Below, piece after piece: positions 1-64,000 of a stretch of DNA of 64,000 nucleotides. The notes beneath the pieces are model-generated. The model had not been told where the DNA came from, searched no databases, and saw only the letters and a list, made by a program, of their open reading frames with translations. Source of the stretch: an uncultured Collinsella sp. Its GTDB lineage: Bacteria > Actinomycetota > Coriobacteriia > Coriobacteriales > Coriobacteriaceae. Position numbers and translations under genes: made by a program. The stretch covers positions 68,797 to 132,796 of the forward strand of contig CATXMO010000001.1 of NCBI GenBank assembly GCA_958372075.1, read 5' to 3'. Each line of letters opens with the position of its first letter. Within the stretch, counting starts at the first letter, position 1.

Positions 1-886
1 CGGCGTCTTTGCCGTCCTGCTGCATTGGGCCGGCGACATTGGACCCCGCCTGGCGATTAAAAGCCCCACCGAGCTGAGCATCCTTTTAATCCTGCCGCTC
101 GTCTATTACATCTTTGACTACGCCACCAACGTCTACACCACGCTGTTCCACTCGGGCTCGGTGGTGACAGTTGAGTTTTTGGCATTTGCGCTCTGTGCCT
201 TCTATCTTATGTTTCTTGCCGTTTACCTGCGCGAATACGAAGAAAAGGAAACCGCCGAGCGAGAGCGTTGGATGCTCGAAACCCGCGACAGCGCCGCCAT
301 CAAAGAGCTCGAGGCTTGGCGTCAATCTGGGCGCGAGCTGTCGATTCTTCGCCACGATATGCGCCACTTCCTACGCGGCCTGGCCACTTTAATTGAGGAG
401 GGCCACACCGACGAGGCGCTCAAACGCATCGATGAGCTCTGCGAAGCCGGCGACCGCACCGCCGTACGCCGCTTCTGCGCCAACGAGACCGTAAACATCG
501 CGCTTTCGTCATTCAACTCAGATATCAATAGAAACGGCATTACCGCCAACCTGCGCGCCGCCGTACCCGAAACCGTCCACGTAGGTGACGCCGACCTGTT
601 TAGCGTGCTCTCAAATGCCTTGGAAAACGCTATCACCGCCGCAAGCGCCGCACCCCAAGGAAAGCGATTCGTCGACCTTGACCTGCGACTTGAGGACGGC
701 CAGCTGTTGCTGTTAGTTTCCAACACGTTTGACCGCGCGCCGCGCATGGTCGACGGCATGCCCGTGACCCGGCATGCGGGCCACGGCTTTGGAACCAAGA
801 GCATCAAACTTGCCGTGGAGCGCATGAACGGCAACTGCCAGTTCCGCATTAACGGCGATCGGTTTGAGCTGCGCGCTGTGATGTAG
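1..886 (+). CDS. Sensor histidine kinase, C-terminal part (GHKL ATPase of AgrC/LytS-like type); the open frame continues upstream of position 1, so the gene is truncated at the window edge
   Basis: The frame is open from position 2 with no stop. An H-box-like LSILRHDMRHFLRGL is followed by N/G-box-like segments (NALENAITAA, GHGFG). The N-terminal part is hydrophobic. Confidence 0.65.
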   Translation, partial: GVFAVLLHWAGDIGPRLAIKSPTELSILLILPLVYYIFDYATNVYTTLFHSGSVVTVEFLAFALCAFYLMFLAVYLREYEEKETAERERWMLETRDSAAIKELEAWRQSGRELSILRHDMRHFLRGLATLIEEGHTDEALKRIDELCEAGDRTAVRRFCANETVNIALSSFNSDINRNGITANLRAAVPETVHVGDADLFSVLSNALENAITAASAAPQGKRFVDLDLRLEDGQLLLLVSNTFDRAPRMVDGMPVTRHAGHGFGTKSIKLAVERMNGNCQFRINGDRFELRAVM

Positions 887-950
887 AAGTACGGCGCCGA
901 TCTCGCGGCGCGCCTCGCCCGCCAGGCAATCGCTCGCCGGTGCCGATCCG

Positions 951-1556
951 CTACAGTGGAGCGACCGCCGGGGTCAGCTGCTTGATGTAGGCCCACATAC
1001 GCTGCTTGGCCGCTTTGTCGGTCAGCGCCTCCTCAAAGCCATCGAGCGCGAGCACGCGGCGGCCCTGCACATGGGCGACCAGGCCGGGCTTGAGCATGGC
1101 GGTGTCGAAGTCATCAATCGCCACGAGCATATCGGCGTAGGTTTCGCGCATGACATCGGCCGCGCTGTTATCGAGCAGCAGCACCGCCTCGGGATCCAGA
1201 GCCTCAAGCGCCTCGCGGAACAGCTCGCACGGCAGAGTCTCGCCCACCGCGACCGCTCCGTCACCTGTGCCGGCGACGCTTGCCAGCACGCAAAAATCCT
1301 CGGGCGCGTAGCCGATGGCCCCAAGCGCCTTGCGCAGCGCAGCACCGTCCGGACCGGCAGCCAGCTCGCCGCCCGAACGCTCGGCCTCGTCCAAATCGCC
1401 TTTGACCAGCACGATCGGCGAGCACGCGTTACCCACGATGCGCACGCCACGGACCGCAAGCGATGTGAGCTCCTGCTCGGCCGCCTGGGCGATGGCTTCT
1501 TTTTTCTGGCTTTGTGACGTGGACATGCGCTCTCCAATCGTTTGCGTGCCCACCAT
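951..1556 (-). CDS. Uracil-DNA glycosylase superfamily protein (family 4-like)
   Basis: 201 aa. The motif VLVKGDLDEAERSGGELAAGPDGAALRKALGAIGY resembles the UDG family-4 GEAPG/FvGxaG region. Convergent with the upstream kinase gene. Confidence 0.45.
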   Translation of the reverse strand: MVGTQTIGERMSTSQSQKKEAIAQAAEQELTSLAVRGVRIVGNACSPIVLVKGDLDEAERSGGELAAGPDGAALRKALGAIGYAPEDFCVLASVAGTGDGAVAVGETLPCELFREALEALDPEAVLLLDNSAADVMRETYADMLVAIDDFDTAMLKPGLVAHVQGRRVLALDGFEEALTDKAAKQRMWAYIKQLTPAVAPL

Positions 1557-1662
1557 TATATAAAAGAGCTGCCCGCGAGTGGTTGCTTTGCGGGCGGCTG
1601 GGTATAAGCACGGTCGTACTGAGTTTTACGCGGCCGAGCCGCGTCGTATTATGGAGGTCACC

Positions 1663-1983
1663 ATGGCTGACATTAAGCAGATTACCCCCGAGAACTTCGA
1701 TTCCATCGTTAACGACAGCCTGCCCGTGCTGGTCGATTTTTGGGCGCCCTGGTGCGGGCCCTGCCGATCGCTCTCGCCCATCGTGGACGAGGTAGCCGAT
1801 GAGCTGGCGGGCAAGCTTGCCGTTGCCAAATGCAACGTCGACGACAACCAGGACCTGGCCATGAAGTATGGCGTCATGAGCATCCCCACGCTGATTGTGT
1901 TTAAGAACGGCGAGGAGATTGACCGCTCGGTTGGCGCTCTGCCCAAGGCGAGGCTGCAGGCGCTGCTGGAGAAGCATCTGTAA
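1663..1983 (+). CDS. trxA: Thioredoxin
   Basis: WAPWCGPC active site. ~106 aa from the ATG at 1663, which is preceded by a GGAGG RBS. The longer track ORF from 1579 is an N-terminal over-extension. Confidence 0.9.
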   Translation: MADIKQITPENFDSIVNDSLPVLVDFWAPWCGPCRSLSPIVDEVADELAGKLAVAKCNVDDNQDLAMKYGVMSIPTLIVFKNGEEIDRSVGALPKARLQALLEKHL

Positions 1984-2093
1984 TACGCTTGTTACTTGCC
2001 CGCCGTCCATGAGCGGTTTTGCACCGCTCGCCGGACTGCCGGGTGCGGCGCGTGCGACCACGGATAGTATGGTAGTTACAAACAGCCCCCAGT

Positions 2094-2132
2094 GAACGGG
2101 TGCGAGTCGCACAGACTCGCACCCGTTTTCTT
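2094..2132 (+). terminator. Intrinsic terminator downstream of trxA
   Basis: A 13-bp GC-rich stem (AACGGGTGCGAGT / ACTCGCACCCGTT) is followed by TTTCTTAT. Confidence 0.6.
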
Positions 2133-2204
2133 ATGCAGCGGCGCGCAGAGCGGGCGTAGTAAAATCTGAACCACTGGATTACCGTCCACACAAGGAGATT
2201 TCCC

Positions 2205-2453
2205 ATGCATGATGTTGGAATGAACATGAGCCAGCTTGCCATGAGCGTCAAGCAGGTCGACGACACCATCGAGCTCGCTCACGAGTGGAGCCATCAGTTG
2301 CTGCATGCGACCGAGAATTTTGACATGGAGCGCATCGGCGCCAAGCTCGAGGCAGCCATGGCCGCGCTGCACGAGGCCCACGACGCACTCGAGGGCTACG
2401 AAGAGGCCATCGAGGCCGACCACAACTCCGTCGGCTCCGTGAAGCTGGTGTAA
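2205..2453 (+). CDS. Small helical His/Glu-rich hypothetical protein, translationally coupled to nikR
   Basis: 82 aa with an AGGAG RBS upstream. Its stop TAA at 2451-2453 lies 1 nt before the GTG start of nikR. Several H-x3-H / EAHD motifs suggest metal binding. Confidence 0.45.
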   Translation: MHDVGMNMSQLAMSVKQVDDTIELAHEWSHQLLHATENFDMERIGAKLEAAMAALHEAHDALEGYEEAIEADHNSVGSVKLV

Positions 2454-2454
2454 C

Positions 2455-2967
2455 GTGGCGGAACACGAGCACGGCTGCGGGTACGAGCACGAGCATCCGC
2501 ACGGGGCGGACGGTGACGCAGGCTGCCACTGTAGTGGCTCCGGCTCCGAGCTGGTCCGCTTTTCGGTTACCGCACCGGACGACCTGCTGCGCCGTTTTGA
2601 CGAACAGATCGCGCGCCGCGGCGACATGGCCAACCGCTCCGAGGCCGTGCGCGACCTGATTCGCGCCTCGATCGCCAAGGAGCAGATGCGCACGCCCGAT
2701 GAGCATGTTATCGGGTCGCTCACCATGATCTACGACCACCATACCGGCGACCTGACGCGCCGTCTGGACGAAGTGCAGCACGACTACACCGACGAGATCG
2801 TATCGACCATGCACGTGCATCTGGATCACCACAACTGCTTAGAGATTCTGGCGCTCAAGGGTCGCGGCGAGCGCGTCTACGAACTAGCCGACCGCCTGCT
2901 GGGCCTGCGCGGCGTTAAGCACGGTGAGCTCACGTGCGCCGCCACCAAGCAGAGCCTGGGGCTGTAG
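2455..2967 (+). CDS. nikR: Nickel-responsive regulator NikR with a His-rich N-terminal extension
   Basis: Ribbon-helix-helix segment ELVRFSVTAPDDLLRRFDEQIARRGDMANRSEAVRDLIRASI. C-terminal nickel-site-like HVHLDHHNC. N-terminal EHEHGCGYEHEHPHG tail. GTG start. Confidence 0.8.
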   Translation: MAEHEHGCGYEHEHPHGADGDAGCHCSGSGSELVRFSVTAPDDLLRRFDEQIARRGDMANRSEAVRDLIRASIAKEQMRTPDEHVIGSLTMIYDHHTGDLTRRLDEVQHDYTDEIVSTMHVHLDHHNCLEILALKGRGERVYELADRLLGLRGVKHGELTCAATKQSLGL

Positions 2968-3008
2968 CGCACCTGTCCCTATTGGTCGGTTTTGATGAGG
3001 GGTGTCGC

Positions 3009-5465
3009 ATGCGACATGTGCATATTCATGTGACGGGCATTGTGCAGGGCGTTGGCATGCGGCCGTTTGTGTATCGCGAGGCCATGGCGCATGGCATTTG
3101 CGGATGGGTGCTCAACGCGGGCGACGGCGTGCATATCGAGGCGCACGCTCCGGCCGATGCGCTCGATGCTTTTGTTGCCGCGCTTTCTGCGCATGCGCCT
3201 GCGGCAGCCCGCGTAGAATATGTCGAGGTTGTGGACCTGGCAGCCCACGGTTGGGATACCGCCAATGAACAGGGTTTTCGCATCGTAGCATCGCAGGACC
3301 AGACCGCGCACACGACGCTCGTCTCACCCGATATCGCCACCTGCGATGATTGTCTGCGCGAGTTGTTCGACCCCGCCGATCGGCGCTATCACTACCCTTT
3401 TATCAACTGTACCAACTGCGGACCGCGCTTTACCATCATCCGGTCGCTGCCTTATGACCGAGCGGCCACGTCGATGAATTGTTTTCCCATGTGTCCTGAG
3501 TGTGCCGCGGAGTATGCCGACCCACTCGACCGGCGTTTTCACGCGCAGCCCGATGCCTGCTTTGATTGCGGGCCGCATATCACGTGGCGCGAAGCGAGCG
3601 TGGGCGGTGAGCCGGGCGAAGCCGCCGCGTTGCCGGCCGTCGGCACCACGCGCGAGACCAGCGACGCCATTATCGACCGCTGTGTTGAGCTGCTGGCCGG
3701 TGGCGGTATCGTCGCCATCAAGGGTCTGGGCGGATTTCACTTGGCATGCGACGCCTCCAACGAGCAGGCGGTAGCCGAGCTTCGCCGCCGCAAACGCCGC
3801 AGCAACAAGCCGCTTGCCGTTATGGTGCGCGACCTTGCCGACGTTGAACGCCTGTGCCATGTCAGCGACGTTGAGCGCGGCTTGCTGACCGGCAGCATTC
3901 GCCCCATTGTGCTGCTGCGCCGACGTGCCGTTTGCGAGAGTGGAGATTCCCCCGACGCCCTCGCGCTCGCGCCGTCCGTCGCGCACGACCTTCCCGAGCT
4001 CGGTGTTATGCTCCCCTACACCCCGCTTCAGCATCTTCTGCTTGCAGCTGCCGCGTCGCACGGTATGCACGCGCTCGTCATGACCAGCGGAAACCTGAGC
4101 GAGGAACCTATCGAGACCGACGATGCCCTTGCATGGGAACATCTTGTTGCCGCCGGCATCGCCGACGCGCTACTTGGCAACGACCGTGCGATTCTCTCAC
4201 GCTACGACGACTCCGTGGTACGTGTGGTCGACGGCACCGTCATGCCTGTGCGTCGCGCACGCGGATATGCGCCGCAACCGTTGTCGCTGCCGGCGCTCGA
4301 CGGCACTGCACCCTGCGTGCTCGCCTGCGGGCCGCAGCAAAAAGCCACGATCGCGCTCACGCGCGAGGACGCCGACGGCCATGTGGCCTGTTTTGTGTCG
4401 CAGCATATCGGCGATGTCGAAAACGGCGCGACCTTCGATGCCTGGAGCGCCGCCCGCGCACGTCTAGAAAACCTCTTTGACCTGACGCCTGCCGCCCTGG
4501 CATGCGACATGCATCCCAACTATCTATCGAGCCAGTGGGCGCGTGAGCGGGCACGGGAGCACAGTCTGCCGCTAATCGAAATCCAGCATCATCATGCGCA
4601 CATCGCGAGCGTAATGGCAGAGGCGATTGTCGCTGGCCGGATTGCGCCTGATGCACGCGTCCTCGGTATTGCCTTCGATGGTACGGGTGCCGGCACCGAC
4701 GGCACCATATGGGGCGGTGAGTTTCTTATCGCCGGCCTTGCCGATTTTGAACGCGCCGCGCACCTGCGCACCTGGGCGCTGCCAGGCGGAGCCACATCCG
4801 TGCGCGATGCCCGGCGCAATGCCTTTGCCCTGCTGAGCGAGCTCGGCCTGCTCGAGCATCCGGGTGCCGCGGGGCTATTGGGCACCCTCGACGAGCAAAC
4901 ACGCAGCGTGACAGCCACCATGATCGAGCGCGGCATCAACAGCCCGCGTACCAGCAGCATGGGGCGTCTCTTTGATGCCGCGGCAGCGATTCTGGGCATC
5001 TGCGACAAGGCAACCTACGAAGGCGAACCCGCCATAGAACTCGAAGCCGCCGCCTGGCGCGCGCTCGACGGTAAGACCGTTCGTCTCGACGGCAATCATA
5101 CGGGCGTATTCACGTCTGCCGACGACTCCCCCATCTTGGACCCCCAACCGCTCATCGAAGCTCTTCTGAATGGAATCGAGGCAGGCGCGCCGGCCGACAG
5201 GCTCGCGCTCGACTTCCATATCGCCATCGTGCGCTCTTCGGCACGAATCGCACGCGAAATCTGCGCGCGCGAAGGCCTCGATACCGTCGCGCTCTCGGGC
5301 GGTGTGTTCATGAACCGGCTTTTGCTTCAGCTCCTTACCCACGAACTCAAAGACGCCGGTCTTGCCGTCTTGGTCCCCCACGCTGTACCCGCCAACGACG
5401 GCTGCATCGCCTACGGTCAGGCCGCCATCGCTCGCGCTCGCCTCGCGCAGACGGCGTTGCGATAG
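3009..5465 (+). CDS. hypF: [NiFe]-hydrogenase maturation carbamoyltransferase HypF
   Basis: Acylphosphatase-like N-terminus (VTGIVQGVGMRPFVYREA). Two CxxC-x18-CxxC zinc fingers. A YrdC-like and a Kae1-like domain. The start is taken at ATG 3009, which follows a GAGGGG RBS; the track ORF begins earlier at 2934. Confidence 0.93.
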   Translation: MRHVHIHVTGIVQGVGMRPFVYREAMAHGICGWVLNAGDGVHIEAHAPADALDAFVAALSAHAPAAARVEYVEVVDLAAHGWDTANEQGFRIVASQDQTAHTTLVSPDIATCDDCLRELFDPADRRYHYPFINCTNCGPRFTIIRSLPYDRAATSMNCFPMCPECAAEYADPLDRRFHAQPDACFDCGPHITWREASVGGEPGEAAALPAVGTTRETSDAIIDRCVELLAGGGIVAIKGLGGFHLACDASNEQAVAELRRRKRRSNKPLAVMVRDLADVERLCHVSDVERGLLTGSIRPIVLLRRRAVCESGDSPDALALAPSVAHDLPELGVMLPYTPLQHLLLAAAASHGMHALVMTSGNLSEEPIETDDALAWEHLVAAGIADALLGNDRAILSRYDDSVVRVVDGTVMPVRRARGYAPQPLSLPALDGTAPCVLACGPQQKATIALTREDADGHVACFVSQHIGDVENGATFDAWSAARARLENLFDLTPAALACDMHPNYLSSQWARERAREHSLPLIEIQHHHAHIASVMAEAIVAGRIAPDARVLGIAFDGTGAGTDGTIWGGEFLIAGLADFERAAHLRTWALPGGATSVRDARRNAFALLSELGLLEHPGAAGLLGTLDEQTRSVTATMIERGINSPRTSSMGRLFDAAAAILGICDKATYEGEPAIELEAAAWRALDGKTVRLDGNHTGVFTSADDSPILDPQPLIEALLNGIEAGAPADRLALDFHIAIVRSSARIAREICAREGLDTVALSGGVFMNRLLLQLLTHELKDAGLAVLVPHAVPANDGCIAYGQAAIARARLAQTALR

Positions 5466-5596
5466 GCTGTTTTGCCAGCCTGCGCGCCGCCGTCTCACAG
5501 GTGTAACGCGTTTGCTCGTGACTCCCGCGAGCGCTACCATCAACTGATGGGTAATTAGGCGCCTATCCAGCGCAAAACGTATAAAAGGGGAACATT

Positions 5597-5857
5597 ATGT
5601 GCCTTGCCGTTCCCGGTAAAGTGGTCAAACGCGACGACGACCTTAAGGCGACCGTCGACATGATGGGCATCGAGCGCCCCGTTTCGCTGCGCCTCGTGCC
5701 GACGGCACAGGTAGGCGACTATATTCTCGTGCACGCCGGCTTTGGCATTCAGATTGTCGACGAGCAGGAAGCCCAAGAGACACTCGAGCTCGTCAATACC
5801 ATGACCGAGCTGGCCAAAGAGGACCAACTCGCCACCAACCCAGCCGAGGCATACTAG
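5597..5857 (+). CDS. hypC: Hydrogenase maturation factor HypC
   Basis: N-terminal MCLAVP motif, 86 aa, AAGGGGA RBS. Confidence 0.9.
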   Translation: MCLAVPGKVVKRDDDLKATVDMMGIERPVSLRLVPTAQVGDYILVHAGFGIQIVDEQEAQETLELVNTMTELAKEDQLATNPAEAY

Positions 5858-6969
5858 TGGCGGCGGCGCAGCCGGTTCGCTCCGGTATCGACTTTTCGGC
5901 ATTTCGCGACCCCAAGCTGGCCCGCGAGCTCATCGATCGTATTCATGAGCTTGTCGGCAACCGCAGCATCAACCTTATGGAAGTCTGCGGTACGCATACC
6001 GTGAGCATTGGCCGCTATGGCTTTCGCTCCATTATGCCGACGGGGCTCAAACTGCTAAGCGGCCCGGGGTGCCCCGTTTGCGTCACCGCCAACCGCGACA
6101 TCGATCACGCAATCGCGCTTTCCAACATGGACGGCGCCATCATCACCACCTTTGGCGACATGATGCGCGTGCCCGGATCGTCCACCTCGCTTGCCGCGCA
6201 AAAGGCGGCGGGGCGCGACATCCGCATCGTCTACTCTCCGCTCGACGCACTCGACATTGCCGAGCAAAATCCCGAACGCCCGGTCATCTTTATGGGCGTC
6301 GGCTTTGAGACCACAACGCCCACCATTGCCGCCGCTATCCTGGAGGCCGACGCGCGCGGGCTCCAGAACTTCTCGGTCTACTGTGCTCACAAGACCACGC
6401 CGCCGGCTCTGCGTGCGATCTCCAACGACCCCGAGACCGCCATCGACGGCTTTATCCTGCCTGGTCACGTCGCTACCATCACAGGCCTGGCACCCTTTGG
6501 GTTTTTGGTCGATGAGTTCGAGACCCCCGGCGTAGTCACCGGGTTTGAGCCGGTCGATATCTTGCAGGGCATCTGCATGCTGGTCCAGATGATTGTCGAG
6601 CACAGGCCCGCAATCGACAACGCCTACCGCCGTGGCGTCAATGCAGACGGCAATCCCGTAGCGCGCCAGCTGGTCGAGCAGGTGTTTGAGCCATGCGACA
6701 CCACGTGGCGCGGGCTGGGGCCGATTGCGGCTTCGGGTCTTTCCATCCGACCCGAATTCGCGCGCTTTGATGCCGGCGCCCGCTTTGACGTGCCCGTTGA
6801 GGCGACGGTCGAGCCACGCGGGTGCCGCTGCGGCGACGTGCTTCGCGGAGCCATCACACCGAGCGACTGCCCGCTGTTCGGCCACGCATGTACGCCCGAA
6901 CACCCCGTCGGCCCCTGCATGGTGAGCTCCGAAGGCAGCTGCGCGGCGTACTTTAGATACCGCGACTAG
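5857..6969 (+). CDS. hypD: Hydrogenase maturation factor HypD
   Basis: CGTH, GPGCPVCV and C-terminal CPLF...C motifs. The start overlaps the hypC stop. Confidence 0.93.
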   Translation: MAAAQPVRSGIDFSAFRDPKLARELIDRIHELVGNRSINLMEVCGTHTVSIGRYGFRSIMPTGLKLLSGPGCPVCVTANRDIDHAIALSNMDGAIITTFGDMMRVPGSSTSLAAQKAAGRDIRIVYSPLDALDIAEQNPERPVIFMGVGFETTTPTIAAAILEADARGLQNFSVYCAHKTTPPALRAISNDPETAIDGFILPGHVATITGLAPFGFLVDEFETPGVVTGFEPVDILQGICMLVQMIVEHRPAIDNAYRRGVNADGNPVARQLVEQVFEPCDTTWRGLGPIAASGLSIRPEFARFDAGARFDVPVEATVEPRGCRCGDVLRGAITPSDCPLFGHACTPEHPVGPCMVSSEGSCAAYFRYRD

Positions 6970-7017
6970 CCCGGACGCCCCCGCGTACCGGCACCACCCA
7001 CGATTGGAGTTTTCGAT

Positions 7018-8052
7018 ATGTCCCGTACTGCCACCGATAGCACTGTCCTGCTGGGCCACGGCTCCGGCGGCCAGATGATGAAGCGCATTATCGATGAGGT
7101 CTTTCTGGATGCCTTTGGGTCGCCCGAGCTGCTTGCGGGCAACGATGCCGGTGTCGCCGCACTGCCCGCAAGCGGGCGAATCGCCATGTCGACCGACAGC
7201 TTTGTGGTAACGCCGCAGTTCTTCCCCGGCGGCAATATCGGCCGACTCGCCGTATGCGGAACCGTCAACGACGTCGCGACCTCGGGCGCTAACGTGCGCT
7301 ACCTCTCATGCGGCTTTATCCTCGAAGAGGGCTATCCCATGGACAAGCTGCGCCAGATTGTGCAGACCATGGCCGAAACGGCGCGCGAGGCGGGCGTGTC
7401 CATAATCACCGGCGACACCAAGGTGGTCGAGCGTGGCGGTGCCGACGGCGTCTACATCAATACCGCCGGCGTGGGCGAAGTGCCCGCGGGCGTAACGCTC
7501 AGCGGTGCGAACTGTCGGCCCGGCGACGCCATCCTGGTATCGGGTACGCTAGGCGACCACGGCATCGCCATCATGAGCCAGCGCGAGGGCTTGGCGTTTT
7601 CGAGCGACATCGAAAGCGATGCTGCGCCGCTCAATCATCTGATTGCCGACGTGCTCGCCGCCGCCCCCGACACCCGCTGCTTCCGCGACCCCACGCGCGG
7701 CGGCCTGGCATCCACGCTCAACGAGTTTGCCCAGGCCAGCGGCGTTGCCATGGAGATCGACGAGGATGCCGTGCCCGTGCGCCCCGACGTGCAGGCGGCA
7801 TGTGAGATGCTCGGTTACGATGTGCTGCAGGTGGCAAACGAGGGCAAGATGGTTGCCGTGGTGCCGGCCGAGCAAGCCGATGCCGCGCTGGCAGCCATGC
7901 GCGCCGCCCGCTACGGCGAGAACGCCGCCATCATCGGTCGCGTGCTGCCACTTGCCGAGGGCGCCCGTCCCGCCGTGCGCGTACGCACCGGCTGGGGCTC
8001 GACCCGTATCCTCGACATGCTTGTGGGAGAACAACTGCCGAGGATTTGCTAA
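7018..8052 (+). CDS. hypE: Hydrogenase maturation carbamoyl-dehydratase HypE
   Basis: PurM-like fold signature. Ends in the characteristic PRIC C-terminus. Confidence 0.93.
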   Translation: MSRTATDSTVLLGHGSGGQMMKRIIDEVFLDAFGSPELLAGNDAGVAALPASGRIAMSTDSFVVTPQFFPGGNIGRLAVCGTVNDVATSGANVRYLSCGFILEEGYPMDKLRQIVQTMAETAREAGVSIITGDTKVVERGGADGVYINTAGVGEVPAGVTLSGANCRPGDAILVSGTLGDHGIAIMSQREGLAFSSDIESDAAPLNHLIADVLAAAPDTRCFRDPTRGGLASTLNEFAQASGVAMEIDEDAVPVRPDVQAACEMLGYDVLQVANEGKMVAVVPAEQADAALAAMRAARYGENAAIIGRVLPLAEGARPAVRVRTGWGSTRILDMLVGEQLPRIC

Positions 8053-8157
8053 CGACAAAGGCTCAGGGCTATTAAAGATATTCAGATTCCAAACATGCCC
8101 GGCACGCATGCCCAGTATCATGGGGTGCGTTTTACAACTCAAGCGGCAGGAGCACCC

Positions 8158-8826
8158 ATGGCAGCAGCTTTTTCCCATGTGATCTTTGATCTGGATGGCA
8201 CCATCCTCAACACGCTCGAGGACCTGGCGGCCGCCAGCAACCATACCTGCGAGATGCACGGCTGGCCCACGTTTGCCGTAGACGAGTACCGCTACAAGGT
8301 GGGAAACGGCATGCTCAAGCTGGTCGAGCGCTTTATGCCCGCCGAGTACGCGGGCGACGGCCGTATGTTTGAGCAGACGCTTGCCGAGTTTAGGGCCTAT
8401 TACGGCGAGCACAAGGAGGACCACACCTCACCCTACGCCGGCACGATTGAGATGCTCGACCGTCTGCGCACAGCGGGCGTTCAGCTTGCCGTGCTCACCA
8501 ACAAGGATCATATTTCGGCAGCCCCGCTTATCGAGAAATACTTTGGCCCCGATCGCTTTGCGCTGGTACAGGGCCGTGTGGGCGCATTTCCGCCCAAGCC
8601 CGAGGCACCCGTCACGTTGCATGTGATGAAAGAGCTGGGCGCCGATCCGGCAACCACGCTCTATGTGGGCGATTCGAATGTCGATGTTCTGACCGGCCAC
8701 AACGCCGGCCTTAAGAGCGCGGGCGTCAGCTGGGGCTTCCGCGGCCGCGCAGAGCTGGAAGCCGCCGGCGCCGACTACGTGGTAGATACGCAGGACGAAC
8801 TCGCCGAGCTAATCTTGGGCGAGTAG
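8158..8826 (+). CDS. HAD-superfamily hydrolase (phosphoglycolate phosphatase-like)
   Basis: Motif I FDLDGTILNT, motif VGDSxxD near the C-terminus. Start taken at ATG 8158 after a GGCAGGAG RBS. Confidence 0.7.
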   Translation: MAAAFSHVIFDLDGTILNTLEDLAAASNHTCEMHGWPTFAVDEYRYKVGNGMLKLVERFMPAEYAGDGRMFEQTLAEFRAYYGEHKEDHTSPYAGTIEMLDRLRTAGVQLAVLTNKDHISAAPLIEKYFGPDRFALVQGRVGAFPPKPEAPVTLHVMKELGADPATTLYVGDSNVDVLTGHNAGLKSAGVSWGFRGRAELEAAGADYVVDTQDELAELILGE

Positions 8827-8868
8827 CGAGCGACACCGCTTAACGCAGCTGCGACAATTCTTCCACGC

Positions 8869-8914
8869 GGAAAGTGCATCCCGTTTTGGAGCTCCGAAAT
8901 GGGATGCACTTTCC
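8869..8914. repeat. 18-bp-stem hairpin immediately 3' of the HAD hydrolase gene
   Basis: GGAAAGTGCATCCCGTTT / AAATGGGATGCACTTTCC around a 10-nt loop (one G-U pair). Confidence 0.5.
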
Positions 8915-8958
8915 GTTTGAGGCGCGTCGGGGAAACCGTATCCCGTTTCAGAGCAATA

Positions 8959-9010
8959 TTCCGGGTCGCGGTTTCCGCAACCCGCCCCATCCGGAAACCG
9001 CGACCCGGAA
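8959..9010. repeat. Perfect 19-bp inverted repeat (TTCCGGGTCGCGGTTTCCG ... CGGAAACCGCGACCCGGAA)
   Basis: Read directly from the sequence. Flanked by further partial copies of CCGGGTCGC and ATCCCGTTT. Confidence 0.6.
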
Positions 9011-9066
9011 TTCGGCCAAAAAACCGGGTCGCATTTTCCCGAGCATTTGATACGGCGTTGATACAA

Positions 9067-9140
9067 GGAGTGTCCCCAACTGCCGGCAGAAAAGGAACGT
9101 CCCCAAGTGCCGCCTCAATGACTACCATGGCAACGCCGCA
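9067..9140. repeat. Copy of the GTGTCCCCAACTGCCGGCAGAAAAGGAACGTCCCCAAGTGCCG / AATGACTACCATGGCAACGCCG dispersed repeat module
   Basis: Near-identical strings recur at 61510-61575, 57554-57596 (reverse complement) and 17990-18025. Confidence 0.7.
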
Positions 9141-9169
9141 GGTAGAGGACGGGCAGCGAGCGGGCACCA

Positions 9170-9320
9170 GTGCGAACAAATTGGCATGAAAAGAGGACGG
9201 TATAGACCTTCTGGTCATGCCGTCCTCTTTGAATGACAAGTTGTCGCTCTGGTGCCCGCGCAGCGTCGGGCAGTTACGGCGTTTGGTAAAACGCCGTAAC
9301 GAACTACCGCGTAACTCCCC
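9170..9320 (-). other. Structured 3'-flank element of the lipoprotein gene
   Basis: On the minus strand the lipoprotein stop codon is followed by the stem-loop GTTACGGCGTTT-GGTA-AAACGCCGTAAC (9273-9300), the stem AAGAGGACGG...CCGTCCTCTT (9186-9224) and then TTTTCATG. The same architecture occurs 3' of pyrE. Confidence 0.5.
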
Positions 9321-9877
9321 TAGCTCATCATCGCATTCATCATCTCGGTGGTTGCGGAATCGTCAGCAGACCACTCGCCATCGTCATTGGCGGTGTACTT
9401 GAAGGTAACCTTGGTGTCCTTGGTCTTAGCGGCCTTGGTCACGTCGACCATGACCTGGCCGGCCATCTTGTACAGGTCGTCCTCGGAAGGCATCGTATCG
9501 AGCGCCGCGATCTTCTCCTGATACTGGGTGGCGAAATCTTCAACGATCTTGTTCATGGACTTGCAGGTAATGGTGACATCGGCAGTCGCGGTGCCCTTGT
9601 CCTCGTCGACCGTCACATCGCCGATCTTGTAGTCAAAACCCTCGAGATAGCTCTTGGCGTACTCCTTGGGATCGATGCCCAGCTGCTCGAACTCGTCGCC
9701 CGAGGCCTCTTCCAGGCCGGCGAGGAAGTCGTCGCCGCCGTTCTTGACCTCGTCAAACTGCGTCGTAAGATCCTCGGTGATGAGCTCCTCAACCGAAGGA
9801 CCTCCGCAGCCGGAAAGCACAACCACGCACGCGACCAGAACAGCCATCAGGGGCGCAAGCAGCAGCTTCTTCTTCAT
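9320..9877 (-). CDS. Lipoprotein (signal peptide plus LSGC lipobox), function unknown
   Basis: MKKKLLLAPLMAVLVACVVVLSGCGG N-terminus. Start taken at the internal MKKK. Confidence 0.6.
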   Translation of the reverse strand: MKKKLLLAPLMAVLVACVVVLSGCGGPSVEELITEDLTTQFDEVKNGGDDFLAGLEEASGDEFEQLGIDPKEYAKSYLEGFDYKIGDVTVDEDKGTATADVTITCKSMNKIVEDFATQYQEKIAALDTMPSEDDLYKMAGQVMVDVTKAAKTKDTKVTFKYTANDDGEWSADDSATTEMMNAMMS

Positions 9878-10054
9878 GACATTCCTCCCAACAAGCGGCA
9901 CCGCGCTTCCCGACGCGGTGCGCGTCGTAACAATAAGGCCATACTAGCCGATAACGAACACCCCCGGCAAAGCAAAGGCGCAGTCGGCTCGATTTAACGT
10001 CCGAACGGTTTACCGGTCCGCCCAACGCGCAATAAAACGTTCCGCCGCATTGCA

Positions 10055-10092
10055 ATAAAAAAGGGCGGCCGGATAACCCGACCACCCCAAAA
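10055..10092 (-). terminator. Candidate intrinsic terminator of crr
   Basis: Read on the minus strand: GGTGGTCGG-GTTAT-CCGGCCGCC followed by CTTTTTTATT. Confidence 0.45.
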
Positions 10093-10112
10093 CACCCTTA
10101 TGTTGCCGCAGA

Positions 10113-10649
10113 CTACTTGCGGACGACCTTGACGATGGCATCGCCAGCGGAGACAGCGGAGTCAGCCTCGACGGCGAGCTCGACGTCGGCGAACTCGGCG
10201 GTGTTGGACACAGCCACGACGACGCAGTCCTTGTAGCCGGCAGCGGCGATCTTGGCGCGGTCGATCTTGAGCATGGGCTGGCCAGCCTTAACGACATCGT
10301 CGGCCTTGACGAAGCCCTCGAAGCCGTCGCCGTTCATGTTGACGGTATCGACGCCAACGTGCACCAGAACCTCGATGCCGCTATCGGACTGCAGGCCCAC
10401 GGCGTGACCCATGGTGACGGTCACCTTGCCGTCGCAGGGAGCGTAGACCAGATCGTCCTCGGGCCACACGGCGCAGCCCTTGCCCAGGACCTCGCCGCCA
10501 AAGACGGGATCGGGCACATCGGCCATCTTGATGACCTTGCCCTTGACGGGCGAGCACAGCACGTCGGCGCCGGCAGAAGCAGAGATGGAGGACGGAGCAG
10601 CGGCAGTCGCGGGCTCAGCCTTCTTCTTGAACATGTCAAACAGACCCAT
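10113..10649 (-). CDS. crr: PTS glucose-family EIIA component (Crr-like)
   Basis: EIIA-Glc family signatures (VFGGEVLGKGCAV, GIEVLVHVGVDTV, DGFEGFV). Start at MGLFDMFKK after an AGGAGAAAACGT RBS. The longer track ORF is over-extended. Confidence 0.85.
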   Translation of the reverse strand: MGLFDMFKKKAEPATAAAPSSISASAGADVLCSPVKGKVIKMADVPDPVFGGEVLGKGCAVWPEDDLVYAPCDGKVTVTMGHAVGLQSDSGIEVLVHVGVDTVNMNGDGFEGFVKADDVVKAGQPMLKIDRAKIAAAGYKDCVVVAVSNTAEFADVELAVEADSAVSAGDAIVKVVRK

Positions 10650-10789
10650 ACGTTTTCTCCTCTTGATTAAGCGCAACGTTGTGCGCATGCCTATGGTGAT
10701 TATAGTGCCAAATGGTTCAAATGCTAAGGTGGGGACTCGAATCGCGAGCCCATCCCAACGCTTTTCCCCGGTGGCACTCATATTGTCGA

Positions 10790-13398
<2,609 letters not shown>

Positions 13399-13512
13399 GG
13401 CTTGCCAATCGTTGATTTGGTCATAGTTCGTCGTGATTCAGATATTAGCAGAACGCGCCGACGCGTCCATAATCTGTGCTATGCAGCAGATCGATCGAGC
13501 CAAGGAGGATCC

Positions 13513-16104
13513 ATGACCGCGTACTATCAGCAGGTGCTCGAGGGCACATACGACAACCACGTGCTTCCGTTTTTGTGGATGAAGGGCGAGAGCCATAAGA
13601 CCATTGCCGAGTATCTGGAAAAGATCGCCGGCGCCGACATCCACGAGGTCTGTCTCGAAAGCCGCCCACACCCCGATTTTTGCGGCGAGGGCTGGTGGCG
13701 CGACTTGCGCTTTGTCATTGACGAGTGCAGGCAGCTGGGCCTTAAGCTCTGGATCTTGGACGACGCGCACTTCCCCACGGGCTTTGCCAACGGCGCCGTC
13801 AAGGAGGCCGTGCCCGAGCTCCGCAAGATCGTGCTCACGCACCGCACGTTCGACATCGTGGGCCCCACGTCCGCCGCGAGCATCGCGCTCGCCAACATGC
13901 TCGACAAAACGGAGCGCTTCTACGGCGTGACATTTATGCAGGACGGCAGCCCCGTCGACGTCGCTTACCGAGTAATCGACGATGCAGACGGCAACCCCAG
14001 CCGCCTGGTCTTCGATGCACCTGCGGGCCTCACGCAGGCATGCGTGATGTTCACGAGCGGCAAGACCTCCTACAACGAGGACTACATCAATATGGTCGAC
14101 CGCGCCTCGGTGGCGCAGCTCATCGATGCTGTCTACGAGCCGCATTTTGAGCATCTGGGCGATGAGTTTGGCAAGACCATCTTGGGCTTTTTCTCCGATG
14201 AGCCCGGATTTGCCAACGAGAAGGGCACCACGGGCCCCGATGGCATCTCGGACACGCTCATCGGCAAGGCCACCGCGCCCCTACCCTGGTCGGCCGAGCT
14301 TGAGCGTCGCCTGCGCGCGGCACTGGGCGAGCGCTACCTGGCCGAGCTCCCGCACCTGTGGGACCGCGAGCCGGCCGGCGCGCACGTACGCCACGTCTAT
14401 ATGGACATCGCGAGCACCCTCTATAAGGAGTGCTTCTGCGACCAGCTCGGAGACTGGTGCCGCGCGCGCGGCGTGCAGTACATCGGCCACGTTATCGAGG
14501 ACAAGGACTGCCACGCGCGCCTGGGCGTGGGCGCCGGGCACTACTTCCGCGCCGTGGGCGGTCAGGACATGGCGGGCGTCGACATCGTGATCAACCAGCT
14601 GGTACCCGGCATGGACCGCGGCCTTCACAGCTACGGACGCGGCGTGTGGGACCTCGAGTTCTATAACTACGTGCTGCCCAAGCTGGGCTCCTCGGCAGCA
14701 CACCTCGACCCCAAAAAGCAGGGGCGCTGCATGGCCGAGGTCTTTGGCGCATTTGGATGGCACGAAGGCCTACGCGAGATGAAGTGGATCGCCGATCATT
14801 TTTTGGTGCGCGGCGTCAATTGGTTTGTGCCGCATGCCTTTAGCATGGCCGCCTTCCCCGACTGGGACTGCCCGCCGCATTTCTATGCGCATGGCCAAAA
14901 CCCCCAGTTTGCACACTTTGGGCAGCTCATGAGCTACATGAACCGTACGGCGAGCCTGCTGAGCGGCGGGCGCGCAACGACCCCGGTGGCGCTTCTCTAC
15001 CATGCGGACGCCGAGTGGACAGGCGAGGCGAACTTTATGCAGCATGCCGCCTCCGAGCTTATGCGCGCGCAGGTCGACTTTGACATCGTGCCGGCAGAGG
15101 CATTTGAGGACGCAGGGCGCTATGCCGTTGAAATTGCCGCAGACGGTAGCGACTTTGGCGTGAACGGCCAGGCATACCGCTGCCTGGTGATGCCCGGAGC
15201 CGAGTTTGTCGGCGGAGCCGTGCTCGACTTTGCCGCGCGCGCCGCAGCCGCAGGTGTTGCCGTGTACGCGCTGGATGAGTTGCCGAGCAAGCGCTACGAC
15301 GGTGATATTGCAGCCCGTGAGGGCTTTGCCTCCGTGGATGCAGCCGCGGTCGCCGGCATCAAGCTCCTGGCAACCGCCGAGCTCGCAGGCACGCTTGCCG
15401 ACGCCGGTATGCAGACCGTGGTTTGTGCCGAGTCCCAGCCCTGGCTGCGCGCACTGCGCTACGAGCGGGCGGGCGAGACCTATCTGATGCTCGTCAACGA
15501 GCATCCCAAGCAGGGTATCTCCACTCAGATTGCGCTTGCCGACGGCATACCCGTTGCAGGCGCGCGCCTCGACCTGCTCAACGGCACCGATCCCGCCGCC
15601 TTTGACGGCACGCTCGAGCTGGCTCCCTACGAGAGCTGCATCGTGGTCCTTGGGGCTACAGGTTCCGCCGGCGCGGCAACTGCTGGAGACGAAGCCACAT
15701 GCGTCGACGGGCCCTGGGCGGTTGCCTTCTCTGCCCCTGGTACCGATGCCTTTGGCGAGTCTGTTGAGCTTGCAGACCTGCACGACCTTTCCTCGGCCGA
15801 GTTCCCCGGCAAGGCCGGCACATTCCGCTACCGGGCCTCCTTTGTCCTGGGCGAAGCGGCCACCCGCACCGTCATCGACCTTGGCGAGGTCTTTGAGACC
15901 GCAACCGTCACCCTCGACGGCAAATCCCTCGGCACCCGCATCTGTCCGCCTTACCGCTTTGAGGCCGCCGCACTTTTAGCCGGTGAGCACGCGCTCACGA
16001 TTGACATCATCAACACCCTCGACCACGCCGTCCCCGACGTGTTCGGCATGACCGAGCCCTCCGAGCCCAGCGGCCTACTCGGTCCCGTCCGCGTGCTCGG
16101 GTAG
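13513..16104 (+). CDS. Large putative glycoside hydrolase (~864 aa), family not assigned
   Basis: The start at ATG 13513 is preceded by AAGGAGGA. The track ORF from 13054 overlaps the AraC gene and is not used. The layout (TIM-barrel-like N-terminal region and a beta-sandwich-like C-terminal region) resembles multidomain glycosidases. Divergent from the AraC regulator. Confidence 0.45.
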   Translation: MTAYYQQVLEGTYDNHVLPFLWMKGESHKTIAEYLEKIAGADIHEVCLESRPHPDFCGEGWWRDLRFVIDECRQLGLKLWILDDAHFPTGFANGAVKEAVPELRKIVLTHRTFDIVGPTSAASIALANMLDKTERFYGVTFMQDGSPVDVAYRVIDDADGNPSRLVFDAPAGLTQACVMFTSGKTSYNEDYINMVDRASVAQLIDAVYEPHFEHLGDEFGKTILGFFSDEPGFANEKGTTGPDGISDTLIGKATAPLPWSAELERRLRAALGERYLAELPHLWDREPAGAHVRHVYMDIASTLYKECFCDQLGDWCRARGVQYIGHVIEDKDCHARLGVGAGHYFRAVGGQDMAGVDIVINQLVPGMDRGLHSYGRGVWDLEFYNYVLPKLGSSAAHLDPKKQGRCMAEVFGAFGWHEGLREMKWIADHFLVRGVNWFVPHAFSMAAFPDWDCPPHFYAHGQNPQFAHFGQLMSYMNRTASLLSGGRATTPVALLYHADAEWTGEANFMQHAASELMRAQVDFDIVPAEAFEDAGRYAVEIAADGSDFGVNGQAYRCLVMPGAEFVGGAVLDFAARAAAAGVAVYALDELPSKRYDGDIAAREGFASVDAAAVAGIKLLATAELAGTLADAGMQTVVCAESQPWLRALRYERAGETYLMLVNEHPKQGISTQIALADGIPVAGARLDLLNGTDPAAFDGTLELAPYESCIVVLGATGSAGAATAGDEATCVDGPWAVAFSAPGTDAFGESVELADLHDLSSAEFPGKAGTFRYRASFVLGEAATRTVIDLGEVFETATVTLDGKSLGTRICPPYRFEAAALLAGEHALTIDIINTLDHAVPDVFGMTEPSEPSGLLGPVRVLG

Positions 16105-16188
16105 CGACCCCGCGCAACAGCCCCTTACGAGACGCCCGGCTTAGCCGGGCGTTTTATTTACCGTTATGATTGATACATCGCGATACGA

Positions 16189-17058
16189 ATGCATGGGAGC
16201 CATATGGATATCAAGCGCAAAATCACCCAGGGCAAGGGGCTCACCCCCACCGAGCAGCAGCTCGGGCAGACGGTTCTCGCCATGGGTGAGAACGTTCGCG
16301 GGCTCTCCATCAAGGAATTTGCGCACCAGACCAATGTCTCCGTCGCGAGCATCCACCGCTTTTGCAAAAAGCTCGGCCTTGAGGGCTTTAAGGAGCTCAA
16401 GGTCGAGCTGGTACGCGCAGCCTTGCGCGCAGACTCCGCCGCCGAGGTGGATATCAACTTTCCCTTCGATGCAACCTCCACCCCTGCGCAGGTGATGGAG
16501 CGCATGGAGGGGCTCTACCAGACCACGCTGGCCGAAACGCAGGAGCTGCTCGACTCTGCACAGCTCGACCACGCCGCCAAGCTCATCATGCGCGCCGGCA
16601 CCGTGGACATCTACACGGGCTCGCATAACCTGTATCCAGCGGGAATGTTCCGCGATCGCCTGCTCTCGTCCGGCAAAAGCGCGACGTGCCACGACAGTGT
16701 CGAGGCGCAGGTGCGTACGGCGCTCGCCTCGGGCCCCGACCATGTGGCAATCGTTATCTCCTACAGCGGCCTTGCCCCCAACCTCAGGGAGATCTTGCCA
16801 ATCCTCAGCAGTCGACATGTCCCGGTCATCGTCATCGGCACGCCGTACTGTGCCCGCATTCACCCCGGCTTTGCCGCCTATCTCACGGTAAGCGACCACG
16901 AGAGCATGACGCACCGCATCACGCAGTTCGCCAGCCATATCGCCGTGCAATACGTACTCGATTCGCTCTATAGCAGCTACTTTGCCAAAGATTACGCCCG
17001 CTGCTCCGAGTTCCTAGAGCGCTCGTTCCCCTACACCCGCCTGCCCGGACTCAAGTAG
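16189..17058 (+). CDS. RpiR/MurR-family transcriptional regulator (HTH_6 plus SIS domain)
   Basis: N-terminal HTH (GLSIKEFAHQTNVSVASIHRFCKKLGLEGFKELK) and a C-terminal SIS-like sugar-phosphate-binding domain. Confidence 0.85.
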   Translation: MHGSHMDIKRKITQGKGLTPTEQQLGQTVLAMGENVRGLSIKEFAHQTNVSVASIHRFCKKLGLEGFKELKVELVRAALRADSAAEVDINFPFDATSTPAQVMERMEGLYQTTLAETQELLDSAQLDHAAKLIMRAGTVDIYTGSHNLYPAGMFRDRLLSSGKSATCHDSVEAQVRTALASGPDHVAIVISYSGLAPNLREILPILSSRHVPVIVIGTPYCARIHPGFAAYLTVSDHESMTHRITQFASHIAVQYVLDSLYSSYFAKDYARCSEFLERSFPYTRLPGLK

Positions 17059-17059
17059 C

Positions 17060-17165
17060 GACGAGCGTGGATTTTTGGACACTCAGATAACGAGCGTGGA
17101 TAATCTCCCACTTTGAGCCCGCACACAGGCCAAAACCGGGAGATTATCCACGCTCATTTTGGGTC
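17060..17165. repeat. B-element copy 1 (~105-nt conserved hairpin repeat)
   Basis: The unit ACGAGCGTGGAT is duplicated, followed by the 18-bp stem GAGCGTGGATAATCTCCC / GGGAGATTATCCACGCTC around a 28-nt loop. Near-identical copies at 34363-34468 and 43288-43395. Confidence 0.8.
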
Positions 17166-17200
17166 CCCTGGGAACGCATGAGGAGGGCGGAAGACAGCCG

Positions 17201-17878
17201 TTATTTGCGAGGCGTCAGCGACGTAAAGAGTCCGTGTTGGTTGCAGTAAAGATATATCCTGCCGCGCCCGGTAATATGGAAGCGCGGCTGCACCGATTGC
17301 TCTGGATAGAGCTTCTTAAAGCAGATGCCGTCCATAGTCGCATATGCCACAAAGCTAATGTAGTGATCCTTGGTCATGGGATGATCGAGCGTGACGTACC
17401 AATCGTCCTCGATGCGCTCGATGGAAAAGGCGTGGTCCGCGTCCGGCTCTTCGGCCTCCTGGGGAAACATCGTGGAGCCACAGCAGCTAAAGCTGCCTTC
17501 TCCGAGCGCGTGCACAACGTTTCCGCAGATAGGGCAAACGTAAAAGACGCCTTTGAGCATATTGCCTGCACGGTTGGCGTTGGCCCGAATGTCACCAGCC
17601 AAAAGCTCGGCCACGCTTATGCCGAGTCTCTGGGCCAAAGGCTCAACGAGGGAAATGTCGGGAAGGCCGCGGCCGGATTCCCACTTGCTGACGGCTTTAT
17701 CGGTCACGCCAAGGCTTTCCGCCAGGGCGCGCTGGGTGAGGCCGCGCTCTTCGCGCAGCTGCTTGATGGCATGCGCTGCCAAAAAAGTATGGGAGGCATT
17801 GGTTTGCCGTGTCTGGTTCATGGGCTGTCCAATCAAATTGAAGAAATGGAGTGAACCGGTTCGACAGTCAGTATCCAT
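17201..17878 (-). CDS. HTH-XRE DNA-binding domain fused to a complete desulfoferrodoxin (2Fe superoxide reductase) domain
   Basis: The N-terminal segment LTQRALAESLGVTDKAVSKWESGRGLPDISLVEPLAQRLGISVAELL is a Cro/C1-type HTH. The C-terminus aligns motif-by-motif with Dfx. Center I: CPICGN...CC. Center II: DHA, DHPMTKDHYI and YCNQHG supply the His/His/His/Cys/His ligands. The start is either 17878 or the internal ATG at 17821. Confidence 0.75.
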   Translation of the reverse strand: MDTDCRTGSLHFFNLIGQPMNQTRQTNASHTFLAAHAIKQLREERGLTQRALAESLGVTDKAVSKWESGRGLPDISLVEPLAQRLGISVAELLAGDIRANANRAGNMLKGVFYVCPICGNVVHALGEGSFSCCGSTMFPQEAEEPDADHAFSIERIEDDWYVTLDHPMTKDHYISFVAYATMDGICFKKLYPEQSVQPRFHITGRGRIYLYCNQHGLFTSLTPRK

Positions 17879-17926
17879 TTGAAGGCCAGGCTCGACAACC
17901 TACGCTGCGTAGACATGCGCCAATCG

Positions 17927-18030
17927 AACGAGCGCGGATTTTTGGACGCTCATCCTGAGTAGTCATTTAAGAACGCCCCAATGACTACTCATTTATGTCT
18001 GTCCCCAATGACTACCAAGGCAACGCCGAT
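17927..18030. repeat. Truncated B-element 5' half plus A-unit repeats
   Basis: CGAGCGCGGATTTTTGGACGCTCA is followed by TCATTTAAGAACGCCCCAATGACTACTCATTTATGTCTGTCCCCAATGACTACCAAGGCAACGCCG. Confidence 0.7.
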
Positions 18031-18039
18031 GTTTTGGCA

Positions 18040-18191
18040 ACGACAGCGAAAACCCGCCAGAGCGAGCAAGGTGCCTTGAAACGAGGCGGCATTGATCTTT
18101 CGATCATGCCGCCGAAGTTGAAAGGCAGATTGCCGCTCTGGCGGGTTTGCAGCGTCGAGCCGTTACGCGGGTTGGTAAACCCGCGTAACTA
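18040..18191 (-). other. Structured 3'-flank element of pyrE (second copy of the 9170-9320 architecture)
   Basis: The stem-loop GTTACGCGGGTT-GGTA-AACCCGCGTAAC (18162-18189) abuts the pyrE stop. A second hairpin GGCGGCATTGATC-TTTC-GATCATGCCGCC lies upstream at ~18086-18114. Base changes relative to copy 1 are compensatory. Confidence 0.5.
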
Positions 18192-18875
18192 CTCCCGAGC
18201 TCCGTACTGCTCGTAGTAGGCGTCGATAGCGGTCTTGAGCTCGTCGTCGATGACGACTTTGCCGTCGATCTCGTGGTTGTAGAGGGTCTCGACGACCTCG
18301 GCCATGGAGACGATGCTCGCGACGGGGAAACCGTACTTGGCCTCGATCTCCTTCTGCGCGGTGGTCACGCCACCCTTGCCGACCTCCATGCGGTTGAGGG
18401 ACACGATGAGGCCCTTGATCTCGACATCGGCAGCAGCCTTGACCTTGGGATAGGTCTCGTCGATGGACTTACCGCTGGTAGTGACGTCCTCGACCATGAC
18501 CACGCGGTCGCCGTCCTGGGGCTCGTAGCCCAGCAGGTTGCCCTTGTCGGCGCCGTGGTCCTTGGCCTCCTTGCGATCGCAGCAGTACTTGACCTCCTTG
18601 CCGTACAGCTCGTGGTAGGCAATTGCGGTCACGACGGCCAGCGGAATACCCTTGTAGGCCGGTCCAAACAGCACGTCAAAGTCGTCGCCAAAGTTATCGT
18701 GGATGGCCTGGGCGTAATACTCGCCCAGCTTCTTGAGCTGGTAGCCCGTCACATAGGCGCCGGCGTTCATAAAGAACGGGGACTGACGGCCGCTCTTGAG
18801 CGTAAAGCTGCCGAATTTAAGAACGTCGGACTCAACCATGAACTTGATGAACTCTTGCTTGTAAGCCTCCATGCG
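18189..18875 (-). CDS. pyrE: Orotate phosphoribosyltransferase
   Basis: PRPP-binding loop VVMVEDVTTSG. Start at MEAYKQEF after a GAGGAG RBS. The longer track ORF is over-extended. Confidence 0.88.
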   Translation of the reverse strand, partial: RMEAYKQEFIKFMVESDVLKFGSFTLKSGRQSPFFMNAGAYVTGYQLKKLGEYYAQAIHDNFGDDFDVLFGPAYKGIPLAVVTAIAYHELYGKEVKYCCDRKEAKDHGADKGNLLGYEPQDGDRVVMVEDVTTSGKSIDETYPKVKAAADVEIKGLIVSLNRMEVGKGGVTTAQKEIEAKYGFPVASIVSMAEVVETLYNHEIDGKVVIDDELKTAIDAYYEQYGARE

Positions 18876-19190
18876 GGCTCCTCTCGTAATCGCGTACGTG
18901 CCTTCCAGTTTAGCGCAGGCAGGGCGCGTTGCGGGCGCGCTTTGGGGCCTCGGCATTCTGTAAAGGCTTTGTCAGGGGCAATGGTTTTCCAAACATTGGG
19001 GTTGACACGGCAAACCCCCTCATCAAGAATACGGGCGGATTGTAACGGGTACGAGATACCCAAAGCGCGCCGCGCCCGGCCTTAAGGAGGTGTGCCATGG
19101 AAGGCAGTCATAGTCGAAAAACCTGCATGTCGCCCTCGGCACGCCGCGAGGATTCCGCGCACGCATAAGCGCCAACAGCCGATCGTCAAA

Positions 19191-19224
19191 ACCACCACAA
19201 AGGTGCCTGTCCCTTTGTGGTGGT
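19191..19224. repeat. CCACCACAAAGG hairpin, copy 1 (13-bp stem)
   Basis: ACCACCACAAAGG-TGCCTGTC-CCTTTGTGGTGGT. The same hairpin occurs at 25829-25864 and 45094-45127, with a remnant at ~22125. Confidence 0.7.
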
Positions 19225-19307
19225 TCGAAAGCATGACGTGAGCGACATCTAGGTTTTTTGAAGCACATACGACACGTACGCTAACTCCCTTCAACAAGGA
19301 GGACCCT

Positions 19308-22076
19308 ATGCTGATGCTCAAAACCGCCACGGTACTCGAAGCCATCTCCAAGCGCCGCCGCACGGCGCGCCCCGCCGCTCATACCGGCATGTCCAAGAAC
19401 ACCATATTCGCCGCCACCCATAGCGCCGAGGATGCCCTCGTGCTGCTCGACGCCACAGCCGACGGCCTCACCGCCGAGCACGCCGCCGAGCGCCTGAGCG
19501 CCGTCGGCCCCAACACCATCGAAGCGCCGACCAAGACGCTCGCCCGCCGCATCGCCGACGCCTTTGTCGACCCCTTCGCCGGCATCCTCGCCGCTCTCGC
19601 GCTGGTCTCGCTCTACATCGACGTGCTCGCCGTGCCCGAACCGCAGCGCGACCCCTCCACGGTCATCGTCATCGGCATCATGCTGCTGGTATCGGGCGGC
19701 ATGAAGTTTATCCAGGAAGCCCGCAGCGGCAATGCGGCCGAGGCCCTCAAGGACCTGGTCTCCAACACCTGCTGTGCCCTGCGCGACGGCGAGCGCATCG
19801 AGATTCCCTTCGACGAGCTCGTCCCCGGCGATGTGATCCGCCTCTCTGCCGGCGATATGGCGCCGGCCGACGCCCGCATCATCACCGCACGCGATCTGTT
19901 TGTGATCGAGTCCGCACTCACCGGCGAGAGCGAGGCCGTCGAGAAGACCGCTGCCATCACCGTCGTCGAGGGTGCCGACGGCTCCGCGCTGTCACTCTCT
20001 GCCTGCAAGAACATCGTCTTTACCGGCACCTCCGTGCAAAACGGCACCGCCATGGCGCTCGTCGTTGCCACCGGCTCGGACACTTACCTGGGCGGCATCG
20101 CCAAGATGCTCAACGGGCGCGGCGAGAAGAGCGCGTTTGACCGCGGCGTCTCGAGCGTCTCCATGCTGCTCGTACGCCTCATGCTCGTTATGGCGCCGGC
20201 CGTCTTTGCCATCAACGTCGCCACCAAGGGCAACGTCATCGACGCGCTGCTGTTCGCCACGAGCGTAGCCGTTGGCATCACGCCGCAGATGCTTCCCGTC
20301 ATCGTGACCACGAGCCTGTCGCAGGGCGCCAAGGACCTCGCCCGTCGTCAGGTTATCGTCAAGGAACTGCCGGCGATCCAAAACCTCGGCGCGATGGACG
20401 TCCTGTGCTGTGACAAGACCGGCACCCTCACCGAGGACCGCATCGTGCTCGAGCGCTACCTCAACACCGACGGCAACGAGGATGCACGCGTGCTGCGCCA
20501 TGCGTTTTTGAACAGCTTCTTCCAGACCGGCCTCAAAAACCTTATCGACCTGGCCGTCATCGACCGTGCCGACGTGACGCCCTCGGCCACAGCGCCCGAT
20601 TCCATGCTGTGCCAGAGCCTGCGCGACCGCTATACCAAGGTCGACGAGGTGCCCTTTGATTTCTCACGCCGTCGCCTGAGCGTAGTTGTCGCCGATGCCC
20701 AAGGCAAAACCCAGATGGTCACCAAGGGCGCTGCCGAGGAAATGCTCGAGATCTGTTCCTTTGTCGAGGTCGATGGCATCGCCCAGCCGCTCAGCGAAAA
20801 TAAGCTCGCCCAGATTCGCAAGCAAGTCGCCGAACTCAATGCCGAGGGCCTGCGCGTGATCGCCGTGGCGCAAAAGACCAATCCGCGCTGCGTGGGTGAG
20901 TTTGGCATCGCCGACGAGTGCGACATGGTGCTGATGGGCTTTTTGGCCTTCCTCGATCCGCCCAAGGCAAGTGCCGCCGGCGCCGTCGCCACCCTCGAGG
21001 CCAAGGGCGTGGCGGTCAAGGTCTTAACCGGCGACAACGACCGCGTGGCCGCCACCGTCTGCGAGCAGATCGGCATCGACGCGAGTAACGTCTTGCTGGG
21101 CTCCGAGATCGATGCGCTCGACGACGCCGAGCTTGCCGAGCGCGCTGAGAAAACTCATCTCTTTGCCAAACTCTCGCCGCTGCAGAAGGCGCGCCTGGTG
21201 CGCGTCATGCGCGAGCTGCTCGGTCACACCGTGGGCTTTATGGGCGACGGCATTAACGACGCCGCCGCCATGCGCGCGAGCGATTGCGGCATCTCGGTCG
21301 ATTCGGCCGTCGACATCGCCAAGGAATCCGCCGATATCATCTTGCTTCAGAAGGACCTGGGCGTGCTCGAGCGCGGCATCATCGAAGGCCGCCGCACCTA
21401 CGGCAACCTGCTCAAGTACCTCAAGACCACGGTGAGCTCCAACTTTGGCAACGTGCTGTCCGTGACCGTCGCGAGCCTGTTCTTGCCGTTTTTGCCCATG
21501 AGCGCCCTGCAGCTGGTGCTGCTGTCGCTGGTCTACGAGATCGTGTGCATCGCGCTGCCGTGGGACACCGTCGACGACGCCTGGACCGCCCGCCCGCGCG
21601 CCTGGGACGCCGCGTCCATCAAGGGCTTCATGCTCGAGCTGGGCCCCGTGAGCTCGCTGTTTGACATCGCGACCTTCGTCGTCCTCTTCTTTGTGGTGTG
21701 CCCCGCAACCGTGGGCGCGAGCTGGGCAGAGCTTGCCGCCGCGGGCAACGTCGCAGGCATGGCGGCCTTTGCGGCGCTCTTCCAGAGCGGATGGTTTGTC
21801 GAGTCCATGTGGTCACAGACGCTCGTGATCCATATGCTGCGCTCCCCGCGCCTGCCGAGCCCGCGCGACCACGCCGCGCCCGCGCTGTGCGCCCTCACCG
21901 TGCTGGGTCTGGCACTCGTCACCTGGCTGCCGGCAAGCCCCATCGCCGATGCGCTGGGCCTCATGCCGCTGCCGCCGAGCTTCTTCGCGCTGCTCGTCGG
22001 CATCGTCACCGCCTATATCGCGCTCACCCAGCTGGTCAAGCGCCGCTACATCGCCCGCCACGGCGAGCTGCTGTAA
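19308..22076 (+). CDS. mgtA: Magnesium-translocating P-type ATPase (MgtA/MgtB type)
   Basis: DKTGTLT phosphorylation site, MGDGINDA hinge and about ten TM segments. 922 aa, typical of MgtA. AAGGAGGA RBS. Confidence 0.9.
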   Translation: MLMLKTATVLEAISKRRRTARPAAHTGMSKNTIFAATHSAEDALVLLDATADGLTAEHAAERLSAVGPNTIEAPTKTLARRIADAFVDPFAGILAALALVSLYIDVLAVPEPQRDPSTVIVIGIMLLVSGGMKFIQEARSGNAAEALKDLVSNTCCALRDGERIEIPFDELVPGDVIRLSAGDMAPADARIITARDLFVIESALTGESEAVEKTAAITVVEGADGSALSLSACKNIVFTGTSVQNGTAMALVVATGSDTYLGGIAKMLNGRGEKSAFDRGVSSVSMLLVRLMLVMAPAVFAINVATKGNVIDALLFATSVAVGITPQMLPVIVTTSLSQGAKDLARRQVIVKELPAIQNLGAMDVLCCDKTGTLTEDRIVLERYLNTDGNEDARVLRHAFLNSFFQTGLKNLIDLAVIDRADVTPSATAPDSMLCQSLRDRYTKVDEVPFDFSRRRLSVVVADAQGKTQMVTKGAAEEMLEICSFVEVDGIAQPLSENKLAQIRKQVAELNAEGLRVIAVAQKTNPRCVGEFGIADECDMVLMGFLAFLDPPKASAAGAVATLEAKGVAVKVLTGDNDRVAATVCEQIGIDASNVLLGSEIDALDDAELAERAEKTHLFAKLSPLQKARLVRVMRELLGHTVGFMGDGINDAAAMRASDCGISVDSAVDIAKESADIILLQKDLGVLERGIIEGRRTYGNLLKYLKTTVSSNFGNVLSVTVASLFLPFLPMSALQLVLLSLVYEIVCIALPWDTVDDAWTARPRAWDAASIKGFMLELGPVSSLFDIATFVVLFFVVCPATVGASWAELAAAGNVAGMAAFAALFQSGWFVESMWSQTLVIHMLRSPRLPSPRDHAAPALCALTVLGLALVTWLPASPIADALGLMPLPPSFFALLVGIVTAYIALTQLVKRRYIARHGELL

Positions 22077-22155
22077 CGCACGAGTTGTGACGCTCGACCC
22101 ATCAGGCGGTCAAAAAGTCCCGCCTCACTGTCCCCTTTGTGGTGGTTTTGGTGCG

Positions 22156-22842
22156 CTACGAGGCATTGGTCAGGCGGCTCCAGAGTTCGTCAATATCGAT
22201 TTGGTCGCCGCCGCTCAGATAACCGGTGTGAATAAAAGACTCACTATAGATATAGATGTCATGCGCGCTGTCGCCATCATCTTCGGTGTCGTAGGCCGAA
22301 ATCACGTAACGGCTGCCGTCGAGCGCCTTGACCAGCCAATACACGGAATCGTCGATTGTGCACTTCTCCTGCACTATCGACGCATCGCCGATTGCGCCGG
22401 TGAGCGCACGATCGCCCGTCGTATAGCCGCCCACCGAGAGCAAAATCGCCACGCTATCGTCTCCGCCGCCCGGCTCAAGTTCCTCGTACTCGGACTCCGA
22501 AAGCGGTATCGCACTGTTCGCAAGTTCGTCCACGTCATCCGAAATCTTAGAAAAGGTAAAGGCGAAAAGTCCCGCATCATCGGCGGCACCGTAGCCCACG
22601 CTCTCGCCTTGCCACTCATAGTTTTGATGCTTGAGCAGGCGCACCAGGTCGGCGCCATCCAAGTTGATCGCAGCATAGACCGTCACGTTGGCGTTGTCGT
22701 CTACACAGGCGGCGTCCGCCGTGGTCGCCTTCTTGGCACCGCTCGCGCCGCCCAATCCGCCCGAGCAGCCAGCCAGCGCACAAGCCAACGCACCCGCGCC
22801 TGCCACAAAGGCCGCACGGTTCATCGTCACTTCATTCATCAT
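22156..22842 (-). CDS. Lipoprotein (LAGCSG lipobox), unknown function
   Basis: Signal peptide plus lipobox. Paralogous features shared with the next gene (C-terminal IDELW versus IDEFW). Confidence 0.55.
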   Translation of the reverse strand: MMNEVTMNRAAFVAGAGALACALAGCSGGLGGASGAKKATTADAACVDDNANVTVYAAINLDGADLVRLLKHQNYEWQGESVGYGAADDAGLFAFTFSKISDDVDELANSAIPLSESEYEELEPGGGDDSVAILLSVGGYTTGDRALTGAIGDASIVQEKCTIDDSVYWLVKALDGSRYVISAYDTEDDGDSAHDIYIYSESFIHTGYLSGGDQIDIDELWSRLTNAS

Positions 22843-22877
22843 GTTCGTTCCTCGCTATGGTATTGGCCACGTCGCAC

Positions 22878-23618
22878 CTAGCCGAGCGCGCGTCCAGTCT
22901 TTTCCTGCCAAAATTCGTCTATCGTCGGAGCACCGCCGCCCTGGGTAAACCTACCGGTCTTGATAGCCTCCTCGGTAATGAGATCCAAGCGGTAGTCACC
23001 GTTTTCCATCGGGCTCGTCATGGCGACGTGCCGCGCCATGTTGGAACCGTATACGCACGCGATCCATGAGCCCGAAGTAATCTGCGCCCGGTCCTCGACC
23101 GGCACAGAAAAGCCCGCGATAACATCCTCGCAGCTCGAATAGCCCGAAAGTTGTAGCGTGAACATCACGGTGCTTCCGGTGCCGCCCTTGTCGAGCTTTC
23201 CGATTTCGTCCTCGCCGAGCCATTCGGTCGCGCCGTCCTTGCTGATATTGCAGACGCTGAGCACGTGTCCCGCCTCGTCCTCGTACATCTCGAGCGCGTC
23301 TTGCCAGGTATAGCCCTGCTGCGAGGCAAACTCCTGCAACTGCCAGCCCTTAAGCTCGAGGAGCGCCGCGATGCTGATGTTGCGGTGCGCGTCCCAGCAA
23401 TCTTCCGACCACGTATCGAACGCATCCGCCGAGCCGCTGTCCGCGTCGCCGGAATCGCCCGACGTCGCACCCGCGTCCATCTTGTCCTTTACCGGGCGGT
23501 CGTCGTTAAAATCCGTCGCATCCTGCGTCCGCTGTCCGCCGCACCCCACAAGCGTCAGCAGCGCCGTTCCCGCCGCCGCGACAAATGCCGTGCGCGAAAG
23601 TACCGTCTCCCTCATCAT
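22878..23618 (-). CDS. Lipoprotein (LVGCGG lipobox), unknown function
   Basis: Start at MMRETVL after a GAAAGGAA RBS, followed by signal peptide and lipobox. Confidence 0.55.
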   Translation of the reverse strand: MMRETVLSRTAFVAAAGTALLTLVGCGGQRTQDATDFNDDRPVKDKMDAGATSGDSGDADSGSADAFDTWSEDCWDAHRNISIAALLELKGWQLQEFASQQGYTWQDALEMYEDEAGHVLSVCNISKDGATEWLGEDEIGKLDKGGTGSTVMFTLQLSGYSSCEDVIAGFSVPVEDRAQITSGSWIACVYGSNMARHVAMTSPMENGDYRLDLITEEAIKTGRFTQGGGAPTIDEFWQEKTGRALG

Positions 23619-23691
23619 TGTTCCTTTCCCGTTCTTTAGCACAATGCCGAGAAACACACCCGGCATCGATTCACACATAAGCCACCCCACG

Positions 23692-25251
23692 CTATTGACG
23701 AGGCAGTTCCGTCCAGCCAAAACCAGGTTCAAAACCATCGCGTGTACCGATCACATCGCCCGAACCGTTGACCCAGGCCTGGTCGGCCATCACCGAGACC
23801 TCGACATCGGTGCCGTCGGGTCTGGTGTAATGGTTGACCCCACGAATGGCATCGAAATACGAAGCGGTGCCCGTCCCCACGCCCGCGCTGGAAAAATTGG
23901 CGGCGCTGGCAGCCATATTCGCGGCGTGCTGACGGTCGCTGCGATCGAACCACGCCTGCTGGTAGCTGTCGAATGCCGCCTGTTGCGAGGCATGCATCTG
24001 TTGCCAGGCTGCAAACTGCTGTTGCTGCTGGGCAATGTTCATCTGCGTGCGTTGGCGCTGCTCAAGCACCATCTGTTGCTTTTGAGCTGACGCTTCGCGT
24101 GCAATCGCTGGATTGAGCCGCAGAGTCGACGCCATTGATGCAAGCGCCGTGGAGGCCGCCTCGTCCAGGCGACCTTCTGGCGCAGCCAAACAGAAGCTGT
24201 CCCTGATACGCCACTGCAGCAGGTCGGCCGCACCCAGCTCGAACGACGCTCCGTCCGGGCAACCGCCTCGACCCGTGGGCTGTTCTTGCGCGACGCCCTG
24301 TCCCGCCGCTGCCGCCGCCTTGCGCTCGCGCAGGCGCTTGCCCAAAACACCGCCGATCAGCCCACTCGAAAGGCTCGCGCCCAGCAGCGCCTCGGCCCCA
24401 GCGGCAACACCTTTGCCCATAGAACCCGCGACGCCTCCGATTGAAAACATATAGCCCTCGACTTTGGCCGCCACCGCGAGCTCGGTGGGCACCGGAGCGC
24501 CCGTGAGCCGATATCGACGCATGCGGCACTCATAGACCACATCACTCGGTTCCATCGAAAAGCCCTGGATTGCAAAGTCGTTTGCCGCCTCGCGCTTTAC
24601 GCGGGCACGCTCGCGCTCGATATCGACCGCCGCGCTCGATGGGTACGGTTGCTCGGCAACAACCTCTGCCCGCGCGCCCAGCCGTGCTGCACAGGCCTGA
24701 GCCAGCTCGTCGCAAGCTGCCTCCACGTGCACAAACACCTTGCGTTCGGTTTGCGTGGGGATACGCTTGGCAACGGCGCCCGCATCCACGTAGCAGAGCT
24801 CGGAGCGGTACATAATCCGCTCACCCATCGGACCCGCCGCCGTCACGCCAACCGAAATCGGGCAGTCGAAACTGCCGCTGCGCTCAAGATGCGCTTCTTC
24901 GATATGCCAGCCCCGCGGCAGCACCACCTGCGCGAGTGCCTGGCCGCCAGAGGTATCGCATGCGGCATGAAGCTCAAGGTCACCGATGTGAGGCGCATCC
25001 GTCGTGGCTGCGTCACGAGACGACGCGACGCCGGCAGTCTCCACCGGCGCATCGGCCGGCGCGTCCACACTCGGGTCGCCGCCTTCGTCCGCATCGTCAT
25101 CGGCAGTCGCCCCATCTGTAGCCCCCACGGCGCCCGAGTAGCCCACAACGCCCTCAAGTCGGACGCCGCACCCCGGGCAAAATCGCACCGGCACGCCGGC
25201 GACCCGAGGCAGCTGCGCCCCGCACGCCGGGCAGAATCTCAAGTCACTCAT
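23692..25251 (-). CDS. Double zinc-ribbon protein with a Gln-rich C-terminal region, unknown function
   Basis: N-terminal CPACG...CPGCG. A Q-rich low-complexity segment (NIAQQQQQFAAWQQ) near the C-terminus. Start chosen at MSDLRF. Confidence 0.55.
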   Translation of the reverse strand: MSDLRFCPACGAQLPRVAGVPVRFCPGCGVRLEGVVGYSGAVGATDGATADDDADEGGDPSVDAPADAPVETAGVASSRDAATTDAPHIGDLELHAACDTSGGQALAQVVLPRGWHIEEAHLERSGSFDCPISVGVTAAGPMGERIMYRSELCYVDAGAVAKRIPTQTERKVFVHVEAACDELAQACAARLGARAEVVAEQPYPSSAAVDIERERARVKREAANDFAIQGFSMEPSDVVYECRMRRYRLTGAPVPTELAVAAKVEGYMFSIGGVAGSMGKGVAAGAEALLGASLSSGLIGGVLGKRLRERKAAAAAGQGVAQEQPTGRGGCPDGASFELGAADLLQWRIRDSFCLAAPEGRLDEAASTALASMASTLRLNPAIAREASAQKQQMVLEQRQRTQMNIAQQQQQFAAWQQMHASQQAAFDSYQQAWFDRSDRQHAANMAASAANFSSAGVGTGTASYFDAIRGVNHYTRPDGTDVEVSVMADQAWVNGSGDVIGTRDGFEPGFGWTELPRQ

Positions 25252-25271
25252 CCCGTACATCCCTAATTTCG

Positions 25272-25721
25272 TTAGCTGTTTTTGATTGCGGCAAGCTGCC
25301 GCCATAACTCATCGGCACCGTTAAGTCGATACGCCGTCTTATCGAGCACGATGTTTTTGCCCTCAAGTTCTACCGATTGCTCCGAGCCATCCGTATAGAC
25401 AAAGACGAGCGTTCGGCCGGCATCGCTCGTCCGCTCATCCACCGCATCCCCCACGGTGCAGCCATCGAGCGCGGCAAAAGTCGATGCGACCAGTTCGGCA
25501 TCGTCGGTCTCATAGGCCGTCCGCGCCTCCCCGTCCTCGATAAGCTTGACCGCCACCGGAACGGCAGCGCAATCGTTGAGCGACACTTGCGCGGCAGTCT
25601 TTCCCTGAGCGCCATGGTCGCCGGCAACGTAAACTCGCATGAGTGTCACCGCCGCGGCAAAGACCACCACGGCGATAAGCGCGCCCGCAATTTTATTAGA
25701 CGCGCAACCCCGAGACGCCAT
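25272..25721 (-). CDS. Small membrane-anchored protein, unknown function
   Basis: 149 aa with an N-terminal TM helix (IAGALIAVVVFAAAVTL). Overlaps the next gene by ~30 nt. Confidence 0.45.
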   Translation of the reverse strand: MASRGCASNKIAGALIAVVVFAAAVTLMRVYVAGDHGAQGKTAAQVSLNDCAAVPVAVKLIEDGEARTAYETDDAELVASTFAALDGCTVGDAVDERTSDAGRTLVFVYTDGSEQSVELEGKNIVLDKTAYRLNGADELWRQLAAIKNS

Positions 25722-25828
25722 AGGTGCACCCCCTCCGTTCTGCTCTGCTCAGCATCACATTCATATGCCTTTGAGCACCAAAACGGCAGGTGACAAATGT
25801 CTCATATTCATATTTTTGCAGGTAAAAA

Positions 25829-25866
25829 ACCACCACAAAGGTGCCTGTCCCCTTTGTGGTGGTTAG
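25829..25866 (-). terminator. Intrinsic terminator of the LuxR-type regulator gene (CCACCACAAAGG hairpin, copy 2)
   Basis: On the minus strand the 13-bp stem is followed by TTTTTTACC, directly after the stop at 25867. Confidence 0.65.
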
Positions 25867-27453
25867 CTAGTCTTGGGGTGTCCAGGACCAGAAGAAGTTG
25901 ATGAGGGCTACGCGCGAGGAGGCACCTGTCTTTTTGTTAATCGAAGCGATGTGGCGATAGAGCGTGGAACGCGAAAGGAAGAGTGCCGCCGCCACGTCCT
26001 GCACGCTGTCGTCCGAAACGACCAGTGCCTCCAGAACATCGCGCTCGCGCTTGGTGAGCCCAAAGGCGGCAACGAAGCCATCGAGCCGATCGTCAAACGA
26101 AAGCTCCGGCGCCTCCAGGGGCACCGTGTCGGCCTGGCCGGGCTCACAGCTCACGCCAAGATCGTCGGTGGCAAGCGCCAGCCTGCCGCGCGTCGCCTCG
26201 CCCTCACCGTCTTGTCCAAACTGTCCCAACAGCGAAATCGCGATGCCGACAAACAGCACGAGCACGACGCTCACTGCCGCCAGCACGTTTTGACTCGAGA
26301 TAATCGCCACTGCCGGAGCCGTCACGAGCATCGAGCAAACGTTGTTGATAACACGGCCCATGCACGGCCACAGATACGCCCAGCGGGCATACATCGAAAT
26401 CGCGGCGAACTTCGCGGTGAAGAACACCACGAAAAAGCCCGTGCCAAGGTAAAAGATAATCGTGGCGGCAAGCGTGTTGCCACCGTTGCCATCGGTGATA
26501 AGTACAAAGAACGAGAGCGTGGACAGCATGGCGGCGCACGTCATGATGATATTCATATACGAACGCCCACGCAGGTCATACAGGACGCCGGCGGCAAGGG
26601 CGCTCACAACCAGCAGCAAGCGCGGCCAGTCGCCCAGATCGATAGCGCCAGCGGCATGCGAGGTCGTAAGGCCGGCATTGAGGGCCGCGAACACGCCGGT
26701 GAGGCAAGCGGTCGCCACCGTCAGACGCACCACGGCACCCTGAAAGGCCGCCTTTGCCTCGGGGTCATCGTGCCACCTGGCGCCACGCTCCGACGCATCG
26801 ACCGATAGCTCGGCAATCTCGACCTCGAACTCGGGCGCAGGCTCATCACGCAATTTAGCGCGGCGGACACCGTGAAGCAGCCCCACCAGCGCAATCGCAC
26901 AGGCAATGAGAACAGACTGCTGGGGAATGCCCGCAGGCATCACCATATGGTTGAGCACCTGCACCAAAATGTCCACAGCATAGGAAACCGCCACGGTGCG
27001 CGCCAGGCAGGGCGTCTGCGCAAAACGCCGCGCAAGATTGGCATGGGCGGTCGATCCGCAATAGCCCAGGGCGCAGCACGCCACCAGGCCGCCGGCAATT
27101 ACTACCTCAAACCGCATTGCCATAATCATCAGCAGCAACGCCGATACCAACAGCACGCCCGTAATATCGCTCGTCGCATCGATCGTCTGGGGACGGCGAT
27201 AGTACAGAAATGGGCGCACGAAAAAGCCAATCACGCTCGCGCCGACAACGATGCTCTCGTAGATGACGACCTCACTCGATGGCACGAACTCGGCCATGCG
27301 CGCATCAAAGAAATACTCGCACGCCAAAAACGTGAAGAAGAACAGCGCTAGGCACAGAATCTCCCGCATGCCCCGGCGCAAATATGCGGTTGTGTCTCCC
27401 AGGTCCCTCATGGTAACCCCCACCCGCTTTGTTGTCCGGAACACCATTTTCAT
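25867..27453 (-). CDS. LuxR-family transcriptional regulator with an N-terminal polytopic membrane domain
   Basis: About ten predicted TM helices are followed by a C-terminal LuxR HTH (TKRERDVLEALVVSDDSVQDVAAALFLSRSTLYRHIASINKK). Confidence 0.8.
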   Translation of the reverse strand: MKMVFRTTKRVGVTMRDLGDTTAYLRRGMREILCLALFFFTFLACEYFFDARMAEFVPSSEVVIYESIVVGASVIGFFVRPFLYYRRPQTIDATSDITGVLLVSALLLMIMAMRFEVVIAGGLVACCALGYCGSTAHANLARRFAQTPCLARTVAVSYAVDILVQVLNHMVMPAGIPQQSVLIACAIALVGLLHGVRRAKLRDEPAPEFEVEIAELSVDASERGARWHDDPEAKAAFQGAVVRLTVATACLTGVFAALNAGLTTSHAAGAIDLGDWPRLLLVVSALAAGVLYDLRGRSYMNIIMTCAAMLSTLSFFVLITDGNGGNTLAATIIFYLGTGFFVVFFTAKFAAISMYARWAYLWPCMGRVINNVCSMLVTAPAVAIISSQNVLAAVSVVLVLFVGIAISLLGQFGQDGEGEATRGRLALATDDLGVSCEPGQADTVPLEAPELSFDDRLDGFVAAFGLTKRERDVLEALVVSDDSVQDVAAALFLSRSTLYRHIASINKKTGASSRVALINFFWSWTPQD

Positions 27454-27582
27454 AAAGAACCAATCTCAATATCGAAGCCAAGTTCGAAATGTTGCAAATT
27501 CGACCCCAGCCGTCCGCATGACGCCGCGATTTTGAGCCGCATGACCCAGAAGGGGCGCGCGCAAGCTCCAACTCGGCAAGGA

Positions 27583-27640
27583 GTATCCCCCAACTGCCAC
27601 TCATTTAAGTACGTCCCCAATGAGTACCCAATGAGTAAGC
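27583..27640. repeat. A-unit repeat copy
   Basis: GAGTATCCCCCAACTGCC followed by ACTCATTTAAGTACGTCCCCAATGAGT. Confidence 0.7.
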
Positions 27641-27749
27641 AAAGGGTGCGACGGAATGGCTCCCCTTGGCAGCTTGAAGCCGTCATGCAGGAACCATTCC
27701 GTCGCAGCCTAATGAAAGGGACTGGGTTGTAAATGTTGGAGAAGAGCCG

Positions 27750-29063
27750 TTAGCGCCCGGGGGCCAGGATCACCAGCGCGTCGTGCTCAAAGGGATGCTG
27801 CGCCACGCGCACGGTGCCGTCACCGTTGTCACGGACGGGCAGCTTTGCGATGCGCTTGTCCTCCATGTCGAGGACCGTCGCCGTCCAGCCACGCGCGCCG
27901 TCGAGCTTAAACTTGAGCGCCGTGGTACGCGGCAGGTACGCGACGATGCGATCGCCAACGCGCGCCACACGGATGGACTCGCGCGCGTCGTCGAGGAGCT
28001 CCTGCGCCGGAACCACGGCAAGTGCATCGTCGGCAGCCGTAGCGCCTAGGGCGGCAAGCACGTGCTCGATCGCGCCAAAGTCCCACACACCCGCAAACTG
28101 CAGGCACTCTTGCCAGCGGAAGGGCATGTCAAAGCCCTCGCCCAGGACCGAACCCTGGCTGCGCGATGTTTGCCAGTTCCACACGCCGTGTGCGCCATAG
28201 GTCACGCCGGCACTGGCGCCGGCAAGAATCGACGACCATACGCTCGCGCGGCAATCCTGCGCGGTAAAACGCCAGTAGACGTTGCGCGACGCACCCATCT
28301 GCTCGTAGCAAGGCTCGGAGTTGACCATCGGCTTTTTGGGATAGTTGGCGATAAAGTCCTGCGGCAGACGCCATGCCTCGGGCTGGCCCTCGTAGTTGTG
28401 GCCGGGCTGGAACATATAAAAGTCCAGACGGTCCAAATACTGCGCCGGAATGGTGCGGTTACCGCGGTTGATATGCATGGTGCGCAGTGCCTCGGGCGCG
28501 CGCTTGACGACCTCGTCGAGGGCGTCCTCGTAATAGGCGATCGCCTCGTCGCCGGCAAAGTCGGTATCGCCCGCCACCACGTAGACGGGGTCGAACTCGC
28601 CCAGGTTCTCGACGACGCGGGCAACGTGGGCGCGAACCTCCTCACGCGGCATAATCTCGGCACCGCAACGCTCGGCGATCTTGGCACCCCAGGTACCGGG
28701 CACGTAGTTGCACCACATGAGCACGAGCGCCGGACGAATGCCGTGCTCGACGGCCGCGCGGCACATGGCGGCGGCACGATCCCAATACGCCTGGTTGGGG
28801 CAGGACCAATCAAAGTGCACGCCATCCTCGCTGGCATAGGGCCAAATGCCCAGGTCGGGACAGCAGCGATCCCACTGCGGCAACGTGTTGATCTGCAGCA
28901 CGTTCATGCCCTGCTCGGCACGGCGGGTCAGGTAGTAATCCCAGTCGTTCTCGGCGATGCTCGTAAATGCGCTCCAGCACGTATCGGCAAACCAGAAGAA
29001 CGGTTTGCCCTCGCACAAAAAGCCGTCCTGGCGACCGTTGGCGGTCAGCTTTCCCAAACTCAT
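27750..29063 (-). CDS. DUF4038-containing putative glycoside hydrolase (GH140-like)
   Basis: N-terminal KPFFWFADTCWS resembles the DUF4038/GH140 FFWLGDTAW signature. Start at the MQMSLGK region after a GAAAGGA RBS. Confidence 0.55.
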   Translation of the reverse strand: MSLGKLTANGRQDGFLCEGKPFFWFADTCWSAFTSIAENDWDYYLTRRAEQGMNVLQINTLPQWDRCCPDLGIWPYASEDGVHFDWSCPNQAYWDRAAAMCRAAVEHGIRPALVLMWCNYVPGTWGAKIAERCGAEIMPREEVRAHVARVVENLGEFDPVYVVAGDTDFAGDEAIAYYEDALDEVVKRAPEALRTMHINRGNRTIPAQYLDRLDFYMFQPGHNYEGQPEAWRLPQDFIANYPKKPMVNSEPCYEQMGASRNVYWRFTAQDCRASVWSSILAGASAGVTYGAHGVWNWQTSRSQGSVLGEGFDMPFRWQECLQFAGVWDFGAIEHVLAALGATAADDALAVVPAQELLDDARESIRVARVGDRIVAYLPRTTALKFKLDGARGWTATVLDMEDKRIAKLPVRDNGDGTVRVAQHPFEHDALVILAPGR

Positions 29064-29272
29064 CTGCATGTCCTTTCGTTTGATAAAGGATTTGCGAACC
29101 GCCGGGGGCTTTCGCGATAACCCCGCGCGAAAGCCCCCGGCGCTTGGCAAACCCTCGCGGGCGAATCTCACCCGCCTCCATCAGTCTACCTTGCAAGAAG
29201 GGCCCCGCCGGGCTTACGCCTGACGGGGCCCTGTCGTGTAGGTGAGGTCTTATGCGACCGAACGGTTTGGCC

Positions 29273-30700
29273 TTAGGCCTCCATCTCGGCGAGCTCCTCC
29301 TTGGAGAAGCCGGAGACAAAGACGACGGCAGCGGCGATGACAAAGGAGATTGCCATACCAACGATAGCCCAGACGGTGTTCATCTGGCCACCCTGCAGGT
29401 AGTTGGTGAAGACCAGGAAGTTGGAGGCACCGCCTGCGAGGTAGTAGGTAACCCCCATGAGGCCGGAGAACACAGCGCCGATGGCACCGCCGATGAACAT
29501 GCCAAACATGGTGCGACGGAAGCGCATGAGGATGCCGAAGAGCGCGGGCTCGGTGACGCCGCCGGCGATGGCGGAGATGACGTAACCGATGGCGAGAGAC
29601 TTCTCGTCGGGGTTCTTCATCTTGAGGAAGGCACCGAAGGCGCAGCCCCAGACAGCGGCCATAGCGCAGTTGGTGGAAACGAAGACGAAGGGATCGTAAC
29701 CGGCAGCGATGATCTGAACCTGGGCGAGCAGGATGACGGGCATGTGCATGCCGCAGACCACGAAGAGCTGCCAGAAGGCGCCGAGGACGGCCATGACGAT
29801 CAGGATGCCGATGCCGCCAAGGTCAGCAAGGCCGAAGAGGGCGTTGGCGATCAGTGTACCGATCTCGTTGCCGATCGGAGCGAGGACGATGAAGGCAATG
29901 GGGATCGTGACGATCATGGTGCAGAACGGCGTGAAGACCGTGGAGAGCACGTCGGGCATGACCTTCTTAAAGAACTTCTCGACGAAGTAGAGGACAGGCA
30001 CCGAAAGGATGATCGGCAGGACGGACTGCTGATAGTTGGCAGCAGCGATCTGGATGCCGTAGACGGAGATGATGCCGCCGCCCTCCTGGGTGGCGACGCT
30101 CACCACGGAAGGAGCCATGAGGGCGCCACCGAGCAGCATGCCGAGCACCGGGCTGGCGCCGAGCTTCTTAGCCGCGGCATAACCCAGGTAGATGGGGATA
30201 AAGGTGAACGTGGCCTCGTACAGCGTGGTGTAGAGGAACGTATAGGTCGGGTCGTCGGCCGAGAGCACACCGAGCATGGTGGGGCCGAGGACGGCCGCGA
30301 TGGTACGGAACAGACCGCCGGCCATGAGCAGCGGGATGAGCTGGGTCATGGAGCCCGACAGATAGTCGAGGATGATATTGGGCAGGTTCTTGAGCTCGAA
30401 CTTCTCCTTGGGAGCATCGAGGTTCTCGTTGACGGCCTCACCCTGCTTGACACCGGAGATGGCGACGAACTCGGCGAGCACCTTGGGCACGTTCTGGCCG
30501 ATGATGACCTGGAGCTGGCTGCCGGCAAACTGGCAACCCAGAACACCCTTGACCTTCTTGATCTTCTCCACGTCGGCCTTGCTGTTATCCTTGAGCGTCA
30601 GACGCAGGCGCGTCATGCAGTTGGTGGCAACGGAAACATTCTCCGCACCGCCCACGAGCTCGAGGACATCGGTGGCAATCTGCTTGTTATCTACTGCCAT
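29273..30700 (-). CDS. PTS EIIBC component, glucose/beta-glucoside family (no IIA domain)
   Basis: N-terminal EIIB with CMTRLR, followed by a ~10-TM EIIC. Start at MAVDNK after a GGGAGGGG RBS. Confidence 0.85.
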   Translation of the reverse strand: MAVDNKQIATDVLELVGGAENVSVATNCMTRLRLTLKDNSKADVEKIKKVKGVLGCQFAGSQLQVIIGQNVPKVLAEFVAISGVKQGEAVNENLDAPKEKFELKNLPNIILDYLSGSMTQLIPLLMAGGLFRTIAAVLGPTMLGVLSADDPTYTFLYTTLYEATFTFIPIYLGYAAAKKLGASPVLGMLLGGALMAPSVVSVATQEGGGIISVYGIQIAAANYQQSVLPIILSVPVLYFVEKFFKKVMPDVLSTVFTPFCTMIVTIPIAFIVLAPIGNEIGTLIANALFGLADLGGIGILIVMAVLGAFWQLFVVCGMHMPVILLAQVQIIAAGYDPFVFVSTNCAMAAVWGCAFGAFLKMKNPDEKSLAIGYVISAIAGGVTEPALFGILMRFRRTMFGMFIGGAIGAVFSGLMGVTYYLAGGASNFLVFTNYLQGGQMNTVWAIVGMAISFVIAAAVVFVSGFSKEELAEMEA

Positions 30701-30799
30701 GGGACCCCTCCCCATATCTTCGTGTGCCAGCCCCCTTGGGCTTAGGCACGCCTTTGGCCCGGCGACTATAACCCCTTACGGTTGCCGGACCCTTGGATA

Positions 30800-31140
30800 C
30801 GCTTTTGTAAACAAGGTGTTTACTGAACGTTTACGGGCTTTAGTTTACACGGAGCGCCGAATTTATGGCAATTTTGCCGTCTACAGTCCGGTGAACGGTA
30901 GGAAATCGGGGGTGAACGTATTTGAATGGCGGGAGATGGTCTCTTTGACCCTCTATTGATATATAGCCATTTACGTGGGATTTTATTTTGATGAACACCT
31001 CACTGATCTGTTAACTCATCAACAGAATCCCTGCTAGAAGCTAGTAAACATACGTTTAGTAGTTCACGACGTGTTCAATTTTGCCGTTTACCGAGTTCAT
31101 CTGGTTATTCTTCAATTCTAGATTACACTAAACATGTTTA
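30800..31140. promoter_or_regulatory. AT-rich divergent control region with LacI-type operator-like palindromes
   Basis: GTAAACA-AGG-TGTTTAC at 30807-30823. Half-sites ACGTTTAC and TAGTTTAC nearby. A perfect palindrome CTAAACATGTTTAG at 31127-31140, ~50 nt upstream of the hydrolase start. Confidence 0.5.
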
Positions 31141-31190
31141 GTTTGTATTGCCGCAGATGCCAGGCATTCGCGGCGCAAGGGAGGCAGCTC

Positions 31191-32528
31191 ATGGAACTCA
31201 AATTGTGTACCTACGCAACCGTCACCACCTTGGGCGACTTTGGCCCCTGGATCAGCAAGGTCGTACTCGACCTGCCCTGCACCGTGCGCGCCAACGACAT
31301 CGACGCGAACACCTTCCATATATATGTAGAGCGTCACGAGCGCTCGGGCGATGTTCTGATGCGCAAGGAACGCGGCGCCGACCATGCCGCGCCCTCCGTG
31401 GGTTACATCGACATTCTCGCCGCATATCCGTGCGACGAGAACGGACGTAAGCTCGCCGTGGGCACCCATGTGGCGCTCGAGGTCGCCGAGCAGCGCCTGA
31501 CCAAAAAGATCGAAGGCGGCGTCATGGGCTCGCGCATGCTCGATGACCAGTTGCACATCACGCAGCTCGCGGCTCTTCCCGGCAACGACGGCGACGATCC
31601 CACCTGCGGCCTGGTCTTCGACACCTGCCGTGGCGATATCTGCCCTGCGCTCAAAGGCTGGAGCAACGACACGCAAAAGACCGCCGTCGACGGTATCGCG
31701 CTCGAATACGGCTTCTTTGAGCCCAGCTTTAAGGCCGAGGACTCGGCATGCTTCAACCCCTTTGCGCCCGAGGCCACGGCCGTGCCCCAAAAGGCACCGC
31801 TCGTGGTGTATCTGCACGGCGCCGGCGAGGGCAAGGGCGCCACGCAGGGCGAAGGCGCCACGCGCGCCTATATCGGCAACCGCGTGACGGCCATCAGCCA
31901 GGCGCAGATCCAGCGCTACTTTGGCGGCTTTGCCTGGGTGCTCGTACCGCAGTCGCCCACGTTTTGGATGGACAACGGCGTCGAGCAGCTTGGTCACTCC
32001 AACCAGAGCATCTACTCCCCCGTGCTCAAGGCACTTATCGATGAGTTTGTCGCCGAGCATGCCGACCGCATCGACACCGACCGCATCGTGGTCGCCGGTC
32101 TTTCCAACGGCGGCTTTATGACCCTGCGCCTGTGCGCCGACTACCCCGATTTCTTCGCCGCGGGCCTTCCCTGCTGCGCCCCGTGGTACAACGCCACGGA
32201 CGAGGACGTGGCCGCGCTCGCCAAGACGCCGCTGTGGTTTACGCACTCCAAGGGCGACGAGCTCGTGTCACCGCAACAGACCGTGCTGCCGCTCACGGCG
32301 CGCCTGCGCGATGCCGGCGCCAACGTGCACCTCACCTACTTTAGCCATGTCGAGGACCTGACCGGCGTGTATCGCGAGGCCGACGGCTCGGCCAAGAAGA
32401 CGTTCAACCACGGCGTGTGGATCCACCAATTCAACGACCTGTGTTATCAAGACTTCGACGGGGGCAACGTACTCATCGACGGCGAGCCGGTGGGCTGCTG
32501 GGAGTGGTCGGCCAGGGTCGACCGCTAA
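31191..32528 (+). CDS. Alpha/beta-hydrolase-fold serine hydrolase (esterase or S9-peptidase-like)
   Basis: GLSNGG nucleophile elbow. Start at MELKLC after an AAGGGAGG RBS. Confidence 0.65.
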   Translation: MELKLCTYATVTTLGDFGPWISKVVLDLPCTVRANDIDANTFHIYVERHERSGDVLMRKERGADHAAPSVGYIDILAAYPCDENGRKLAVGTHVALEVAEQRLTKKIEGGVMGSRMLDDQLHITQLAALPGNDGDDPTCGLVFDTCRGDICPALKGWSNDTQKTAVDGIALEYGFFEPSFKAEDSACFNPFAPEATAVPQKAPLVVYLHGAGEGKGATQGEGATRAYIGNRVTAISQAQIQRYFGGFAWVLVPQSPTFWMDNGVEQLGHSNQSIYSPVLKALIDEFVAEHADRIDTDRIVVAGLSNGGFMTLRLCADYPDFFAAGLPCCAPWYNATDEDVAALAKTPLWFTHSKGDELVSPQQTVLPLTARLRDAGANVHLTYFSHVEDLTGVYREADGSAKKTFNHGVWIHQFNDLCYQDFDGGNVLIDGEPVGCWEWSARVDR

Positions 32529-32540
32529 GCCCTCCCATCG

Positions 32541-32661
32541 CGGGGACCGGGGTTTAGTCTTGCAAACGTCCTCGGGCATGCATGGGCTGGCGCTTTGCGC
32601 TTCGCGCTGCGCCTGCCCATGCCCCCTGCGGAATGTTTGCAAGACTAAACCCCAGTCCCCG
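32541..32661. repeat. Large imperfect hairpin (~27-bp outer stem with one mismatch and nested inner palindromes)
   Basis: CGGGGACCGGGGTTTAGTCTTGCAAAC pairs with GTTTGCAAGACTAAACCCCAGTCCCCG. The loop contains GCATGGGC/GCCCATGC and GGCGC/GCGCC pairs. Confidence 0.6.
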
Positions 32662-32790
32662 CTGCGTTGACGTTGCTGTGATCCTGGCCGGGCGCTTCCG
32701 GCAGCACGCCGGGTCGGTGGCGATGGGGGCGTGGGTCCCGTCTTGCCTTGCGCGTAACTGGCTGAATTGATTTTGATTGGAGCTGTTCCT

Positions 32791-34302
32791 ATGTCCCAGA
32801 ATTTGACTCGGGTGATTGTTACCACTGATATGGAAGTCGATGATATGAACTCGCTCATTCATTTGGCTCTGTATCTTAATGTGCTTGATGTTCAGGCTGT
32901 GGCGTATACGGCTTCGCAGTATCACTTTCTTGGGGATGGGGTTCATACGCTGGGCGAGGTGAATTCGCATTGGCGGACCAAAGGGCGTCGCTCTTACGAG
33001 TGGGCTGTTGTGCCTCATGAGCCTGATCCGCTGGCCGGGGTGCTTTGTGAGTATCGTCCGTTTCCCGAACATTGGATCGAAAGCCTCTGGAGTAATGAAT
33101 ATGCCCAGGCTTGGCCGCAGCTGCAGGCAAATGCGGCCGCTGCCGGTGAGCCGCCGTTTCCCACGCCTGCCCAGATGGTCGAGCGCACCTTTGTGGGAAA
33201 TGTTACCTTTGAGGGTGATGTGACTGAGGAAACTGAGGGGTCCCGCGTAATTGCGCAGGCGATTTTGGATGATGATCCGTGTACGTTATGGCTGCTCAGC
33301 TGGGGTGGCATGAACACCATCGTTCGCGCCCTCATGAGCATTGCCGAGCGCTATCGCGCCACGCCCGAATGGCCTGCTGTGCAGCAGCGGGTCTATCAGA
33401 AGGTGCGCGTGATGGGCGTCGCGGACGGCGTAGGGCAGGACAACTCATGGCTCGACCATGGGCGTGAGCTCTTTCCCGAGCTCGTCTTTTGGCGTGTGCC
33501 CTATATGTATGGCAACTATTTCGACGCCAAAACAGCTCAGCCCGATACGCTGCCGCTGTTTAAGGCTCCTTGGCCTGAGCGGAATCTCACGCAGGGCAAC
33601 GGACCCCTCATGGCACGCTATATGCTCTATGGCGATGGTAAGGTCTACGAAAACGAGCCCGAGCGCTTTCAGTTTGGCAAGCATGCCCGTCTGGATTGGG
33701 GCCTAGAAGGCAGGCCCGCGGTGCAGTTTGAGCGCGGCGACTTTATGGCCGAAGGCGACAGCATGACCTATATTCCGCTGCTTCCGTTTGGCCTGCGCGG
33801 TATCGACGACCGCGACTTCGATACGCTGCTGGGCCGCATGTTTTTTGATGGGCATCCCGATGCGAACGCGCCCGCCGGTTTTGCCTCCATCGGCACGCCC
33901 GCAGACGACAATCTCAATCCCTACCTGCGTGCCTATCAGGAAGACTTTGCCGCCCGCGCGCAATGGTGTGCCCATGATCCGGCAGCCTGCTCGCATCCGG
34001 CACATGTTGTCGAGGTCACGGCCGACCGCAGCGCCACAGCCGGCGAGCGCGTCGACCTTACAGCGACCATCGTCGACCCCGACGGCAAGGGCTTCGATGT
34101 GCATTGGGATGTCGCCGTGGACCCGTCGAGCTATGCAGGCGCCCAGGATCTGTCGCTGTGGCAAGAATGCACGGTAGACACCGCTTTCATCGTGCCCGCC
34201 GACGCGCGGCCCGGCGACCGCCTTGTGCTCACCCTTACCGTGCAGACGCGCGCCGAGCGCCCCTGCAGCCGCTACGCCCAGGTCGCCGTAACCGTGGCAT
34301 AG
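32791..34302 (+). CDS. DUF1593-like protein (nucleoside-hydrolase-like N-terminal domain)
   Basis: N-terminal VIVTTDMEVDDMNSLIHLALY resembles the DUF1593 / inosine-uridine nucleoside hydrolase-like aspartate cluster. Confidence 0.5.
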   Translation: MSQNLTRVIVTTDMEVDDMNSLIHLALYLNVLDVQAVAYTASQYHFLGDGVHTLGEVNSHWRTKGRRSYEWAVVPHEPDPLAGVLCEYRPFPEHWIESLWSNEYAQAWPQLQANAAAAGEPPFPTPAQMVERTFVGNVTFEGDVTEETEGSRVIAQAILDDDPCTLWLLSWGGMNTIVRALMSIAERYRATPEWPAVQQRVYQKVRVMGVADGVGQDNSWLDHGRELFPELVFWRVPYMYGNYFDAKTAQPDTLPLFKAPWPERNLTQGNGPLMARYMLYGDGKVYENEPERFQFGKHARLDWGLEGRPAVQFERGDFMAEGDSMTYIPLLPFGLRGIDDRDFDTLLGRMFFDGHPDANAPAGFASIGTPADDNLNPYLRAYQEDFAARAQWCAHDPAACSHPAHVVEVTADRSATAGERVDLTATIVDPDGKGFDVHWDVAVDPSSYAGAQDLSLWQECTVDTAFIVPADARPGDRLVLTLTVQTRAERPCSRYAQVAVTVA

Positions 34303-34344
34303 CAAGGGCGGCGCCCACATTCGGCAGCCGCCGCATTCGACAAA

Positions 34345-34531
34345 GAGTGTCCCCAAGTGCCAAACGAGCGGGGATTTTTGGACACCCAAACAACGAGAGT
34401 GGACAATCTCCCACTTTGAGCCCACAAGCAGGCCAAAAATGGGAGATTATCCACTCTCATTCTGCGGGTACTCATTGGGGACGTACTTAAATGAGTAGTT
34501 TCACTCATTTAAGTGCGTCCCCAATGAGTAG
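34345..34531. repeat. Composite repeat: GAGTGTCCCCAAGTGCC, B-element copy 2 (34363-34468) and an inverted pair of A-units
   Basis: The B stem is GAGAGTGGACAATCTCCC / GGGAGATTATCCACTCTC. A reverse-complement A-unit and a forward A-unit follow. Confidence 0.8.
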
Positions 34532-34650
34532 GAAAAATGGGCCATGTGTCCCAGTTGTGGAGACTCGTTGAGCCGTCTGGGTATCGTGAAAGATCGCGCG
34601 CTCGCCCATCATCAAAAGTGACACACGCTACCTGTTGATGGGAGGCAGCC

Positions 34651-35388
34651 ATGGGCTTCTTTGACAAGATGTTCGAGAAGAAAGAGTGCGCGATTTGCGG
34701 TACCGAGCTGGGGCTTTTGGGAAAGACCAAGATCAACGAAGGCTACCTGTGCAAAGAGTGCGTCGGCAAGCTCTCCCCCTTCTTTGGCGGCTATCATTCC
34801 AGCACCGCGGACGATATCCGCGAGCAGCTCGCCTACCGCGAGGCCAATGCCGAGCGCCTGGCGTCGTTCAACCCCACGCGCACACTCTCGGCCGGGCGCA
34901 CCAATATTATGCTCGATGAGGACGCGGGCCTGCTGATCATTACCTCGCAGAGCCGCTGGCGCGACGCCAATCCCGACATCATCGAGTTCTCACAGGTACT
35001 CGGCTGCGATATGGATATCGACGAGCATCGCACCGAGATCTATCGCGAGACCAAGGACGGCGAGCGCGAGAGCTACAACCCGCCGCGCTACGACCTGGAC
35101 TATGACTTTAACCTGACCATCCACGTCAACACGCCGTACTTTACCGAGATCAACCTGCGCGTGAACGACTCCACCATCGATCAGCGCGGTTCCATCGAAT
35201 ACCGCGAGGCCAAGCGCCAGGCAACCGAGGTCCGCGACGCGCTGGTGCAGCTGCGCCAGGAGACGCGCGACAGCGTCGTGGCCGCTAAGGCCCCCAAGAC
35301 CGCGGTGACCTGCCCCTTCTGCGGAGCCACCACCATTCCCGATGCCAGTGGGCGCTGCGAATACTGCGGCGGCGCCATCGGCGCATAG
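34651..35388 (+). CDS. DUF4428-like protein with N- and C-terminal zinc ribbons
   Basis: N-terminal CAICG...CKEC and C-terminal CPFCG...CEYCG. Confidence 0.55.
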   Translation: MGFFDKMFEKKECAICGTELGLLGKTKINEGYLCKECVGKLSPFFGGYHSSTADDIREQLAYREANAERLASFNPTRTLSAGRTNIMLDEDAGLLIITSQSRWRDANPDIIEFSQVLGCDMDIDEHRTEIYRETKDGERESYNPPRYDLDYDFNLTIHVNTPYFTEINLRVNDSTIDQRGSIEYREAKRQATEVRDALVQLRQETRDSVVAAKAPKTAVTCPFCGATTIPDASGRCEYCGGAIGA

Positions 35389-35412
35389 CCTCCGGCAGCG
35401 AAAGGACCGATC

Positions 35413-36735
35413 ATGGCCTTCGAGAGCGTCAACTATCAGTGCCCCGCGTGTGGCGGCCCCCTTCACTTTGCCAGTGCCGAGCAAAAGCTCGTCTGTGACT
35501 ACTGCGATTCGCGTTTTGAAGTCGAAGAAGTCGAGGCCCTCTATCGCGAGCGCCAGGACAAGGCCGACGCCAAAGCCGATGCGGCAGCCGCAACGCCCAA
35601 GCCCGTCGCCGACGACGCCGTGCAGGAGCTGGCCCAAAACGCCGGCTACATCTGCTCGTCGTGCGGCGCCGAGCTGGTCTCGGACGGCACCGTCGCCGTT
35701 ACCACCTGCCCATACTGCGGCAACTCCGCCGTAGCACCCGGCCAGCTCTCGGGCGACTTCTCACCCGACCTGGTGATTCCGTTTAAGCTCGGGCGCGATG
35801 ATGTCATGGCCGCGCTCAAAGACCACTACAAGGGCAAGATCCTGCTGCCCAAGAGCTTTGTCACCGGCAACCACATCGACGAGGTCCAAGGCGTCTACGT
35901 GCCGTTTTGGCTCTACGGCGCCCGCGTTGACGGCGAAGTGTACTTTGACGCGACCAACGAGACCGTGACCGAGGAATCCGACCGCACCGTCACGACCACC
36001 GACCACTACGACGCCTACCGTAAGGGCAATATCTCGTTTGAGCGCGTGCCCGTCGACGGATCGTCCAAGATGCCCGACGGCCACATGGATGCCATCGAGC
36101 CGTTTGACTACGACGCGCTGCGCCCGTTTTCGGTCGCTTATATGCCCGGCTACATCGCCAACCGCTATGACGAAGATTGCGAAACCTGCAAGGCGCGTGC
36201 CGAGCGCCGCATGGAGGAGAGCACGATCTCGGCCCTGCGCGAGACCGTCGTCGACGAATATGACGATGCCACGGTCGAAAGCAAGCAGCTCGACTACACC
36301 TGGGGAGAAAACGATTATGCCCTGTTCCCCGTGTGGATGCTTTCCACCTCGTGGAACGGCAAGAGTTATCTGTTTGCCATGAACGGCCAAACCGGTCGCA
36401 TGGTCGGCGAGCTTCCCTGCTCCAAGCCCAAGCTCGCCATCGCCTCGGTGCTGTTCTTTGTGATCGGGTTTGTCCTCTCCCAGATTCTCTTTATGGGAGA
36501 GAACGCCTTCGATCCGGACTACCTCACCTTTGATGTCGAGGGCATCCTCATCAACATCGTCGCGCCGCTGATCATCGTGGTCATCGCAGACGTGCTGCTG
36601 GTGGGCCAGCTCAAGACGGCCAACGAGGCCACCCACGCCGATTGCTACTGTGGCGAGCTCGATCTGACCGAGAAGCACGACACCTTCAGCCATACCGAGA
36701 CCTCGGTCGTCATGAAGGACAACAAGGACGATTAG
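35413..36735 (+). CDS. Zinc-ribbon membrane protein (two N-terminal C4 ribbons, two C-terminal TM helices)
   Basis: CPACG...CDYC and CSSCG...CPYCG near the N-terminus. Hydrophobic helices near the C-terminus. AAAGGA RBS. Confidence 0.55.
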   Translation: MAFESVNYQCPACGGPLHFASAEQKLVCDYCDSRFEVEEVEALYRERQDKADAKADAAAATPKPVADDAVQELAQNAGYICSSCGAELVSDGTVAVTTCPYCGNSAVAPGQLSGDFSPDLVIPFKLGRDDVMAALKDHYKGKILLPKSFVTGNHIDEVQGVYVPFWLYGARVDGEVYFDATNETVTEESDRTVTTTDHYDAYRKGNISFERVPVDGSSKMPDGHMDAIEPFDYDALRPFSVAYMPGYIANRYDEDCETCKARAERRMEESTISALRETVVDEYDDATVESKQLDYTWGENDYALFPVWMLSTSWNGKSYLFAMNGQTGRMVGELPCSKPKLAIASVLFFVIGFVLSQILFMGENAFDPDYLTFDVEGILINIVAPLIIVVIADVLLVGQLKTANEATHADCYCGELDLTEKHDTFSHTETSVVMKDNKDD

Positions 36736-36783
36736 CCATTCTGACCAATACCACCCGGCCTTTGACGAGAAAGGAAGATCACC

Positions 36784-38019
36784 ATGGGACTCTTGAAAGC
36801 TGGATTGGGTGCTGCCGGCGGCGTCATGGCCGACCAGTGGAAGGAATTTATCTATTGCGAATCGATGCCCGCTGATGTCTTGGCCTGCAAGGGCAGCAAA
36901 CGCACCGGTGGCCGCAGCTCCAACACGCGCGGCGAGGACAACGTCATCTCCAACGGCTCGGTCATCGCCGTCAACGACGGCCAGGGCATGCTCGTGGTGC
37001 AAAACGGCAAGATCATCGAAGTCGCGCTGGAGCCTGGTGAGTTCGTCTTCGATACCGGCAGCGAGCCGAGCGTCTTTAGCGGCAACCTGGGCGATTCCAT
37101 CAAGGAGACCTTCGCCAATATCGGCAGCCGCTTTACCTTTGGCGGCGACGCGGGCAAGGACCAGCGCGTCTACTTCATCAACACCAAGGAGATCATCGGC
37201 AACAAGTACGGCACCGCCTCGCCCGTGCCCTTCCGCGTGGTCGATAACAACATTGGTCTGGACGTCGACATCTCCGTGCGTTGCAACGGCGAGTATTCGT
37301 ACCGCATCACCAACCCGCTGCTGTTCTACACCAACGTATGCGGCAACGTGACCGATAGCTACACGCGCGACAAGATCGACAGCCAGCTTAAGTCCGAGCT
37401 TCTCACCGCCCTGCAGCCCGCCTTCGCCAAGATCTCGGAGATGGGCATCCGCTACAGCGCCATCCCCGGCCACACCACCGAGCTCGCTCGTGCGCTCAAC
37501 GAGGTCCTCTCTGCCGACTGGCGCGACCTGCGTGGTGTCGAGATCGTGAGCTTTGGCGTCAACTCCATCGCAGCCTCGCAAGAAGACGAGCAGATGATCA
37601 AGGACCTGCAGAAGGCCGCAGTCATGCGCGATCCCACCATGGCGGCAGCCAACATTGCCAGCGCCCAGAGCGACGCAATGCGCGCGGCAGCGGCCAACCC
37701 CAACGGCGCGATGGCAGGCTTTATGGGCATGGGCATGGCAGGTGGCATGGGCGGCATGAACGCTAGCCAGCTGTTCGCCGCCGGTCAGGCACAGCAGCAG
37801 GCTGCCCCGCAGCCGGCTCCGGCACCCGCCCCGGCTCCTGTCGCCGCACCTGCGGCCGGCACGTGGACCTGCAGCTGCGGCGCCACCAACACCGGCAAGT
37901 TCTGCTCCGAGTGTGGCAGTCCCGCACCCGCCCCGGCACCGGCCAAGTGGTTCTGCCCCAACTGCGGCAGCGAAAACGGCGGCAAGTTCTGCAGCAACTG
38001 CGGAACGCCCAGGCCCTAG
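36784..38019 (+). CDS. SPFH/Band-7-like protein of the COG4260 type with a C-terminal double zinc ribbon
   Basis: N-terminal SPFH-like region, a Gly/Met/Ala-rich linker and a PAPAPA spacer, then CSCGATNTGKFCSECG and CPNCGSENGGKFCSNCG. Confidence 0.65.
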   Translation: MGLLKAGLGAAGGVMADQWKEFIYCESMPADVLACKGSKRTGGRSSNTRGEDNVISNGSVIAVNDGQGMLVVQNGKIIEVALEPGEFVFDTGSEPSVFSGNLGDSIKETFANIGSRFTFGGDAGKDQRVYFINTKEIIGNKYGTASPVPFRVVDNNIGLDVDISVRCNGEYSYRITNPLLFYTNVCGNVTDSYTRDKIDSQLKSELLTALQPAFAKISEMGIRYSAIPGHTTELARALNEVLSADWRDLRGVEIVSFGVNSIAASQEDEQMIKDLQKAAVMRDPTMAAANIASAQSDAMRAAAANPNGAMAGFMGMGMAGGMGGMNASQLFAAGQAQQQAAPQPAPAPAPAPVAAPAAGTWTCSCGATNTGKFCSECGSPAPAPAPAKWFCPNCGSENGGKFCSNCGTPRP

Positions 38020-38029
38020 CCCCTCTATC

Positions 38030-38070
38030 TGGTAATTGGCGGGGGTTCCGCACCCCCGCATTTGTTTCTA
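38030..38070 (+). terminator. Intrinsic terminator after the SPFH gene
   Basis: GCGGGGG-TTCCGCA-CCCCCGC followed by ATTTGTTTCT. Confidence 0.55.
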
Positions 38071-38098
38071 TGGGTTTCGTTCGATAAAGGAGGACACC

Positions 38099-38938
38099 AT
38101 GAAGACAACGTTCAAAAAGTCCGTACTCGCATTTCTGGCATGCGTCCTGGCGCTCGCCTTTGCCCTGACGGGCTGCAGCGGCGGCAAAGACCCCAAGGCC
38201 AACTTTGTCGGCAGCTGGAAGCTCTCGGGTGGAACCACGGAGGGCGAAGAGCTGACCGATGAGTATATGGATATGTTCGAGGAATGGGGCATCAGCTGCA
38301 TCTTGGTCCTGGACGAAGACGGCACGGGCAGCCTCGATTTGTTCTCCGAAGTTTCCGACCTAAAGTGGGAGGCCAAGGACGCTACCACCGCGAGTATCAC
38401 CGTCGACAAGGAGACGACCGACGTGAAGCTCGAGGACGGCAAGCTTGTCCTTGAGGACGGCGAGGACAAGCTCATCTTTAGCAAGTCCGATAAGGATCTG
38501 TCCGGTACCGTGAAGAAGGATCGCGAGGCGGCCGAGAAGGAAGAAGAGATCGACGAGGCCGTCGAAGACGACGACGTCCAGAAGATTGAAATCTCCCCCG
38601 CCGTCACCGTTGCCGATGACGACCTGTGCACCATCACCGTCACCGAGAAGTTCAAGGACGAGTGGGGCGACATCGGTTTTGTCGTCAACATCACCAACAA
38701 GAGCGACAAGGACCTGACCTTCTACGCTCCTTCCGGCAAGACCAACGTCAACGGCACCATGAAGGAACCCTGGTTCTCGGCTCACCTGATGCCCGGCACC
38801 AACGCCACCGAGGAATTCACGTTCTCGAGCGGCGAGCTTGACAGCCTTGACGACCTGGTCAACACGACCATCGGCATCGACGCCTACCTGACCGATTCCT
38901 ACGAGGACGTCGCCTCCTACAGCGTAACCATCGCGTAG
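38099..38938 (+). CDS. Lipoprotein (LTGCSG lipobox), acidic, unknown function
   Basis: Start at MKTTFKK after an AAAGGAGGA RBS, followed by signal peptide and lipobox. Confidence 0.6.
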   Translation: MKTTFKKSVLAFLACVLALAFALTGCSGGKDPKANFVGSWKLSGGTTEGEELTDEYMDMFEEWGISCILVLDEDGTGSLDLFSEVSDLKWEAKDATTASITVDKETTDVKLEDGKLVLEDGEDKLIFSKSDKDLSGTVKKDREAAEKEEEIDEAVEDDDVQKIEISPAVTVADDDLCTITVTEKFKDEWGDIGFVVNITNKSDKDLTFYAPSGKTNVNGTMKEPWFSAHLMPGTNATEEFTFSSGELDSLDDLVNTTIGIDAYLTDSYEDVASYSVTIA

Positions 38939-39129
38939 CGGTAGACCACGACAGCCGCGGATTGGCGGACACATCCGCGCACACCAGACGGGGCCGCAGG
39001 AGATGATCCTGCGGCCCCGCCGCTTTATGCCGACAGCACTGCCCATACAAGCAGGCCGCCCGCCGTTTTTAGATGCGAAACGGTGGGCGGCCTATCTTTG
39101 CGGTGCCGGAACACGGGTGAGCGCATCGA

Positions 39130-39753
39130 TTACGGGCGCTCCATGTTGGGAACGATGCTGCCCTCGGTCACCGCATGCACGGCCAGGCGCATGATGTTGT
39201 CGTAGCCGGTCTTGCTCAGGATCTCCGAGATGCGGCGCTTGATGGTGCCCTCGCTCATAAACAGCTCGGCCGCAATCTCGCGACGACTTTTGCCCTCGCA
39301 GGCAAGGCGCAAAATCGATAGCTCGACATCGTCGAGGGCTGCCGTGCCCGAAAAAATGCTCTCGGGCGGCTTGGGAAACGTGCAGTAGCCAGCCAACGTG
39401 GAGCGCATCACGGCGAACAGCTCGTCGATACCGACGTTCTTGTACACAAAGCTATCGACGCCCGCCTCGCGGGCCTGATCGACAAAGGTGATCTCGGGCA
39501 TGCCTGTCATGATAATGACGCGACACTCGGGCAGTTGTTCTTTGATGCGCGCCGCCGCCACGATGCCGTTGGAATCGTGTTCGGTGCACACATCCATCAG
39601 TATCATGTCCGGACGCTCCTTAAGCACAACGTCCAAGGCATCCGAGGCGTCGGCGATCGCGGCGACAACGGTCATGTCGGGCTGGTCGCCCACGGAACGC
39701 GCGAGGCTCTCGCGCAAGATAGCCTGGTCTTCGACGATTAACGCGCGGATCAT
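39130..39753 (-). CDS. Response regulator, NarL/FixJ family
   Basis: REC domain (LIVEDQ...D...MD) plus a LuxR-type HTH (SILRLACEGKSRREIAAELFMSEGTIKRRISEILSK). Confidence 0.9.
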   Translation of the reverse strand: MIRALIVEDQAILRESLARSVGDQPDMTVVAAIADASDALDVVLKERPDMILMDVCTEHDSNGIVAAARIKEQLPECRVIIMTGMPEITFVDQAREAGVDSFVYKNVGIDELFAVMRSTLAGYCTFPKPPESIFSGTAALDDVELSILRLACEGKSRREIAAELFMSEGTIKRRISEILSKTGYDNIMRLAVHAVTEGSIVPNMERP

Positions 39754-41249
39754 GAGTTTCTCCTTTGGGACGTGTCGTTGGCGTTAAGCGGAATGGATAC
39801 CGTAAGCGTAAAGGGCGGGGTGGCGTGGACCTCTAGGCTGCCACCCAGATCTTGCGCGACATGCCTCATACCTGGGATACCCGTTCCCTCGCGATACGAT
39901 ACGGGGGCCGGAGACCCGTCGTTAGAAATCGTCATGTGCGCGACGGCGTCAGCATCCGTCCCCTCCTGCCACAAGCGCACATGGACCCGATGCGCCTGCG
40001 CATGCTTGGTGGCATTGGTCGAGGCCTCGCGGATAATCTGCAAAAAGACGGCGGCGACACGCGCGTCCTCAGGCAGCGCGCCCTCCACATCGATCTGCAC
40101 GCTCACCAGGCCAAAGGCATGGACGATATCGCCCAGTTGCTCTGCCGGTTCGGTGTCGCCCCCGCTGCGCAGATCGGCAGCGATTGAGCGCAGCAGCGGG
40201 TCGATCTGCTCGAGCGACTCGTCGTCCAAGCGCCCCTCCTCCAAATAGCGATGAAGGATGGACAGGCGCTGGCCGATCACATCGTGCACGCGGGAACGCA
40301 TGCGCAGGTAGGCCGCATTGTCGGCAACCTTTTTGACTTCTTCGATCTGGGCCTGGAGCTCTTGGCCCGCAAGCTCAAGCAGGTGGTTGGCCTGCGCCAG
40401 GCGGTCATGCGCATGCGCATACTCTGTCACATCCAGACCGATTATGCGCTCGAACGAACGGCCCGAGACCATAACGCCATCGCACACAAACAGGCGAATC
40501 TCGGCGGGAGAAACCTCGACCACCGCACGCGCCTCACCAAAGCGGTCCAGGTTGATCCGCACGCTGTTCTTACCGCCTCCGGGCATTTGCATGCTGAGCT
40601 TGCGCAGGTCGTTCCATGTACCGCTCATATCGCCTAGGTCGGTGGGCATATGAAGCTCCACCAGGTTTTTGCGCATGCAGCGGTTCATGAGCAGTGGACG
40701 GCCCCTCGAGTCCAGATACAGGATGCCCACGGGAATCACGTTGATGGTTTCGATCGTCGAGAACGCGGTGATATCCTCCTGGCGGTTACGGACGTCCATC
40801 AAGAGCGCCGCGACGGAACGGAACAGGAAGAACGCTCCCTCTGCGATAAGGACAACGGCCCACACCGAGCCCATGGCAAAAACCACCGGCGGTGTCACGG
40901 CGCCAACAAGCAGCAGCTCGGCCAGCATGACAGGGCGACGATAGTGCACCATAAGGACCACGCCATAGGCAAAGATCGCGGCATTGAGCCACAGCACTCC
41001 GCCCATTGCCCTGGCGCAAACGTCAAGCGGCGCCACCAGATACGAGCCAGACGACGCGAATAAGATGAGCGCCGAAATCATCAGGTGAAGCACAAGGCTC
41101 GTCTCGTAGGCGCAAATCACCTTACGGTTATAGGACGAGCGGCGCGATGCGATGAGCGGGACGTGGATCATCTGCAGACACGCAGCCAGGGCAAAGATAA
41201 CATCGAGCGCAACGATTTGGGGAAGGATGAACGAAATCTGCATCGTCAC
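39750..41249 (-). CDS. Sensor histidine kinase (HisKA_3 type, NarX/LiaS-like)
   Basis: About five N-terminal TM helices, the H-box RMRSRVHDVIGQRLSIL and the N-box IIREASTNATKHAQA. Overlaps the regulator gene by 4 nt. Confidence 0.85.
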   Translation of the reverse strand: MTMQISFILPQIVALDVIFALAACLQMIHVPLIASRRSSYNRKVICAYETSLVLHLMISALILFASSGSYLVAPLDVCARAMGGVLWLNAAIFAYGVVLMVHYRRPVMLAELLLVGAVTPPVVFAMGSVWAVVLIAEGAFFLFRSVAALLMDVRNRQEDITAFSTIETINVIPVGILYLDSRGRPLLMNRCMRKNLVELHMPTDLGDMSGTWNDLRKLSMQMPGGGKNSVRINLDRFGEARAVVEVSPAEIRLFVCDGVMVSGRSFERIIGLDVTEYAHAHDRLAQANHLLELAGQELQAQIEEVKKVADNAAYLRMRSRVHDVIGQRLSILHRYLEEGRLDDESLEQIDPLLRSIAADLRSGGDTEPAEQLGDIVHAFGLVSVQIDVEGALPEDARVAAVFLQIIREASTNATKHAQAHRVHVRLWQEGTDADAVAHMTISNDGSPAPVSYREGTGIPGMRHVAQDLGGSLEVHATPPFTLTVSIPLNANDTSQRRNS

Positions 41250-43222
41250 TCACCCGCCCTCGGCATCAAGACGATCATGCGCAGCTGGCCGGGCTCGCCC
41301 TCAAGGCGGTATGCCACGTTGCGCCCTTGCAGAGCGCTTTCGAGCTCTTGCGCAGCGGGCGTCTGAGAAAGATCTTCATCATCGTTGGAAAAAAGCGTGG
41401 CGCGCAGCTCGACACTGCATCGGTCATGATCGCCCAAGTGATACATAAGCGCCGGATGGTCGGTGGTGTAGGCAAAAAACGCAAAGTCATACACGCAGTC
41501 GTACAGGGCGCTTACCGTACTGGCGTGCATCGGGCGCCGTATGGCGATAATCGAGGCGCAATCGATATCGATGGTGCGCAGGTCGCTTGCGAGCTCGTTG
41601 GCAATGAGCTGAATGCGGTCGCGATCAAAACCGCTCTCACCGTGCTGTGCCAACGTGAGCGACCCTTTGCGCTTGCAATAGGCGACGAGCATCTTGGCGC
41701 GCTGCAGCATGCGGTAACGCTCGTGCGAAGACGCCTCGTCGGTCAACGGCGGCAGCGAACTCAGCAGGTCGTACATCCCTTCGAGCGCGCGGGCAAGTGC
41801 TTGGTCCACGTCTTGGACCAGCAAGGTCTCGGCCTCTTGATCTGCCAGGTGCGTCTTAAGGTCGTAGTCGGCGGCGAGCAGCTCGTTTTGACGCTGCAGT
41901 TCCATGCGACGATGTGCCAGTTCACGGTTAAGCTCGTTGAGATCCGACACGTCTTGGGCAAGCAGGGCCGATCCGCCCAGCAGTGGAAAGGCACGGTACA
42001 CCACATCGGGATCGGACGCCACAGCAAAGGCATGGGCGTGGCCGTGCTCCTGGGTCCGCAACTCCTCGCGCACGCCTACCGGCATTGGCTTTGACGCCGG
42101 CGTGGCATAGACCTCCTGCAGGTCGCGCGTTAGAACTTTGAGGTCGAGCGGCAAGGTGTCGAAGATGCCGGCGATGTCGTGATACGACGGAATGACACCG
42201 CAATCGAGACAGATTTCCATCGCCACCACGCACAGGACGCAATAGACGAGCGAAAAGTTGAGCCTCCATGCCCAGGGCACGCGCAACGCATACGAGACGG
42301 CAAAGAATGCGCCACCCAGCAGTACGAGCGCCGCCGTGCCCGAGAAACGCTGGATGCGAAAGGACGAGGACCGGCCCACCAGGATAAAAAAGGCCACAAA
42401 GTTAAAGGCCGTCCACACTAAGACAGCGAAATAACCCCAGCCGTACGTGTAATCGTTGCTCCAGGTGTCGCTTGCACGGTCAAAGTGGAATACCTGCCGG
42501 TGGAAATCGTTGGTGAGCACAAAACCGATAAGTAGGATGGCCACGACCCACAGGATGCTGCGATAGCGACGGCCCGCACGGTGTTGTTCCAGCCCCGCAA
42601 GGCGCAGGCCGCACAGCTGGTAGAGCAGCGGAATGAGCGTCATGGGCACGTAGTACAGGTACCACAGCACGGTGGCATAGAACGGTGTGAACGACTTGTA
42701 TTTGAGGATGACCTCAATCATCCAGAGGGCGCAGATGGTGGCGACGGCAACAAGGCGGCGGCGCAACACATAGTCCAAACAGCGTAGATAGACCGATACA
42801 CCCCAGATCGAAAATATAATTGCGGCGACAAGCAACGGGAGAGAGCTCGAGTGGACGAGCGCATCCACGACCTCTTCGGACACCTCGCTATAGGCGGGCA
42901 CGGCGTTAGAAAGTTTGGGGTCGAAGGCGAACAGCGCCGGCAAGACTGCCAAAACCATGAGGAACAGCGCGGTGATGGCGCCGGCGATAGCAAAGACGCG
43001 GTGACGGTACACCCGATGTGTTATGCCAACAAGGAATCGCGGCATGGCGAAGAGCCTGCCGCCCCTGGGATCCGCCACGGGTGCGGATCGGGCGGCCGCG
43101 TGGCCGATATGTCGCTCGCAGGTACCCATAGTGCTTTTAGTGTACCGACAGGCGGGCCCAAAAAGCGGGCCACATGTCCCAAAATCCGCCGACGGCAAAG
43201 GGTGTCCCCAGGGGCCACTCAT
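41246..43222 (-). CDS. Polytopic membrane protein with a cytoplasmic coiled-coil and no recognisable kinase catalytic motifs, first gene of the two-component operon
   Basis: Eight or more TM helices, then a coiled-coil (ELNRELAHRRMELQRQNELL). No H-box His and no ATPase boxes. The likely start is the internal ATG at 43045 (MPRFLVG). Overlaps the kinase gene by 4 nt. Confidence 0.5.
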   Translation of the reverse strand: MSGPWGHPLPSADFGTCGPLFGPACRYTKSTMGTCERHIGHAAARSAPVADPRGGRLFAMPRFLVGITHRVYRHRVFAIAGAITALFLMVLAVLPALFAFDPKLSNAVPAYSEVSEEVVDALVHSSSLPLLVAAIIFSIWGVSVYLRCLDYVLRRRLVAVATICALWMIEVILKYKSFTPFYATVLWYLYYVPMTLIPLLYQLCGLRLAGLEQHRAGRRYRSILWVVAILLIGFVLTNDFHRQVFHFDRASDTWSNDYTYGWGYFAVLVWTAFNFVAFFILVGRSSSFRIQRFSGTAALVLLGGAFFAVSYALRVPWAWRLNFSLVYCVLCVVAMEICLDCGVIPSYHDIAGIFDTLPLDLKVLTRDLQEVYATPASKPMPVGVREELRTQEHGHAHAFAVASDPDVVYRAFPLLGGSALLAQDVSDLNELNRELAHRRMELQRQNELLAADYDLKTHLADQEAETLLVQDVDQALARALEGMYDLLSSLPPLTDEASSHERYRMLQRAKMLVAYCKRKGSLTLAQHGESGFDRDRIQLIANELASDLRTIDIDCASIIAIRRPMHASTVSALYDCVYDFAFFAYTTDHPALMYHLGDHDRCSVELRATLFSNDDEDLSQTPAAQELESALQGRNVAYRLEGEPGQLRMIVLMPRAGE

Positions 43223-43425
43223 TTAAGTACGTCCCCAATGAGTGGACCAGCGACTAGTCGTTTAAGAACGTCCCCAATGACTAAGACAAAACGAGCGAGG
43301 ATTTTTGGACGCCCAAATGGCGAGAGTGGATAATCTCCCACTTTGAGCCCACAAACAGGCTAAAAACGGGAGATTATCCACTCTCATTCTGCGGGCACTC
43401 ATTTAAGTACGTCCCCAATGAGTGC
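43201..43425. repeat. Composite repeat: GGTGTCCCCAGGGGCC, two A-units, B-element copy 3 (43288-43395) and a terminal A-unit
   Basis: The B stem is GAGAGTGGATAATCTCCC / GGGAGATTATCCACTCTC (perfect). The A-units read ACTCATTTAAGTACGTCCCCAATGAGT. Confidence 0.8.
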
Positions 43426-43509
43426 TTTCACTTCTTTTAACAAAACGCCCGGCGGGCATTAACTGCTCGCCGGGCGTTTTGGTTAGGAGGCTATGGTTGT
43501 TGGGAAGCC

Positions 43510-44943
<1,434 letters not shown>

Positions 44944-45093
44944 TCAATCCTTTCGCACGCTGTTTGTCGTGGTTTCAGTATCCCCGTAAGCAGCGCGCTA
45001 CTCAACGGCAACGACGCAGGCCGACACTTCTTTTCGCACACGGCGGCCCGGCAGCCGCCCCTGCCTGACACTTTCTGATACCGCCGCCCCAAA

Positions 45094-45127
45094 CCACCAC
45101 AAAGGGGACAGGCACCTTTGTGGTGGT
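45094..45127. repeat. CCACCACAAAGG hairpin, copy 3 (inverted orientation)
   Basis: CCACCACAAAGG-GGACAGGCA-CCTTTGTGGTGG. Confidence 0.7.
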
Positions 45128-45138
45128 TGGGGACGGTT

Positions 45139-45275
45139 TGTCTCGATCTGTAACAGGTAGGCAGCCAAAACCGGGCTTGGTGTTACAGATCGAGATTTTC
45201 GGGCAGCCCCCCGCAGTTTGTCTAAATCTGTAACAGGTAGAGACGATTTAGCCCGCTAGATGTTACAAATCGAGA
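45139..45275. repeat. Tandem pair of ~57-nt hairpins sharing the core TCTGTAACAGGTAG
   Basis: Hairpin 1: TCTCGATCTGTAACA / TGTTACAGATCGAGA (perfect 15 bp) followed by TTTTCGGG. Hairpin 2: GTCTAAATCTGTAACA / TGTTACAAATCGAGAC (imperfect). Confidence 0.6.
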
Positions 45276-45284
45276 CGGAAGATG

Positions 45285-45929
45285 CTAGTCACAGGCGATG
45301 TCGAGGTTCTTGCCGACGAGGCCCACGTAGCCGCCTTCGGCTGCCTTGGGGCTGTCGGCGTGGCAGAGGACCCACTTGTCGGCCTTCCAGTAGCAGTAGC
45401 TGTCGCCGACCGCGGGCATGTCGGCTGCGGCCTCGGGGCGCGGACCATTGGTGCCGGCGGGCAACGCAACCATTACCTGGAAGCCGCCGTCGTCGACCAT
45501 GCAGGGCGTGTAGTGGAGCGTGGTGTTGAAGACTTCGACGACCGTACCCGCCGGCACGCGGAACGCCTTGACGCACGCGGTGTCGAGCTTACCGTCCTCG
45601 ATCTCCCAGCGATGCGCCACGAGCAGGATAAAGTCGCGGGCGCCCAGGTTAAACTCGCTGGCGCGGTGATACTCCAGGCAGTTGAGGCGTGTGTTGTGGC
45701 CGTTGCACCAACCGAGCTGGAAAGGGCGGCCGCCAAACATGAGAAAGCCCAATTTGTCGGCATCCTTGACGCCCTCGAGCTCCGGCGCGCTTGCCACGTA
45801 CTTGCTGCCCTCGGGGACGGGCGTGGCAGAGAGCGCCTCGAGTACGGGCGACGTGAGCTCGGACGGAACGTTATCCCAAACGTTGCCATAGGATTTGAAC
45901 TCGGGATCGTTGACAGAGTAGATATGCAT
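45285..45929 (-). CDS. Cupin-like small conserved protein (possibly DUF4867-like)
   Basis: Start at MHIYSV after an ACAGGAG RBS. A His-containing beta-rich core. Lies at the distal end of the sugar operon. Confidence 0.35.
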   Translation of the reverse strand: MHIYSVNDPEFKSYGNVWDNVPSELTSPVLEALSATPVPEGSKYVASAPELEGVKDADKLGFLMFGGRPFQLGWCNGHNTRLNCLEYHRASEFNLGARDFILLVAHRWEIEDGKLDTACVKAFRVPAGTVVEVFNTTLHYTPCMVDDGGFQVMVALPAGTNGPRPEAAADMPAVGDSYCYWKADKWVLCHADSPKAAEGGYVGLVGKNLDIACD

Positions 45930-46073
45930 GTTCACTCCTGTTCGTTTATGTAACAGTACGAACATTCTAGAACAAACATGAGCGATTTTGAACGCCCATC
46001 CCGACCACTCAACAAAAAGGCGCCCCCGCATAAGCGAAGGCGCCCAATGCGCGCGTTTTGGACGGTAAAGCCC

Positions 46074-46562
46074 TTACGCCTGCTGATAGTGCAGGTGCTT
46101 CTCGTCGATATCAGCCAGGTCGCGGTCGAAGTAACGGCGCGCGAGCCAGTTTGCCATGGGGAGGTTCTGGTCCAGGTAGTTGCCGCACTCCTCGGGAGCG
46201 GCTCCGGGGACATCGCCCTTAAAGCCAGCGACAAACTCGAACAGCTCACGCACGAGCGGCAGAATCTCCTCGCTCGTCAGCTCACCAAAGACAACCAGGT
46301 AAAAGCCCGTGCGGCAGCCCATGGGCCCAAAGTAGACGATACGGCTCGACCACTCAGCATGGTTGCGCAAGAACGTGGCACCCAGGTGCTCGATGGTGTG
46401 GCACTCGGCCGTGTTCATGACCGGCTCCTTATTGGGCGTGGTCAGGCGCAGGTCAAAGGTGGTGACGGCAGCGCCGGTCGCCGGATCGCGGTCGATGCGG
46501 CTCACGTACACGCCGGGCTCAAGCAGCAGATGGTCAACGGAAAAACTCGCGATGCGCTCCAT
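46074..46562 (-). CDS. luxS: S-ribosylhomocysteine lyase LuxS
   Basis: HTIEHL metal-binding motif and the conserved C (GCRTGFY). 162 aa. Confidence 0.88.
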   Translation of the reverse strand: MERIASFSVDHLLLEPGVYVSRIDRDPATGAAVTTFDLRLTTPNKEPVMNTAECHTIEHLGATFLRNHAEWSSRIVYFGPMGCRTGFYLVVFGELTSEEILPLVRELFEFVAGFKGDVPGAAPEECGNYLDQNLPMANWLARRYFDRDLADIDEKHLHYQQA

Positions 46563-46635
46563 GGCAGATCCTCTCGGTAGTCAATTTGGGACGGGGCTCT
46601 TTCAGCTGGTTCGAATGGTCGCACCAATCATACCA

Positions 46636-46676
46636 GTCAAAAAAGCCCCGTCCCAAATGAGCTACCCGGGACGGGG
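46636..46676 (-). terminator. Intrinsic terminator of the FGGY kinase gene (GGGACGGGG family)
   Basis: Minus strand: CCCCGTCCC-GGGTAGCTCATTT-GGGACGGGG followed by CTTTTTTGA. Additional CCCCGTCCC/GGGACGGGG arms at 46583-46712 allow alternative long hairpins. Confidence 0.55.
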
Positions 46677-46715
46677 ACCGAATGATTATTTAATCCCCGT
46701 CCCAGAAAAATCATT

Positions 46716-48206
46716 CTAGGCAGTGTACGAGATGGTGGCGGCTACGGCATGACGCCAGCCGGCGATCTTTTTGGCTCGCTCGTCAGCGGGCATGGTGGGC
46801 TCCACGATGCCGCGGGCGCCATAGACGTCGACGACATCGCGCGCGTACATGCCCAGCGCAATGCCGCAGGCCCAAGCCGCACCCAGACCGCTCATCTCGT
46901 CATTGCTCGCAATGCGGATGGGCGAGCCGACCAAGTCGCTCTCAAACTGCATCAGATACGCATCGTGCGTGGGGCCGCCGTCAACGCGAAGCTCGGCAAG
47001 CGCCGCGCCCGAATCCTCGACCATCGCATCGATGACGTCAAAGATTTGATAGGCGATCGACTCGTCGGCGGCCTTCACGAACTCCGCGCGACCCGTGGTG
47101 CGTGTCATGCCAAAGACGCAGCCCTCGGCGTCACTCGCCCAGTGCGGCGCGCCCAAACCGGTAAACGCCGGCACAAAGTAGACGCGGCTCGCCGGATTGG
47201 CGGCGTAGCACAGGTCGGTAACTTCCTCGGGGTTATTGATGAGCTCCAAATCGTCGCGCAGCCAGGTCTTGACGGCGCCGGCGTAGCTCACGTTGCCCTC
47301 GAGCACATACTCGGTCACGCCGTTCATACGCCACGCAAGCGAGCTCGAAAGCCCGTGCGAGCTGGCAACGAACTCGTCACCGACGTTCATCATGACCGAG
47401 CTGCCGGTGCCATAGGTCGCCTTGGCCATGCCGCGGCTATGGCAGCCCTGGGCAAACAAGGCGGCATGGCTGTCGCCGAGCACGCCGTGAATGGGCACGG
47501 GCGCCGGCAAAAAGCCGCCCAGGTTCGTCATGCCGAACAGGCCATCGGAATCGGTCACCTGCGGCAGGCAAGCCGAATCGACGCCAAAGGCCTCGCACAC
47601 CGGCTCGCTCCAGCAGCCACGGCGCAGGTCAAAGAGCTGCGTGCGGCTGGCATTGGACCAGTCGCAGCGAAACTCCGCGCCGCCCGTGAGCGTCCAGACC
47701 ACCCAGGCATCGATGGTGCCCAGACACAGTTCGCCTGCCGCCGCGGCCTCGGCAGCCGTGGGAACGTTCACGAGAATCCAAGCCATCTTGCCCGCCGGAT
47801 AATAGGGCGAGAGTACCAGACCCGTCGTGTCGCGCACCAGCTCGGCCACACCCTCGCGCGCGGCCAGCTCGTCGCACAGCTCGCGGGCGCGGGCGCATTG
47901 CCACACCACGGCGTCGCACAGCGGCTCGCCCGTCGTGCGCCTCCAGGCAACGGTGGTCTCGCGCTGGTTGGAAATGCCGATGCCGGCGATGTCGGCCGGA
48001 TCGACCCCAGTCTCCTCCACCACGGCGCGCGCCACGGCCAGCACGTTGGCGGCGATCTCGGCAGGATCATGGCTCACCCAGCCGGCCTCGTTCACAATCT
48101 GGCGATGTGAGCGGTCGGCACGATGAATCAGATGGCCGCCCTCGTCCACCAGCAGTGCCTTGGTGCCCTGCGTGGATTGATCGATTCCGATGATGTATTT
48201 GCTCAT
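46716..48206 (-). CDS. FGGY-family carbohydrate kinase
   Basis: N-terminal IGIDQSTQGTKALL. FGGY N- and C-domain pattern. 496 aa. Confidence 0.8.
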   Translation of the reverse strand: MSKYIIGIDQSTQGTKALLVDEGGHLIHRADRSHRQIVNEAGWVSHDPAEIAANVLAVARAVVEETGVDPADIAGIGISNQRETTVAWRRTTGEPLCDAVVWQCARARELCDELAAREGVAELVRDTTGLVLSPYYPAGKMAWILVNVPTAAEAAAAGELCLGTIDAWVVWTLTGGAEFRCDWSNASRTQLFDLRRGCWSEPVCEAFGVDSACLPQVTDSDGLFGMTNLGGFLPAPVPIHGVLGDSHAALFAQGCHSRGMAKATYGTGSSVMMNVGDEFVASSHGLSSSLAWRMNGVTEYVLEGNVSYAGAVKTWLRDDLELINNPEEVTDLCYAANPASRVYFVPAFTGLGAPHWASDAEGCVFGMTRTTGRAEFVKAADESIAYQIFDVIDAMVEDSGAALAELRVDGGPTHDAYLMQFESDLVGSPIRIASNDEMSGLGAAWACGIALGMYARDVVDVYGARGIVEPTMPADERAKKIAGWRHAVAATISYTA

Positions 48207-48380
48207 GTACTCTCCTGTCTCCCCCGTCGATTCAAAAACTAAAACCCGACGGACAAGGAGCGAGCGGCCGTCAAGTGCCGCAGATTGCCGTGAAAGAGGA
48301 GCGCCGCGTGCTCTGTGTACGCAAGCGACGGTTTGAACGGCAAGGTGCGGTGCTTGGCGGCCGCGCAGCGTCTGTTTCTA

Positions 48381-49319
48381 CTAGTTGCCGAGGAACTCGG
48401 CAACGGTCTTGGCGATTCCGGCACCCGTCAGGCCGTAGTGCGCAAAGACCTCGGGGCTCGTGCCGGTGATGACCGGCGCGTCGGGCAGGCTCAGGCACTT
48501 GACCGGACGCGGGCAATGCTCGCCCACCACCTGCGCGACCATGGAACCCAGGCCGCCGAAGGGGCTGTGCTCCTCGACGGTCACGACGGCGCGCGTGGCA
48601 CCGGCAGCCTCGATCACGGCCTCGGCATCGAGCGGCTTGACGCAGTACATATCGAGCACCGTTGCCGAAATGCCCTGCTCGGCCAGCAGATCGGCGGCAT
48701 CCACGGCATGGCGGACCATCTCGCCGGTGGCGACGAGCGTCACATCGGTGCCGCGACGCACCCAAGTGGCGCGGTCCATCTGGAACGGACACTCGTCCTC
48801 GGTATACACGTCCTCGACCGGGTTGCGCCCCACGCGGATGTAGGCCGGCTTGTTATCGTTGACCAGGGCGCGCACGAGCTCGGCGGTCTGGAAGCGGTCG
48901 CTCGGCAGATACACGCGCATGTTGGGAATCGCGCTCATGGCGGCGATATCCTGCGCGGAGTGATGGCTCATGCCCAAGGCGCCGTAGGACACGCCGCCCG
49001 AGATGCCGATGAGCTTGACGTTGGTGTTGGAGTACGAGACGTCGACCTTGCACTGCTCATACGAGCGCGTGGTCACAAAGGACGCCGGCGAGGCGGCCCA
49101 GGCCTTCTTGCCGCACGAAGCCATGCCGGCGGCGATGCTCACCAGGTCCTGCTCGGCAATGCCGACCTCAATGGACTGCTGGGGATACTGATCGAAGAAC
49201 GGCGTGAGCGATGCGGAGCCGCGGGAGTCGGAGCACAGGACGACGATGTCCTTATCGGTCTCGGCGGCCTCGAGCAGCGTGTCGCAGATAACCTTGCGGT
49301 TGGCGATCTTGTTAGCCAT
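48381..49319 (-). CDS. Transketolase, C-terminal subunit (split transketolase)
   Basis: Pyrimidine-binding and C-terminal domains. Start at MANKIAN after an AAGGAGG RBS. Confidence 0.85.
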   Translation of the reverse strand: MANKIANRKVICDTLLEAAETDKDIVVLCSDSRGSASLTPFFDQYPQQSIEVGIAEQDLVSIAAGMASCGKKAWAASPASFVTTRSYEQCKVDVSYSNTNVKLIGISGGVSYGALGMSHHSAQDIAAMSAIPNMRVYLPSDRFQTAELVRALVNDNKPAYIRVGRNPVEDVYTEDECPFQMDRATWVRRGTDVTLVATGEMVRHAVDAADLLAEQGISATVLDMYCVKPLDAEAVIEAAGATRAVVTVEEHSPFGGLGSMVAQVVGEHCPRPVKCLSLPDAPVITGTSPEVFAHYGLTGAGIAKTVAEFLGN

Positions 49320-50148
49320 TGATAGCCTCCTTATGGGCAGCGAAATCGGCGATGATCTGGGCATATTCCTCGTCGTTGGGCAGGTGATGATGCCAGGCGG
49401 CCTTGTCCTCCATAACCGGCGAGCCGTAGCCCTTCACCGTGTTGAGGATGATGACCGTGGGCTTTCCGCAGGTCTCGGCGGCCAACGTCAGTGCGGCATC
49501 GATGGCTTGGACGTCGTTGCCCGGAATGGAGAGCACGTTCCAGCCGAAGGCGGCCCAGCGCTCCTCCTGCGAATCCTGCTTCATGACGTCCTCGGTGCTG
49601 CCACTGATCTGCAGGCGGTTGCGGTCCACGAGCGCGCACAGGTTATCGAGCTGGTAGTTACCGCCGCTCATGGCGCCTTCCCAGACCGAGCCCTCGGCAA
49701 GCTCGCCGTCGCCCATAATGGTGTAGACGCGGTAGTCGCGGCCGTCCATCTTGCCGGCGAGTGCCATGCCCACGGCCACGGGCAGGCCGTGGCCCAGCGA
49801 GCCGGAGTTCATCTCGATGCCCTTGAGCTTGTTGTTGGGGTGACCGATGTAGGGGCTGCCGAACTTGGAGAAGCGGGCCTTGACGTCGTCGAGGTCCAGA
49901 TAGCCCTCGTGGCACAGCACCGCGTAGTAGGCCTCCATGGCGTGGCCCTTAGAGAGCACAAAGCGGTCACGGTTGGGGTCGTCGACGGTCTCGGGCGAAA
50001 TGTTGAGGTGGTTGGCATAGAGGGTCATGAGGGCGTCGATCACCGACATGTCGCCACCGATGTGGCCGCCGGCGCCGGCCATGATGATATCGACGCAATC
50101 GCGGCGAAGATCCCAACGCAGGGACTCAAGCTCTTCGATAGTTGCCAT
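49312..50148 (-). CDS. Transketolase, N-terminal (TPP-binding) subunit
   Basis: GDGELAEG thiamine-diphosphate-binding motif. 278 aa. Overlaps the downstream C-terminal subunit gene. Confidence 0.85.
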   Translation of the reverse strand: MATIEELESLRWDLRRDCVDIIMAGAGGHIGGDMSVIDALMTLYANHLNISPETVDDPNRDRFVLSKGHAMEAYYAVLCHEGYLDLDDVKARFSKFGSPYIGHPNNKLKGIEMNSGSLGHGLPVAVGMALAGKMDGRDYRVYTIMGDGELAEGSVWEGAMSGGNYQLDNLCALVDRNRLQISGSTEDVMKQDSQEERWAAFGWNVLSIPGNDVQAIDAALTLAAETCGKPTVIILNTVKGYGSPVMEDKAAWHHHLPNDEEYAQIIADFAAHKEAING

Positions 50149-50150
50149 TT

Positions 50151-51551
50151 CTACTCTCCTCGCAGGTAGGCTTTGACGTCTTCTTCAATCGGGTCGTACA
50201 AGTCGGGCTGGATGCCGATATACTTGCACGCCTCGTAGAGCACCGGCACCACGTTGGCGTGAATGGCGACGCAGTGGTGGATGTAGGGGCCCTCGACGAT
50301 CTTGGCCTCGAGGCGCTTGAGGTTGTCGACCTCAACCCACAGGTAGGTGCCCATGCCGGCCGGGCCGTCGATGCCGCGAGCGTTGCCCAGCAGCAGCGAA
50401 TACTCGCCGTTGTCGCCGTCAAAGCGGGCAAGGGTGAGGTCGCCGTGCTTGGCCTCGGCCGTCAGCGCGCCGGGGTGATCGAAAGCCAGCGGGTAGGTGA
50501 GCTTGGGCTTGACGGCCGCGCAGCTGCAGGGCCAAGGGCCGCAGTGCTGCAGCAGCTCGCCGTTCTCGTTATCGGGATGGCGCACGGTCCAGTCGGCGAA
50601 CATGCCGCGGTGACGGCCCAAGTCGGCGGCCTCGACCATCAGCGCGGTAATCGCACCGTGGATATCGGTCTCGCACACGACGGGGATACCCATCTCATTG
50701 AGGATGGCGTTGGCGGCGCAGGGCATAATGCCCAGCTCGTCCTGCAGAGCGTTCCAGCACTGGATGGCGCCGGCGTTGCAGCCGTACTTATCGACCAGGC
50801 GCTTCATGGCGATAGCGAGCCCTGCAACCGCGGGGACCTTGTCCTCGGGAATGCAGATCTCAAAGCTGTCGCGAATGTGGTCGAGCATGGCGGCCATGGC
50901 CTGCTCGTCGGTCTGGGCGTCGCGCACGGCCTGAACAAGCTCGGTCATGGGGATGGGCGAAAGCTGAATATTGAACTTCTCGAGCAGCTCGCCCTCGTTG
51001 CACATGGTGGACCAGAAGTCGAACGGACGGGTAGCCATCTGCAGGATGCGAGTGTGCTTGAAGGTCTTGACCACGTTGCACACGGCCAAGAAGTCCCAGA
51101 CGCCGCGCTCGAACTCGGGATCGGTTAGGCGGCAGTTGGTCATATAGGTAAAGGGAACCTGGAAGCGGCGCAGGACCTTGCCGGTGGCGAACAGGCCGCA
51201 CTGGCTATCGCGCAGGCGGGTGCCGTCGGGCTCGGGGCGCTCGTCGCGCGGGCCCCACAGCAGCACGGGCAGGCCGAGCTCACGGGCAAGACGGGCGCAA
51301 ACGTACTCGGTGCCAAAATTGGCGTGGCACAGCATGATGCCGTCGACGCCCTCGGCGCGGAACTTCTTGACGATAGGCTCGATATGGCTGTCGTCAAACA
51401 GCAGGCCCTCGTCGTTGATGTCGTCGATGTCCACAATGTCGACGCCGATCTCGCGCAGGCGATTGGCTGTCAGGCCGCGATACTTGATCGCGTCCGGCGC
51501 GCTAAAAATGCTGCGGCGCGTGGGCACAAAGCCGAGCTTGATCTTATCCAT
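50151..51551 (-). CDS. L-fucose/L-arabinose isomerase-family sugar isomerase
   Basis: 466 aa. FucI/AraA-like C-terminal domain pattern. First gene of the operon. Confidence 0.55.
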   Translation of the reverse strand: MDKIKLGFVPTRRSIFSAPDAIKYRGLTANRLREIGVDIVDIDDINDEGLLFDDSHIEPIVKKFRAEGVDGIMLCHANFGTEYVCARLARELGLPVLLWGPRDERPEPDGTRLRDSQCGLFATGKVLRRFQVPFTYMTNCRLTDPEFERGVWDFLAVCNVVKTFKHTRILQMATRPFDFWSTMCNEGELLEKFNIQLSPIPMTELVQAVRDAQTDEQAMAAMLDHIRDSFEICIPEDKVPAVAGLAIAMKRLVDKYGCNAGAIQCWNALQDELGIMPCAANAILNEMGIPVVCETDIHGAITALMVEAADLGRHRGMFADWTVRHPDNENGELLQHCGPWPCSCAAVKPKLTYPLAFDHPGALTAEAKHGDLTLARFDGDNGEYSLLLGNARGIDGPAGMGTYLWVEVDNLKRLEAKIVEGPYIHHCVAIHANVVPVLYEACKYIGIQPDLYDPIEEDVKAYLRGE

Positions 51552-51564
51552 ATACGTCCTCCCC

Positions 51565-51720
51565 TAGTCACATGTTCAGTAAACAGACGCGTGTTTCGTT
51601 TTGTTCTGTTTACTAAATGTTTTACTCTTCTGTTTAAAAGTTTAACGCGAAATACCCGCAAGCGGTAGAGAAATCAGCCTAAACGGTATGTAAACAAACT
51701 GAACATACAAGGAGAACAAA
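51565..51720. promoter_or_regulatory. Operon leader with TGTTTAC/GTAAACA operator-like repeats
   Basis: CAGTAAACAGACGCGTGTTTCG, CTGTTTACTAAATGTTTTAC and TGTAAACAAACTGAACATAC. The ends of the region form an inverted repeat (CATGTTCAGT ... ACTGAACATAC). An AAGGAG RBS precedes the isomerase gene. Confidence 0.45.
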
Positions 51721-51809
51721 AAGGGGGTCCCGAAAGACCCCCTTTTTGAATGGCGTTGTTTTTACTGCCCTCGCGCGCTTTGACGCGCCGCGAGCGATGC
51801 TGCCCTCGC

Positions 51810-52820
51810 CTAGATTTCGCGCACGCTCTGGCGCTCGACAAAATATGTCGATACGGCCGTCTTGCAGGTATAGCTCTTGGGATTGCGGATGTTGCCCACC
51901 AGGCGGCGCACCGCGATCTCGCCCACCTCGTGCTTGGGAACGTGCACCGTGGTGAGCGGCGGGTTGGAGAAGGCGCCCAGAGACAGGTCGTCAAAGCCGA
52001 TGATCGAGACGTCCTCTGGCACGCGCACGCCGTGTTCGCTCAGCGCGCGCATGGCGCCCACGGCGAGCACGTCGTTCTCGGCAAAGAAGGCCGTCGGCAG
52101 GTCGTCGCGCGAGATGCTGTCGAGCCACACGCCCATGTCGCGATAAGCGCCCTCGAGCGTGGTGCCCAGCGTGACGCGCCATGCCGGGTTGGCCTCAAGG
52201 CCCGCGTCCTCAAGTGCTTGGCGATAGCCGCGCTCGCGATCCTTAAAGTTGCGGATGCGAAGGTCGCCTGCTAGATAGCCAATTTGCTTGTGACCCTTTT
52301 CGATAAGGTAATCCACGGCACGCAGTACCGAATCGGTGTTGGCAATGACTACGGCATCAAAGTACTGACGGTCGCTCCAACCGTCGAGCACGATCAGGTG
52401 AGCGGCGGCGTTGGCGAACAAGGCGTAATCTTCCTCGCCCAGCTCGGTGCCCATCAGCACGATGGCGGCAGCCGGGTCGGCGATCAGGCCCTCGACCTGC
52501 GGGCGCACGGCGTTCAAGTCGCTAAAGTCGAGCGAGACAAAGCTCGTGCTCATGCCGTGGCGACGCGCCTGGCGCTCCACGCCCTCGATGACCGCGGGAT
52601 GGAAGGTGCTCTCGTCCAGGATGGCGCCCGTCTTGCGCGCAAGCACAAACTGAATGCTCTCGAGCTGCGTCGATTGCTGATAGCCAAGCGACTGCGCGCA
52701 CTCCAGGATGACCTTAGCGGTCTCCTCGCTCACGCTGCGCTTGCGGTTGAGCGCGTTGGACACGGTTGCGGGCGAAAAACCGGTGATGCGGCTGATCTCG
52801 CGAACACTTGCTTTGGCCAT
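51810..52820 (-). CDS. LacI-family transcriptional regulator
   Basis: N-terminal HTH ASVREISRITGFSPATVSNALNRKRSVSEETAKVIL plus a periplasmic-binding-protein-like sugar-binding domain. Start at MAKASV after an AGGGGGA RBS. Confidence 0.85.
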   Translation of the reverse strand: MAKASVREISRITGFSPATVSNALNRKRSVSEETAKVILECAQSLGYQQSTQLESIQFVLARKTGAILDESTFHPAVIEGVERQARRHGMSTSFVSLDFSDLNAVRPQVEGLIADPAAAIVLMGTELGEEDYALFANAAAHLIVLDGWSDRQYFDAVVIANTDSVLRAVDYLIEKGHKQIGYLAGDLRIRNFKDRERGYRQALEDAGLEANPAWRVTLGTTLEGAYRDMGVWLDSISRDDLPTAFFAENDVLAVGAMRALSEHGVRVPEDVSIIGFDDLSLGAFSNPPLTTVHVPKHEVGEIAVRRLVGNIRNPKSYTCKTAVSTYFVERQSVREI

Positions 52821-52983
52821 TGTTCCCCCTAGCAACGGCCGTGGCGGAGCATCGCGACTCGATGGCTCGGCAACTAAACGACCGCAAATTCAATCTAAAC
52901 AGAATAGTAAATGTTTATGAGCTAGTTTAGCCTGTTGTCAAGCAAAGCGGTACGACTATTCCCCCAACGGGCGCATTTGCTCG

Positions 52984-53098
52984 GTAGCTCATTTGGGACG
53001 GGGCTATTTTGACTACCTACGCATAGTTTTGGAGGCGGTGGGGGCAGACGCCAAGTAGCTAAAAAGCCCCGTCCCAAATCGACTACATGGGGCGGGGC
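52984..53098. repeat. GGGACGGGG-family hairpin pair. The distal copy acts as the minus-strand terminator of the nucleoside hydrolase gene
   Basis: CATTTGGGACGGGGCT (52990-53005) pairs with AGCCCCGTCCCAAATC (53064-53079). On the minus strand CCCCGCCCC...GGGACGGGG is followed by CTTTTTAGC. Confidence 0.5.
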
Positions 53099-53109
53099 TT
53101 AGGGGTCGT

Positions 53110-54084
53110 TTAGCCTAGGACGCGGGCCATGCGCGTCTTGAACTCGGTCAGGAAGCGCGGGGCGTCAACGGTCAACGCCACGAGCGCGCTCTTGTCCGGA
53201 TCGGACAGGCGGTGCTCATCGCAGATGGTGCGGCCGCGGTACTCACCCAGCAGGTCGACGCGCAAATTGCAGCCGAGCGCACCCACGAGTGTGGGGTCGA
53301 TCGCCACGGCAACAGCCAGGGGATCGTGCAGTGCGCAGCCGCCCAGGTAGGGCGCATTCATCTCGTACGAGCCAATGTAGTGCTCCACCATGCTCGCAAA
53401 TGCGCAGCCCGCCATGGTGCCCGAGCCCGTCCAGCCGGCAACGTCGCGGCGCGTGAGCACCACGCGATGCGTCACGTCCAGGCCCACCATGGTGAGCTTG
53501 CGGCCCGAGCGCAGCACGGCGTCGGCGGCCTCGGGGTCGCTTGCCATGTTGGCCTCGGCGCCCGCGCTCACGTTGCCGGGCACGGTCAGGGCGCCACCCA
53601 TCACCACCACGCGGCCAATAGACATCATCGCCGCCGTATCGCGCTCAAGGGCAAGTGCCAAGTTGGAGAGCGGACCGGTCGCCACGTAAACCAAATCGGG
53701 GCCATAGGTACGCGCGGCATCGATCAGATAATCGACCGCGGCATTGCCATCGGCCGACGTCGCCCCCACCGGCTCGTAGGGCGACGCAGGCACGCTCGCG
53801 CCGCCGATGCCGTTCTTGCCGTGGATGAGCGTGGTGGACGCCGGCGGCGTATAGGGCTCGGTCGCCTGCAAAGGACGGTCGGCACCCAGGTACACCGGCA
53901 CCTCGGGACGGCCCAACAGGTCGAGCACCGCCAGGCAGTTATGCGCCGATTGCTCGACGCGCACGTTGCCAAAGCACGTGGTAATGCCCACGAGCTCCAC
54001 CTCGGGGCTCGCGATGGCATAGGCAAGCGCCATCGCATCGTCCACACCCATATCCAGATCAAGGATCAGCTTCTTAATCGCCAT
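53110..54084 (-). CDS. Ribonucleoside hydrolase (inosine-uridine-preferring family)
   Basis: N-terminal DLDMGVDDAMAL aspartate cluster. 324 aa. Confidence 0.85.
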   Translation of the reverse strand: MAIKKLILDLDMGVDDAMALAYAIASPEVELVGITTCFGNVRVEQSAHNCLAVLDLLGRPEVPVYLGADRPLQATEPYTPPASTTLIHGKNGIGGASVPASPYEPVGATSADGNAAVDYLIDAARTYGPDLVYVATGPLSNLALALERDTAAMMSIGRVVVMGGALTVPGNVSAGAEANMASDPEAADAVLRSGRKLTMVGLDVTHRVVLTRRDVAGWTGSGTMAGCAFASMVEHYIGSYEMNAPYLGGCALHDPLAVAVAIDPTLVGALGCNLRVDLLGEYRGRTICDEHRLSDPDKSALVALTVDAPRFLTEFKTRMARVLG

Positions 54085-54111
54085 AGTTCTACTCCGCTTC
54101 TCCGTCTTGTA

Positions 54112-55083
54112 CTAATCGTCTAAACCAAACATACGCTCAACTTCGACGCGCGTGGGAATCGACTGCTGTGCGCCCAAACGTGACACCGTCACCGCCGAGG
54201 CACGGGCGCCGGCGGCCATGCACTCAAAGAGCGGCAGGCCCTCCAGGCGAGCCGCGGCAAGTGCACCGATAAACGTATCGCCCGCGGCCGTCGTATCGAC
54301 CACCGCGCACGAAAGTGCCGGCATGCGCAGCAGCTCGCCGTCGTCGCCGAGCGTAACCGATCCAGCGCCGCCCAACGTGATGACCGCAGCTGCGGCGCCC
54401 TTGGCGAGCAGGGCATTGAGCGCCGCGACACAGCTCGCATCATCCGCGGGCAGGATGCCCGTCAGCACCTGGCACTCGGTCTCGTTGGGGCAGACCAGGT
54501 CAACCGCCTCCCAGACATCTGCCGGCACGTCACTTGCCGGCGCCGGGTTAAAGACCGTATAGAACCCCAGCTCGTGAGCGCAAACAAGCGCCTCGGCCGT
54601 CGCCGCAAGGTCGCATTCGCCCTGGGCGATAAAGACGCTTCCGGCAGCCGGGGCAATCTCACTGGCGTCGCCGTCGGGCCCATCGGCCACCAGGCGCCTC
54701 AGCGCGCGGGCAACGTCCTCGCCCGCAAGCGCATGGTTGGCGCCCGGCGACAGCACGATGCGGTTGTCGCCCTCACAGCGAATGATGGTCGCCGTGCCCG
54801 TTTCCACGTCGTCACGATGCGCCACAAAATCGCAGTCCACGCCAGCGTCTTGGAGCCCTGTCACAAGCGACGCGCCAAACGCGTCACGGCCGACCGCGCC
54901 GATCATGCACGTGCGCGCGCCCATGCGCGCGGCCGCCACGACCTGGTTGGCGCCTTTGCCGCCGGCGTTGGCGATAAACCCGCTGCCGCCGACGGTCTCG
55001 CCCGCACGCGGCATGCGCTCACACGCCACCGATAGGTCCATGTTCATGCTGCCGAACACCGCAACGATGCCGCAATCTGCCAT
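54112..55083 (-). CDS. rbsK: Ribokinase
   Basis: PfkB signatures: N-terminal GSMNMD...GGKGANQ and C-terminal DTTAAGDTFIGAL. Confidence 0.88.
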   Translation of the reverse strand: MADCGIVAVFGSMNMDLSVACERMPRAGETVGGSGFIANAGGKGANQVVAAARMGARTCMIGAVGRDAFGASLVTGLQDAGVDCDFVAHRDDVETGTATIIRCEGDNRIVLSPGANHALAGEDVARALRRLVADGPDGDASEIAPAAGSVFIAQGECDLAATAEALVCAHELGFYTVFNPAPASDVPADVWEAVDLVCPNETECQVLTGILPADDASCVAALNALLAKGAAAAVITLGGAGSVTLGDDGELLRMPALSCAVVDTTAAGDTFIGALAAARLEGLPLFECMAAGARASAVTVSRLGAQQSIPTRVEVERMFGLDD

Positions 55084-55269
55084 GGAAACCTCCTCGTCCG
55101 CGGGCTCTGCACCCGCTGCCGGCCGTCAATCGTGCGCTCTCGCACCTCTATAACTTTAGTTCACTTTGATGTGGACGCGCGCTTGAGCCTGAGCCAGCAG
55201 CAAGCATTCACAGGAGCAGGCAGCTACAATGAAGGTGTGCTGATTATTCTCGTCATTGGATGATGCTAT

Positions 55270-57486
55270 ATGGAACAATTCCCGCAATCGAACTCGCGCA
55301 GCCGACGCCACGCGGGCGGCCAACAGGCGCCGCACGAACGTTCGCGCGCCAACCGCCAAACCACCGAAGCACGCCGCACTGCAGGCTCCCATCGCACGCC
55401 CGCCAACAAGGGCGCCCACGCCAGCAGCGCCGCAAAAGAGCAGACGCCCGCGCGCCCCAAATCTCGGTACATCCCCGCCCTCGACGGTCTGCGTACGCTC
55501 GCCGTCGTCGCAGTGGTGCTCTATCACCTCAACCTCACATGGGCACAGGGCGGCTTGCTTGGCGTCACGGTGTTCTTTGTGCTCTCGGGCTATCTGATCA
55601 CGCGCCTGCTTATCAACGAAATATCAAAGACTGGCCGCATCGACCTCAAGAGCTTCTGGATCCGCCGCATCCGCCGCCTGTTCCCCGCCGTGGTAACCGT
55701 CGTGGTGGTGACCTGCGCGCTGTGCACCGTCTTTAACCACGTGATGCTCACCAAAATGCGCCCCGACATCCTGCCGTCGCTACTGTTCGTTAATAACTGG
55801 TGGCAGATTCTGCAGGACGTTTCGTACTTTAACGCCTTGGGCGACCCTTCGCCGCTCACGCATTTTTGGTCGCTTGCCATCGAGGAACAGTTCTATCTAA
55901 TTTGGCCGCCGCTGCTGCTCGCCATGGTGTCTATGCATATGAGCAAGCCCAATACGCGCCGCGTGGTTCTGGTCCTCGCCGCCGTCTCCGCCATCGCCAT
56001 GATGGTGCTCTACAACCCCGCCACCGACCCCAGCCGCGTGTACTACGGCACCGACACCCGCGTGTTCTCGCTGCTGCTGGGCGCCTGGATGGCCTTTATC
56101 CCCGACCGCGACCTAGCGCCTGCGGGCCTTGTCCGCCATCTGGGGCTCGACCGACTGGCTGGCGCCGTCAAACGCGACAAGGACAAGACCAGTGAGCATG
56201 GTAAGGACAGTGGCAGCACGGCCGAAACCGAACAGGCCGCGTCGAGCGCACTCATGCGCTTTTGGTCCTCGCCCGCATCCATCGACCTGTTGGGCATTGT
56301 GGGTCTCCTCGGTCTTGCCGCCATGGTCGCGCTTACCAACGGCTATACCGCGTTTCAGTATCGCGGAGGTACGCTGCTGTGCTCTATCCTCACGCTGATG
56401 GTTATCGCGGCATGTGTGCAGCCCCAGGGCATGGTCGCACGGGCCTTGGCCGCCGAGCCGCTCGTATGGATCGGTAAGCGCTCCTACAGCATCTACCTGT
56501 GGCATTATCCGCTGCTGCTCCTCATGAACCCGGTCGCCAATATTAGCGACACGCCCTGGTGGCATTACATTTTGCAGGTACTGCTGGTGGTCGTCGCCGC
56601 CGAGTGCTCCTATCGCTTTATCGAGACGCCGTTTAGGAAGGGTGCTTTTGGGCGCACCGTTTCTGAGTTCCGCGACGGCACCACCACGCCCGCCGACTGG
56701 GTGCGCACGCATATTCCCACCTGCGCCGTTTGCGCCGTCGTACTTGTTGTGGCGTTGGGCGGCCTTGTCTTTGTGCCCGACACCTCCGCGCTGAGCGGCG
56801 AGGGCGCCGAAATCCTAAACAAGGAAGCTAAAAATACAAAGCCCCAGGACCAGCAGGCGGCCGACGACACCGATAAGGATGACGATGGCTTCCCCGATGG
56901 AGCCTACGACCTGTTAATGATCGGCGACTCCGTGTCGCTGCGCGCTGTCGATTCCTTTGACGGCGTGTTCCCCCACAGTCACATCGATGCCGAAAAGGGC
57001 CGCCAGTTCGATGCGGGCCGCACAACATTTGAGGCTTATCTCCAACAGAACCTCGCCGGCAAGATCGTAGTCTTTGCGCTGGGCACCAACGGCCTAGTGA
57101 CCGATGCCCAGATTGACGCCATCATGGCCGATGCCGGCGATCAGCGCACCGTCGTATTTGTAAACACGCGCAGCCCGCAGCCATGGGTCGGCGCCACCAA
57201 TCAGGCCATTGCCAACGCCGCCTCGCGCTATAAAAACGTTCGCGTTATCGACTGGTACGGATATAGCGCCAACCGCAACGATCTGTTCGACGGCGACGGC
57301 ACGCACCTTTCGAACGCGGGCGTGGCCGAGTACCTTAAGCTCATCCACGATGCCGTCAAGAAGGACCTGCCCGTGCATCCCGAGGATCACGTCAACGATC
57401 CGCAGCCGGCGGCCGTCAAGTCTGCCACCGACGCGCTCGTCAATGCGCTCGCTCTCAAGCCGCACAAGCTGGGCACCGACAAGTAA
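55270..57486 (+). CDS. Acyltransferase-3 (OatA-like O-acetyltransferase) with a C-terminal SGNH hydrolase domain
   Basis: AT3 membrane domain (LDGLRTLAVVAVVLYH, FFVLSGYLIT). The C-terminal region contains GDSVS. An ~80-aa Arg/Pro/Ala-rich N-terminal tail leaves the true start uncertain. Confidence 0.75.
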   Translation: MEQFPQSNSRSRRHAGGQQAPHERSRANRQTTEARRTAGSHRTPANKGAHASSAAKEQTPARPKSRYIPALDGLRTLAVVAVVLYHLNLTWAQGGLLGVTVFFVLSGYLITRLLINEISKTGRIDLKSFWIRRIRRLFPAVVTVVVVTCALCTVFNHVMLTKMRPDILPSLLFVNNWWQILQDVSYFNALGDPSPLTHFWSLAIEEQFYLIWPPLLLAMVSMHMSKPNTRRVVLVLAAVSAIAMMVLYNPATDPSRVYYGTDTRVFSLLLGAWMAFIPDRDLAPAGLVRHLGLDRLAGAVKRDKDKTSEHGKDSGSTAETEQAASSALMRFWSSPASIDLLGIVGLLGLAAMVALTNGYTAFQYRGGTLLCSILTLMVIAACVQPQGMVARALAAEPLVWIGKRSYSIYLWHYPLLLLMNPVANISDTPWWHYILQVLLVVVAAECSYRFIETPFRKGAFGRTVSEFRDGTTTPADWVRTHIPTCAVCAVVLVVALGGLVFVPDTSALSGEGAEILNKEAKNTKPQDQQAADDTDKDDDGFPDGAYDLLMIGDSVSLRAVDSFDGVFPHSHIDAEKGRQFDAGRTTFEAYLQQNLAGKIVVFALGTNGLVTDAQIDAIMADAGDQRTVVFVNTRSPQPWVGATNQAIANAASRYKNVRVIDWYGYSANRNDLFDGDGTHLSNAGVAEYLKLIHDAVKKDLPVHPEDHVNDPQPAAVKSATDALVNALALKPHKLGTDK

Positions 57487-57509
57487 CCTGCAGCGCAAAC
57501 TTCCCACAT

Positions 57510-57547
57510 CCGGAGGGGGTGCCTGCCACGGCAGGCACCCCCTCCGG
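57510..57547. repeat. Perfect 18-bp-stem hairpin downstream of the acyltransferase gene
   Basis: CCGGAGGGGGTGCCTGCC-ACG-GGCAGGCACCCCCTCCGG. No U-tract follows. Confidence 0.6.
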
Positions 57548-57553
57548 CAGTTA

Positions 57554-57596
57554 GGGACGTTCCTTATGTGCCGGCACCTAGGGACACTCCTGGCAC
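57554..57596. repeat. Reverse-complement copy of the GGAACGTCCC/GTGTCCC repeat module
   Basis: GGGACGTTCCTTATGTGCCGGCACCTAGGGACACTCCTGGCAC is the reverse complement of the module at 9067-9110. Confidence 0.65.
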
Positions 57597-57726
57597 AGCC
57601 GAGGAACGCCCTCCTTGCGACCGAATTCTGGGCGCCTCGCCACCCCGAGCGTTGTTTCCAAGCCCCACATCCGCAGCAAACAACCCAAAATCACTCTTTT
57701 CGAGCCGACTCCAAGAGGTCGTGGAC

Positions 57727-57938
57727 AAAAAGGGGCAAATATGAGTACTGTTACCATTTTAGTAGCAGGCAAAACCACCCAAAATGACGTCCGAGCGACC
57801 CCTACAACCCCCTAAAGCAGCCAACCTGACTGGTTTAAGACATATTGGAGCCAATTTTAATGAACATACTATCGGCTATGTCCATTATCTTCTTGGGTGT
57901 AAATGCTATTCACTTAGCAACAGTACTCATATTTGGCA
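57727..57938. mobile_element. AT-rich ~210-bp islet bounded by perfect 16-bp terminal inverted repeats (MITE-like)
   Basis: AAATATGAGTACTGTT (57728-57743) and AACAGTACTCATATTT (57919-57934). The interior is visibly AT-rich relative to the flanks. Contains small ORFs. Confidence 0.45.
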
Positions 57939-57964
57939 TTTTTTGTCCACTGCCATATAACTAA
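57860..57964 (+). CDS. Candidate 34-aa hydrophobic peptide (MNILSAMSIIFLGVNAIHLATVLIFGIFCPLPYN)
   Basis: ORF located within and at the 3' edge of the AT-rich islet (57727-57938). GGAG lies ~11 nt upstream. One predicted TM helix. Speculative. Confidence 0.2.
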   Translation: MNILSAMSIIFLGVNAIHLATVLIFGIFCPLPYN

Positions 57965-57974
57965 TGCCCTATAG

Positions 57975-58012
57975 CGGGCAAAAAACAGGCCGCAGTCCAT
58001 CGCTGCGGCCTG
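57975..58012 (-). terminator. Intrinsic terminator of mntH
   Basis: Minus strand: CAGGCCGCAG-CGATGGA-CTGCGGCCTG followed by TTTTTTGCC. Confidence 0.6.
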
Positions 58013-58032
58013 TTCGGAAGCAAAAGTGGGCG

Positions 58033-59295
58033 TTAAGCGCTGTAGCCCATCGCCTGCAGGACAAACATGACGACCGTGAGCACCGTAATCACGCCGATAG
58101 TCGCCCACGTGAGCACGTTCCATACGCGGCCGTTGCGGTTGGCGCCCATAATGTGACGGTCGGCGGCGATAACCACCTGGAACACCAGAACCACGGGCAG
58201 TAGCACGCCATTGATGACCTGCGAGGTCATCATAATCTGGAACAGATCGACGCCGGGCATAAGCACCAGCACGGCAGAGATGCCGATGATGGCCGTAATG
58301 ATGCCGCGATAGACCGGGGCCTCGTCCCAGCTGCGATCGGCACCGCGCTCCCAGCCAAATGCCTCGCAGATAGCGCTCGACGTAACGCCCGGCAGCACGC
58401 AGGCAGCCAAGAAACTCGCCGCGACCAGGCCCGAGGCAAACAATACCGTAGACCACTGACCCGCAATAGGCTCCAGCGCGCGGGCAGCATCGGCAGCATC
58501 GCTAATCTGAATACCCGCCGGGAACAGCACCGTACCGGTCGTAATGATAATAAAGCCGGCAATGACATCAGCGGCAAGCGAGCCGCTCACGGTATCGATG
58601 CGCTGCAGCACGATATCGTCCTCGCCCGCGTTCTTATCGACCACGTTGTTCTGCGCCAAGAAAATCATCCACGGCGCGATGGTGGTACCGATCGTTGCGA
58701 CCACGAGCGACACGTAGCTGGGGTCATTTTGAATGTTAGGCACGACCAGGTCGACCGCGACCTCACCCCAGTTGGGGCCAGCCAAAAACGCGGCGACGAT
58801 ATAGGTCACAAACACGCAGCTCACCAGCAGTAGAATCTTCTCGATGCGCTGGAAACTACCCGACATGGTAAGCATCCATACCAGCAGCGCCACCAACGGC
58901 ACCGAGATGCTCGCCGGCACGCCAAAGAGAGCAAGACCGCTGGCGATGCCCGCAAACTCCGAAATGGTCACAGCCGTGTTGGCGATCAACAGCGCCGCCA
59001 TAGCAAGTACACTCTTGCGCACGCCAAAGCGCTCGCGAATGAGCGATGCCAGGCCCTTGCCCGTGACGCAGCCGCAGCGCGCCGCGGTCTCCTGCGTCAC
59101 GATGAGCAGCACGGTCATGACAGGAAGCATCCACAGCATCTTGTAGCCATAGCTGGCGCCCGCGCTGGAATACGTTGCAATGCCGCCGGCATCATTGCCC
59201 GAAAGCGCCGCCAACAGACCGGGACCCATAGCGCCAAAGATGGCCGCGATGGTCAGCTTTTGCTTGGTGCCCGACTTTTGCTTGGTATTTTGCAC
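58033..59295 (-). CDS. mntH: NRAMP-family divalent metal (Mn2+/Fe2+) transporter
   Basis: GPGLLAALSGNDAGG and the MntH-like TM pattern. Start proposed at GTG 59295 after AGGTGG, which avoids overlap with the upstream gene. The track ORF runs to 59358. Confidence 0.8.
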   Translation of the reverse strand: MQNTKQKSGTKQKLTIAAIFGAMGPGLLAALSGNDAGGIATYSSAGASYGYKMLWMLPVMTVLLIVTQETAARCGCVTGKGLASLIRERFGVRKSVLAMAALLIANTAVTISEFAGIASGLALFGVPASISVPLVALLVWMLTMSGSFQRIEKILLLVSCVFVTYIVAAFLAGPNWGEVAVDLVVPNIQNDPSYVSLVVATIGTTIAPWMIFLAQNNVVDKNAGEDDIVLQRIDTVSGSLAADVIAGFIIITTGTVLFPAGIQISDAADAARALEPIAGQWSTVLFASGLVAASFLAACVLPGVTSSAICEAFGWERGADRSWDEAPVYRGIITAIIGISAVLVLMPGVDLFQIMMTSQVINGVLLPVVLVFQVVIAADRHIMGANRNGRVWNVLTWATIGVITVLTVVMFVLQAMGYSA

Positions 59296-59303
59296 GCGAC
59301 CAC

Positions 59304-61148
59304 CTAACCCATGACTGACATGGCGAGCAGCACCGCGGCGATGCAATACGCCACACACGAGATCATGACGGCAATGACGTTCATGGCGGTGCCCGACGTG
59401 TTGAGGTCATGCTCGTCACGCCAGAACAGCACCATCAGGTAAATCACGGCACTCATGTTGCCAACCAGGCAAATGATGGCGGCAATGTTAAAGCAGCCGG
59501 TAAAGAGCTGCTCCTCAAACATAGAGGCATCGGGGAATGCAGCGGTGCGCACCAGCTGGGCGCACAGGTAGGTCACGAGTGACAGAATCAGGCCCATGCC
59601 CGTGCTCTGGAAGAAGAATCCCAGATACGGCTTGGGCTCGTCGTCGTGACCGTCATACTCCAGGAAGTAGTTCTTGACGAACGACACCATGCGCGAGGCC
59701 GCCAGCAGCACGAGCGGCATGGCGCACATGGGGAACACCACCAGATGCGCGGAGCCGAGCGCCGTTCCCAGCACGGTCGCCATGATGCACGATGCGATGC
59801 CCCATACAACAACCCAGTACTGACGATGCACGAACCAGCTGAGCACGTTCGTCGAGTCGTCCGACGCGCTATCGCCCGAGCCGACACCGGCGATCTGCAG
59901 GTCCTCCTGATGCTCCTCGGCGATAACGTCCATGGCGTCGTCGAAGGTCACGATACCAAGGATATGACGGTTCTCGTCGCAGACAGGGATGGCAACCAGG
60001 TCGTACTTGGTCATCTCGTCCGTCACGTCTTCCTGGTCCTCGTCGGGCGACACATAGACCAGGTCGCGATAGGCCAACTGACCCAGCGTGGCGTCGCGGT
60101 CGGCTACGATCAGCGTGCGCAGCGAAAGCACGCCGGTCAGCATGCCACTCGGATCCTCGGTATAGACGTAATAGACGCTCTCGAAGTCCTCGTCGAGCTC
60201 GCGAATCGCCTCGATGGCGTCACCGACCGTTGCCGTGGCGGGCAGGGAGACAAACTCCGAGGTCATGATGCGGCCGGCGGTGTTGTCCTCATACCCCAGC
60301 AGGTTACGAATCGCCTTCTCCTCCTTGACGCCCATCAGGCGCAGGAGCTTCTCGGCCTTCTCGTAATCAAGCTCGTCGATCAGGTCGGCAGCGTCGTCCG
60401 GGTCCATCATGGCCAGCATCGACGATGCGTCCGTGTCGGACAGGCCCTCGAGCATCTCGGTCATAAGCTCGTCGTCATCGAACTCCGAGATAGCTTCGGC
60501 TGCCTGGGCGGTATCGAGCTGCGCAAACACCTGCGCACGTAGGCGCGGGTCGAGCTGCTCGATAATGTCGGCGATGTCGGCAGGGTGCAGCTCGCCGAGC
60601 GTCTTGTGCGACACCGAGAGTTGGATGTTTTTAGTCGAGCGGTCGAGCAGGTCCATGTAGGACCAAGCGATGATGTCCTCGCTGAGCGGCTTGCCCAGGT
60701 GCTTCATAAAGCCCTCGACGACGTGCTCGAGTGCGGGGCTGATCGCGCGCAGCAGACCGCGGGCACCGACCTCGGCACCCAACAGGCGCAGCTGGTTTTC
60801 GCCCGACATGGAAAACTTGATGTCGTTGACGCGCACGACCTTCATGCCCTGCGTGTCGACGATCTGCTTATTGAGCACGTCGCGCGCCAGCAGGAGCTCG
60901 GTCGGCTGCAGGTACGAGAAGCGAATATTGGTGGCAGACGTGTTGAGATACACGCCCGTCTCGTCGATACGGTCGACCCATTTGCGCCAGCTGATCATAA
61001 ACGGCGTCTTGCCGGGGCCGCGGAACGCGAGCGACGTCACGTGCGGAAAAACTTCGCCGGTAGCAATGCCAAAATCGTTGACCACGCCGAGCTTTTCGCC
61101 GTCGACGTCCAAGACCGGCAATTTGAGCATCTCACTCAGATAATTCAA
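59304..61148 (-). CDS. MgtE-N/CBS-pair membrane protein with PRC-barrel-like N-terminal domains (putative divalent-cation transporter or regulator)
   Basis: N-terminal PRC-barrel-like repeats. An MgtE_N-like acidic helical region (DPDDAADLIDELD). A CBS pair. A ~5-TM C-terminal domain. Confidence 0.5.
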   Translation of the reverse strand: MNYLSEMLKLPVLDVDGEKLGVVNDFGIATGEVFPHVTSLAFRGPGKTPFMISWRKWVDRIDETGVYLNTSATNIRFSYLQPTELLLARDVLNKQIVDTQGMKVVRVNDIKFSMSGENQLRLLGAEVGARGLLRAISPALEHVVEGFMKHLGKPLSEDIIAWSYMDLLDRSTKNIQLSVSHKTLGELHPADIADIIEQLDPRLRAQVFAQLDTAQAAEAISEFDDDELMTEMLEGLSDTDASSMLAMMDPDDAADLIDELDYEKAEKLLRLMGVKEEKAIRNLLGYEDNTAGRIMTSEFVSLPATATVGDAIEAIRELDEDFESVYYVYTEDPSGMLTGVLSLRTLIVADRDATLGQLAYRDLVYVSPDEDQEDVTDEMTKYDLVAIPVCDENRHILGIVTFDDAMDVIAEEHQEDLQIAGVGSGDSASDDSTNVLSWFVHRQYWVVVWGIASCIMATVLGTALGSAHLVVFPMCAMPLVLLAASRMVSFVKNYFLEYDGHDDEPKPYLGFFFQSTGMGLILSLVTYLCAQLVRTAAFPDASMFEEQLFTGCFNIAAIICLVGNMSAVIYLMVLFWRDEHDLNTSGTAMNVIAVMISCVAYCIAAVLLAMSVMG

Positions 61149-61442
61149 TGGTGCTCCCCATCATTATTCCTCCGGACGCGGCCGCGCGTGCGGCGTCCGG
61201 GGGCTTCTGGATATGTATACGCATGCGCGGGCGGCACGCCGCTCGACGCTTACACCCCGTGCATGCGCAAAAAGCACCTGCATGGGGTCATCGACTGTAT
61301 GGTCGAGGTTTGGATTTCACCTGTAACCTTTCTCTTGACCCTCATTAACCGCAGTAACTATAGCATCAGCATCGCCCTGCGGCATCGAATTTATGCGCTG
61401 CACATTGCAGGCATACCAAACGCTGACGTATCCGTGACATAG

Positions 61443-61640
61443 CCCTTGGGGACGTTCTTAAACGACTAGTCGTCGGGGACGCTCTTTGCGAGCGACAGAA
61501 AAGGACTGCCCAAACTGCCGGCAAAAAAGGAACGTCCCCAAGTGCCGGCCGTTGGGGACAGTCCCCAAGTGCCGAGTTTTCGCAAGACTGTCCCACATGA
61601 CTACTCGTTTAAGCACGTCCCCGATGACTACTCTGTGGTG
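61443..61640. repeat. Cluster of A-unit and GGAACGTCCCCAAGTGCCG modules. The 3' end of the deacetylase gene lies inside it
   Basis: GGGGACGTTCTTAAACGACTAGTCG (reverse-complement A-unit), GGAACGTCCCCAAGTGCCGGCCGTTGGGGACAGTCCCCAAGTGCCG and ACTCGTTTAAGCACGTCCCCGATGACTAC. The deacetylase stop codon is supplied by the last unit. Confidence 0.7.
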
Positions 61641-63034
61641 TCGTCGTCCTTGGGGAGTTGGGGGAACACGGCGTTTTTGGGCATGGAAACCTTGGTGAGC
61701 GAGGTGAGCTTTTTGCTCAATGCCGTGTCCGTCTTGACCAGGTCGCTGAGCGTCACGATCTTGTAGCCGTCGGCGACAAGGCCATCGATAATCTGCGGCA
61801 ACGCCTCGAGCGTCTGCTCGACGGACTCATCGCTATCGGTGAGCAGCACAATATTGCCCGGCGTCACCGAGTCGAGCACGGTCGATACTTGCTCGTCGGC
61901 GCCGTTGAGCAGCCAGTCGCCCGAATCGATATTCCACGAAACCACGGCGGACACCAGGTCCATCGAGTCGATCCAGTTTTGCTCGTCAAACGCGGCGTAG
62001 GGAGCACGCAGCAACATCGTCTCGACGCCGGTCGCCGACTTAATCGCTTCGGTGCCCTTCGTGATCTGCTTGCGCACCGTCTCGCGATCCTCTCCCTTGA
62101 GCGAATCATCGCTGTAGCTGTTGGAGCCGATCTCGCACCCGGCATCGACAATCGCTTTGGCAGTAGCGGGCGAGGCCTCCGCGGCATCGCCCGAAAGGAA
62201 GAATGTCGCCGTGACGCCCTTTTCCTTGAGCACCTGCAAGATCTGCTTGGTCGCGCCGCTCGGGCCCTCGTCAAATGTCAGGGCCACGTACTTTTCGTTG
62301 CCCTTGGGCGCTACGCTTGCGCACTCGACTACGCAGTCGGTGGCGGGCACGACCTCGCCGCGGTCCTGCGTCTTGCCCGACTGCTCGCCGACCCATACCT
62401 CAGAGCGGCCCCGAACACCCCAGGTTTTGACGTACTCAATGGCACCCGTGCCCTCGACCTTAAGCTTTGGCTCGACAGTCTTGGCCTGGACCTCGTGCTT
62501 TTCGTACGCGTTGCGGCCGTCCTTAACCGTCACCTTCTCGCCACCCGTAAGCTCGCGACTATCCCATTTGCCTTGCTTCACGCGCTTGCCGTCGACCTTC
62601 ACCGACAGCTTTTCGCCACCATGGCGCTTGAGCACGCTGTCGTCGACGGCCAGCAGATCGCCGGCATCGTACGTTTCGGTCAGGCTTTGATCGTCGATAA
62701 GATTCTGCAACGTAGAGCCCACGCGTACCGCGGTCTTTTGCCCGTTGAGTTCCACGTCCACGCTGCGGTTGACGTAGCCCACGACGGCAGCGATAAACAG
62801 CACGAGCGCGCAGCCCACGGCGATGAGTGCATAGGGCAGGTGGGACGGTCGGCGCGGCGAGCGCCCGTTGCCGATGCGCGCACTGCGATCGCTAAACCCA
62901 CGGCTATGGTTGAGGTACATCGCGCCGGGCTTACGGCGACGTTGACGCTGACCGCTGGGCAGCTGCCCCAGGTCGCGGCGCGCCGTCGGACGCACACCCG
63001 AGCGCCCGTTTAAGTTAGATCCGTTTTGGCGCAT
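61628..63034 (-). CDS. Polysaccharide deacetylase (NodB homology domain) with N-terminal TM anchor and Arg-rich cytoplasmic tail
   Basis: ALTFDEGP (the TFDDGP-like motif). TM helix LPYALIAVGCALVLFIAAVV. GGGGAG RBS before ATG 63034. Confidence 0.75.
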   Translation of the reverse strand: MRQNGSNLNGRSGVRPTARRDLGQLPSGQRQRRRKPGAMYLNHSRGFSDRSARIGNGRSPRRPSHLPYALIAVGCALVLFIAAVVGYVNRSVDVELNGQKTAVRVGSTLQNLIDDQSLTETYDAGDLLAVDDSVLKRHGGEKLSVKVDGKRVKQGKWDSRELTGGEKVTVKDGRNAYEKHEVQAKTVEPKLKVEGTGAIEYVKTWGVRGRSEVWVGEQSGKTQDRGEVVPATDCVVECASVAPKGNEKYVALTFDEGPSGATKQILQVLKEKGVTATFFLSGDAAEASPATAKAIVDAGCEIGSNSYSDDSLKGEDRETVRKQITKGTEAIKSATGVETMLLRAPYAAFDEQNWIDSMDLVSAVVSWNIDSGDWLLNGADEQVSTVLDSVTPGNIVLLTDSDESVEQTLEALPQIIDGLVADGYKIVTLSDLVKTDTALSKKLTSLTKVSMPKNAVFPQLPKDDDTTE

Positions 63035-63106
63035 GTGCGCTCCCCCATAAACACAGCGAGCCGGAGCAACATGTCTCCGGCTCGCCTCCCATCATTTGGT
63101 ACGTCG

Positions 63107-63862
63107 CTATTTGCTAGCTTTTGACGAGTTCCCGCTCGCCTTTTGATATTCGTCCTTAAAGGCCTTGAACATACCGCGCGTCTTGCCGAGCTGCTTGCCC
63201 AGTGCGCGGCTGCCCTTGTCAACGGCAACCGATCCCTTGTCATCGAGCACCTTGGCGCCCTTCTTGACCTTATCGCCCACCGCGACACCGGCCTCGGCAG
63301 CCTTGGCGGCCACGCCGCCCGAATACCCGAGCGCCTTGACCTCGTCCGAGACAATCATCGCGCCGTCCTCGTAGCCGCGCAGCATCATCGGCGGCACCTG
63401 CGTGTCGCCCACCAGCACGCTCGAAGCGGCGCCGGCAGTCACGTAGAACATCTGCACAATACCCGAGCGCGGCTTGAACTCAACGTCCGAGCAGTAGCCC
63501 ACGACATCGCCCGATTCCGTGCGCACATCCATACCAACCCAGATGATGCAATCGTCCAGATTGATATCGAGGCGCTTGGCCGCGGCGGCATCGTAGGTGC
63601 CCTTGACGTCGTCGACCGCGACAGCGCCCTCATAGACGCCGATGGCATCGAGCGCCACAAAGCGGTCGGGGCGCTCGATCATGCCCGCGATATCGGACTG
63701 GCGGACCATAAAGCCCACCACGCGCGTGCCGCCCGGGGTAAAGACGGGAAAGTGAATCTTGCCGAGCTTTTTAGGGTTGCGCGGCGTGCCGTCCTTTTTG
63801 GTGCGCTTGTCTTCGGCAGGCTTACGATAAACCTTGACGCCGACAAAATCCCCTGCGCGCAT
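63107..63862 (-). CDS. PRC-barrel domain protein, unknown function
   Basis: 251 aa. PRC-barrel-like core with a Lys/Ala-rich C-terminus. Its ATG overlaps the upstream gene stop (TAATG). Confidence 0.5.
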   Translation of the reverse strand: MRAGDFVGVKVYRKPAEDKRTKKDGTPRNPKKLGKIHFPVFTPGGTRVVGFMVRQSDIAGMIERPDRFVALDAIGVYEGAVAVDDVKGTYDAAAAKRLDINLDDCIIWVGMDVRTESGDVVGYCSDVEFKPRSGIVQMFYVTAGAASSVLVGDTQVPPMMLRGYEDGAMIVSDEVKALGYSGGVAAKAAEAGVAVGDKVKKGAKVLDDKGSVAVDKGSRALGKQLGKTRGMFKAFKDEYQKASGNSSKASK

Positions 63863-64000
63863 TATGCCTCGGTCGAGGGCTCCGTGGCCTCGGTGTCGGC
63901 CTCAGTGACGTTCTCGACCACGACGTCGGCAGCGGGCGTCACATTGCCGCCCGAGATGGCGTTGTTGAGCTGCTCGCGAAGCTGGTCCATGCGCTCGCGG
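63862..64000 (-). CDS. 3' end of a minus-strand gene continuing beyond the window (C-terminus ...RERMDQLREQLNNAISGGNVTPAADVVVENVTEADTEATEPSTEA)
   Basis: Open frame to the window edge. Its stop TAA overlaps the downstream start. Identity unknown. Confidence 0.3.
   Translation of the reverse strand, partial: RERMDQLREQLNNAISGGNVTPAADVVVENVTEADTEATEPSTEA

What the first reader, a model, noticed from the sequence alone, without database searches (positions are those of the whole stretch)
9170..9320. Shared structured 3' element behind two unrelated genes (a lipoprotein and pyrE) with a covarying GGTA-loop hairpin
Immediately after the stop codons of the lipoprotein gene (9320) and of pyrE (18189), both on the minus strand, the same architecture appears. 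First comes a 12-bp stem with a GGTA/TACC loop: GTTACGGCGTTT...AAACGCCGTAAC in one copy and GTTACGCGGGTT...AACCCGCGTAAC in the other. Only the internal GGCG/CGCC versus GCGG/CCGC differs, and those differences are fully compensatory. Then comes a conserved CGCTCTGG...GCAGCGTCG segment, a second hairpin, and A-unit repeats. Conservation of structure with compensatory change across two loci points to a functional RNA 3' module (stability element, terminator variant or protein-binding site). It could equally be a hairpin-ended mobile element that preserves its ends.
Basis: seen in the sequence. Interest (0 to 1): 0.55.

Follow-up and report, generated by a model that had tools for sequence, protein, structure and literature searches.

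The report
Stop-codon-anchored hairpin repeat family in Collinsella
The two look-alike structures behind pyrE and a lipoprotein gene are copies of a previously undescribed, roughly 185-base hairpin-forming repeat that is scattered through Collinsella gut bacteria and nearly always sits directly behind a gene's stop codon; it is a new relative of the known bacterial intergenic repeats (REP, ERIC), not a dedicated regulatory RNA.

Summary
Both window copies (minus strand, 9125-9322 and 18015-18191) share one layout: a perfect 12-bp hairpin, a ~115-nt imperfect hairpin, then a ~30-nt tail.

It is not a two-locus motif. A pattern scan hit its 120-locus limit, and every hit was Collinsella or Coriobacteriaceae. 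Copies follow about 40 unrelated genes. The first hairpin starts -1 to +5 nt from the stop codon in 42 of 43 contexts, in sense orientation (TAG 33, TAA 9, TGA 1).

Covariation is strong: 93.7% of cells pair and 37 of 51 pairs show double changes. It gives no sign that the sense RNA is the selected fold. G-U equals A-C, and the antisense strand folds better in 112 of 116 copies.

Stems occur as discrete alleles that are reshuffled between loci and strains, with hybrids, truncations, nested copies and clean deletions. There is no Rfam match, no U-tract terminator and no link to the genus's RAYT transposase.

Best reading: a new REP/ERIC-like mosaic repeat that spreads at the DNA level. It is transcribed as the start of 3' UTRs, where it probably blocks exonucleases or is processed.

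The parts
9320..9322 (-). TAG stop codon of the lipoprotein gene (ORF 9320-9901), the anchor of copy 1
9301..9319 (-). Spacer GGGA, a truncated older hairpin-1 arm GTTACGCGG (9307-9315), then TAG (9304-9306) and TTC. This is the remnant of an earlier copy in front of the present one.
   Evidence: The same nested form recurs at this locus in other strains, alongside the simple forms TAG-GGGG-hairpin and TAG-TTC-hairpin.
9273..9300 (-). Hairpin 1, copy 1: perfect 12-bp stem, TACC loop (GTTACGGCGTTT TACC AAACGCCGTAAC)
9154..9268 (-). Long imperfect hairpin, copy 1. The base is CGACGCTGC (9260-9268) and TCGCTG (9154-9159). The apex GGCATGACC-AGAA-GGTCTATACC is at 9199-9221. It carries conserved 2x2 pyrimidine mismatches and a 1-nt bulge in the 3' arm.
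9125..9153 (-). Tail of copy 1 (CCCGTCCTCTACCTGCGGCGTTGCCATGG), one of three recurrent tail types
9067..9124 (-). Adjoining units of other repeat families: a partial A-unit TAGTCATTGAGG, then two GGGGAC units (GGCACTTGGGGACGTTCC.., GGCAGTTGGGGACACTCC). These are neighbours, not part of the element proper.
   Evidence: (D10)
18189..18191 (-). TAG stop codon of pyrE; its G is the first base of hairpin 1
18162..18189 (-). Hairpin 1, copy 2 (GTTACGCGGGTT TACC AACCCGCGTAAC)
18044..18157 (-). Long imperfect hairpin, copy 2. The base is CGACGCTGC (18149-18157) and TCGCTG (18044-18049). The apex GGCATGATC-GAAA-GATCAATGCC is at 18088-18110. The stem allele is AAACCCGCCAGAGCGG / CGCTCTGGCGGGTTT.
18015..18043 (-). 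Tail of copy 2 (TCGTTGCCAAAACATCGGCGTTGCCTTGG)
17959..18014 (-). Two A-units (TAGTCATTGGGGACAGACATAAATGAG and TAGTCATTGGGGCGTTCTTAAATGACTAC), a separate repeat family that abuts the tail
   Evidence: (D3)

Best explanation
The two structures are copies of a Collinsella-specific interspersed mosaic repeat of about 185 nt. I estimate roughly 10-30 copies per Mb, so a few tens per genome.

Build. Each copy has a perfect 12-bp hairpin, then a ~115-nt imperfect hairpin with conserved internal mismatches and bulges, then a ~30-nt tail.

Shown. The family sits directly behind TAG or TAA stop codons of unrelated genes, in the sense orientation. Its stems exist as discrete, internally complementary alleles. 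These alleles are reshuffled between loci and strains.

Inferred, spread. It spreads and is homogenised at the DNA level, either by insertion at or next to the TA of a stop codon or by ectopic recombination between copies. The element begins with a purine, so an insertion into TA-R regenerates the stop codon in one orientation only. That would account for three things at once: the sense-only orientation, the excess of TAG and the near absence of TGA. Complementarity of the arms would be kept by palindrome-specific mutation (template switching) plus selection for a foldable single strand.

Inferred, effect. Because of where it sits, the element is transcribed as the first part of the 3' UTR. 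The GC-rich hairpin at the stop codon would act as a barrier to 3'-to-5' exonucleases. The long, mismatch-containing hairpin would be a likely double-strand RNase substrate. This is how REP, ERIC and Correia elements behave. It is not a canonical terminator and not a gene-specific regulatory RNA.
For: Family size and host range:
- nhmmer found 155 hits in 1.0 Mb of those loci and 2 in the window.
- Only 1 hit came from viral contigs.

Anchoring:
- 118 of 129 copies have a sense ORF ending just upstream. The distance from the stop codon to the base of the long stem peaks at 31-37 nt, or 2-7 nt when hairpin 1 is absent.
- In 43 distinct gene contexts the spacer is -1 to +5 nt in 42. Stop codons are TAG 33, TAA 9, TGA 1, against a background of 50%, 33% and 17%.
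- Distances to the next gene on the 3' side are broad.
- The upstream genes are unrelated: pyrE, a lipoprotein, and C-termini that look like peptide deformylase, a sigma factor and an ABC ATPase (these three assignments are mine, made by eye).

Structure:
- 93.7% of cells pair, against 76.4% in shuffles. 37 of 51 pairs show double changes. The covariation score is 0.433, against 0.146 in shuffles and at most 0.093 in slid controls.
- At least 9 fully complementary variants of the hairpin-1 stem exist.

DNA-level dynamics:
- Strains with identical PyrE carry pyrE copies only 73-100% identical to each other.
- One lipoprotein-HAD spacer has 43 different sequences of 67-557 nt, with at least 5 stem alleles, clean hairpin deletions (L184, L216) and an apex-crossover hybrid (L176).
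- There are solo, tandem and nested hairpin-1 units and swapped apical hairpins.
- Stray 3' halves of other copies lie downstream of complete copies.
- At least 10 of 80 metagenome contigs end inside the element.
- In L069 a relative sharing only the apical module is inserted between direct repeats CTAGGCGG, where related loci are uninterrupted.

Not a known RNA and not a terminator.

Same genomic ecosystem:
- The genus has a domesticated RAYT-like transposase with flanking hairpin repeats.
- An IS110 element is inserted in a neighbouring repeat unit.
Against: - No unambiguous empty site and no proven target-site duplication was found for the family proper.
- No enzyme is linked to it. The RAYT-like gene is flanked by a different hairpin family, and its 10 loci hold no copy.
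- Strict single orientation is unusual for REP, ERIC or MITE elements.
- Conserved bulges and 2x2 mismatches persist across all stem alleles. This argues for recognition of a specific folded strand, not merely a decaying palindrome.
- The proposed effect on mRNA rests on analogy only. No transcript data were available.
- Copy number per genome is only a rough density estimate.
Confidence: 0.6

Rival explanations
1. It is a dedicated cis-acting RNA module of the 3' UTR. The sense transcript folds into the two hairpins, and a Collinsella protein (or the terminating ribosome) recognises the conserved loops and bulges to set mRNA stability or translation termination. Copies persist because that function is selected.
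For: - Strict sense orientation and -1 to +5 nt anchoring to the stop codon.
- Strong covariation.
- The loops (TACC, AGAA), the 2x2 internal loops and the 1-nt bulges are conserved across different stem alleles. A neighbouring pair changes in a compensated way while the mismatch is kept.
- From my own knowledge, not verified here: Liang, Rudd and Deutscher (2015) reported that E. coli REP hairpins within about 15 nt of a stop codon stall ribosomes and lower expression.
Against: - G-U (171 cells) and A-C (172 cells) are equally common, and A-C exceeds G-U after dereplication.
- The antisense strand is predicted more stable in 112 of 116 copies, by 8.4 kcal/mol on average.
- Host genes share no function.
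- Hybrids with non-complementary arms, truncated copies and solo modules persist.
- Part of the loop conservation was imposed by my search pattern.
Confidence: 0.15
2. It is a substrate for single-strand DNA recombination or transposition. One folded DNA strand, possibly the bottom strand, is recognised by an HUH/Y1 enzyme (RAYT or IS200-like) or another recombinase. That enzyme inserts the unit 3' of a xTAG or TA-R target, and stop codons are simply the neutral targets.
For: - A single-copy, syntenic Y1_Tnp (RAYT-like) gene exists in Collinsella and its relatives. It is flanked by inverted hairpin repeats that also abut stop codons.
- TAG precedes hairpin 1 even in an internal tandem unit where no ORF ends (CTTAG-GTTCC in L026 and L063).
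- TAG is enriched and TGA nearly absent.
- Extrahelical bases are conserved and the antisense fold is more stable.
- The neighbouring A-unit starts exactly with a gene's TAG at window 61628-61630.
Against: - The RAYT is flanked by a different family with an AGGGACAGG loop. No copy of this element lies in 10 RAYT loci.
- No hairpin like hairpin 1 is found at the 3' end of the element.
- No empty site was found. The G before TAG is not conserved.
Confidence: 0.15
3. It is an unusual intrinsic transcription terminator (a hairpin cluster) that has been duplicated behind many genes.
For: - It lies immediately after stop codons.
- Some stem alleles end in GGGTTTTCGCTG, which scores as one weak terminator-like site.
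- One computational study proposes that hairpin clusters close to stop codons terminate without U tracts (PMC8355165).
Against: - No hairpin-plus-U-tract site at copy 1, and only a chance-level match at copy 2.
- Most alleles lack any T run.
- The same genome uses ordinary hairpin-plus-U-tract terminators, for example after ORFs 13054-16104, 25867-27453 and 51810-52835.
- In some loci my ORF-based scan places the next same-strand start 22-57 nt after the long hairpin, where termination would be polar. That scan was confounded by shadow ORFs.
Confidence: 0.05

Closest known systems
REP / BIME elements of Enterobacteria and Pseudomonas (RAYT-associated)
   Same: - Multi-copy, GC-rich palindromic units in the 3' regions of genes.
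- Mosaic combination with other short motifs.
- Often close to stop codons.
- Targets of IS elements.
- The host genome carries a single-copy, vertically inherited RAYT-like gene flanked by hairpin repeats.
   Different: - The element is about 185 nt with a 115-nt hairpin, not a 35-nt unit.
- It occurs in one orientation only, not in inverted pairs.
- The GTAG head is not conserved; only TAG or TA is.
- It does not flank the RAYT gene.
ERIC (IRU) and Neisseria Correia/NEMIS elements (long palindromic MITE-like repeats inserted at TA and co-transcribed with genes)
   Same: - A 100-150-nt imperfect palindrome in transcribed intergenic DNA.
- TA at the insertion boundary is plausible.
- The expected effect is on mRNA processing and stability through a long RNA hairpin.
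   Different: - ERIC and Correia elements occur in both orientations, have terminal inverted repeats with a fixed sequence, and show proven TA duplications.
- Here the stems vary as covarying alleles.
- A separate 5' hairpin and a tail are attached.
- Orientation is fixed, and no duplication has been proven.
MIRU of Mycobacterium (Actinomycetota)
   Same: An actinobacterial intergenic repeat oriented like the flanking genes and abutting or overlapping their stop codons.
   Different: - MIRUs are tandem direct repeats of 40-100 bp that contain small ORFs coupling adjacent genes.
- They are not hairpin modules.
Integron attC sites
   Same: - Imperfect palindromes directly behind ORFs, in one orientation.
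- Structure is conserved while sequence varies.
- Extrahelical bases are conserved.
   Different: - There are no RYYYAAC / GTTRRRY core sites at the two ends.
- Copies are not in cassette arrays.
- No integrase is nearby.
- The host genes are core genes such as pyrE.

Membership tests
Any Rfam 15 family (including Collinsella-1) | Covariance-model match at the gathering score, or any match at E <= 10 | tested here: not met
   No hit in the window at gathering scores. No family overlaps either copy at E <= 10 in window 8800-18400.
REP / BIME (RAYT-associated) | Short imperfect palindrome with a conserved 5' GTAG/GTGG head | tested here: inconclusive
   Hairpin 1 is a 28-nt perfect palindrome. 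TA directly precedes it in 18 of 43 contexts, and a stop codon lies within 5 nt in 42 of 43. The base before TAG is not conserved.
REP / BIME (RAYT-associated) | Units occur as inverted pairs (REPIN/BIME) and in both orientations | tested here: not met
   118 of 129 copies are in sense orientation behind an ORF. No inverted pairs of the element were seen.
REP / BIME (RAYT-associated) | The cognate repeats flank the RAYT gene | tested here: not met
   The RAYT-like gene (Y1_Tnp) is flanked by hairpins with an AGGGACAGG loop. nhmmer finds no copy of the element in 10 RAYT loci.
ERIC / Correia-type MITE | Imperfect palindrome of 100-150 nt, many intergenic copies | tested here: met
   The long hairpin is about 115 nt with z-scores of -8 and -11. 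More than 120 loci were found.
ERIC / Correia-type MITE | TA target-site duplication, and empty sites in related genomes | tested here: inconclusive
   TA or TAG lies at the 5' boundary and often near the 3' boundary. The only clean insertion case, L069 with a CTAGGCGG duplication, is a distant relative sharing just the apical module. No empty site was found for the family proper.
ERIC / Correia-type MITE | Terminal inverted repeats of fixed sequence; both orientations found | tested here: not met
   The arms vary as covarying alleles. Only one orientation is found.
Intrinsic (Rho-independent) terminator | GC-rich hairpin directly followed by a U tract | tested here: not met
   No site at copy 1 and one chance-level site inside copy 2. 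Canonical terminators are present elsewhere in the window.
Integron attC | R''/R' core sites RYYYAAC ... GTTRRRY at the two ends of the palindrome | tested here: not met
   GTTACGC and GCGTAAC both deviate from the consensus, and both lie within the small first hairpin rather than at the ends of the long one.
Integron attC | Arrays of cassettes next to an intI integrase | not tested
   Copies follow dispersed core genes. No search for integron integrases was run.
IS200/IS605-derived non-autonomous elements (PATE) | Similar subterminal hairpins at both ends, and a fixed 4-5-nt target 5' of the left end | tested here: inconclusive
   The left flank is xTAG or TA-R. No hairpin like hairpin 1 occurs at the 3' end. 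No IS with matching ends was found in about 1 Mb.

The most novel reading that the evidence does not exclude
The element is a mobile '3'-UTR cassette' that uses the stop codon itself as a safe integration site. A folded single DNA strand, carrying the conserved bulges and tandem mismatches, is recognised by an HUH/Y1-type or other recombinase. The unit is inserted at the TA of TAA or TAG in one orientation, which regenerates a TAG. If so, a whole genus would have its gene ends furnished with exchangeable structured modules, and other Collinsella hairpin repeats (A-units and the RAYT-flanking units) would follow the same stop-codon rule.
Probability: 0.25. Interest if true: 0.65.

Novelty: new variant of a known kind. 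Interest (0 to 1): 0.4.

Why it matters
Collinsella is a common and very diverse human-gut genus, and its non-coding DNA has hardly been described.

- Annotation. This family and its neighbours fill many 3' intergenic regions. They break metagenome assemblies, vary between strains that carry identical proteins, and could be mistaken for structured RNAs by covariation screens. The case shows that strong covariation in a palindromic repeat does not establish RNA function.
- Biology. The near-absolute anchoring to TAG and TAA stop codons in one orientation is unusual among bacterial repeats. It gives a testable model, stop-codon-regenerating insertion, for how selfish hairpin elements find neutral sites.
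- Possible function. If the hairpins alter mRNA decay or translation termination, tens of genes per genome would be affected, and differently in different strains.

Tried and rejected
- Rfam at gathering scores and at E <= 10 gave no match, so it is not Collinsella-1 or any curated family.
- The terminator scan found no site beyond chance level.
- The viral-contig scan gave one hit. Its upstream sequence resembles the lipoprotein gene end, so it is probably the chromosomal lipoprotein locus and there is no phage link.
- The search for empty sites failed. An orthologue without the element (L106) has unrelated downstream DNA, so it gives no boundaries. All 49 lipoprotein-HAD spacers carry hairpin 1.
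- The long-hairpin core is flanked by direct CGCTG repeats, which suggested a 5-bp duplication. No 'hairpin 1 + tail' sequence without the core exists in 1.3 Mb, so this stays unsupported.
- A tblastn with IS200 TnpA and E. coli RAYT sequences, both written from memory, found one Y1 gene (L090). It proved to be a syntenic RAYT-like gene flanked by a different repeat.
- My ORF-based classification of downstream context was confounded by shadow ORFs in this GC-rich DNA. I used it only for the breadth of 3' distances.
- Literature searches found no description of the element. The Liang et al. 2015 paper on REPs near stop codons could not be retrieved and is cited from memory only.
- The attC-like reading was rejected because core sites and arrays are lacking.

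Full report
OBSERVATION. On the minus strand, GTTACGGCGTTT-TACC-AAACGCCGTAAC lies at 9273-9300, 19 nt after the lipoprotein TAG at 9320-9322. GTTACGCGGGTT-TACC-AACCCGCGTAAC lies at 18162-18189, and its first G is the G of the pyrE TAG. The generic pattern occurs exactly twice in 64 kb, against 0.02 matches expected from shuffles. The copies align at 78% over about 190 nt.

ANATOMY. The 'conserved CGCTCTGG..GCAGCGTCG segment' is the 5' arm of a ~115-nt imperfect hairpin whose 3' arm lies about 70 nt downstream. The 'second hairpin' is the apex of that long hairpin. MFE z-scores are -8.1 and -10.9. Each copy therefore reads: stop codon, hairpin 1 (28 nt), 4-nt spacer, long hairpin, ~30-nt tail, then units of other repeat families.

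ORGANISM AND FAMILY. The 227-aa PyrE is identical in Collinsella aerofaciens genomes, including CP048433.1. Rfam has no match at gathering scores or at E <= 10.
Every hit was Collinsella or Coriobacteriaceae.
- A viral scan gave one hit.
- nhmmer finds 155 hits in 1.0 Mb of those loci and only the two in the window.
- Subtracting the seeded copy per locus gives about 9 extra copies per Mb, and the window has 31 per Mb. That suggests a few tens of copies per genome. This is a rough estimate.

ANCHORING TO STOP CODONS.
- 118 of 129 copies have a sense ORF of at least 80 codons ending just upstream. The distance from the stop codon to the base of the long stem peaks at 31-37 nt, which is hairpin 1 plus a few bases. 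It is 2-7 nt when hairpin 1 is missing.
- In 43 distinct gene contexts, hairpin 1 starts -1 to +5 nt from the stop in 42. The stops are TAG 33, TAA 9, TGA 1. Long ORFs in the same DNA use TAG 50%, TAA 33%, TGA 17%.
- The host genes are unrelated: pyrE, a lipoprotein, and C-termini that look like peptide deformylase, a sigma factor and an ABC ATPase (these three assignments are mine, made by eye).
- On the 3' side, distances to the next gene are broad.
- An orthologue without the element (L106) stops at the same codon, so the element does not truncate the protein.
- TAG also precedes hairpin 1 in an internal tandem unit where no ORF ends (CTTAG-GTTCC in L026 and L063). A TA lies at most of the other nested junctions.

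COVARIATION.
- On 116 distinct copies (A3), RNAalifold predicts 39 pairs in the long hairpin, 27 of them with double changes.
- With hairpin 1 added, 93.7% of cells pair against 76.4% in shuffles. 37 of 51 pairs have double changes. The covariation score is 0.433, against 0.146 in shuffles (0 of 500 reached it) and at most 0.093 in slid controls.
- Hairpin 1 has at least 9 fully complementary stem variants.

WHICH STRAND, WHICH MOLECULE. The data do not single out the sense RNA.
- G-U and A-C cells are equal (171 against 172). After dereplication A-C exceeds G-U.
- The conserved 2x2 mismatches are pyrimidine-pyrimidine on the sense strand, which makes them tandem G-A/A-G on the antisense strand.
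- The antisense strand is predicted more stable in 112 of 116 copies, by 8.4 kcal/mol on average. The copies are not independent, so only the direction of this result matters.
- The 2x2 mismatches, a 1-nt bulge in the 3' arm and a bulge near the apex are kept across all stem alleles. They are also kept in copies found without my pattern, once with a compensated neighbouring pair. This suggests that some folded single strand is recognised.
- Part of the loop conservation (TTCAA and TTTCA) was imposed by my search pattern.

DNA-LEVEL DYNAMICS.
- Stems come as discrete alleles, for example GCGGGCCGCATTTGG, AAACCCGCCAGAGCGG, AAACGCCCCTAAGCGG and GCGCCGCCCAGAGCG. Each has a matching 3' arm. They combine freely with hairpin-1 variants, apical hairpins and three tail types.
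- Strains with identical PyrE carry pyrE copies only 73-100% identical to each other.
- The lipoprotein-HAD spacer in 49 metagenome contigs has 43 different sequences of 67-557 nt. Hairpin 1 is always present. There are at least 5 long-stem alleles, clean deletions of the long hairpin (L184, L216/217) and an apex-crossover hybrid with non-complementary arms (L176). At least 10 of 80 contigs end inside the element.
- Other forms include solo hairpin-1 units, tandem units, truncated older arms in front of newer copies (among them window 9307-9315) and stray 3' halves downstream of full copies.
- About 3-4 of 116 copies are true hybrids or truncations.
- In L069 a relative sharing only the apical module lies between direct repeats CTAGGCGG, where related loci are uninterrupted.
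- No empty site was found for the family proper, and the CGCTG repeats flanking the core have no empty counterpart.

THE REPEAT ECOSYSTEM.
- The 3' flanks hold other hairpin families: A-units (TAGTCATT-GGGGACGTTCTT-AAATGACTA), B-units and others. Most share a GGGGAC or GGGACAGG loop.
- One A-unit starts exactly with the TAG of ORF 61628-63034.
- Collinsella and its relatives carry a single-copy Y1_Tnp (RAYT-like) gene. It lies in a conserved neighbourhood with argS and genes for a CarD-like protein, an HD-domain protein and an aldehyde dehydrogenase, although gene order varies between species. Orthologues are 48-97% identical.
- That gene is flanked by inverted hairpins with an AGGGACAGG loop. 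Their stems differ between species and they abut the neighbours' TAA stops.
- These flanking repeats are not the element studied here.
- In L002 an IS110 element sits inside an A-unit loop that is intact in L001.

WHAT IT IS NOT.
- Not a canonical terminator. Neither window copy has a hairpin-plus-U-tract site beyond chance level, while ordinary terminators occur elsewhere in the window.
- Not phage-borne.
- Not attC-like, because core sites and arrays are absent.
- Not described in the searchable literature.

INTERPRETATION.
- Shown: this is a genus-specific, multi-copy, mosaic hairpin repeat. It is anchored to TAG and TAA stops in sense orientation and turns over rapidly by recombination.
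- Inferred, spread: it propagates at the DNA level. Because the unit starts with a purine, insertion into the TA of a stop codon regenerates the stop in one orientation only. This would explain the orientation, the TAG excess and the TGA deficit without invoking RNA function. Arm complementarity can be maintained by quasi-palindrome template switching (an established mutational mechanism; my knowledge) together with selection for a foldable strand.
- Inferred, effect: as the first part of the 3' UTR, hairpin 1 should block 3' exonucleases, and the long mismatched hairpin should be an RNase III-type substrate, as in REP, ERIC and Correia elements (my knowledge). It may also slow terminating ribosomes.
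- Rivals: a dedicated RNA module, a substrate for single-strand DNA recombination, and a terminator variant. None is excluded, and each is weighted in the report sections.

VERDICT. This is a new variant of the known kind 'interspersed palindromic intergenic repeats'. Interest is moderate. Its most unusual trait is the stop-codon anchoring in a single orientation.

Noticed in passing
L090:4503-5260 (-); L132-L140 (gene at 2501-3259): Collinsella and its relatives carry a single-copy Y1_Tnp (RAYT-like) gene in a conserved neighbourhood with argS and genes for a CarD-like protein, an HD-domain protein and an aldehyde dehydrogenase. Gene order varies between species. Orthologues are 48-97% identical. 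The gene is flanked by inverted hairpins with a conserved AGGGACAGG loop whose stems differ between species, and these hairpins abut the neighbours' TAA stop codons.
   Followed up: partly
L002:~4160-5600 versus L001:~4000-4060: An IS110-family element (DEDD transposase) is inserted inside the loop of an A-unit (TAGTCATTGGG | IS | GACGTTCTTAAATGACTA). The A-unit is intact in another strain, so the small repeats serve as IS landing sites.
   Followed up: partly
window 61600-61630 (-), and about 20 further sites (e.g. 27588-27625, 34476-34529, 43206-43423): A-units and related GGGGAC-loop hairpin repeats are scattered through the window in both orientations. One begins exactly with the TAG stop of ORF 61628-63034.
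   Followed up: partly
window 9320-18189: The segment between pyrE and the EIIA-lipoprotein genes varies between strains. Some strains have pyrE followed almost directly by a 187-aa gene, EIIA and the lipoprotein gene (L001). Others carry IS110 or IS3 (L002, L007). Others carry HTH/RpiR/glycosidase genes, as in the window. The two element copies bracket this variable region.
   Followed up: no
L025:~1760-1906, L028, L084, L114: A different ~140-nt long palindrome family starts within 14 nt of the stop codon of another gene (C-terminus ...GFAPIVKL.), and directly after it in L025 and L084. Stop-abutting long hairpins are therefore a general trait of the genus.
   Followed up: no
window 10790-12376 (-) and 43543-45078 (+): Two paralogous stretches about 72-81% identical at the DNA level (repeat families D1, D4, D5, D8). 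The first lies in a glycoside hydrolase family 1 gene; the second ORF was not scanned against Pfam.
   Followed up: no
window 8827-9020: The same convergent spacer holds a very stable hairpin right after the HAD gene stop (GGAAAGTGCATCCCGTTTTGGAGCTCCGAAATGGGATGCACTTTCC). It also holds a further inverted repeat, GCGACCCGG...CCGGGTCGC.
   Followed up: no
A3 alignment (116 copies): The antisense strand of the element is predicted to fold more stably than the mRNA-sense strand in 112 of 116 copies. The conserved mismatches are pyrimidine-pyrimidine on the sense strand and tandem G-A on the antisense strand. This is unexplained.
   Followed up: partly

Follow-up and report, generated by a model that had tools for sequence, protein, structure and literature searches.

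Is a hairpin-forming sequence of 106 nt, present in three closely similar copies within a 64,000-nt stretch of Collinsella DNA (the window, by which we mean the whole stretch that was analysed), a structured RNA gene, and has the sequence of the hairpin been kept, or only its pairing? A sequence-only reading of the window had taken a base-pair change between the copies as the signature of a structured RNA or of a protein-bound palindrome. The wider analysis described here leads to a different answer: the sequence, referred to below as the B-element, is a dispersed repeat of the REP/REPIN/MITE kind which occupies at least 44 sites, and not an RNA gene in three copies.

The three full copies are present on the + strand as that reading had reported them, with the qualification that the third, whose end at 43395 is right, starts at 43290 and had been placed 2 nt too early, at 43288 (Table 1). 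Pairwise identity over the 106 nt is 84%, 84% and 91.5%, and the claim of more than 90% identity consequently holds for copies 2 and 3 only. The 3' end that had been described as shared, TCATTCTGCGGG, is likewise found in copies 2 and 3 but not in copy 1, which ends in TCATTTTGGGTC. All three copies are intergenic and adjoin the genes that had been named beside them: copy 1 lies between an RpiR gene (+) and an XRE/desulfoferrodoxin-like gene (-), copy 2 between an Sde182-like gene (formerly DUF1593; +) and a DUF4428 gene (+), and copy 3 between a GH1 gene (-) and the gene of a HisKA_7TM protein (-). A fourth copy does exist where a truncated one had been noted, but it is not simply truncated, as its first unit is joined to the end of the right hairpin arm. 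For the 5' module ACGAGCGNGGATTTTTGGAC the window contains four occurrences compared to an expected count of 0.01, and for the hairpin core three compared to an expected count of 0. Copies are sparse and unevenly distributed: the four copies fall inside 26 kb of the window, compared to two places in a 900-kb C. aerofaciens record. Low-GC islands abut copies of the element.

Table 1. Positions in the window of the B-element copies, their parts and the features associated with them
Feature	Position	Strand	Remarks
Copy 1, whole element	17060-17165	+	full copy
Copy 1, unit U (GACGAGCGTGGATTTTTGGAC)	17060-17080	+	
Copy 1, spacer	17081-17089	+	9 nt, fixed length, variable sequence
Copy 1, 68-nt hairpin	17090-17157	+	left arm V 17090-17109, paired variable tip 17110-17137, right arm V' 17138-17157
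Copy 1, sigma-70-like match TGGACA-17-GATAAT	17076-17104	+	10/12 to consensus; -35 hexamer in U, -10 hexamer in left arm; consensus match only
Copy 4, hairpin-deleted remnant	17927-17953	+	U (17927-17947) joined directly to GCTCAT, last 6 nt of a right arm
Two small 'C' hairpins adjoining copy 4	17959-18015	+	conserved loop AAGNACGTCCCCAA, variable stems
Copy 2, whole element	34363-34468	+	full copy
Copy 2, unit U	34363-34383	+	
Copy 2, 68-nt hairpin	34393-34460	+	GAGAG/CTCTC subfamily
Copy 2, equivalent sigma-70-like match	34379-34407	+	consensus match only
'C'-type hairpins adjoining copy 2	34469-34531		
'C'-type hairpins either side of copy 3	43215-43285 and 43395-43425		
Copy 3, whole element	43290-43395	+	full copy
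Copy 3, unit U	43290-43310	+	
Copy 3, 68-nt hairpin	43320-43387	+	GAGAG/CTCTC subfamily
Copy 3, equivalent sigma-70-like match	43306-43334	+	consensus match only

The B-element is composed of a unit U of 20-21 nt (ACGAGCGNGGATTTTTGGAC), a 9-nt spacer which is variable in sequence, and a 68-nt hairpin, which is in turn made up of two inverted 20-nt V units (ACGAGCGTGGATAATCTCCC; ACGAG[C/A]GTGGATAATCTCCC) around a 28-nt tip. The 12-nt start of the element, ACGAGCGNGGAT, is found again 29 nt further on, where it opens the left arm, the duplication having been recognized from the sequence; because these first 12 nt are common to U and V, the duplicated unit is the shared head of two forms of one building block of about 20 nt, which begins with ACGAGCGTGGAT and ends with …AATCTCCC in the V form and with …TTTTGGAC in the U form. 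The interior of the V unit is a weak palindrome, (A)GTGG…CCAC(T), of 4-5 bp with an 8-nt loop. The outer stem has 20 bp and not 18 bp, position 2 being a C.A mismatch when read on the + strand, and the 28 nt that had been taken for a conserved loop form about 10 further paired positions and then a 6-nt apical loop, the full hairpin having about 30 bp within 68 nt. The tip is self-complementary and free in sequence, and it is the least conserved part of the element family-wide. All five TTATCCAC octamers of the window fall in V arms (TTATCCAC(G/T)); the octamer accounts for 8 of the 9 positions of the E. coli DnaA box (TTATCCACA).

The number of U units is variable. From zero to four of them stand in tandem, on one side of the hairpin, with a U-to-U spacing of 22 nt or about 32 nt and a U-to-V spacing of 29-30 nt, and the unit arrays that have been seen follow the patterns >><, >>><, >>>>><, >><< and >>><<. 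Four U units precede the hairpin at one locus (L050, 4262-4440), nested unit pairs are found at another (L010, 4469-4600), and three direct and two inverted units lie beside a tRNA-Thr gene in C. aerofaciens TSDC17.2-1.1. In 123 copies which were selected by their hairpin among the matches listed, U stands at the fixed distance in 75, with two to four U units in 21 copies; about a third of the 123 have no U, and a small 'C' hairpin abuts there instead. Across the four window copies position 8 of U takes all four bases, and 19 of its 20 positions are fixed.

The size of the family was determined from two scans with different requirements. The genome scan, which covered one genome per species and required the exact U pattern, returned at least 117 loci, in which a profile search found 121 elements that form about six large orthologous groups and a number of singles. 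A scan that demands an exact U inflates the apparent conservation of U, and the metagenome scan was for this reason based on the hairpin arms alone, without a requirement for U; it returned at least 120 human-gut loci, which yielded 146 more elements, many of them at new sites. The total, among the matches listed, is about 270 copies at a minimum of 44 sites, all intergenic, the upstream flanks of the two element sets clustering into 44 groups. All named source records among these matches are Collinsella or Coriobacteriaceae, and the others are human-gut metagenomes; 56 of the 120 metagenome loci listed overlap known Collinsella loci, and the remainder are similar to them in G+C.

Outside this host range the searches were negative. 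BLAST against phages and plasmids gave as its sole match a diverged copy in the C. aerofaciens record, and no copy in the phage collection or in the part of the plasmid collection outside Collinsella. Scans of viral contigs with V, U and the whole hairpin found no hairpin, and the few 18-22-nt matches, which lie within phage coding sequences, were judged to be chance or unexplained. Rfam gave no match in the window at the gathering threshold, and at a permissive threshold only generic miRNA-hairpin noise (30.7 bits, compared to a gathering score of 100). A literature search did not find a published description of the Collinsella repeat. The B-element, which the sequence-only reading could not assign to any described family, is thus apparently an undescribed, constrained Collinsella repeat family of a familiar kind.

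The nature of the constraint can be seen from the distribution of variation over the element. Among orthologous copies the nucleotide diversity of the V arms is 0.00-0.07, while that of the spacer is 0.10-0.29, that of the tip 0.09-0.27 and that of the flanks 0.11-0.58 when the nearly invariant site D is left out, the flank values being ungapped and partly inflated by indels; the diversity of U is biased by the way in which the loci were found. These differences bear out the earlier statement that the repeat is not neutral junk. In 137 distinct hairpins, the V arms are invariant at 14 or more of their 20 pairs, and stem positions 3-20 are near-invariant in sequence with the exception of two pairs, 6:63 and 12:57. 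The first of these accounts for the change between copy 1 (GCG/CGC) and copies 2 and 3 (GAG/CTC), which is real and consists of one base pair, C-G in the former and A-T in the latter. Pair 6:63 is the sole pair that changes on both sides (CG in 65 distinct hairpins, AT in 61 and GC in 3). At pair 12:57 an uncompensated A>T in one arm (GATTATCC>GATTTTCC) is found in 22 of the 137 hairpins, at several sites.

The number of cells changed on both sides is 45, compared to 26.8 +/- 3.4 in shuffled data, and none of 500 shuffles reaches it, but nearly all of the double-sided changes come from pair 6:63. Each state of this pair goes with different spacers and right flanks, and the states therefore mark subfamilies each of which has spread to many sites, rather than independent compensations. 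As a signature of a structured RNA the compensatory change, though genuine, is accordingly weak. The tips vary between sites, and their pairs 21-31 are mostly kept. The arms, which have been kept in sequence, point to protein recognition or to homogenization between copies, and the tip, which has been kept in pairing only, points to a hairpin that would form in single-stranded nucleic acid. The uniformity of the arms could be caused by gene conversion between copies and not by selection.

The folding of the element differs between the strands. Each of the 121-nt window regions folds with a z-score of -5 to -9.6, and no shuffle folds equally well; the minus strand reaches -58 to -66 kcal/mol compared to -47 to -51 kcal/mol for the plus strand, with values of -61.8 and -51.4 kcal/mol for the region of copy 1. 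The minus strand folds better because several A.C positions on the plus strand become G.U on the minus strand, as in copy 2, where a T>C change in the left arm (GGAC) turns the pair into C.A on the + strand, and consequently into G.U on the - strand. Altogether 92.9% of cells are paired on the minus strand, while the plus strand reaches 82-84%; cells that read A.C on the plus strand and hence G.U on the minus number 189, and those of the reverse kind 37. Two further pairings were rejected: a continuation of the stem into the spacer and right flank, which RNAfold had produced for the window copies, has a mean z of -0.37 over 48 distinct spacer/flank pairs, and an alternative fold between U and the right arm would set U position 8, which is free to vary, opposite a fixed A.

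The 31 sites with callable genes on both sides comprise 11 convergent, 15 tandem and 5 divergent arrangements, so that most copies touch the 3' end of a gene. At the tandem sites the better-pairing (G.U) strand is the sense strand in 10 of 15 cases, a trend that is not significant; at copy 2 of the window the weaker-pairing strand is sense. The neighbouring genes range from sugar-utilization and accessory genes (in the window, and a Fic gene at L029) to the core genes clpB, thrE, lysS, metA and recQ. A terminator scan called none of the three window hairpins an intrinsic terminator, and since most copies have no U-tract after the stem, a T-run being found at some sites only (for example at site E, …CTCATTTTTT), they are not classical intrinsic terminators.

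The explanation that we favour, and to which we would give about an even chance of being right, is that the B-element is a REPIN/BIME-like palindromic repeat whose hairpin forms in transcripts of gene ends and whose units are predicted protein recognition sites. It would be one copy type of a non-coding palindromic family restricted to Collinsella. The nucleic acid in which the hairpin forms would be single-stranded, most probably a transcript that reads through from the adjacent gene, or possibly transiently single-stranded DNA; the choice of transcripts is suggested by the position of most copies at a gene 3' end and by the sense orientation of the better-pairing strand in those 10 of 15 tandem contexts. 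The function that we infer for such a hairpin from its sequence and position is that it may act as a transcription barrier, as a block to 3' exonucleases or as an RNase III processing site, which would insulate the adjacent genes from each other. The invariant units would be recognition sites for a putative sequence-specific protein, either an enzyme that copies the family or a host factor, and recognition by a protein would explain why the units are constant in sequence and not merely in complementarity. The frequency of the uncompensated A>T argues against strict selection for pairing.

The constancy of the units can also be read in a way that dispenses with the hairpin. The element would then be a double-stranded DNA array to which a sequence-specific DNA-binding protein attaches, with U and V as iteron- or operator-like sites, direct and inverted and in roughly helical phase, and the hairpin as a by-product. 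Such a protein could be a regulator or a factor of the nucleoid or of replication, or else the XRE-family protein whose gene lies between copies 1 and 4. This reading is consistent with the invariance of 19 of 20 U positions between paralogous sites, position 8 taking all four bases in the window copies, although the exact-match genome scan inflates that conservation. It also agrees with the repetition of U at intervals of 22 nt or about 32 nt, with a U-to-V distance that stays at 29-30 nt despite the variable sequence of the spacer, with the base after GTGGA, which is A or T without compensation on the other arm, with the confinement of the five window TTATCCAC octamers to V arms, and with the reverse complement of U, which at several sites precedes the start of the next minus-strand gene by about 50-170 nt. 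A pure duplex site, however, needs neither the 10 further pairs which extend into the variable tip nor the G.U strand bias, and divergent genes, the expected place for an operator, are found at only 5 of the 31 sites. About a third of the hairpins have no U at all. U is without the conserved T of the DnaA box, and DnaA would leave the invariant flanks ACGAG and TCTCCC unexplained; nor does any candidate protein co-occur consistently with the element. We regard an array of duplex sites as unlikely.

A further possibility is that the element is the gene of a small RNA, or a cis-regulatory RNA, with its own plus-strand promoter, TGGAC(A/G)-17-GA(T/C)AAT, formed from U and the left arm. The sigma-70-like match (9-10 of 12 positions) is in the same place in each of the three regions and is the sole one there, and the spacer of the element is fixed in length and free in sequence, as in promoters. 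A transcript that starts after the -10 element would nevertheless be without the left arm and could not form the long hairpin, and the plus strand is the one that pairs worse. The TTG part of the -35 element varies in U variants (TCGGAC, CCGGAC, CTGGAC) in which GGAC is fixed, the putative promoter is aimed for the most part into the 3' end of a convergent gene, U is absent from about a third of the copies, and Rfam contains no match. A promoter and RNA of this kind appear quite improbable to us.

Several other assignments were examined and set aside. For Ter-like oriented sites of a replication terminus, no dif-like site was found in any sampled locus. A BglG/LicT RAT antiterminator had been suggested by ...CAGGCCAAAACC in the tip and by the GH1 and PTS genes nearby, but the copies lie outside the leaders of those genes, the tip is variable and most sites have unrelated genes. 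Comparison with the HAIR, CIRCE, LexA and IHF consensus sequences gave no convincing match, a CsrA GGA-motif has no basis in this phylum, and a 320-aa protein encoded between sites E and F, considered as a partner, has no family match.

The history of individual sites contains exchange, deletion and insertion. The RpiR site (site B) has three tip types, one of which is the tip of site D and one of which is close to a tip of site A, and the tip of site F is inverted relative to U; tips are thus swapped or inverted between copies. Every empty-looking version of a site that was encountered is an imprecise deletion between microhomologies of 2-5 nt (for example GGAC/CCAC, CCACG/CCACG and GCG/GCG). 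The GGAC|GCTCAT junction of copy 4 is a hairpin-deletion scar of the type found in other strains, and in one strain an element (e095) has lost its U between two ACGAGCGTGGAT heads. The element also serves as a landing site for other repeats and for an IS, with 'C' hairpins inserted within the tip at L211 and L106 and an IS that interrupts the hairpin apex at L056.

These observations bear on the question of whether the element has moved. None of the sites was found to have a target-site duplication around U..V' or V..V'. The 1.8 Mb of sampled sequence around known copies contains neither a solo arm nor a pair of arms that flanks a gene, and in the sampled loci no transposase adjoins any copy and no clean insertion polymorphism was seen. 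The IS200-like tnpA and IS110-family genes that do occur in the sampled loci sit inside other repeats and have unrelated ends, those of tnpA being hairpins. In a tblastn search for RAYT, the E. coli RayT protein had no match below E=2.5 in the 1.8 Mb of flanking loci, and no Collinsella match in the plasmid collection, of which the 900-kb C. aerofaciens record is part. The case that had been named as refuting the reading of the repeat as a structured element, derivation from a known IS or MITE whose transposase lies elsewhere, was not encountered in the sampled sequence around known copies. We infer the mobility of the element from the number of its sites and from its subfamilies only.

The number of sites and the subfamilies invite comparison with a decayed MITE of a DDE transposon with several transposase sites per end. 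Its terminal inverted repeats would be V, which reads 5'-TGAGCG…CGCTCA-3' in many copies, with U as additional subterminal sites; it would no longer move and would in part have been recruited by its host. Inverted terminal units of 20 nt, subfamilies with matched arm variants at 44 sites or more, the TG…CA termini of the ATGAGCG…CGCTCAT copies and two ends that are unequal in their number of sites would all be expected of such an element. The missing target-site duplications, solo arms and gene-flanking arm pairs would not, nor would the lack of an adjoining transposase, the IS110- and IS200-type genes in the other repeats having different ends. The empty-looking sites are all imprecise microhomology deletions, and the arms are intact at orthologous positions over many species, which is unexpected for a dead MITE. 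A MITE origin is on this evidence distinctly unlikely.

Strain comparison raises the possibility that the copies are site-specific recombination sites, similar to att or attC, which bound exchangeable gene cassettes. The four window copies have a single common orientation, low-GC islands abut copies of the element, the gene between copies 1 and 4 is strain-variable (XRE/desulfoferrodoxin-like in the window, Fic in L029, none in L068), and copy 2 is the end point of a 15.4-kb window segment that L029 lacks. The remaining breakpoints in the comparison with L029, at window positions 10756 and 16488, do not however coincide with B-elements, no integrase or recombinase is found among the flanking genes, and many copies lie between core genes (clpB, thrE, lysS, metA, recQ). 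In addition, the orientation of copies in the A/E/F cluster is mixed, and the arms start with ACGAG/CTCGT, compared to the GTTRRRY-type core of attC. The element fits a cassette boundary only in part, and a recombination site of this type is very improbable indeed.

The REPIN/BIME-like explanation can be evaluated by comparison with families that are already known. REPINs, which are REP doublets that form hairpins, occur with RAYT transposases in Pseudomonas and Enterobacteria (PMC3116915, PMC3337134). A REPIN consists of two conserved inverted units around a spacer which is unique to each copy but preserves the hairpin, and more complex arrangements also exist (PMC3337134). The B-element resembles REPINs in its two conserved inverted units of about 20-25 nt and its copy-specific spacer that keeps the hairpin, in its length of about 70-110 nt, its intergenic location without target duplication, its retention at orthologous positions in related genomes and its complex tandem forms. 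It differs from them in that no RAYT, a Y1 HUH transposase gene expected once per genome with repeats on either side, was found in the 1.8 Mb of loci or in the 900-kb record, in that its host is an actinobacterium (Coriobacteriia), in that its unit is weakly palindromic inside, a REP being itself a short imperfect palindrome, and has no GTAG-type 5' motif, and in having extra direct U units on one side and, apparently, far fewer copies per genome than the tens to hundreds usual for REPINs. Since a RAYT was not found in these sequences and the unit is hardly palindromic, the B family cannot yet be counted as part of the REPIN/RAYT system proper.

The BIMEs of E. coli are also mosaic clusters of unrelated short modules at gene 3' ends, the modules of the B family being B hairpins, small C hairpins and a repeat of about 180 nt, and the B-element is a target of IS as REPs are. 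There is no relationship in sequence, a B hairpin is far longer than a REP, and binding of IHF, gyrase or Pol I is not known for the B family. The Correia elements of Neisseria (CREE/NEMIS), ERIC, RUP and BOX are likewise intergenic and palindromic, measure about 100-150 nt and have inverted ends that are conserved; promoter-like hexamers may be present in them, transcripts may be terminated or processed there (by RNase III), and subfamilies occur. A TA target duplication and a copy number in the hundreds distinguish Correia elements from the B family, in which no duplication was seen, copies are few and subterminal units are iterated. Plasmid iterons and operators and DnaA-box clusters also have direct repeats, about 20-22 nt long and in approximate helical phase, next to an inverted pair that shares part of the repeat, and the B arm contains TTATCCAC, as noted above; but no rep, par or dnaA is found near B copies, the B family occupies dozens of chromosomal sites, U is without the core T of the DnaA box, and the pairing of the B-element far exceeds that of a binding site.

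Collinsella is a common genus of the human gut whose non-coding genome is essentially undescribed. The consensus and architecture of the repeat can be used for the annotation of intergenic regions, for the explanation of assembly breaks and strain indels, and as a typing marker. The small hairpins next to the element are natural targets of an IS110-family element, which makes them relevant to the biology of recombinases of that kind. So far, REPIN-like elements have been linked to RAYT transposases, mostly in Proteobacteria, and an actinobacterial family without a detectable RAYT would be a useful test of how such elements originate and persist. Current concepts are unchanged by these results unless a new partner protein is found. 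Collinsella may harbour persistent, vertically inherited REPIN-like elements which are copied, or bound by the host, via a non-RAYT protein that acts on the iterated unit of about 20-22 nt (one to five direct copies and an inverted pair), a speculative proposal to which we attach a low probability. If true, it would mean either that the REPIN way of life has arisen a second time, independently, or that the genus shares a network of sites for a putative DNA- or hairpin-binding protein.

Compared with a related genome (L029), the window contains two additional segments, one of 5.7 kb and one of 15.4 kb, which hold glycoside-hydrolase and sugar genes, and the interval between copies 1 and 4 of the B-element, the ~100-nt intergenic hairpin repeat, also differs between strains, being occupied in the window by an XRE/desulfoferrodoxin-like gene and in L029 by a Fic gene whose flanks are low in GC, while the gene is absent from locus L068. 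Two GH1 glycosidase paralogues in the window share 72-81% DNA identity over long stretches, and these similar stretches constitute repeat families D1, D4, D5 and D8. A terminator-like palindrome, AAACCACCACAAAGG…CCTTTGTGGTGGTT, recurs at three or four intergenic sites in the window.

A separate repeat of ~170-185 nt, which combines long-range pairing with a terminal hairpin, lies immediately past the stop codon in minus-strand genes that are unrelated to one another (phosphoribosyltransferase, PTS EIIA, tyrS, lysS and a GntR gene) and, read on the minus strand, terminates with a stem and a T-run. Identity between its sites reaches 95%, a search of Rfam returned no match to it, and in L232 and L106 it carries IS200-like elements within.

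Other repeats are found beside U, the ~20-nt unit 5' of the B hairpin, and beside B-type arrays. At site G a lone U is adjoined by an array of the TTATCTCTCGT motif (three direct copies and one or two inverted), which by its sequence looks like the end of V', the right inverted 20-nt hairpin arm (TTATCCACTCTCGT), minus CCA. In C. aerofaciens TSDC17.2-1.1, two inverted TCTGTAACA/TGTTACAGA repeat pairs lie upstream of a five-unit B-type array by tRNA-Thr, and tRNA genes delimit this region. Between B-element sites E and F lies a gene for a conserved ~320-aa protein, with B-elements on both sides, one of them carrying four U units; the protein has no match in Pfam or NCBIfam, and its C-terminus contains a candidate PD-(D/E)XK-like motif, VDY…EFDG, judged by eye.

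Phage contigs contain exact 21-22-nt matches to the V hairpin arm (ATGAGCGTGGATAATCTCCCA, at a gene start, and GAGCGTGGATAATCTCCCACTT) as well as to copy 4's U unit (ACGAGCGCGGATTTTTGGACG), every one within coding sequence. The number of matches equals the chance expectation for the 18-nt query patterns, yet each match runs 3-4 nt past its pattern.

Coordinates of the repeats and associated features
Feature	Locus	Positions
Segments extra relative to L029	window	10756-16488; 19057-34502
GH1 paralogues	window	10790-12376; 43510-44940
AAACCACCACAAAGG…CCTTTGTGGTGGTT palindrome	window	19189-19226; 25827-25864; 45091-45128
~170-185-nt repeat	window	18003-18188; 9113-9300
~170-185-nt repeat	L121	1501-1670
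~170-185-nt repeat	L018	7176-7339
~170-185-nt repeat	L103	4997-5177
TTATCTCTCGT array next to lone U	L010	4600-4660
TTATCTCTCGT array next to lone U	L003, L049, L066 and others	
TCTGTAACA/TGTTACAGA pairs	L122	3740-3930
~320-aa protein	L050	3279-4244
Phage-contig match	L118	1597-1618
Phage-contig match	L119	5488-5508
Phage-contig match	L120	399-419
Phage-contig match	L123	7244-7265
Split B hairpin	L056	3250-3435
C-type hairpins	window	17959-18015; 27588-27625; 34469-34531; 43215-43285; 43395-43425; 61446-61640; 9065-9112
C-type hairpins	L121	60-130; 1450-1475

One B hairpin, at site A in L056, is split at the very apex (…GAGGCCGTAAC|GGGGGTGCGGACAG…). The interrupting sequence leads into an ORF beginning MTQRRKRY at the contig end and is probably an IS within the hairpin loop.

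A second repeat, commoner than the B-element itself and often directly adjoining one, consists of ~30-nt hairpins (C-type) in which the loop, AAGNACGTCCCCAA, is conserved while the stems vary and covary (ACTCATT/AATGAGT, AGTCATT/AATGACT, CGGCA/TGCCG). Because one such loop in C. aerofaciens TSDC17.2-1.1 harbours an annotated IS110-family element, with its insertion point exactly at ACGTCC^CCAA, the C-type hairpins look like REP-type natural targets for an IS110 recombinase.

Follow-up and report, generated by a model that had tools for sequence, protein, structure and literature searches.

The closest described relatives of the protein analyzed here are the 19 proteins that make up the class "HTH-Dx-SOR" in the SORGOdb catalogue of 2011 (Lucchetti-Miganeh et al., PMC3116461). 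They have the same order of parts as our protein: an N-terminal helix-turn-helix (HTH), a desulforedoxin (Dx) domain, and a superoxide reductase (SOR) unit. In the accessible text of that paper, the class is defined by domain composition alone, with no function, operator, or biochemistry, and we found no conserved promoter or operator described there (PMC3116461). Nor did we find any later papers in the literature that use the name "HTH-Dx-SOR." An earlier note on this DNA knew of no characterized member of the fusion, and our literature searches likewise found none. (TrtA of Treponema denticola was considered and set aside as unrelated: it is a 104-aa XRE protein without the Dx-SOR module [PMC12724145].) At JGI, members of the family already go by the name [quoted passage not shown] The architecture is already known and is not new. 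What is new here is a conserved palindrome that adjoins the −35 element of the family's own predicted promoter, across three phyla.

The HTH-Dx-SOR family is very common. Its members couple a DNA-binding domain with the very site at which SORs react with superoxide. Little is understood of how strict anaerobes in the human gut detect radicals derived from oxygen, and we know of no dedicated superoxide-sensing regulator such as SoxR that has been described for groups of gut anaerobes such as Collinsella. The analysis below turns a 15-year-old catalogue entry into a testable system, with a 13-bp site, a compact promoter, and a position-weight matrix (PWM). If the iron site gates DNA binding, then these proteins would be a new type of sensor and a compact part for superoxide biosensors; if the iron site has no gating role, they would still clearly illustrate the acquisition of self-regulation by an enzyme module.

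The fused gene and its start codon

The window (the whole 64-kb stretch of DNA that was analyzed) contains a minus-strand open reading frame (ORF) at 17201..17878 that was listed, with its translation, as 225 aa. The frame is indeed open, as the earlier note had reported, but translation really begins with the ATG at 17821, which gives a protein of 206 aa. The homologues all begin about 10 residues ahead of the HTH, and none of them has the 19-codon extension; an upstream stop is seen in close relatives of the window gene; and the database representative, which is 99% identical to the window protein, is 206 aa long. For these reasons, the first 19 codons are almost certainly untranslated. The ATG at 17876-17878 falls in the predicted promoter spacer, directly ahead of the −10 hexamer (Table 1).

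Table 1. Features of the HTH-Dx-SOR locus, with positions in the window.
Feature	Position	Strand	Remarks
Intergenic repeat, 25-nt head and hairpin with 31-nt arms	17061..17158	+	Between the convergent stops of the HTH-Dx-SOR and rpiR-like genes
HTH-Dx-SOR coding sequence	17201..17821	-	206 aa plus stop codon (17201-17203); begins MNQTRQ
SOR-like β-sandwich with center II ligands H130, H147, H153, C193, H196	17213..17449	-	Residues 125-203
Desulforedoxin-like center I, C96-x2-C99-x13-C113-C114	17468..17545	-	Residues 93-118
Conserved linker with N81, N83, N87	17546..17602	-	Residues 74-92
Cro/C1 (XRE) HTH domain	17603..17767	-	Residues 19-73 of the 206-aa protein; Pfam HTH_3
Recognition-helix segment DKAVSKWE	17678..17701	-	Residues 41-48
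57 nt previously counted as codons 1-19	17822..17878	-	Most likely 5' UTR plus −10 region
−10-like hexamer GATACT	17870..17875	-	17 nt past the −35; predicted transcription start near 17863
−35-like hexamer TTGTCG	17893..17898	-	One base past the palindrome
Predicted operator stretch TCTACGCAGCGTAGG	within 17895-17915		
Predicted operator, 13-bp palindrome CTACGCAGCGTAG	17900..17912		Invariant T before and G after
Upstream repeat block, 25-nt head (17928-17952) followed by different palindromic modules with GTCCCCAATGACTAC	17928..18020	+	

Could the fusion be an artifact, with a regulator gene joined to a dfx gene by a frameshift, by the loss of a stop codon, or by faulty assembly? The earlier note had named a frameshift or stop between the two parts as the danger. 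We found the same uninterrupted ORF, 99-100% identical, in 18 or more independent assemblies of Collinsella, and the identical 206-aa protein is likewise present in at least 18. Relatives were confirmed at 591 or more places in a one-genome-per-species collection, which gives at least 591 species with the fusion, among Coriobacteriia, Clostridia, and Treponema. The architecture is shared by more than 4300 protein clusters (at 90% identity), and the linker between the two halves is conserved. The assemblies, the relatives, and the clusters refute an artifact, which we regard as practically impossible, and the fusion is genuine. The single ORF contains one HTH, one Desulfoferrod_N, and one Desulfoferrodox match in that order, which is how SORGOdb defines HTH-Dx-SOR.

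The gene is chromosomal and lies outside any prophage. The family is widespread among strict anaerobes of the gut (Collinsella, Oscillospiraceae, Lachnospiraceae, Faecalibacterium, and Treponema). Two apparent long variants (L036 and L038) are extensions of the ORF across frame changes or stops and are not real. The databases also contain rare long variants with LCM methyltransferase or TipAS domains, which may be gene-call read-throughs.

A Cro/C1 domain and a putative desulfoferrodoxin-like iron module

The N-terminal part had been described as a Cro/C1 HTH, and both sequence and predicted structure bear this out. Pfam's HTH_3 matches residues 38-92 in the 225-aa numbering (E = 7.9e-16; 58.3 bits versus a cutoff of 23), and Foldseek superimposes the modeled HTH on the P22 c2 repressor (3jxb) with a TM score of 0.90 and an rmsd of 1.2 Å. 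The recognition-helix segment DKAVSKWE, which also served as a search pattern in our genome scan for the family, is invariant in 29 diverse members whose overall identity is 40-71%. In the linker, N81 and N83 do not vary, and N87 is kept in 90% or more of the sequences (alignment A4); the linker has a pLDDT of 78-83 in the AlphaFold model. That model was built from an alignment of 74 sequences (pLDDT 89.5; a single-sequence run, at pLDDT 43, was unusable) and has three consecutive folded units.

For the C-terminal part, a phmmer search of the PDB aligned residues 112-218 (225-aa numbering) collinearly with the SOR of D. baarsii (1vzg, E = 8e-9) and with Dfx of D. desulfuricans (1dfx, E = 2e-6). 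This agrees with the alignment to Desulfovibrio desulfoferrodoxin that had been claimed, and the ligands that had been named are all in aligned positions: the cysteines of CPIC...CC; the histidines of ADHAF, DHPM, and DHYI; the cysteine of YCNQ; and the histidine of QHG. In Foldseek, the matches include D. baarsii SOR (2ji2_A, E = 1.6e-10, TM 0.73), 1dfx (TM 0.69), and 1y07 (TM 0.77), and the SOR-fold matches 2ji2, 1vzg, 1dfx, and 1y07 together span TM scores of 0.69-0.77. These predictions support a fold for each half of the protein, a Cro/C1 HTH and a desulfoferrodoxin-like two-iron module.

The module is nevertheless divergent. The proposed check with Pfam models succeeded for HTH_3 and, by a hair, for Desulfoferrodox (PF01880; residues 164-218 in the 225-aa numbering; 22.3 bits versus a gathering cutoff of 22.2, which is borderline), but Desulfoferrod_N (PF06397; residues 112-137 in the same numbering) scored 20.3 bits, under its cutoff of 23. 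The window protein scores 47.0 bits against the TIGR00320 equivalog, whose cutoff is 146.9. The earlier description of a "complete" desulfoferrodoxin thus holds for the set of ligands, but the EKH motif lacks its Glu-Lys, the spacings are shorter, and the scores are low. Where EKH would be expected, the window protein reads D-A-D-H, and across 63 sequences, a lysine is never found directly ahead of the first histidine (0/63) and is found two positions ahead just once (in L038). All four cysteines of center I are present, with a spacing of CX2CX13CC throughout the subfamily versus the canonical CX2CX15CC. In center II, the H-H spacing of X16 and the H-C spacing of X39 are just outside the ranges of 19-27 and 40-63 that are quoted for canonical 2Fe-SORs (PMC11980386). 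(That paper's C. difficile SOR is itself a canonical 2Fe-SOR, not a family member, and we used it for the motif definition only.) Among the same 63 sequences, the cysteines of center I are conserved in 63, 63, 63, and 59; H147, H153, and C193 are each conserved in all 63; and H130 and H196 are conserved in 52 and 55, being replaced in 11 and 8, respectively. Stand-alone versions of the same Dx-SOR-like module, of about 116 aa, also exist, which implies that the module functions without the HTH.

In canonical SORs, the EKH lysine is important for catalysis. Its absence throughout the family, the substitution of Asp, Glu, or Gln for histidine ligands in roughly 15-20% of members, and a score so far under the desulfoferrodoxin equivalog cutoff (47 versus 146.9) would all suit a pure sensor: an SOR-like module without efficient catalysis that uses its iron to sense superoxide, O2, or redox state, and that controls a dispersed oxidative-stress regulon along with its own gene. 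On the other hand, most members keep the complete set of ligands, and SORs that lack the conserved lysine or glutamate have been reported to be active. A design of this kind has a precedent in BzdR, an XRE regulator whose sensor domain is described in the accessible text as derived from an enzyme (PMC3602430).

A conserved palindrome at the family's promoters

The earlier note had suggested looking for a palindromic operator at 17880-17930, and CTACGCAGCGTAG lies within that interval, at 17900-17912; the family's promoters conserve this element across phyla. The consensus of the predicted operator is T-CTACG-N3-CGTAG-G, a 4-5-4 bp dyad with an invariant AC/GT core. The palindrome is found upstream with at most one mismatch in 43 of 55 diverse family loci, and in a relaxed form, at the same place adjoining the −35, in 54 of the 55. 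In three loci, both half-sites have switched jointly to TAAACG-N3-CGTTTA, which is the behavior expected of a dimer site. The invariant AC/GT core is matched by the invariant recognition helix, DKAVSKWE.

The palindrome is embedded in a compact predicted promoter. At element positions +14 to +16, the T-T-G of the −35 is present in 41, 32, and 42 of 42 aligned sites, and it is followed at a fixed spacing of 17 nt by a −10 with the family consensus tG.TAta.T. This layout of palindrome, −35, 17 nt, and extended −10 is conserved in Coriobacteriia, Clostridia, and Treponema. A generic scan for promoters and terminators did not call the promoter of the window gene and gave nothing useful; the promoter was missed because it has only an 8/12 match in the window.

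The site is also specific to the family. With a 21-nt PWM on which the family's own sites score 19-31 bits, the window site scores 28.1 bits and is the only operator in the 64-kb window. No other sites of 19 bits or more were found in the window or in 704 kb around 80 family genes, and no second operator site was found in 1.45 Mb overall (the scan of genome loci covered about ±5 kb around each family gene, and the sites of a dispersed regulon may lie farther off). In metagenomes, there were 123 exact matches to CTACGNNNCGTAGGTTG, of which 60 were ahead of a family gene; among sites that also had the T at −1 and the −10, this rose to 54 of 55, with the proviso that the metagenome pattern held the −35 bases and is biased toward the same promoter layout. 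One stand-alone 116-aa homologue (P0168) was examined, and it has no such operator upstream.

The conserved operator is good computational evidence for DNA binding and self-regulation. Since 54 of 55 loci have the palindrome at the promoter of the family gene itself, and since it is all but absent from the rest of the 1.45 Mb examined, the window protein is very probably an autoregulating, DNA-binding iron protein. A different account would be that the protein is an enzyme whose HTH is structural and does not bind DNA, as in HppE, and that another factor binds the upstream element. HppE structures do appear in the fold search as analogues over the whole length of the protein, albeit with poor superposition (rmsd of 12-14 Å). 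But the recognition helix is invariant, nearly all family promoters across three phyla have the dyad and it is very rare outside them, the half-sites vary in concert, and a separate factor would need to co-occur with the gene in all of these lineages. We consider a structural HTH to be very improbable.

Neighboring genes and flanking repeats

When we clustered the ORFs within ±4 kb, no neighboring gene was conserved in more than 7 of 57 diverse loci. A gene for a flavodoxin-like FMN reductase lies 12 nt downstream in only four loci. The lack of a conserved neighbor, together with the lack of a second site in 1.45 Mb, fits a self-contained circuit. For a pure sensor with a dispersed regulon, the missing operators (in the 64-kb window, the 704 kb around 80 family genes, and the 1.45 Mb overall) and the missing neighboring target gene are both unfavorable, and we think that explanation rather unlikely.

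Self-regulation as the only detectable regulation, along with two conserved iron sites per subunit, might suit a small Fur-type regulator or an iron buffer, in which the occupancy of the iron site (holo versus apo) rather than its redox state would set DNA binding. However, genes for iron transport or iron storage do not recur next to the family; the fold matches SOR in particular, a protein known for reducing superoxide; and the FMN reductase gene in four loci points to electron transfer rather than iron supply. Sensing of metal availability therefore seems improbable.

The earlier note had placed the gene between two copies of one repeat element. There are indeed repeats on both sides, but they are heterogeneous and belong to intergenic families that are found across the window, and they are not specific to this gene. 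The two heads (17061-17085 and 17928-17952) are 25 nt long and 92% identical, and of the two, just the downstream copy goes on to a hairpin, whose arms are 31 nt long (RNA fold z = −7.2). Further full copies of this hairpin repeat are at 34364 and 43291. The GTCCCCAATGACTAC module of the upstream block has 18 matches in the window versus about one expected, and the block is polymorphic among Collinsella strains. An Rfam search of 16000-19500 gave only chance-level matches, such as mir-942 on the repeat hairpin (30.7 bits versus a gathering score of 100). These are general intergenic repeats with no evident part in the function of the gene.

Proposed mechanism

The reading that we favor, with a confidence only slightly better than even, is that the product of the gene, 206 aa long, is an iron-binding transcription factor of the HTH-Dx-SOR class that regulates its own promoter, is gated by redox, and is probably still active as an SOR. 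We infer that the iron site is a sensor of superoxide or redox state, a catalyst, or both. 2Fe-SORs dimerize through the SOR domain, and the window protein would probably do so through its SOR-like domain, which would place two HTHs on the palindrome, centered near −43.5. Binding would most likely repress transcription by blocking region 4 of sigma, as the promoter (with a TTG −35 and a TG-extended −10) looks intrinsically competent. Lambda cI at OR2/PRM binds with the same geometry, near −43.5, and yet it activates, so the sign of regulation is not fixed by the position of the site.

Oxidation of the Fe(His)4Cys center, by superoxide or another oxidant, might then cause a rearrangement of the conserved linker and of the acidic loop that precedes H130. 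This rearrangement would weaken DNA binding and raise the level of the protein during oxidative stress. The protein has probably kept the ability to reduce superoxide, in which case it would be a "trigger enzyme" in control of its own amount. The missing EKH lysine and the replacement of H130 or H196 in some members argue against a strictly catalytic role. We also put forward, more tentatively and at somewhat less than even confidence, a broader proposal: that a one-component transcription factor uses the Fe(His)4Cys center of an SOR for sensing, acts via CTACG-N3-CGTAG, and possibly controls more than its own gene. It would then be a previously unrecognized sensor of superoxide, O2, or redox state.

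Comparison with known systems

With two-iron SORs (1vzg/2ji1, 1dfx; TIGR00320), the window protein shares a collinear alignment of about 107 residues, the FeCys4 and Fe(His)4Cys ligand sets, the HPM..HYI and CNxHG blocks, and the fold (TM 0.69-0.74). It is about 28% identical to them, and acidic or small residues replace the Glu-Lys ahead of the first histidine. The family also differs in having X13 rather than X15 in center I and shorter H-H and H-C spacings, and some members are without one histidine. Finally, the window protein adds 92 residues of HTH and linker.

The HTH has the same fold as those of P22 c2, 434 repressor, and lambda cI. In the window protein, however, the C-terminal domain is an iron protein rather than a peptidase S24 or oligomerization domain, and the gene is chromosomal rather than in a prophage, with a single operator instead of tandem cooperative sites. 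The dyad of the 434 operator is 4-6-4 bp, as compared to 4-5-4 bp here. The OR2/PRM site adjoins the −35 of the regulator's own promoter, as the family's operator does.

The proposed logic resembles that of PerR and NorR, in which protein-bound iron reacts with reactive species and DNA binding changes, and that of PutA and BirA, trigger enzymes that repress their own genes according to catalytic state. The folds and DNA-binding domains of these four proteins are unrelated to ours, and none is known to use an Fe(His)4Cys site. To our knowledge, no SOR-type center is known as a sensory module. HppE is an epoxidase that combines an HTH-like domain with an Fe(II) cupin. BzdR, PsdR, and PuuR combine an XRE HTH with a domain that, in the accessible text of the reports, is derived from an enzyme and may bind metal (PMC3602430, PMC10965056, PMC7901475). 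The window protein shares with BzdR, the XRE-cupin regulators, and HppE the combination of an XRE HTH and a domain of enzymatic origin, or "enzyme recruited as sensor"; whereas BzdR and the XRE-cupin regulators use a shikimate-kinase-like or cupin sensor, the window protein has an SOR β-sandwich and a desulforedoxin domain.

Domain architecture, fold and metal ligands

Within the 225-aa ORF at 17201..17878 (minus strand), Pfam identified a Cro/C1 helix-turn-helix domain (HTH_3, residues 38-92, E = 7.9e-16) and, C-terminal to it, both halves of desulfoferrodoxin: Desulfoferrod_N at residues 112-137 (20.3 bits, under the cutoff of 23) and Desulfoferrodox at residues 164-218 (22.3 bits versus a cutoff of 22.2). 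In a sequence search of the PDB, residues 112-218 were collinear with the two-iron superoxide reductases (SORs) 1vzg (Desulfoarculus baarsii, E = 8e-9) and 1dfx (Desulfovibrio desulfuricans, E = 2e-6). The four cysteines of centre I and the four histidines and one cysteine of centre II were all positioned correctly in the alignment. Thus, Pfam and the PDB alignment agree with an earlier note that had listed the helix-turn-helix and these ligands.

A single-sequence AlphaFold model was unusable (pLDDT 43), so we considered a model from a 74-sequence alignment (pLDDT 89.5). Foldseek matched its C-terminal ~125 residues to the SORs of D. baarsii (E = 1.6e-10, TM 0.73) and Treponema pallidum (TM 0.77) and to 1dfx (TM 0.69), and its N-terminal domain to the P22 c2 repressor (TM 0.90, rmsd 1.2 Å). 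The earlier note's reading depended on the C-terminal part having a desulfoferrodoxin fold; given the PDB alignment and the Foldseek matches to SORs, along with Pfam, it does.

The earlier note also described the desulfoferrodoxin as complete. This holds for the ligand set but not for the rest of the module, which scores 47 bits against TIGR00320, the desulfoferrodoxin equivalog model (cutoff 146.9). Centre I has the spacing CX2CX13CC, versus X15; spacings of 16 (H-H) and 39 (H-C) lie slightly outside the ranges of two-iron SORs (PMC11980386); and the Glu-Lys that precedes the first histidine of SORs is replaced by D-A-D-H. Judging from its sequence, the iron module is divergent, and the protein does not rank as a desulfoferrodoxin equivalog.

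The start codon of the ORF is almost certainly misplaced. Homologues all start about 10 residues ahead of the helix-turn-helix, a stop codon interrupts the supposed N-terminal extension in close Collinsella relatives, a 99%-identical database representative has 206 amino acids, and the ATG at 17876-17878 falls inside the spacer of the predicted promoter. The coding sequence is therefore 17201..17821, beginning MNQTRQ, and residue numbers below refer to this 206-aa protein. A 231-aa ORF on the opposite strand (17159-17854) has no support as a gene and is a shadow ORF of the kind common in G+C-rich DNA.

Distribution and conservation of the family

Relatives were confirmed in at least 591 places in a one-genome-per-species collection, and a profile search found more than 4300 clusters (90% identity, E ≤ 1e-20). 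The same architecture across all of these excludes a fusion artefact: the chimera proposed in the earlier note is real, and it is common. The window comes from Collinsella aerofaciens or a very close relative. Among the matches listed, the identical protein was in more than 12 assemblies, and the hosts of relatives included Coriobacteriia (Collinsella, Adlercreutzia, Enterorhabdus, and Enteroscipio), many Clostridia (Oscillospiraceae, Lachnospiraceae, Ruminococcus, Faecalibacterium, and Christensenella), and Treponema.

The C-terminal module alone, used as the query, gave 454 clusters (50% identity, E ≤ 1e-10), the majority of which are ~195-aa proteins with the match beginning near residue 77. 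Some are stand-alone proteins of ~116 aa without the helix-turn-helix (P0161-P0254, such as P0168). These belong to the same divergent Dx-SOR-like subfamily, with CX2CX13CC, and mostly lack a lysine before the first histidine. In a few longer database proteins (P0190, 488 aa, and P0144, 324 aa), the HTH-Dx-SOR part is followed by a leucine carboxyl methyltransferase or TipAS antibiotic-recognition domain; these may be genuine fusions or may result from read-through in gene calling.

Among 63 sequences (43-100% identity), C96, C99, C113, H147, H153, and C193 were invariant. C114 was replaced by His in four, H130 by Glu, Asp, Gln, or Ala in 11, and H196 by Asp or Cys in eight, and none of the 63 had a lysine directly before the first histidine. 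In four loci from different taxa (L051, L055, L062, and L063), C114 (the second cysteine of the CC pair) is His and H196 (the last histidine) is Asp; these members may have a distinct variant of the metal site. The recognition-helix segment DKAVSKWE is invariant. Because the linker contains conserved asparagines, the helix-turn-helix and the iron module seem to be coupled rather than loosely tethered.

A conserved predicted operator

For 55 diverse family genes, we searched 200 nt of upstream sequence for inverted repeats. CTACG-N3-CGTAG was present in 10 loci of different phyla, and any other palindrome was common to at most three. With one mismatch allowed, the site was found in 43 of the 55 loci, and variants at the same position raise the total to 54; the contig of the 55th has almost no upstream sequence. 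In three loci, the variant is TAAACG-N3-CGTTTA, with both half-sites altered symmetrically. The aligned sites read aCT-CTACG-.ag-CGTAG-G-TTGcc, then 17 nt, then tG.TAta.T, which places the palindrome 1 base upstream of the −35 TTG and a TG-extended −10 at a fixed distance. A candidate for the upstream palindromic operator that the earlier note suggested looking for is thus present, CTACGCAGCGTAG (see the table), and the element is conserved in all but one of the loci.

A 21-nt weight matrix gave the family genes' own sites 19-31 bits, with no other match of at least 19 bits in 704 kb of genome loci; within the 64-kb window, it scored only the gene's own site (28.1 bits, 17895-17915). In public metagenomes, there were 123 exact CTACGNNNCGTAGGTTG sites, and 60 of them precede a family gene. 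Among sites that also had the invariant T just ahead of the palindrome, together with a correctly spaced −10, this rose to 54 of 55, and the 47 sites with neither look like background. The dyad site is found with the gene in three phyla and essentially nowhere else. CTACG-N3-CGTAG was absent upstream of the stand-alone P0168 at the one locus examined (L201, 3001-3351), where a short-chain dehydrogenase gene lies downstream.

Positions of predicted regulatory sites, neighboring genes, and repeats
Feature	Position	Details
Predicted operator palindrome	17900-17912	CTACGCAGCGTAG
−35	17893-17898	TTGTCG
−10	17870-17875	GATACT
Predicted transcription start	near 17863	leader ~42 nt
GH106-like glycosidase		neighbor
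RpiR-family regulator		neighbor, convergent with the HTH-Dx-SOR gene
Phosphoribosyltransferase-domain gene		neighbor, upstream, same strand
P-type ATPase		neighbor
FMN reductase (example)	L029 (family locus) 1135-1803	Pfam Flavodoxin_2 + FMN_red
~100-nt intergenic element	17061-17158, 34364-34462, 43291-43389	all in the same orientation; 25-nt head ACGAGCGNGGATTTTTGGAC... and hairpin with 31-nt arms GAGCGTGGATAATCTCCC... and complement
GTCCCCAATGA[C/G]TAC module	17974-18015, 27613-27638, 34468-34531, 43231-43425, 61439-61657, others

Proposed mechanism

The computational evidence comprises a repressor-type helix-turn-helix with an invariant recognition helix, a dyad site specific to the family, and an SOR fold with both ligand sets. 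Read most simply, it means that the protein binds its own promoter. The conserved, predicted autoregulatory operator strengthens the earlier idea of an iron-containing DNA-binding protein. Two-iron SORs are dimers (PMC11980386), and such a dimer would present two helix-turn-helix domains to half-sites 9 bp apart. The predicted operator abuts the −35, with its centre near −43.5. Given the good TTG and extended −10 of this promoter, we somewhat favour repression by occlusion. Lambda cI at OR2 uses the same geometry to activate PRM, so activation is only a little less probable.

If the protein represses, the iron site could provide the signal. Oxidation of the Fe(His)4Cys site of SORs puts a carboxylate on the iron and shifts a loop, and the loop ahead of H130 is acidic in this protein (EAEEPDADH). 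We propose that when superoxide or a related oxidant oxidizes the site, or when iron is lost, the helix-turn-helix domains would be reoriented via the conserved linker, which would relieve repression.

The protein might be a self-contained "trigger enzyme," both a detoxifier and its own regulator. Three observations favour this: there is no conserved neighboring gene, no second operator was found in the genome loci and window scanned, and stand-alone versions of the iron module exist. Two observations point towards a pure sensor: the lysine before the first histidine is missing, and one histidine ligand is replaced in one-sixth of members.

Neighboring genes and repeats

None of the four neighbors of the gene has a link to oxidative stress; the phosphoribosyltransferase is presumably orotate phosphoribosyltransferase (pyrE). 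In four family loci, a gene for a flavodoxin-like NADPH-dependent FMN reductase lies 12 nt 3' of the HTH-Dx-SOR gene on the same strand, and this reductase could be an electron donor or partner.

The earlier note had described the gene as flanked by repeats. They are present on both sides, sharing a 25-nt head (17061-17085 and 17928-17952, 92% identity), but they are heterogeneous and are not specific to this gene: only the downstream copy, which sits between two convergent stop codons, has the hairpin (17089-17158; arms of 31 nt; z = −7.2 for the RNA fold), and further full copies begin at 34364 and 43291. The head repeats part of the hairpin arm for a third time, and the ~100-nt element resembles REP or MITE-type repeats. 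The upstream block holds GTCCCCAATGACTAC modules (18 in the window versus about one expected). The short module GTCCCCAATGA[C/G]TAC, with up to three mismatches, also occurs 18 times versus about one expected, in intergenic clusters and often as inverted pairs adjoining the ~100-nt element. In an alignment of Collinsella upstream regions, two strains (L019 and L022) have different modules inserted relative to window positions 17930-18060. Closely related strains differ in this block but share the 110 nt adjoining the gene, which hold the predicted operator and promoter and are conserved; the upstream repeats therefore appear to be mobile or recombining. The flanking repeats are general intergenic elements with no evident part in the gene's function.

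Just downstream of the pyrE-like gene are inverted repeats at 18041-18064/18134-18157 (24-nt arms) and 18157-18194 (17-nt arms, overlapping that gene's stop codon), and no T-tract follows them. Two strains (L002 and L018) have another sequence in place of the first stem, yet pairing is retained, suggesting that an RNA hairpin is conserved here.

Comparison with known systems

This architecture corresponds to the "HTH-Dx-SOR" class of SORGOdb, with 19 proteins in 2011 (PMC3116461). JGI's annotation of members names both halves; NCBI's name is "helix-turn-helix domain-containing protein." As the earlier note had supposed, we found no characterized member in the literature searched. The one candidate, TrtA of Treponema denticola, is not a member: this XRE protein has 104 aa and lacks the iron module. 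The protein belongs to a known yet unstudied class, and because the architecture was already catalogued, what is new is the predicted operator and a testable mechanism, not the chimera itself. The closest functional analogues are XRE regulators whose sensor domains derive from enzymes (BzdR and XRE-cupin proteins), phage repressors for operator geometry, and iron-based stress sensors such as PerR and NorR for the proposed logic, but none of these is known to use a SOR-type centre.

Follow-up and report, generated by a model that had tools for sequence, protein, structure and literature searches.

Hairpin units between genes

In the gut Collinsella window analysed here (the whole stretch of DNA, 64,000 nt), short hairpins with GTCCCC in the loop fill gaps between genes. 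A first-pass annotation had described a recurring 27-nt unit and a companion module at seven loci, always between genes and often flanking a longer B element. All seven loci hold units, far above chance, and all seven fall between genes as called by Pfam matches and GC3. With at most one mismatch, ACTCATTTAAGTACGTCCCCAATGAGT has five matches, at 27599, 34470 (minus strand), 34503, 43217 and 43397, where none is expected by chance; GGAACGTCCCCAAGTGCCG, with up to three mismatches, also has five (0.04 expected), and GTCCCCAA has 15 against an expected 1.7. A repeat search of the window recovered seven copies of the A family, the companion module, including its reverse complement at 57545-57591, and three copies of a 115-nt B element; the flanking of B elements by units is borne out by this search and by the B copies themselves. 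Additionally, a covariance model made from related copies gave 12 strand-specific matches in the window at E<0.05.

On the plus strand at 9066..9112, an s unit (AAGGAGTGTCCCCAACTGCC) is followed by an S hairpin (CGGCA/GAAAAGGAACGTCCCCAAG/TGCCG), which together are the earlier companion module. At 17958..18016 on the plus strand, an a-type variant whose core is GCCCC (17960-17987) adjoins an A/a hybrid (17984-18016; covariance-model E of 3e-8). At 27575..27636 (plus strand), an s unit of the ATCCCCC variant is accompanied by an A unit (27599-27625) and, as a partial duplication of the 3′ arm, by 11 nt (CCCAATGAGTA). Another plus-strand s unit (GACAAAGAGTGTCCCCAAGTGCC), at 34339..34361, lies immediately 5′ of a B element, and at 34467..34532 two inverted A units (34470-34496 on the minus strand and 34503-34529 on the plus strand), separated by the spacer AGTTTC, fold as a 60-nt hairpin of -28 kcal/mol. 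The plus-strand cluster at 43194..43285 is composed of an S unit (43194-43216), an A unit (43217-43243) and an a unit (43253-43283), and a further plus-strand A unit is located 3′ of a B element at 43394..43426. On the minus strand at 57545..57591, a diverged companion module (S and s, with GTCCCT cores) sits within an insert of ~180 nt that is absent from the related locus L105. A MITE-like element with 47-bp terminal inverted repeats is also present in the window, at 57721-57950.

The array at 61438..61632 has members on both strands: a minus-strand a unit (61438-61470), a minus-strand s unit (~61470-61490), an s-like unit with a plus-strand S unit (61500-61547), overlapping S copies (61527-61574), an s-like unit (61581-61600) and a plus-strand a/A unit (61600-61632). 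The last of these carries the stop codon of the deacetylase gene (61628-63034, minus strand), as the annotation had claimed, the TAG codon being read as CTA on the plus strand at 61628-61630. In L105, 31 nt replace window positions 61443-61583. The ORFs 17995-18216 and 61486-61698, which had been attributed to the repeats, do exist, but a GC3-based gene finder does not select them.

Further relatives, beyond those listed earlier, are T-type hairpins with the loop end of the family. The first (CCACCACAAA/GGTGCCTGTCCC/TTTGTGGTGG) is located at 19192..19223 on the plus strand (E of 0.017), the second at 25830..25862 on the plus strand, where a 38-nt hairpin folds as DNA at -15 kcal/mol, and the third, an exact reverse complement of the second, at 45094..45126 on the minus strand. 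A half copy is present at 22128, and A-like halves are present at 46576-46666 and 52983-53014.

A conserved loop within a variable stem

The 27-nt unit and its companion are one architecture with differing stems and not two separate modules. A stem of 5-10 bp, whose sequence depends on the subfamily, closes a loop of 13-19 nt that always ends in GTCCCC, immediately before the 3′ arm. The stems are CACTCATT/AATGAGTG in subfamily A, ACTAGTCRTT/AATGACTAGT in subfamily a, GGCAC/GTGCC in subfamily S and CCACCACAAA/TTTGTGGTGG in subfamily T. The base before GTCCCC is C in three types (A, a and S) and T in two others (s and T); in A, a and S loops, an AAG-containing purine-rich stretch precedes (C/T)GTCCCC.

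A stem of at least 7 bp surrounds 195 of the 567 occurrences of GTCCCC, compared with 3% or less for five control hexamers. Throughout 154 stem/loop variants, the stems differ while the loop end is identical, and GTCCCC is the sole invariant block in the alignment of units. The stem covaries around this block: all ten stem pairs have changes on both sides, with a covariation score of 0.495 (0.19 in shuffles, and no more than 0.21 with slid partners). Pair 6 is G-C in 133 units, C-G in 33 and C.C in 13. Folded as DNA, hairpins of the A, a and S types reach only -4.7 to -6.3 kcal/mol, with loops of at least 13 nt and no T run; they do not qualify as intrinsic terminators (a G+C-rich stem with a short loop, then a T run), whereas T-type copies do in part (-15 kcal/mol, with A/T tracts alongside).

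Long modules B and C

In mosaic arrays, the units are chained with two modules that are longer and also palindromic, B (~115 nt) and C (~170 nt). Plus-strand B elements are located at 17059..17173, as a long hairpin GAGCGTGGATAATCTCCCAC...GGGAGATTATCCACGCTC, at 34362..34476, with a core (34371-34463) that is absent from L056, and at 43289..43403, between a and A units; a half copy lies at 17927-17952. The C element at 9129..9300 (plus strand) is a long imperfect palindrome with a terminal hairpin (9273-9300) and follows S units on the same strand, while the last base of the plus-strand C element at 18019..18189 overlaps the stop codon of the minus-strand gene 18189-18956. A GTCCCC unit nearly always precedes C on the same strand.

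Judged from sequence patterns, these arrays could conceivably be multicopy small-RNA genes, in which a transcript from a putative promoter in B would pass through an A hairpin, with the C-rich loop as its seed, into the structured C element, a reading that we consider quite unlikely. It is consistent with the TGGACN-17-GAyAAT match found in every window copy of B, with the order B, A, C repeated on one strand in L063, L090, L119, L175, L205 and L220, and with the C arms, which co-vary between subfamilies: two or more Watson-Crick types are found at 25 of 59 pairs and, on that strand, G.U pairs outnumber A.C pairs by 28 to 4. Nevertheless, A and a units mostly stand alone, with neither B nor C; the putative promoter matches weakly, at 9 of 12 positions, many B copies are devoid of the -35 part, and the G.U excess may descend from a few founder copies.

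Placement, density and spread in Collinsella

Most hairpin units (248 of 288) are intergenic. Their density is 2.95 units/kb in convergent gaps, 1.9 units/kb in tandem gaps and 0.98 units/kb in divergent gaps, and the arrays are mostly located downstream of genes, behind their 3′ ends. Units occur in both orientations and read antisense to the upstream gene at a ratio of about 2:1 (111 versus 58 units); a replication-strand bias was looked for and none was found. Solitary a units make up 54 of 156 clusters, and seven a< a> doublets are present. A REPIN reading was rejected, since a metagenome scan for the exact 40-nt inverted doublet returned mostly one orthologous locus from many samples, with about six distinct sites among 128 matches. 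Neighbouring units are mostly co-oriented, in variable order.

Based on a strict definition, the window holds 0.19 units/kb, or ~0.4 units/kb when degenerate copies are included, and other Collinsella loci hold 0.078 units/kb after discounting the cluster through which each locus had been retrieved. These densities are comparable to REP loads, so the earlier statement that the repeats are far denser than REP sequences was overstated.

Outside the window, the motif census found the family in at least 120 stretches of genome contigs, almost all labelled Collinsella; three matches are in metagenome-assembled genomes labelled as other taxa. A phage origin was rejected; one stretch was found in viral contigs, apparently at a prophage/host junction. 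The whole window gave no Rfam match at gathering thresholds, in relaxed scans, 43150-43500 and 8850-9330 matched nothing but generic hairpins, below threshold, and a search for a tRNA or tmRNA origin gave nothing. We found no description of the family in the literature on Collinsella repeats, and it is apparently undescribed so far.

Strain-to-strain turnover of the arrays

Orthologous loci differ by gain or loss of tandem units, inversion of the loop between identical arms, exchange of arms and deletions (W versus L001, L032 versus L117, L044 versus L099, L018 versus L051 and L110 versus L085), and close strains differ in array content at one and the same site. The copies are thus polymorphic among related strains, as a mobile family had been expected to be, but clean pairs of filled and empty sites were not found: a systematic search across 315 unit clusters gave none, and in the "empty" alleles either half-units persist or the GTCCCCAATG motif itself marks the boundary. 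The polymorphisms observed are local array rearrangements and not demonstrated transposition, and every one of them could come from slippage or recombination without a dedicated enzyme.

Several of these differences would be accounted for if the units were integron-like or other site-specific recombination sites that insert islands between units, with a crossover at GTCCCC. A 6.9-kb island (27637-34340), with an A unit at one side and an s unit at the other, is absent from L096, L113, L084 and L068, in which 27636 is joined to 34505 and an S-A-S(-a) array is found; a 69-nt insert in L110 has GTCCCCAATG at both edges; deletions end beside the motif; and hybrid units combine the 5′ arm of one type with the 3′ arm of another. 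Nevertheless, we regard such sites as very unlikely. Pfam showed no integrase or recombinase near the units of the window, the islands carry several genes on both strands, and hybrid breakpoints also occur 5′ of the loop; GTCCCCAATGA is just the longest stretch common to the subfamilies. At the 22079-25863 island, L090 has an unrelated 155-nt sequence with no common unit; loss of this 22-25.8 kb island through recombination between T hairpins was rejected because the island-less allele has unrelated sequence.

At 27599, the A unit agrees at 27 of 27 positions with its orthologues in L096 and L103, where the flanking gene is 77-80% identical. This conservation beyond the flanks, together with a loop block that is invariant despite unrelated stems, the enrichment behind gene 3′ ends and the ~2:1 antisense reading, would also fit a host-selected site. 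According to this explanation, a Collinsella protein would recognise GTCCCC, or GGGGAC on the opposite strand, as presented by the hairpin; this protein could be an RNA binder associated with 3′-UTRs or terminators, or a nucleoid or replication factor, and the copies would be retained by selection and homogenised by gene conversion without being mobile. The T-type copies, which resemble bidirectional terminators, also point in this direction. We consider it rather unlikely, though the most serious of the rival explanations: comparable loci carry either orientation, array content varies at one site between close strains, hairpins of the A, a and S types fold weakly and have no T runs, and near-identical copies at many unrelated loci would still require a copying mechanism.

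Search for transposition signs and a mobilising gene

The repeats had been proposed to be an active or recently active family of mobile miniature elements. They are indeed dispersed, mosaic, intergenic and polymorphic, but transposition itself was not demonstrated, and neither target-site duplications nor a cognate mobilising gene came to light. No target-site duplications surround 24 independent solitary copies, no transposase is present among the window genes according to Pfam, and no RAYT was detected in a 1.8-Mb sample of Collinsella DNA, which was enriched for sequence next to units. With E. coli RayT as the phmmer query, Collinsella DNA of 885 kb and of 930 kb gave no homolog, this query being insensitive, since it misses even IS608 TnpA in the PDB. 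Using a Y1 profile made of four PDB-verified IS200/IS605 transposases, we obtained a single match in the 1.8 Mb, an ordinary IS200 in L175. It is inserted in the apical loop of a C element, and its 90% relative, P0017, has one fixed context without units; the L175 copy was rejected as a mobiliser because it is an ordinary insertion whose ends have no similarity to the units. An IS110-family element in L103 was likewise rejected, since it lies ~150 bp away from the units and not within them. Only five genes have units on both sides, none of them recurrent or mobile, and our literature search found no actinobacterial RAYT.

That the units are classical MITEs, i.e., internally deleted copies of an insertion sequence with a DDE transposase, is largely refuted and seems extremely improbable. 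They are short, palindromic, high-copy and intergenic, and the element at 57721-57950 is a genuine MITE-like one. However, the unit length is just 27-35 nt, duplications of the target are absent, no insertion sequence carrying unit-like ends was seen in the 1.8 Mb, and arms that vary by subfamily around a conserved loop are the reverse of terminal inverted repeat conservation.

Comparison with known repeat families

As in the REP/BIME and REPIN-RAYT systems of Enterobacteria and Pseudomonas, the Collinsella units are short, imperfect, extragenic palindromes in many copies (by extrapolation, about a hundred or more per genome), which are enriched behind gene 3′ ends in both orientations, form mosaics with other motifs, vary among strains in position and content, and serve as insertion or rearrangement sites. 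In contrast, the invariant block is in the loop of a short (8 bp), subfamily-specific stem, while in REP it is a head tetranucleotide (GTAG or CGTC) placed at the 5′ foot of a stem that is long and itself conserved. Solitary units predominate and inverted doublets are rare, unlike in REPINs; the host is an actinobacterium in whose sampled DNA no RAYT was found; and the arrays do not show the regular alternation of orientation with defined linkers of BIMEs.

Compared by architecture only, the pneumococcal BOX repeats (boxA-boxB-boxC) are similar in their Gram-positive host, few module types in variable number, strong folding and intergenic position. There is no sequence relationship, and the Collinsella modules follow a less strict order (S, A/a, B, A/a, C, inversions included); the smallest one usually stands alone. 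To our knowledge, BOX has no transposase of its own. The C and B modules resemble ERIC/IRU, the ~127-bp imperfect palindromes of Enterobacteria, as long, intergenic, imperfect palindromes that adjoin stop codons and whose arms co-vary between subfamilies; however, the sequences are unrelated, and C almost always follows a GTCCCC unit of the same strand.

Integron attC sites are also folded, variable hairpins with a short conserved block at cassette boundaries, but the Collinsella units have no GTTRRRY/RYYYAAC core in the stem, are dispersed and not in a single array, have no integrase in the window and would delimit "cassettes" of several genes on both strands. The ends of IS200/IS605 elements and of PATEs, which are non-autonomous derivatives of these elements, are likewise hairpins readable by single-strand HUH transposases, and an IS200 copy occurs in the same gene pool; nevertheless, its ends in L175 are dissimilar to the units, which are not a left-end/right-end pair.

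Proposed origin and significance

The family shows genus-wide spread, extragenic placement in either orientation and fast local turnover, and its units border a strain-specific island. It is a new REP/BIME-like (BOX-like) family of unusual design, with a conserved loop and a variable stem. With confidence that is about evenly balanced, we place the A units in a Collinsella superfamily of such short intergenic hairpin repeats. RAYT and IS200-type HUH enzymes recognise REP hairpins, and the Collinsella units may have spread to over 100 unrelated loci through a copy-and-paste mechanism acting on a folded single strand, in which a putative trans-acting protein would recognise the hairpin plus its GTCCCC loop. 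The effects on the host, such as hairpins at 3′ ends, the supply of stop codons and recombination hot spots, would then be by-products.

A bolder proposal, which we consider unlikely, is that the GTCCCC-loop hairpins are recognition and cleavage sites of a putative Collinsella enzyme, a hairpin reader other than RAYT, that would both copy units and recombine arrays at or beside GTC|CCC. Such an enzyme would explain the hybrid units, the repeated CCCAATGACTA 3′-arm duplications, the deletions ending at the motif and the islands between units. If real, it would give a gut actinobacterium a mobile or recombination system of a new, loop-specified kind.

We know of little documentation of REP-type repeats in Actinobacteria. 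An invariant loop within a freely varying stem suggests a reader protein unlike the RAYT/GTAG paradigm, for which the hairpin oligonucleotide offers a concrete bait. If there is no reader protein, the family would consist of ordinary intergenic palindromic repeats, and its main practical use would be the prevention of spurious ORF calls over repeats. The gut genus Collinsella is abundant, with extreme strain diversity, and dense, fast-changing repeats at its operon boundaries affect assembly and binning; they are also a source of strain-typing markers and mark at least one site where a strain-specific sugar-utilisation island has been gained or lost.

Hairpin units in the window

Motif counts in the window (G+C approximately 61%) gave five copies of the 27-nt unit ACTCATTTAAGTACGTCCCCAATGAGT with at most one mismatch (0 expected), five of the companion core GGAACGTCCCCAAGTGCCG with at most three mismatches (0.04 expected) and 15 of the octamer GTCCCCAA, common to the units (1.7 expected). 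An independent repeat scan recovered an A family of seven copies, a 115-nt element (B) of three copies, and the companion module, located at 9065-9112 and 61500-61574 on the forward strand and at 57545-57591 as its reverse complement; a covariance model resolved 12 unit copies by strand. The first-pass annotation, based on the sequence alone, had named seven loci for such repeats, always between genes. On reading each locus, units were present at all seven, and all seven were intergenic by Pfam matches and GC3-based ORF choice. As also proposed there, one copy provides a deacetylase stop codon: the TAG of the polysaccharide deacetylase gene at 61628-63034 (reverse strand) lies within the unit at 61600-61632. 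The two small ORFs dismissed as spurious are present and lack coding-type GC3.

Counting strictly, with exact GTCCCC and a minimum stem of 6 bp, gives 12 units in nine clusters for the window, i.e., 0.19/kb, compared with 0.078/kb at the other sampled loci (designated L) once the cluster that recruited each locus is subtracted. The proposal that the density is far above REP/BIME loads was not sustained, since the value at the other loci is similar to that of E. coli REPs, approximately 0.1/kb; the window is locally unit-rich.

Anatomy of the units

Every variant consists of a 5′ arm, a loop ending in GTCCCC and a 3′ arm beginning 0-3 nt beyond GTCCCC. The 5′ and 3′ arms are CACTCATT and AATGAGTG in subfamily A, ACTAGTCRTT and AATGACTAGT in a, GGCAC and GTGCC in S, CCACCACAAA and TTTGTGGTGG in T, and GGTGCAAA and TTTGCACC in a rarer form. 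Ahead of GTCCCC, the A, a and S types have a purine-rich stretch that contains AAG and reads TAAGNAC in the first two and AAAAGGAAC in the third. As annotated, the A unit and the companion both recur, not as separate modules but as the same architecture with different stems. A degenerate, unpaired form, s (RAGRGTGTCCC), is usually found 5′ of a hairpin unit, with the two cores at a distance of 27 nt wherever both were measurable in the window.

Of 567 GTCCCC sites in 885 kb of Collinsella DNA, 195 are closed by a stem 7 bp or longer; among five control hexamers, the proportion never exceeded 3%. An alignment of 39 sequences showed GTCCCC as the sole invariant block, and each of the ten stem pairs varies in both partners. 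The stem covariation score was 0.495, versus 0.19 after shuffling and at most 0.21 with partners slid; as the inner five pairs were required at selection, bias is absent only for the outer pairs and for the pair types. When sequences were chosen on the loop alone, the stem was 8 bp long, and pair 6 was G-C in 133, C-G in 33 and C.C in 13. DNA folding predicted weak hairpins for single units (-4.7 to -6.3 kcal/mol) and strong ones for inverted unit pairs (-21 to -28 kcal/mol).

Distribution and gene context

The motif is not confined to the window: scanning one genome per species with TTTAAGNNCGTCCCCAATGA returned at least 120 stretches, nearly all labelled Collinsella or Coriobacteriaceae, and many of these loci align as orthologs of segments of the window, at 77-99% identity. 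Among the stretches listed, three are in metagenome-assembled genomes of unrelated taxa: the unit-bearing contigs L019, L033 and L076, in genomes labelled Sodaliphilus, Acutalibacteraceae and Methanobrevibacter smithii, are probably binning errors; L033 is 92-95% identical to window positions 43390-50045. A viral collection gave a single match, apparently at a prophage/host junction.

Of 288 hairpin units at the sampled loci, 248 lie between genes, with densities of 2.95/kb in convergent, 1.9/kb in tandem and 0.98/kb in divergent gaps. Units occur in both orientations; relative to the upstream gene, antisense copies exceed sense copies approximately 2:1 (111 versus 58, counts that are non-independent), and no replication-strand bias was found in these loci. 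The solitary a unit is the commonest arrangement (54 of 156 clusters), and arrays combine S, A or a, B and C in variable order.

B and C modules

The B element, a 115-nt long hairpin located in the window at 17059-17173, 34362-34476 and 43289-43403, with a half copy at 17927-17952, has some 20 copies at the sampled loci. An A or a unit usually comes after it, in agreement with the annotated association of units with B elements. The C element is an imperfect palindrome of approximately 170 nt with a terminal 12-bp hairpin (GTTACGCGGTTTGGTAAAACCGCGTAAC). It occupies 25 or more distinct Collinsella sites, including 9129-9300 and 18019-18189 in the window and loci L014, L018, L040, L088, L163, L189 and others. 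Almost always, a co-oriented GTCCCC unit precedes it, and it extends as far as, or into, the stop codon of a gene in convergent orientation, which probably accounts for the antisense bias of the units.

In every window copy, the left part of B contains a sigma-70-like match (TGGACN, 17 nt, GAyAAT), and 25 of 59 predicted pairs of C show at least two Watson-Crick types, with 28 G.U versus 4 A.C on the GTCCCC strand. A transcript from this promoter-like sequence would run through A into the covarying C, as if the units were parts of multicopy small-RNA genes. Many sampled B copies lack the -35 part; we consider the small-RNA reading improbable. Neither the units of the window nor C match an Rfam family.

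Variation between strains

Orthologous loci of related strains differ in unit content. One A unit of the window is absent in L001 and L002, and the L032/L117 and L044/L099 pairs differ in tandem copy number. The array at 8.9-9.1 kb is swapped at the same site in L042 and L058, as are those at 57.5 and 61.4 kb in L105. Within units, the 3′ arm, along with some core sequence (CCCAATGACTA or CCCAATGAGTA), has been duplicated repeatedly, deletions end beside the core (e.g., L018 versus L051 and L099), and hybrid units take their 5′ arm from one subfamily and their 3′ arm from another. L110 contains a 69-nt s-S insert with GTCCCCAATG at both edges. The window at 34470-34529 and L032 share the same two arms with the loop in opposite orientations. 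That the units are sites of a site-specific recombination system is very doubtful in our judgement; no transposase, recombinase or HUH protein is encoded in the window.

Larger segments also vary. A 6.9-kb island (27637-34340), with an A unit on one side and an s unit on the other, encodes an apiosidase-like hydrolase, a PTS EIIBC, an esterase and a Sde182-like protein; it is absent in L096, L113, L084 and L068, which carry S-A-S(-a) there. A 3.8-kb segment at 22079-25863, with four ORFs lacking Pfam matches, a half T hairpin at one edge and a full one at the other, is absent in L090, L096, L113 and L084. The L090 allele, which was read, has an unrelated 155-nt spacer instead; the island-between-units pattern is thus not universal.

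The A unit at 27599 is identical at 27 of 27 positions in L096 and L103, where the adjoining gene is only 77-80% identical, which points to homogenisation or selection. Selection would be in keeping with RNA- or protein-binding hairpins maintained by the host, an explanation that we regard as unlikely, albeit the strongest of the alternatives.

Further features were observed. L058 has 118 nt in place of 10750-17956 (7.2 kb; GH1 glucosidase, AraC regulator, GH106-like protein, RpiR regulator and XRE gene), parts of which L042 lacks. The gene at 17201-17878, encoding an XRE-type HTH protein with weak, desulfoferrodoxin-like matches to Pfam in its C-terminal part, lies between 26-nt direct repeats that are half-B motifs (17060-17085 and 17927-17952); it is absent in L090, L042 and L119 and occurs elsewhere in orthologous contexts only. 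L105 lacks both a low-G+C, MITE-like element of 230 bp with 47-bp terminal inverted repeats (57721-57950) and a separate insert of approximately 180 bp flanked by GCAGC (57495-57676), which holds a terminator-like hairpin and diverged S/s units. Intergenic palindromes are located at 32540-32662 (termini GCGGGGAC...GTCCCCGC), at 8927-9042 (51-nt arms, absent in L042), and at 46576-46666 and 52983-53014 (each with an A-like half, CCGTCCCAAATGAGCTACC). Several long direct repeats of the scan stem from the paralogous GH1 beta-glucosidase genes at 10790-12376 and 43510-44940 (71-83% DNA identity in the repeat segments found).

Mobility and relationship to known families

Some copying process is required to place near-identical copies at many unrelated loci. 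Flanking 24 independent solitary copies, we found neither target-site duplications nor a common flanking motif outside the unit, and a systematic search of 315 clusters gave no clean empty site. Classical MITEs are essentially excluded. The annotated family of active or recently active miniature elements therefore stands as to its mosaic, intergenic and strain-variable character, not as to these marks of insertion.

No cognate REP-associated tyrosine transposase or other mobilising gene was found in the window. E. coli RayT had no homolog across the 1.8 Mb of Collinsella DNA that was sampled; as a query it is insensitive and misses IS608 TnpA in the PDB, and a Y1 profile was therefore built from four PDB-verified transposases. 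It identified one gene (Y1_Tnp, E 2e-38), in L175. The gene belongs to an IS200-type element (145-909) that interrupts the apical loop of a C element; L119 6090-6270 is the empty site. The ends of this IS200-type element are unrelated to the units, and a 90% identical relative, P0017, lies in one and the same unit-free context in eight metagenome samples. Thus, Y1 transposases occur in this gene pool, and none is linked to the units. An IS110-family element (L103 4217-6091; DEDD_Tnp_IS110 and Transposase_20) lies approximately 150 bp from an S-A-B-A array, outside the units.

The architecture, distribution and turnover of the units being directly observed, we infer their mode of spread and any function: copies would spread by a process dependent on single-strand folding and on the GTCCCC loop, and arrays would thereafter evolve via slippage, template switching and recombination. 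An even chance can be given to a Collinsella-specific family of REP/BIME-like palindromic repeats, likened to BOX elements by architecture, of which we found no published description. The family works as REP/BIME and BOX elements do, but two defining features of REP/REPIN differ: the head tetranucleotide at the stem foot is absent, and the doublet is not the main form, the inverted, REPIN-like doublet being rare (approximately six distinct sites). The repeats first noticed in the window are thus confirmed, and their interpretation is upheld in part. The combination of an invariant loop with freely varying stems is unusual, and it offers a direct bait for a putative reader protein.
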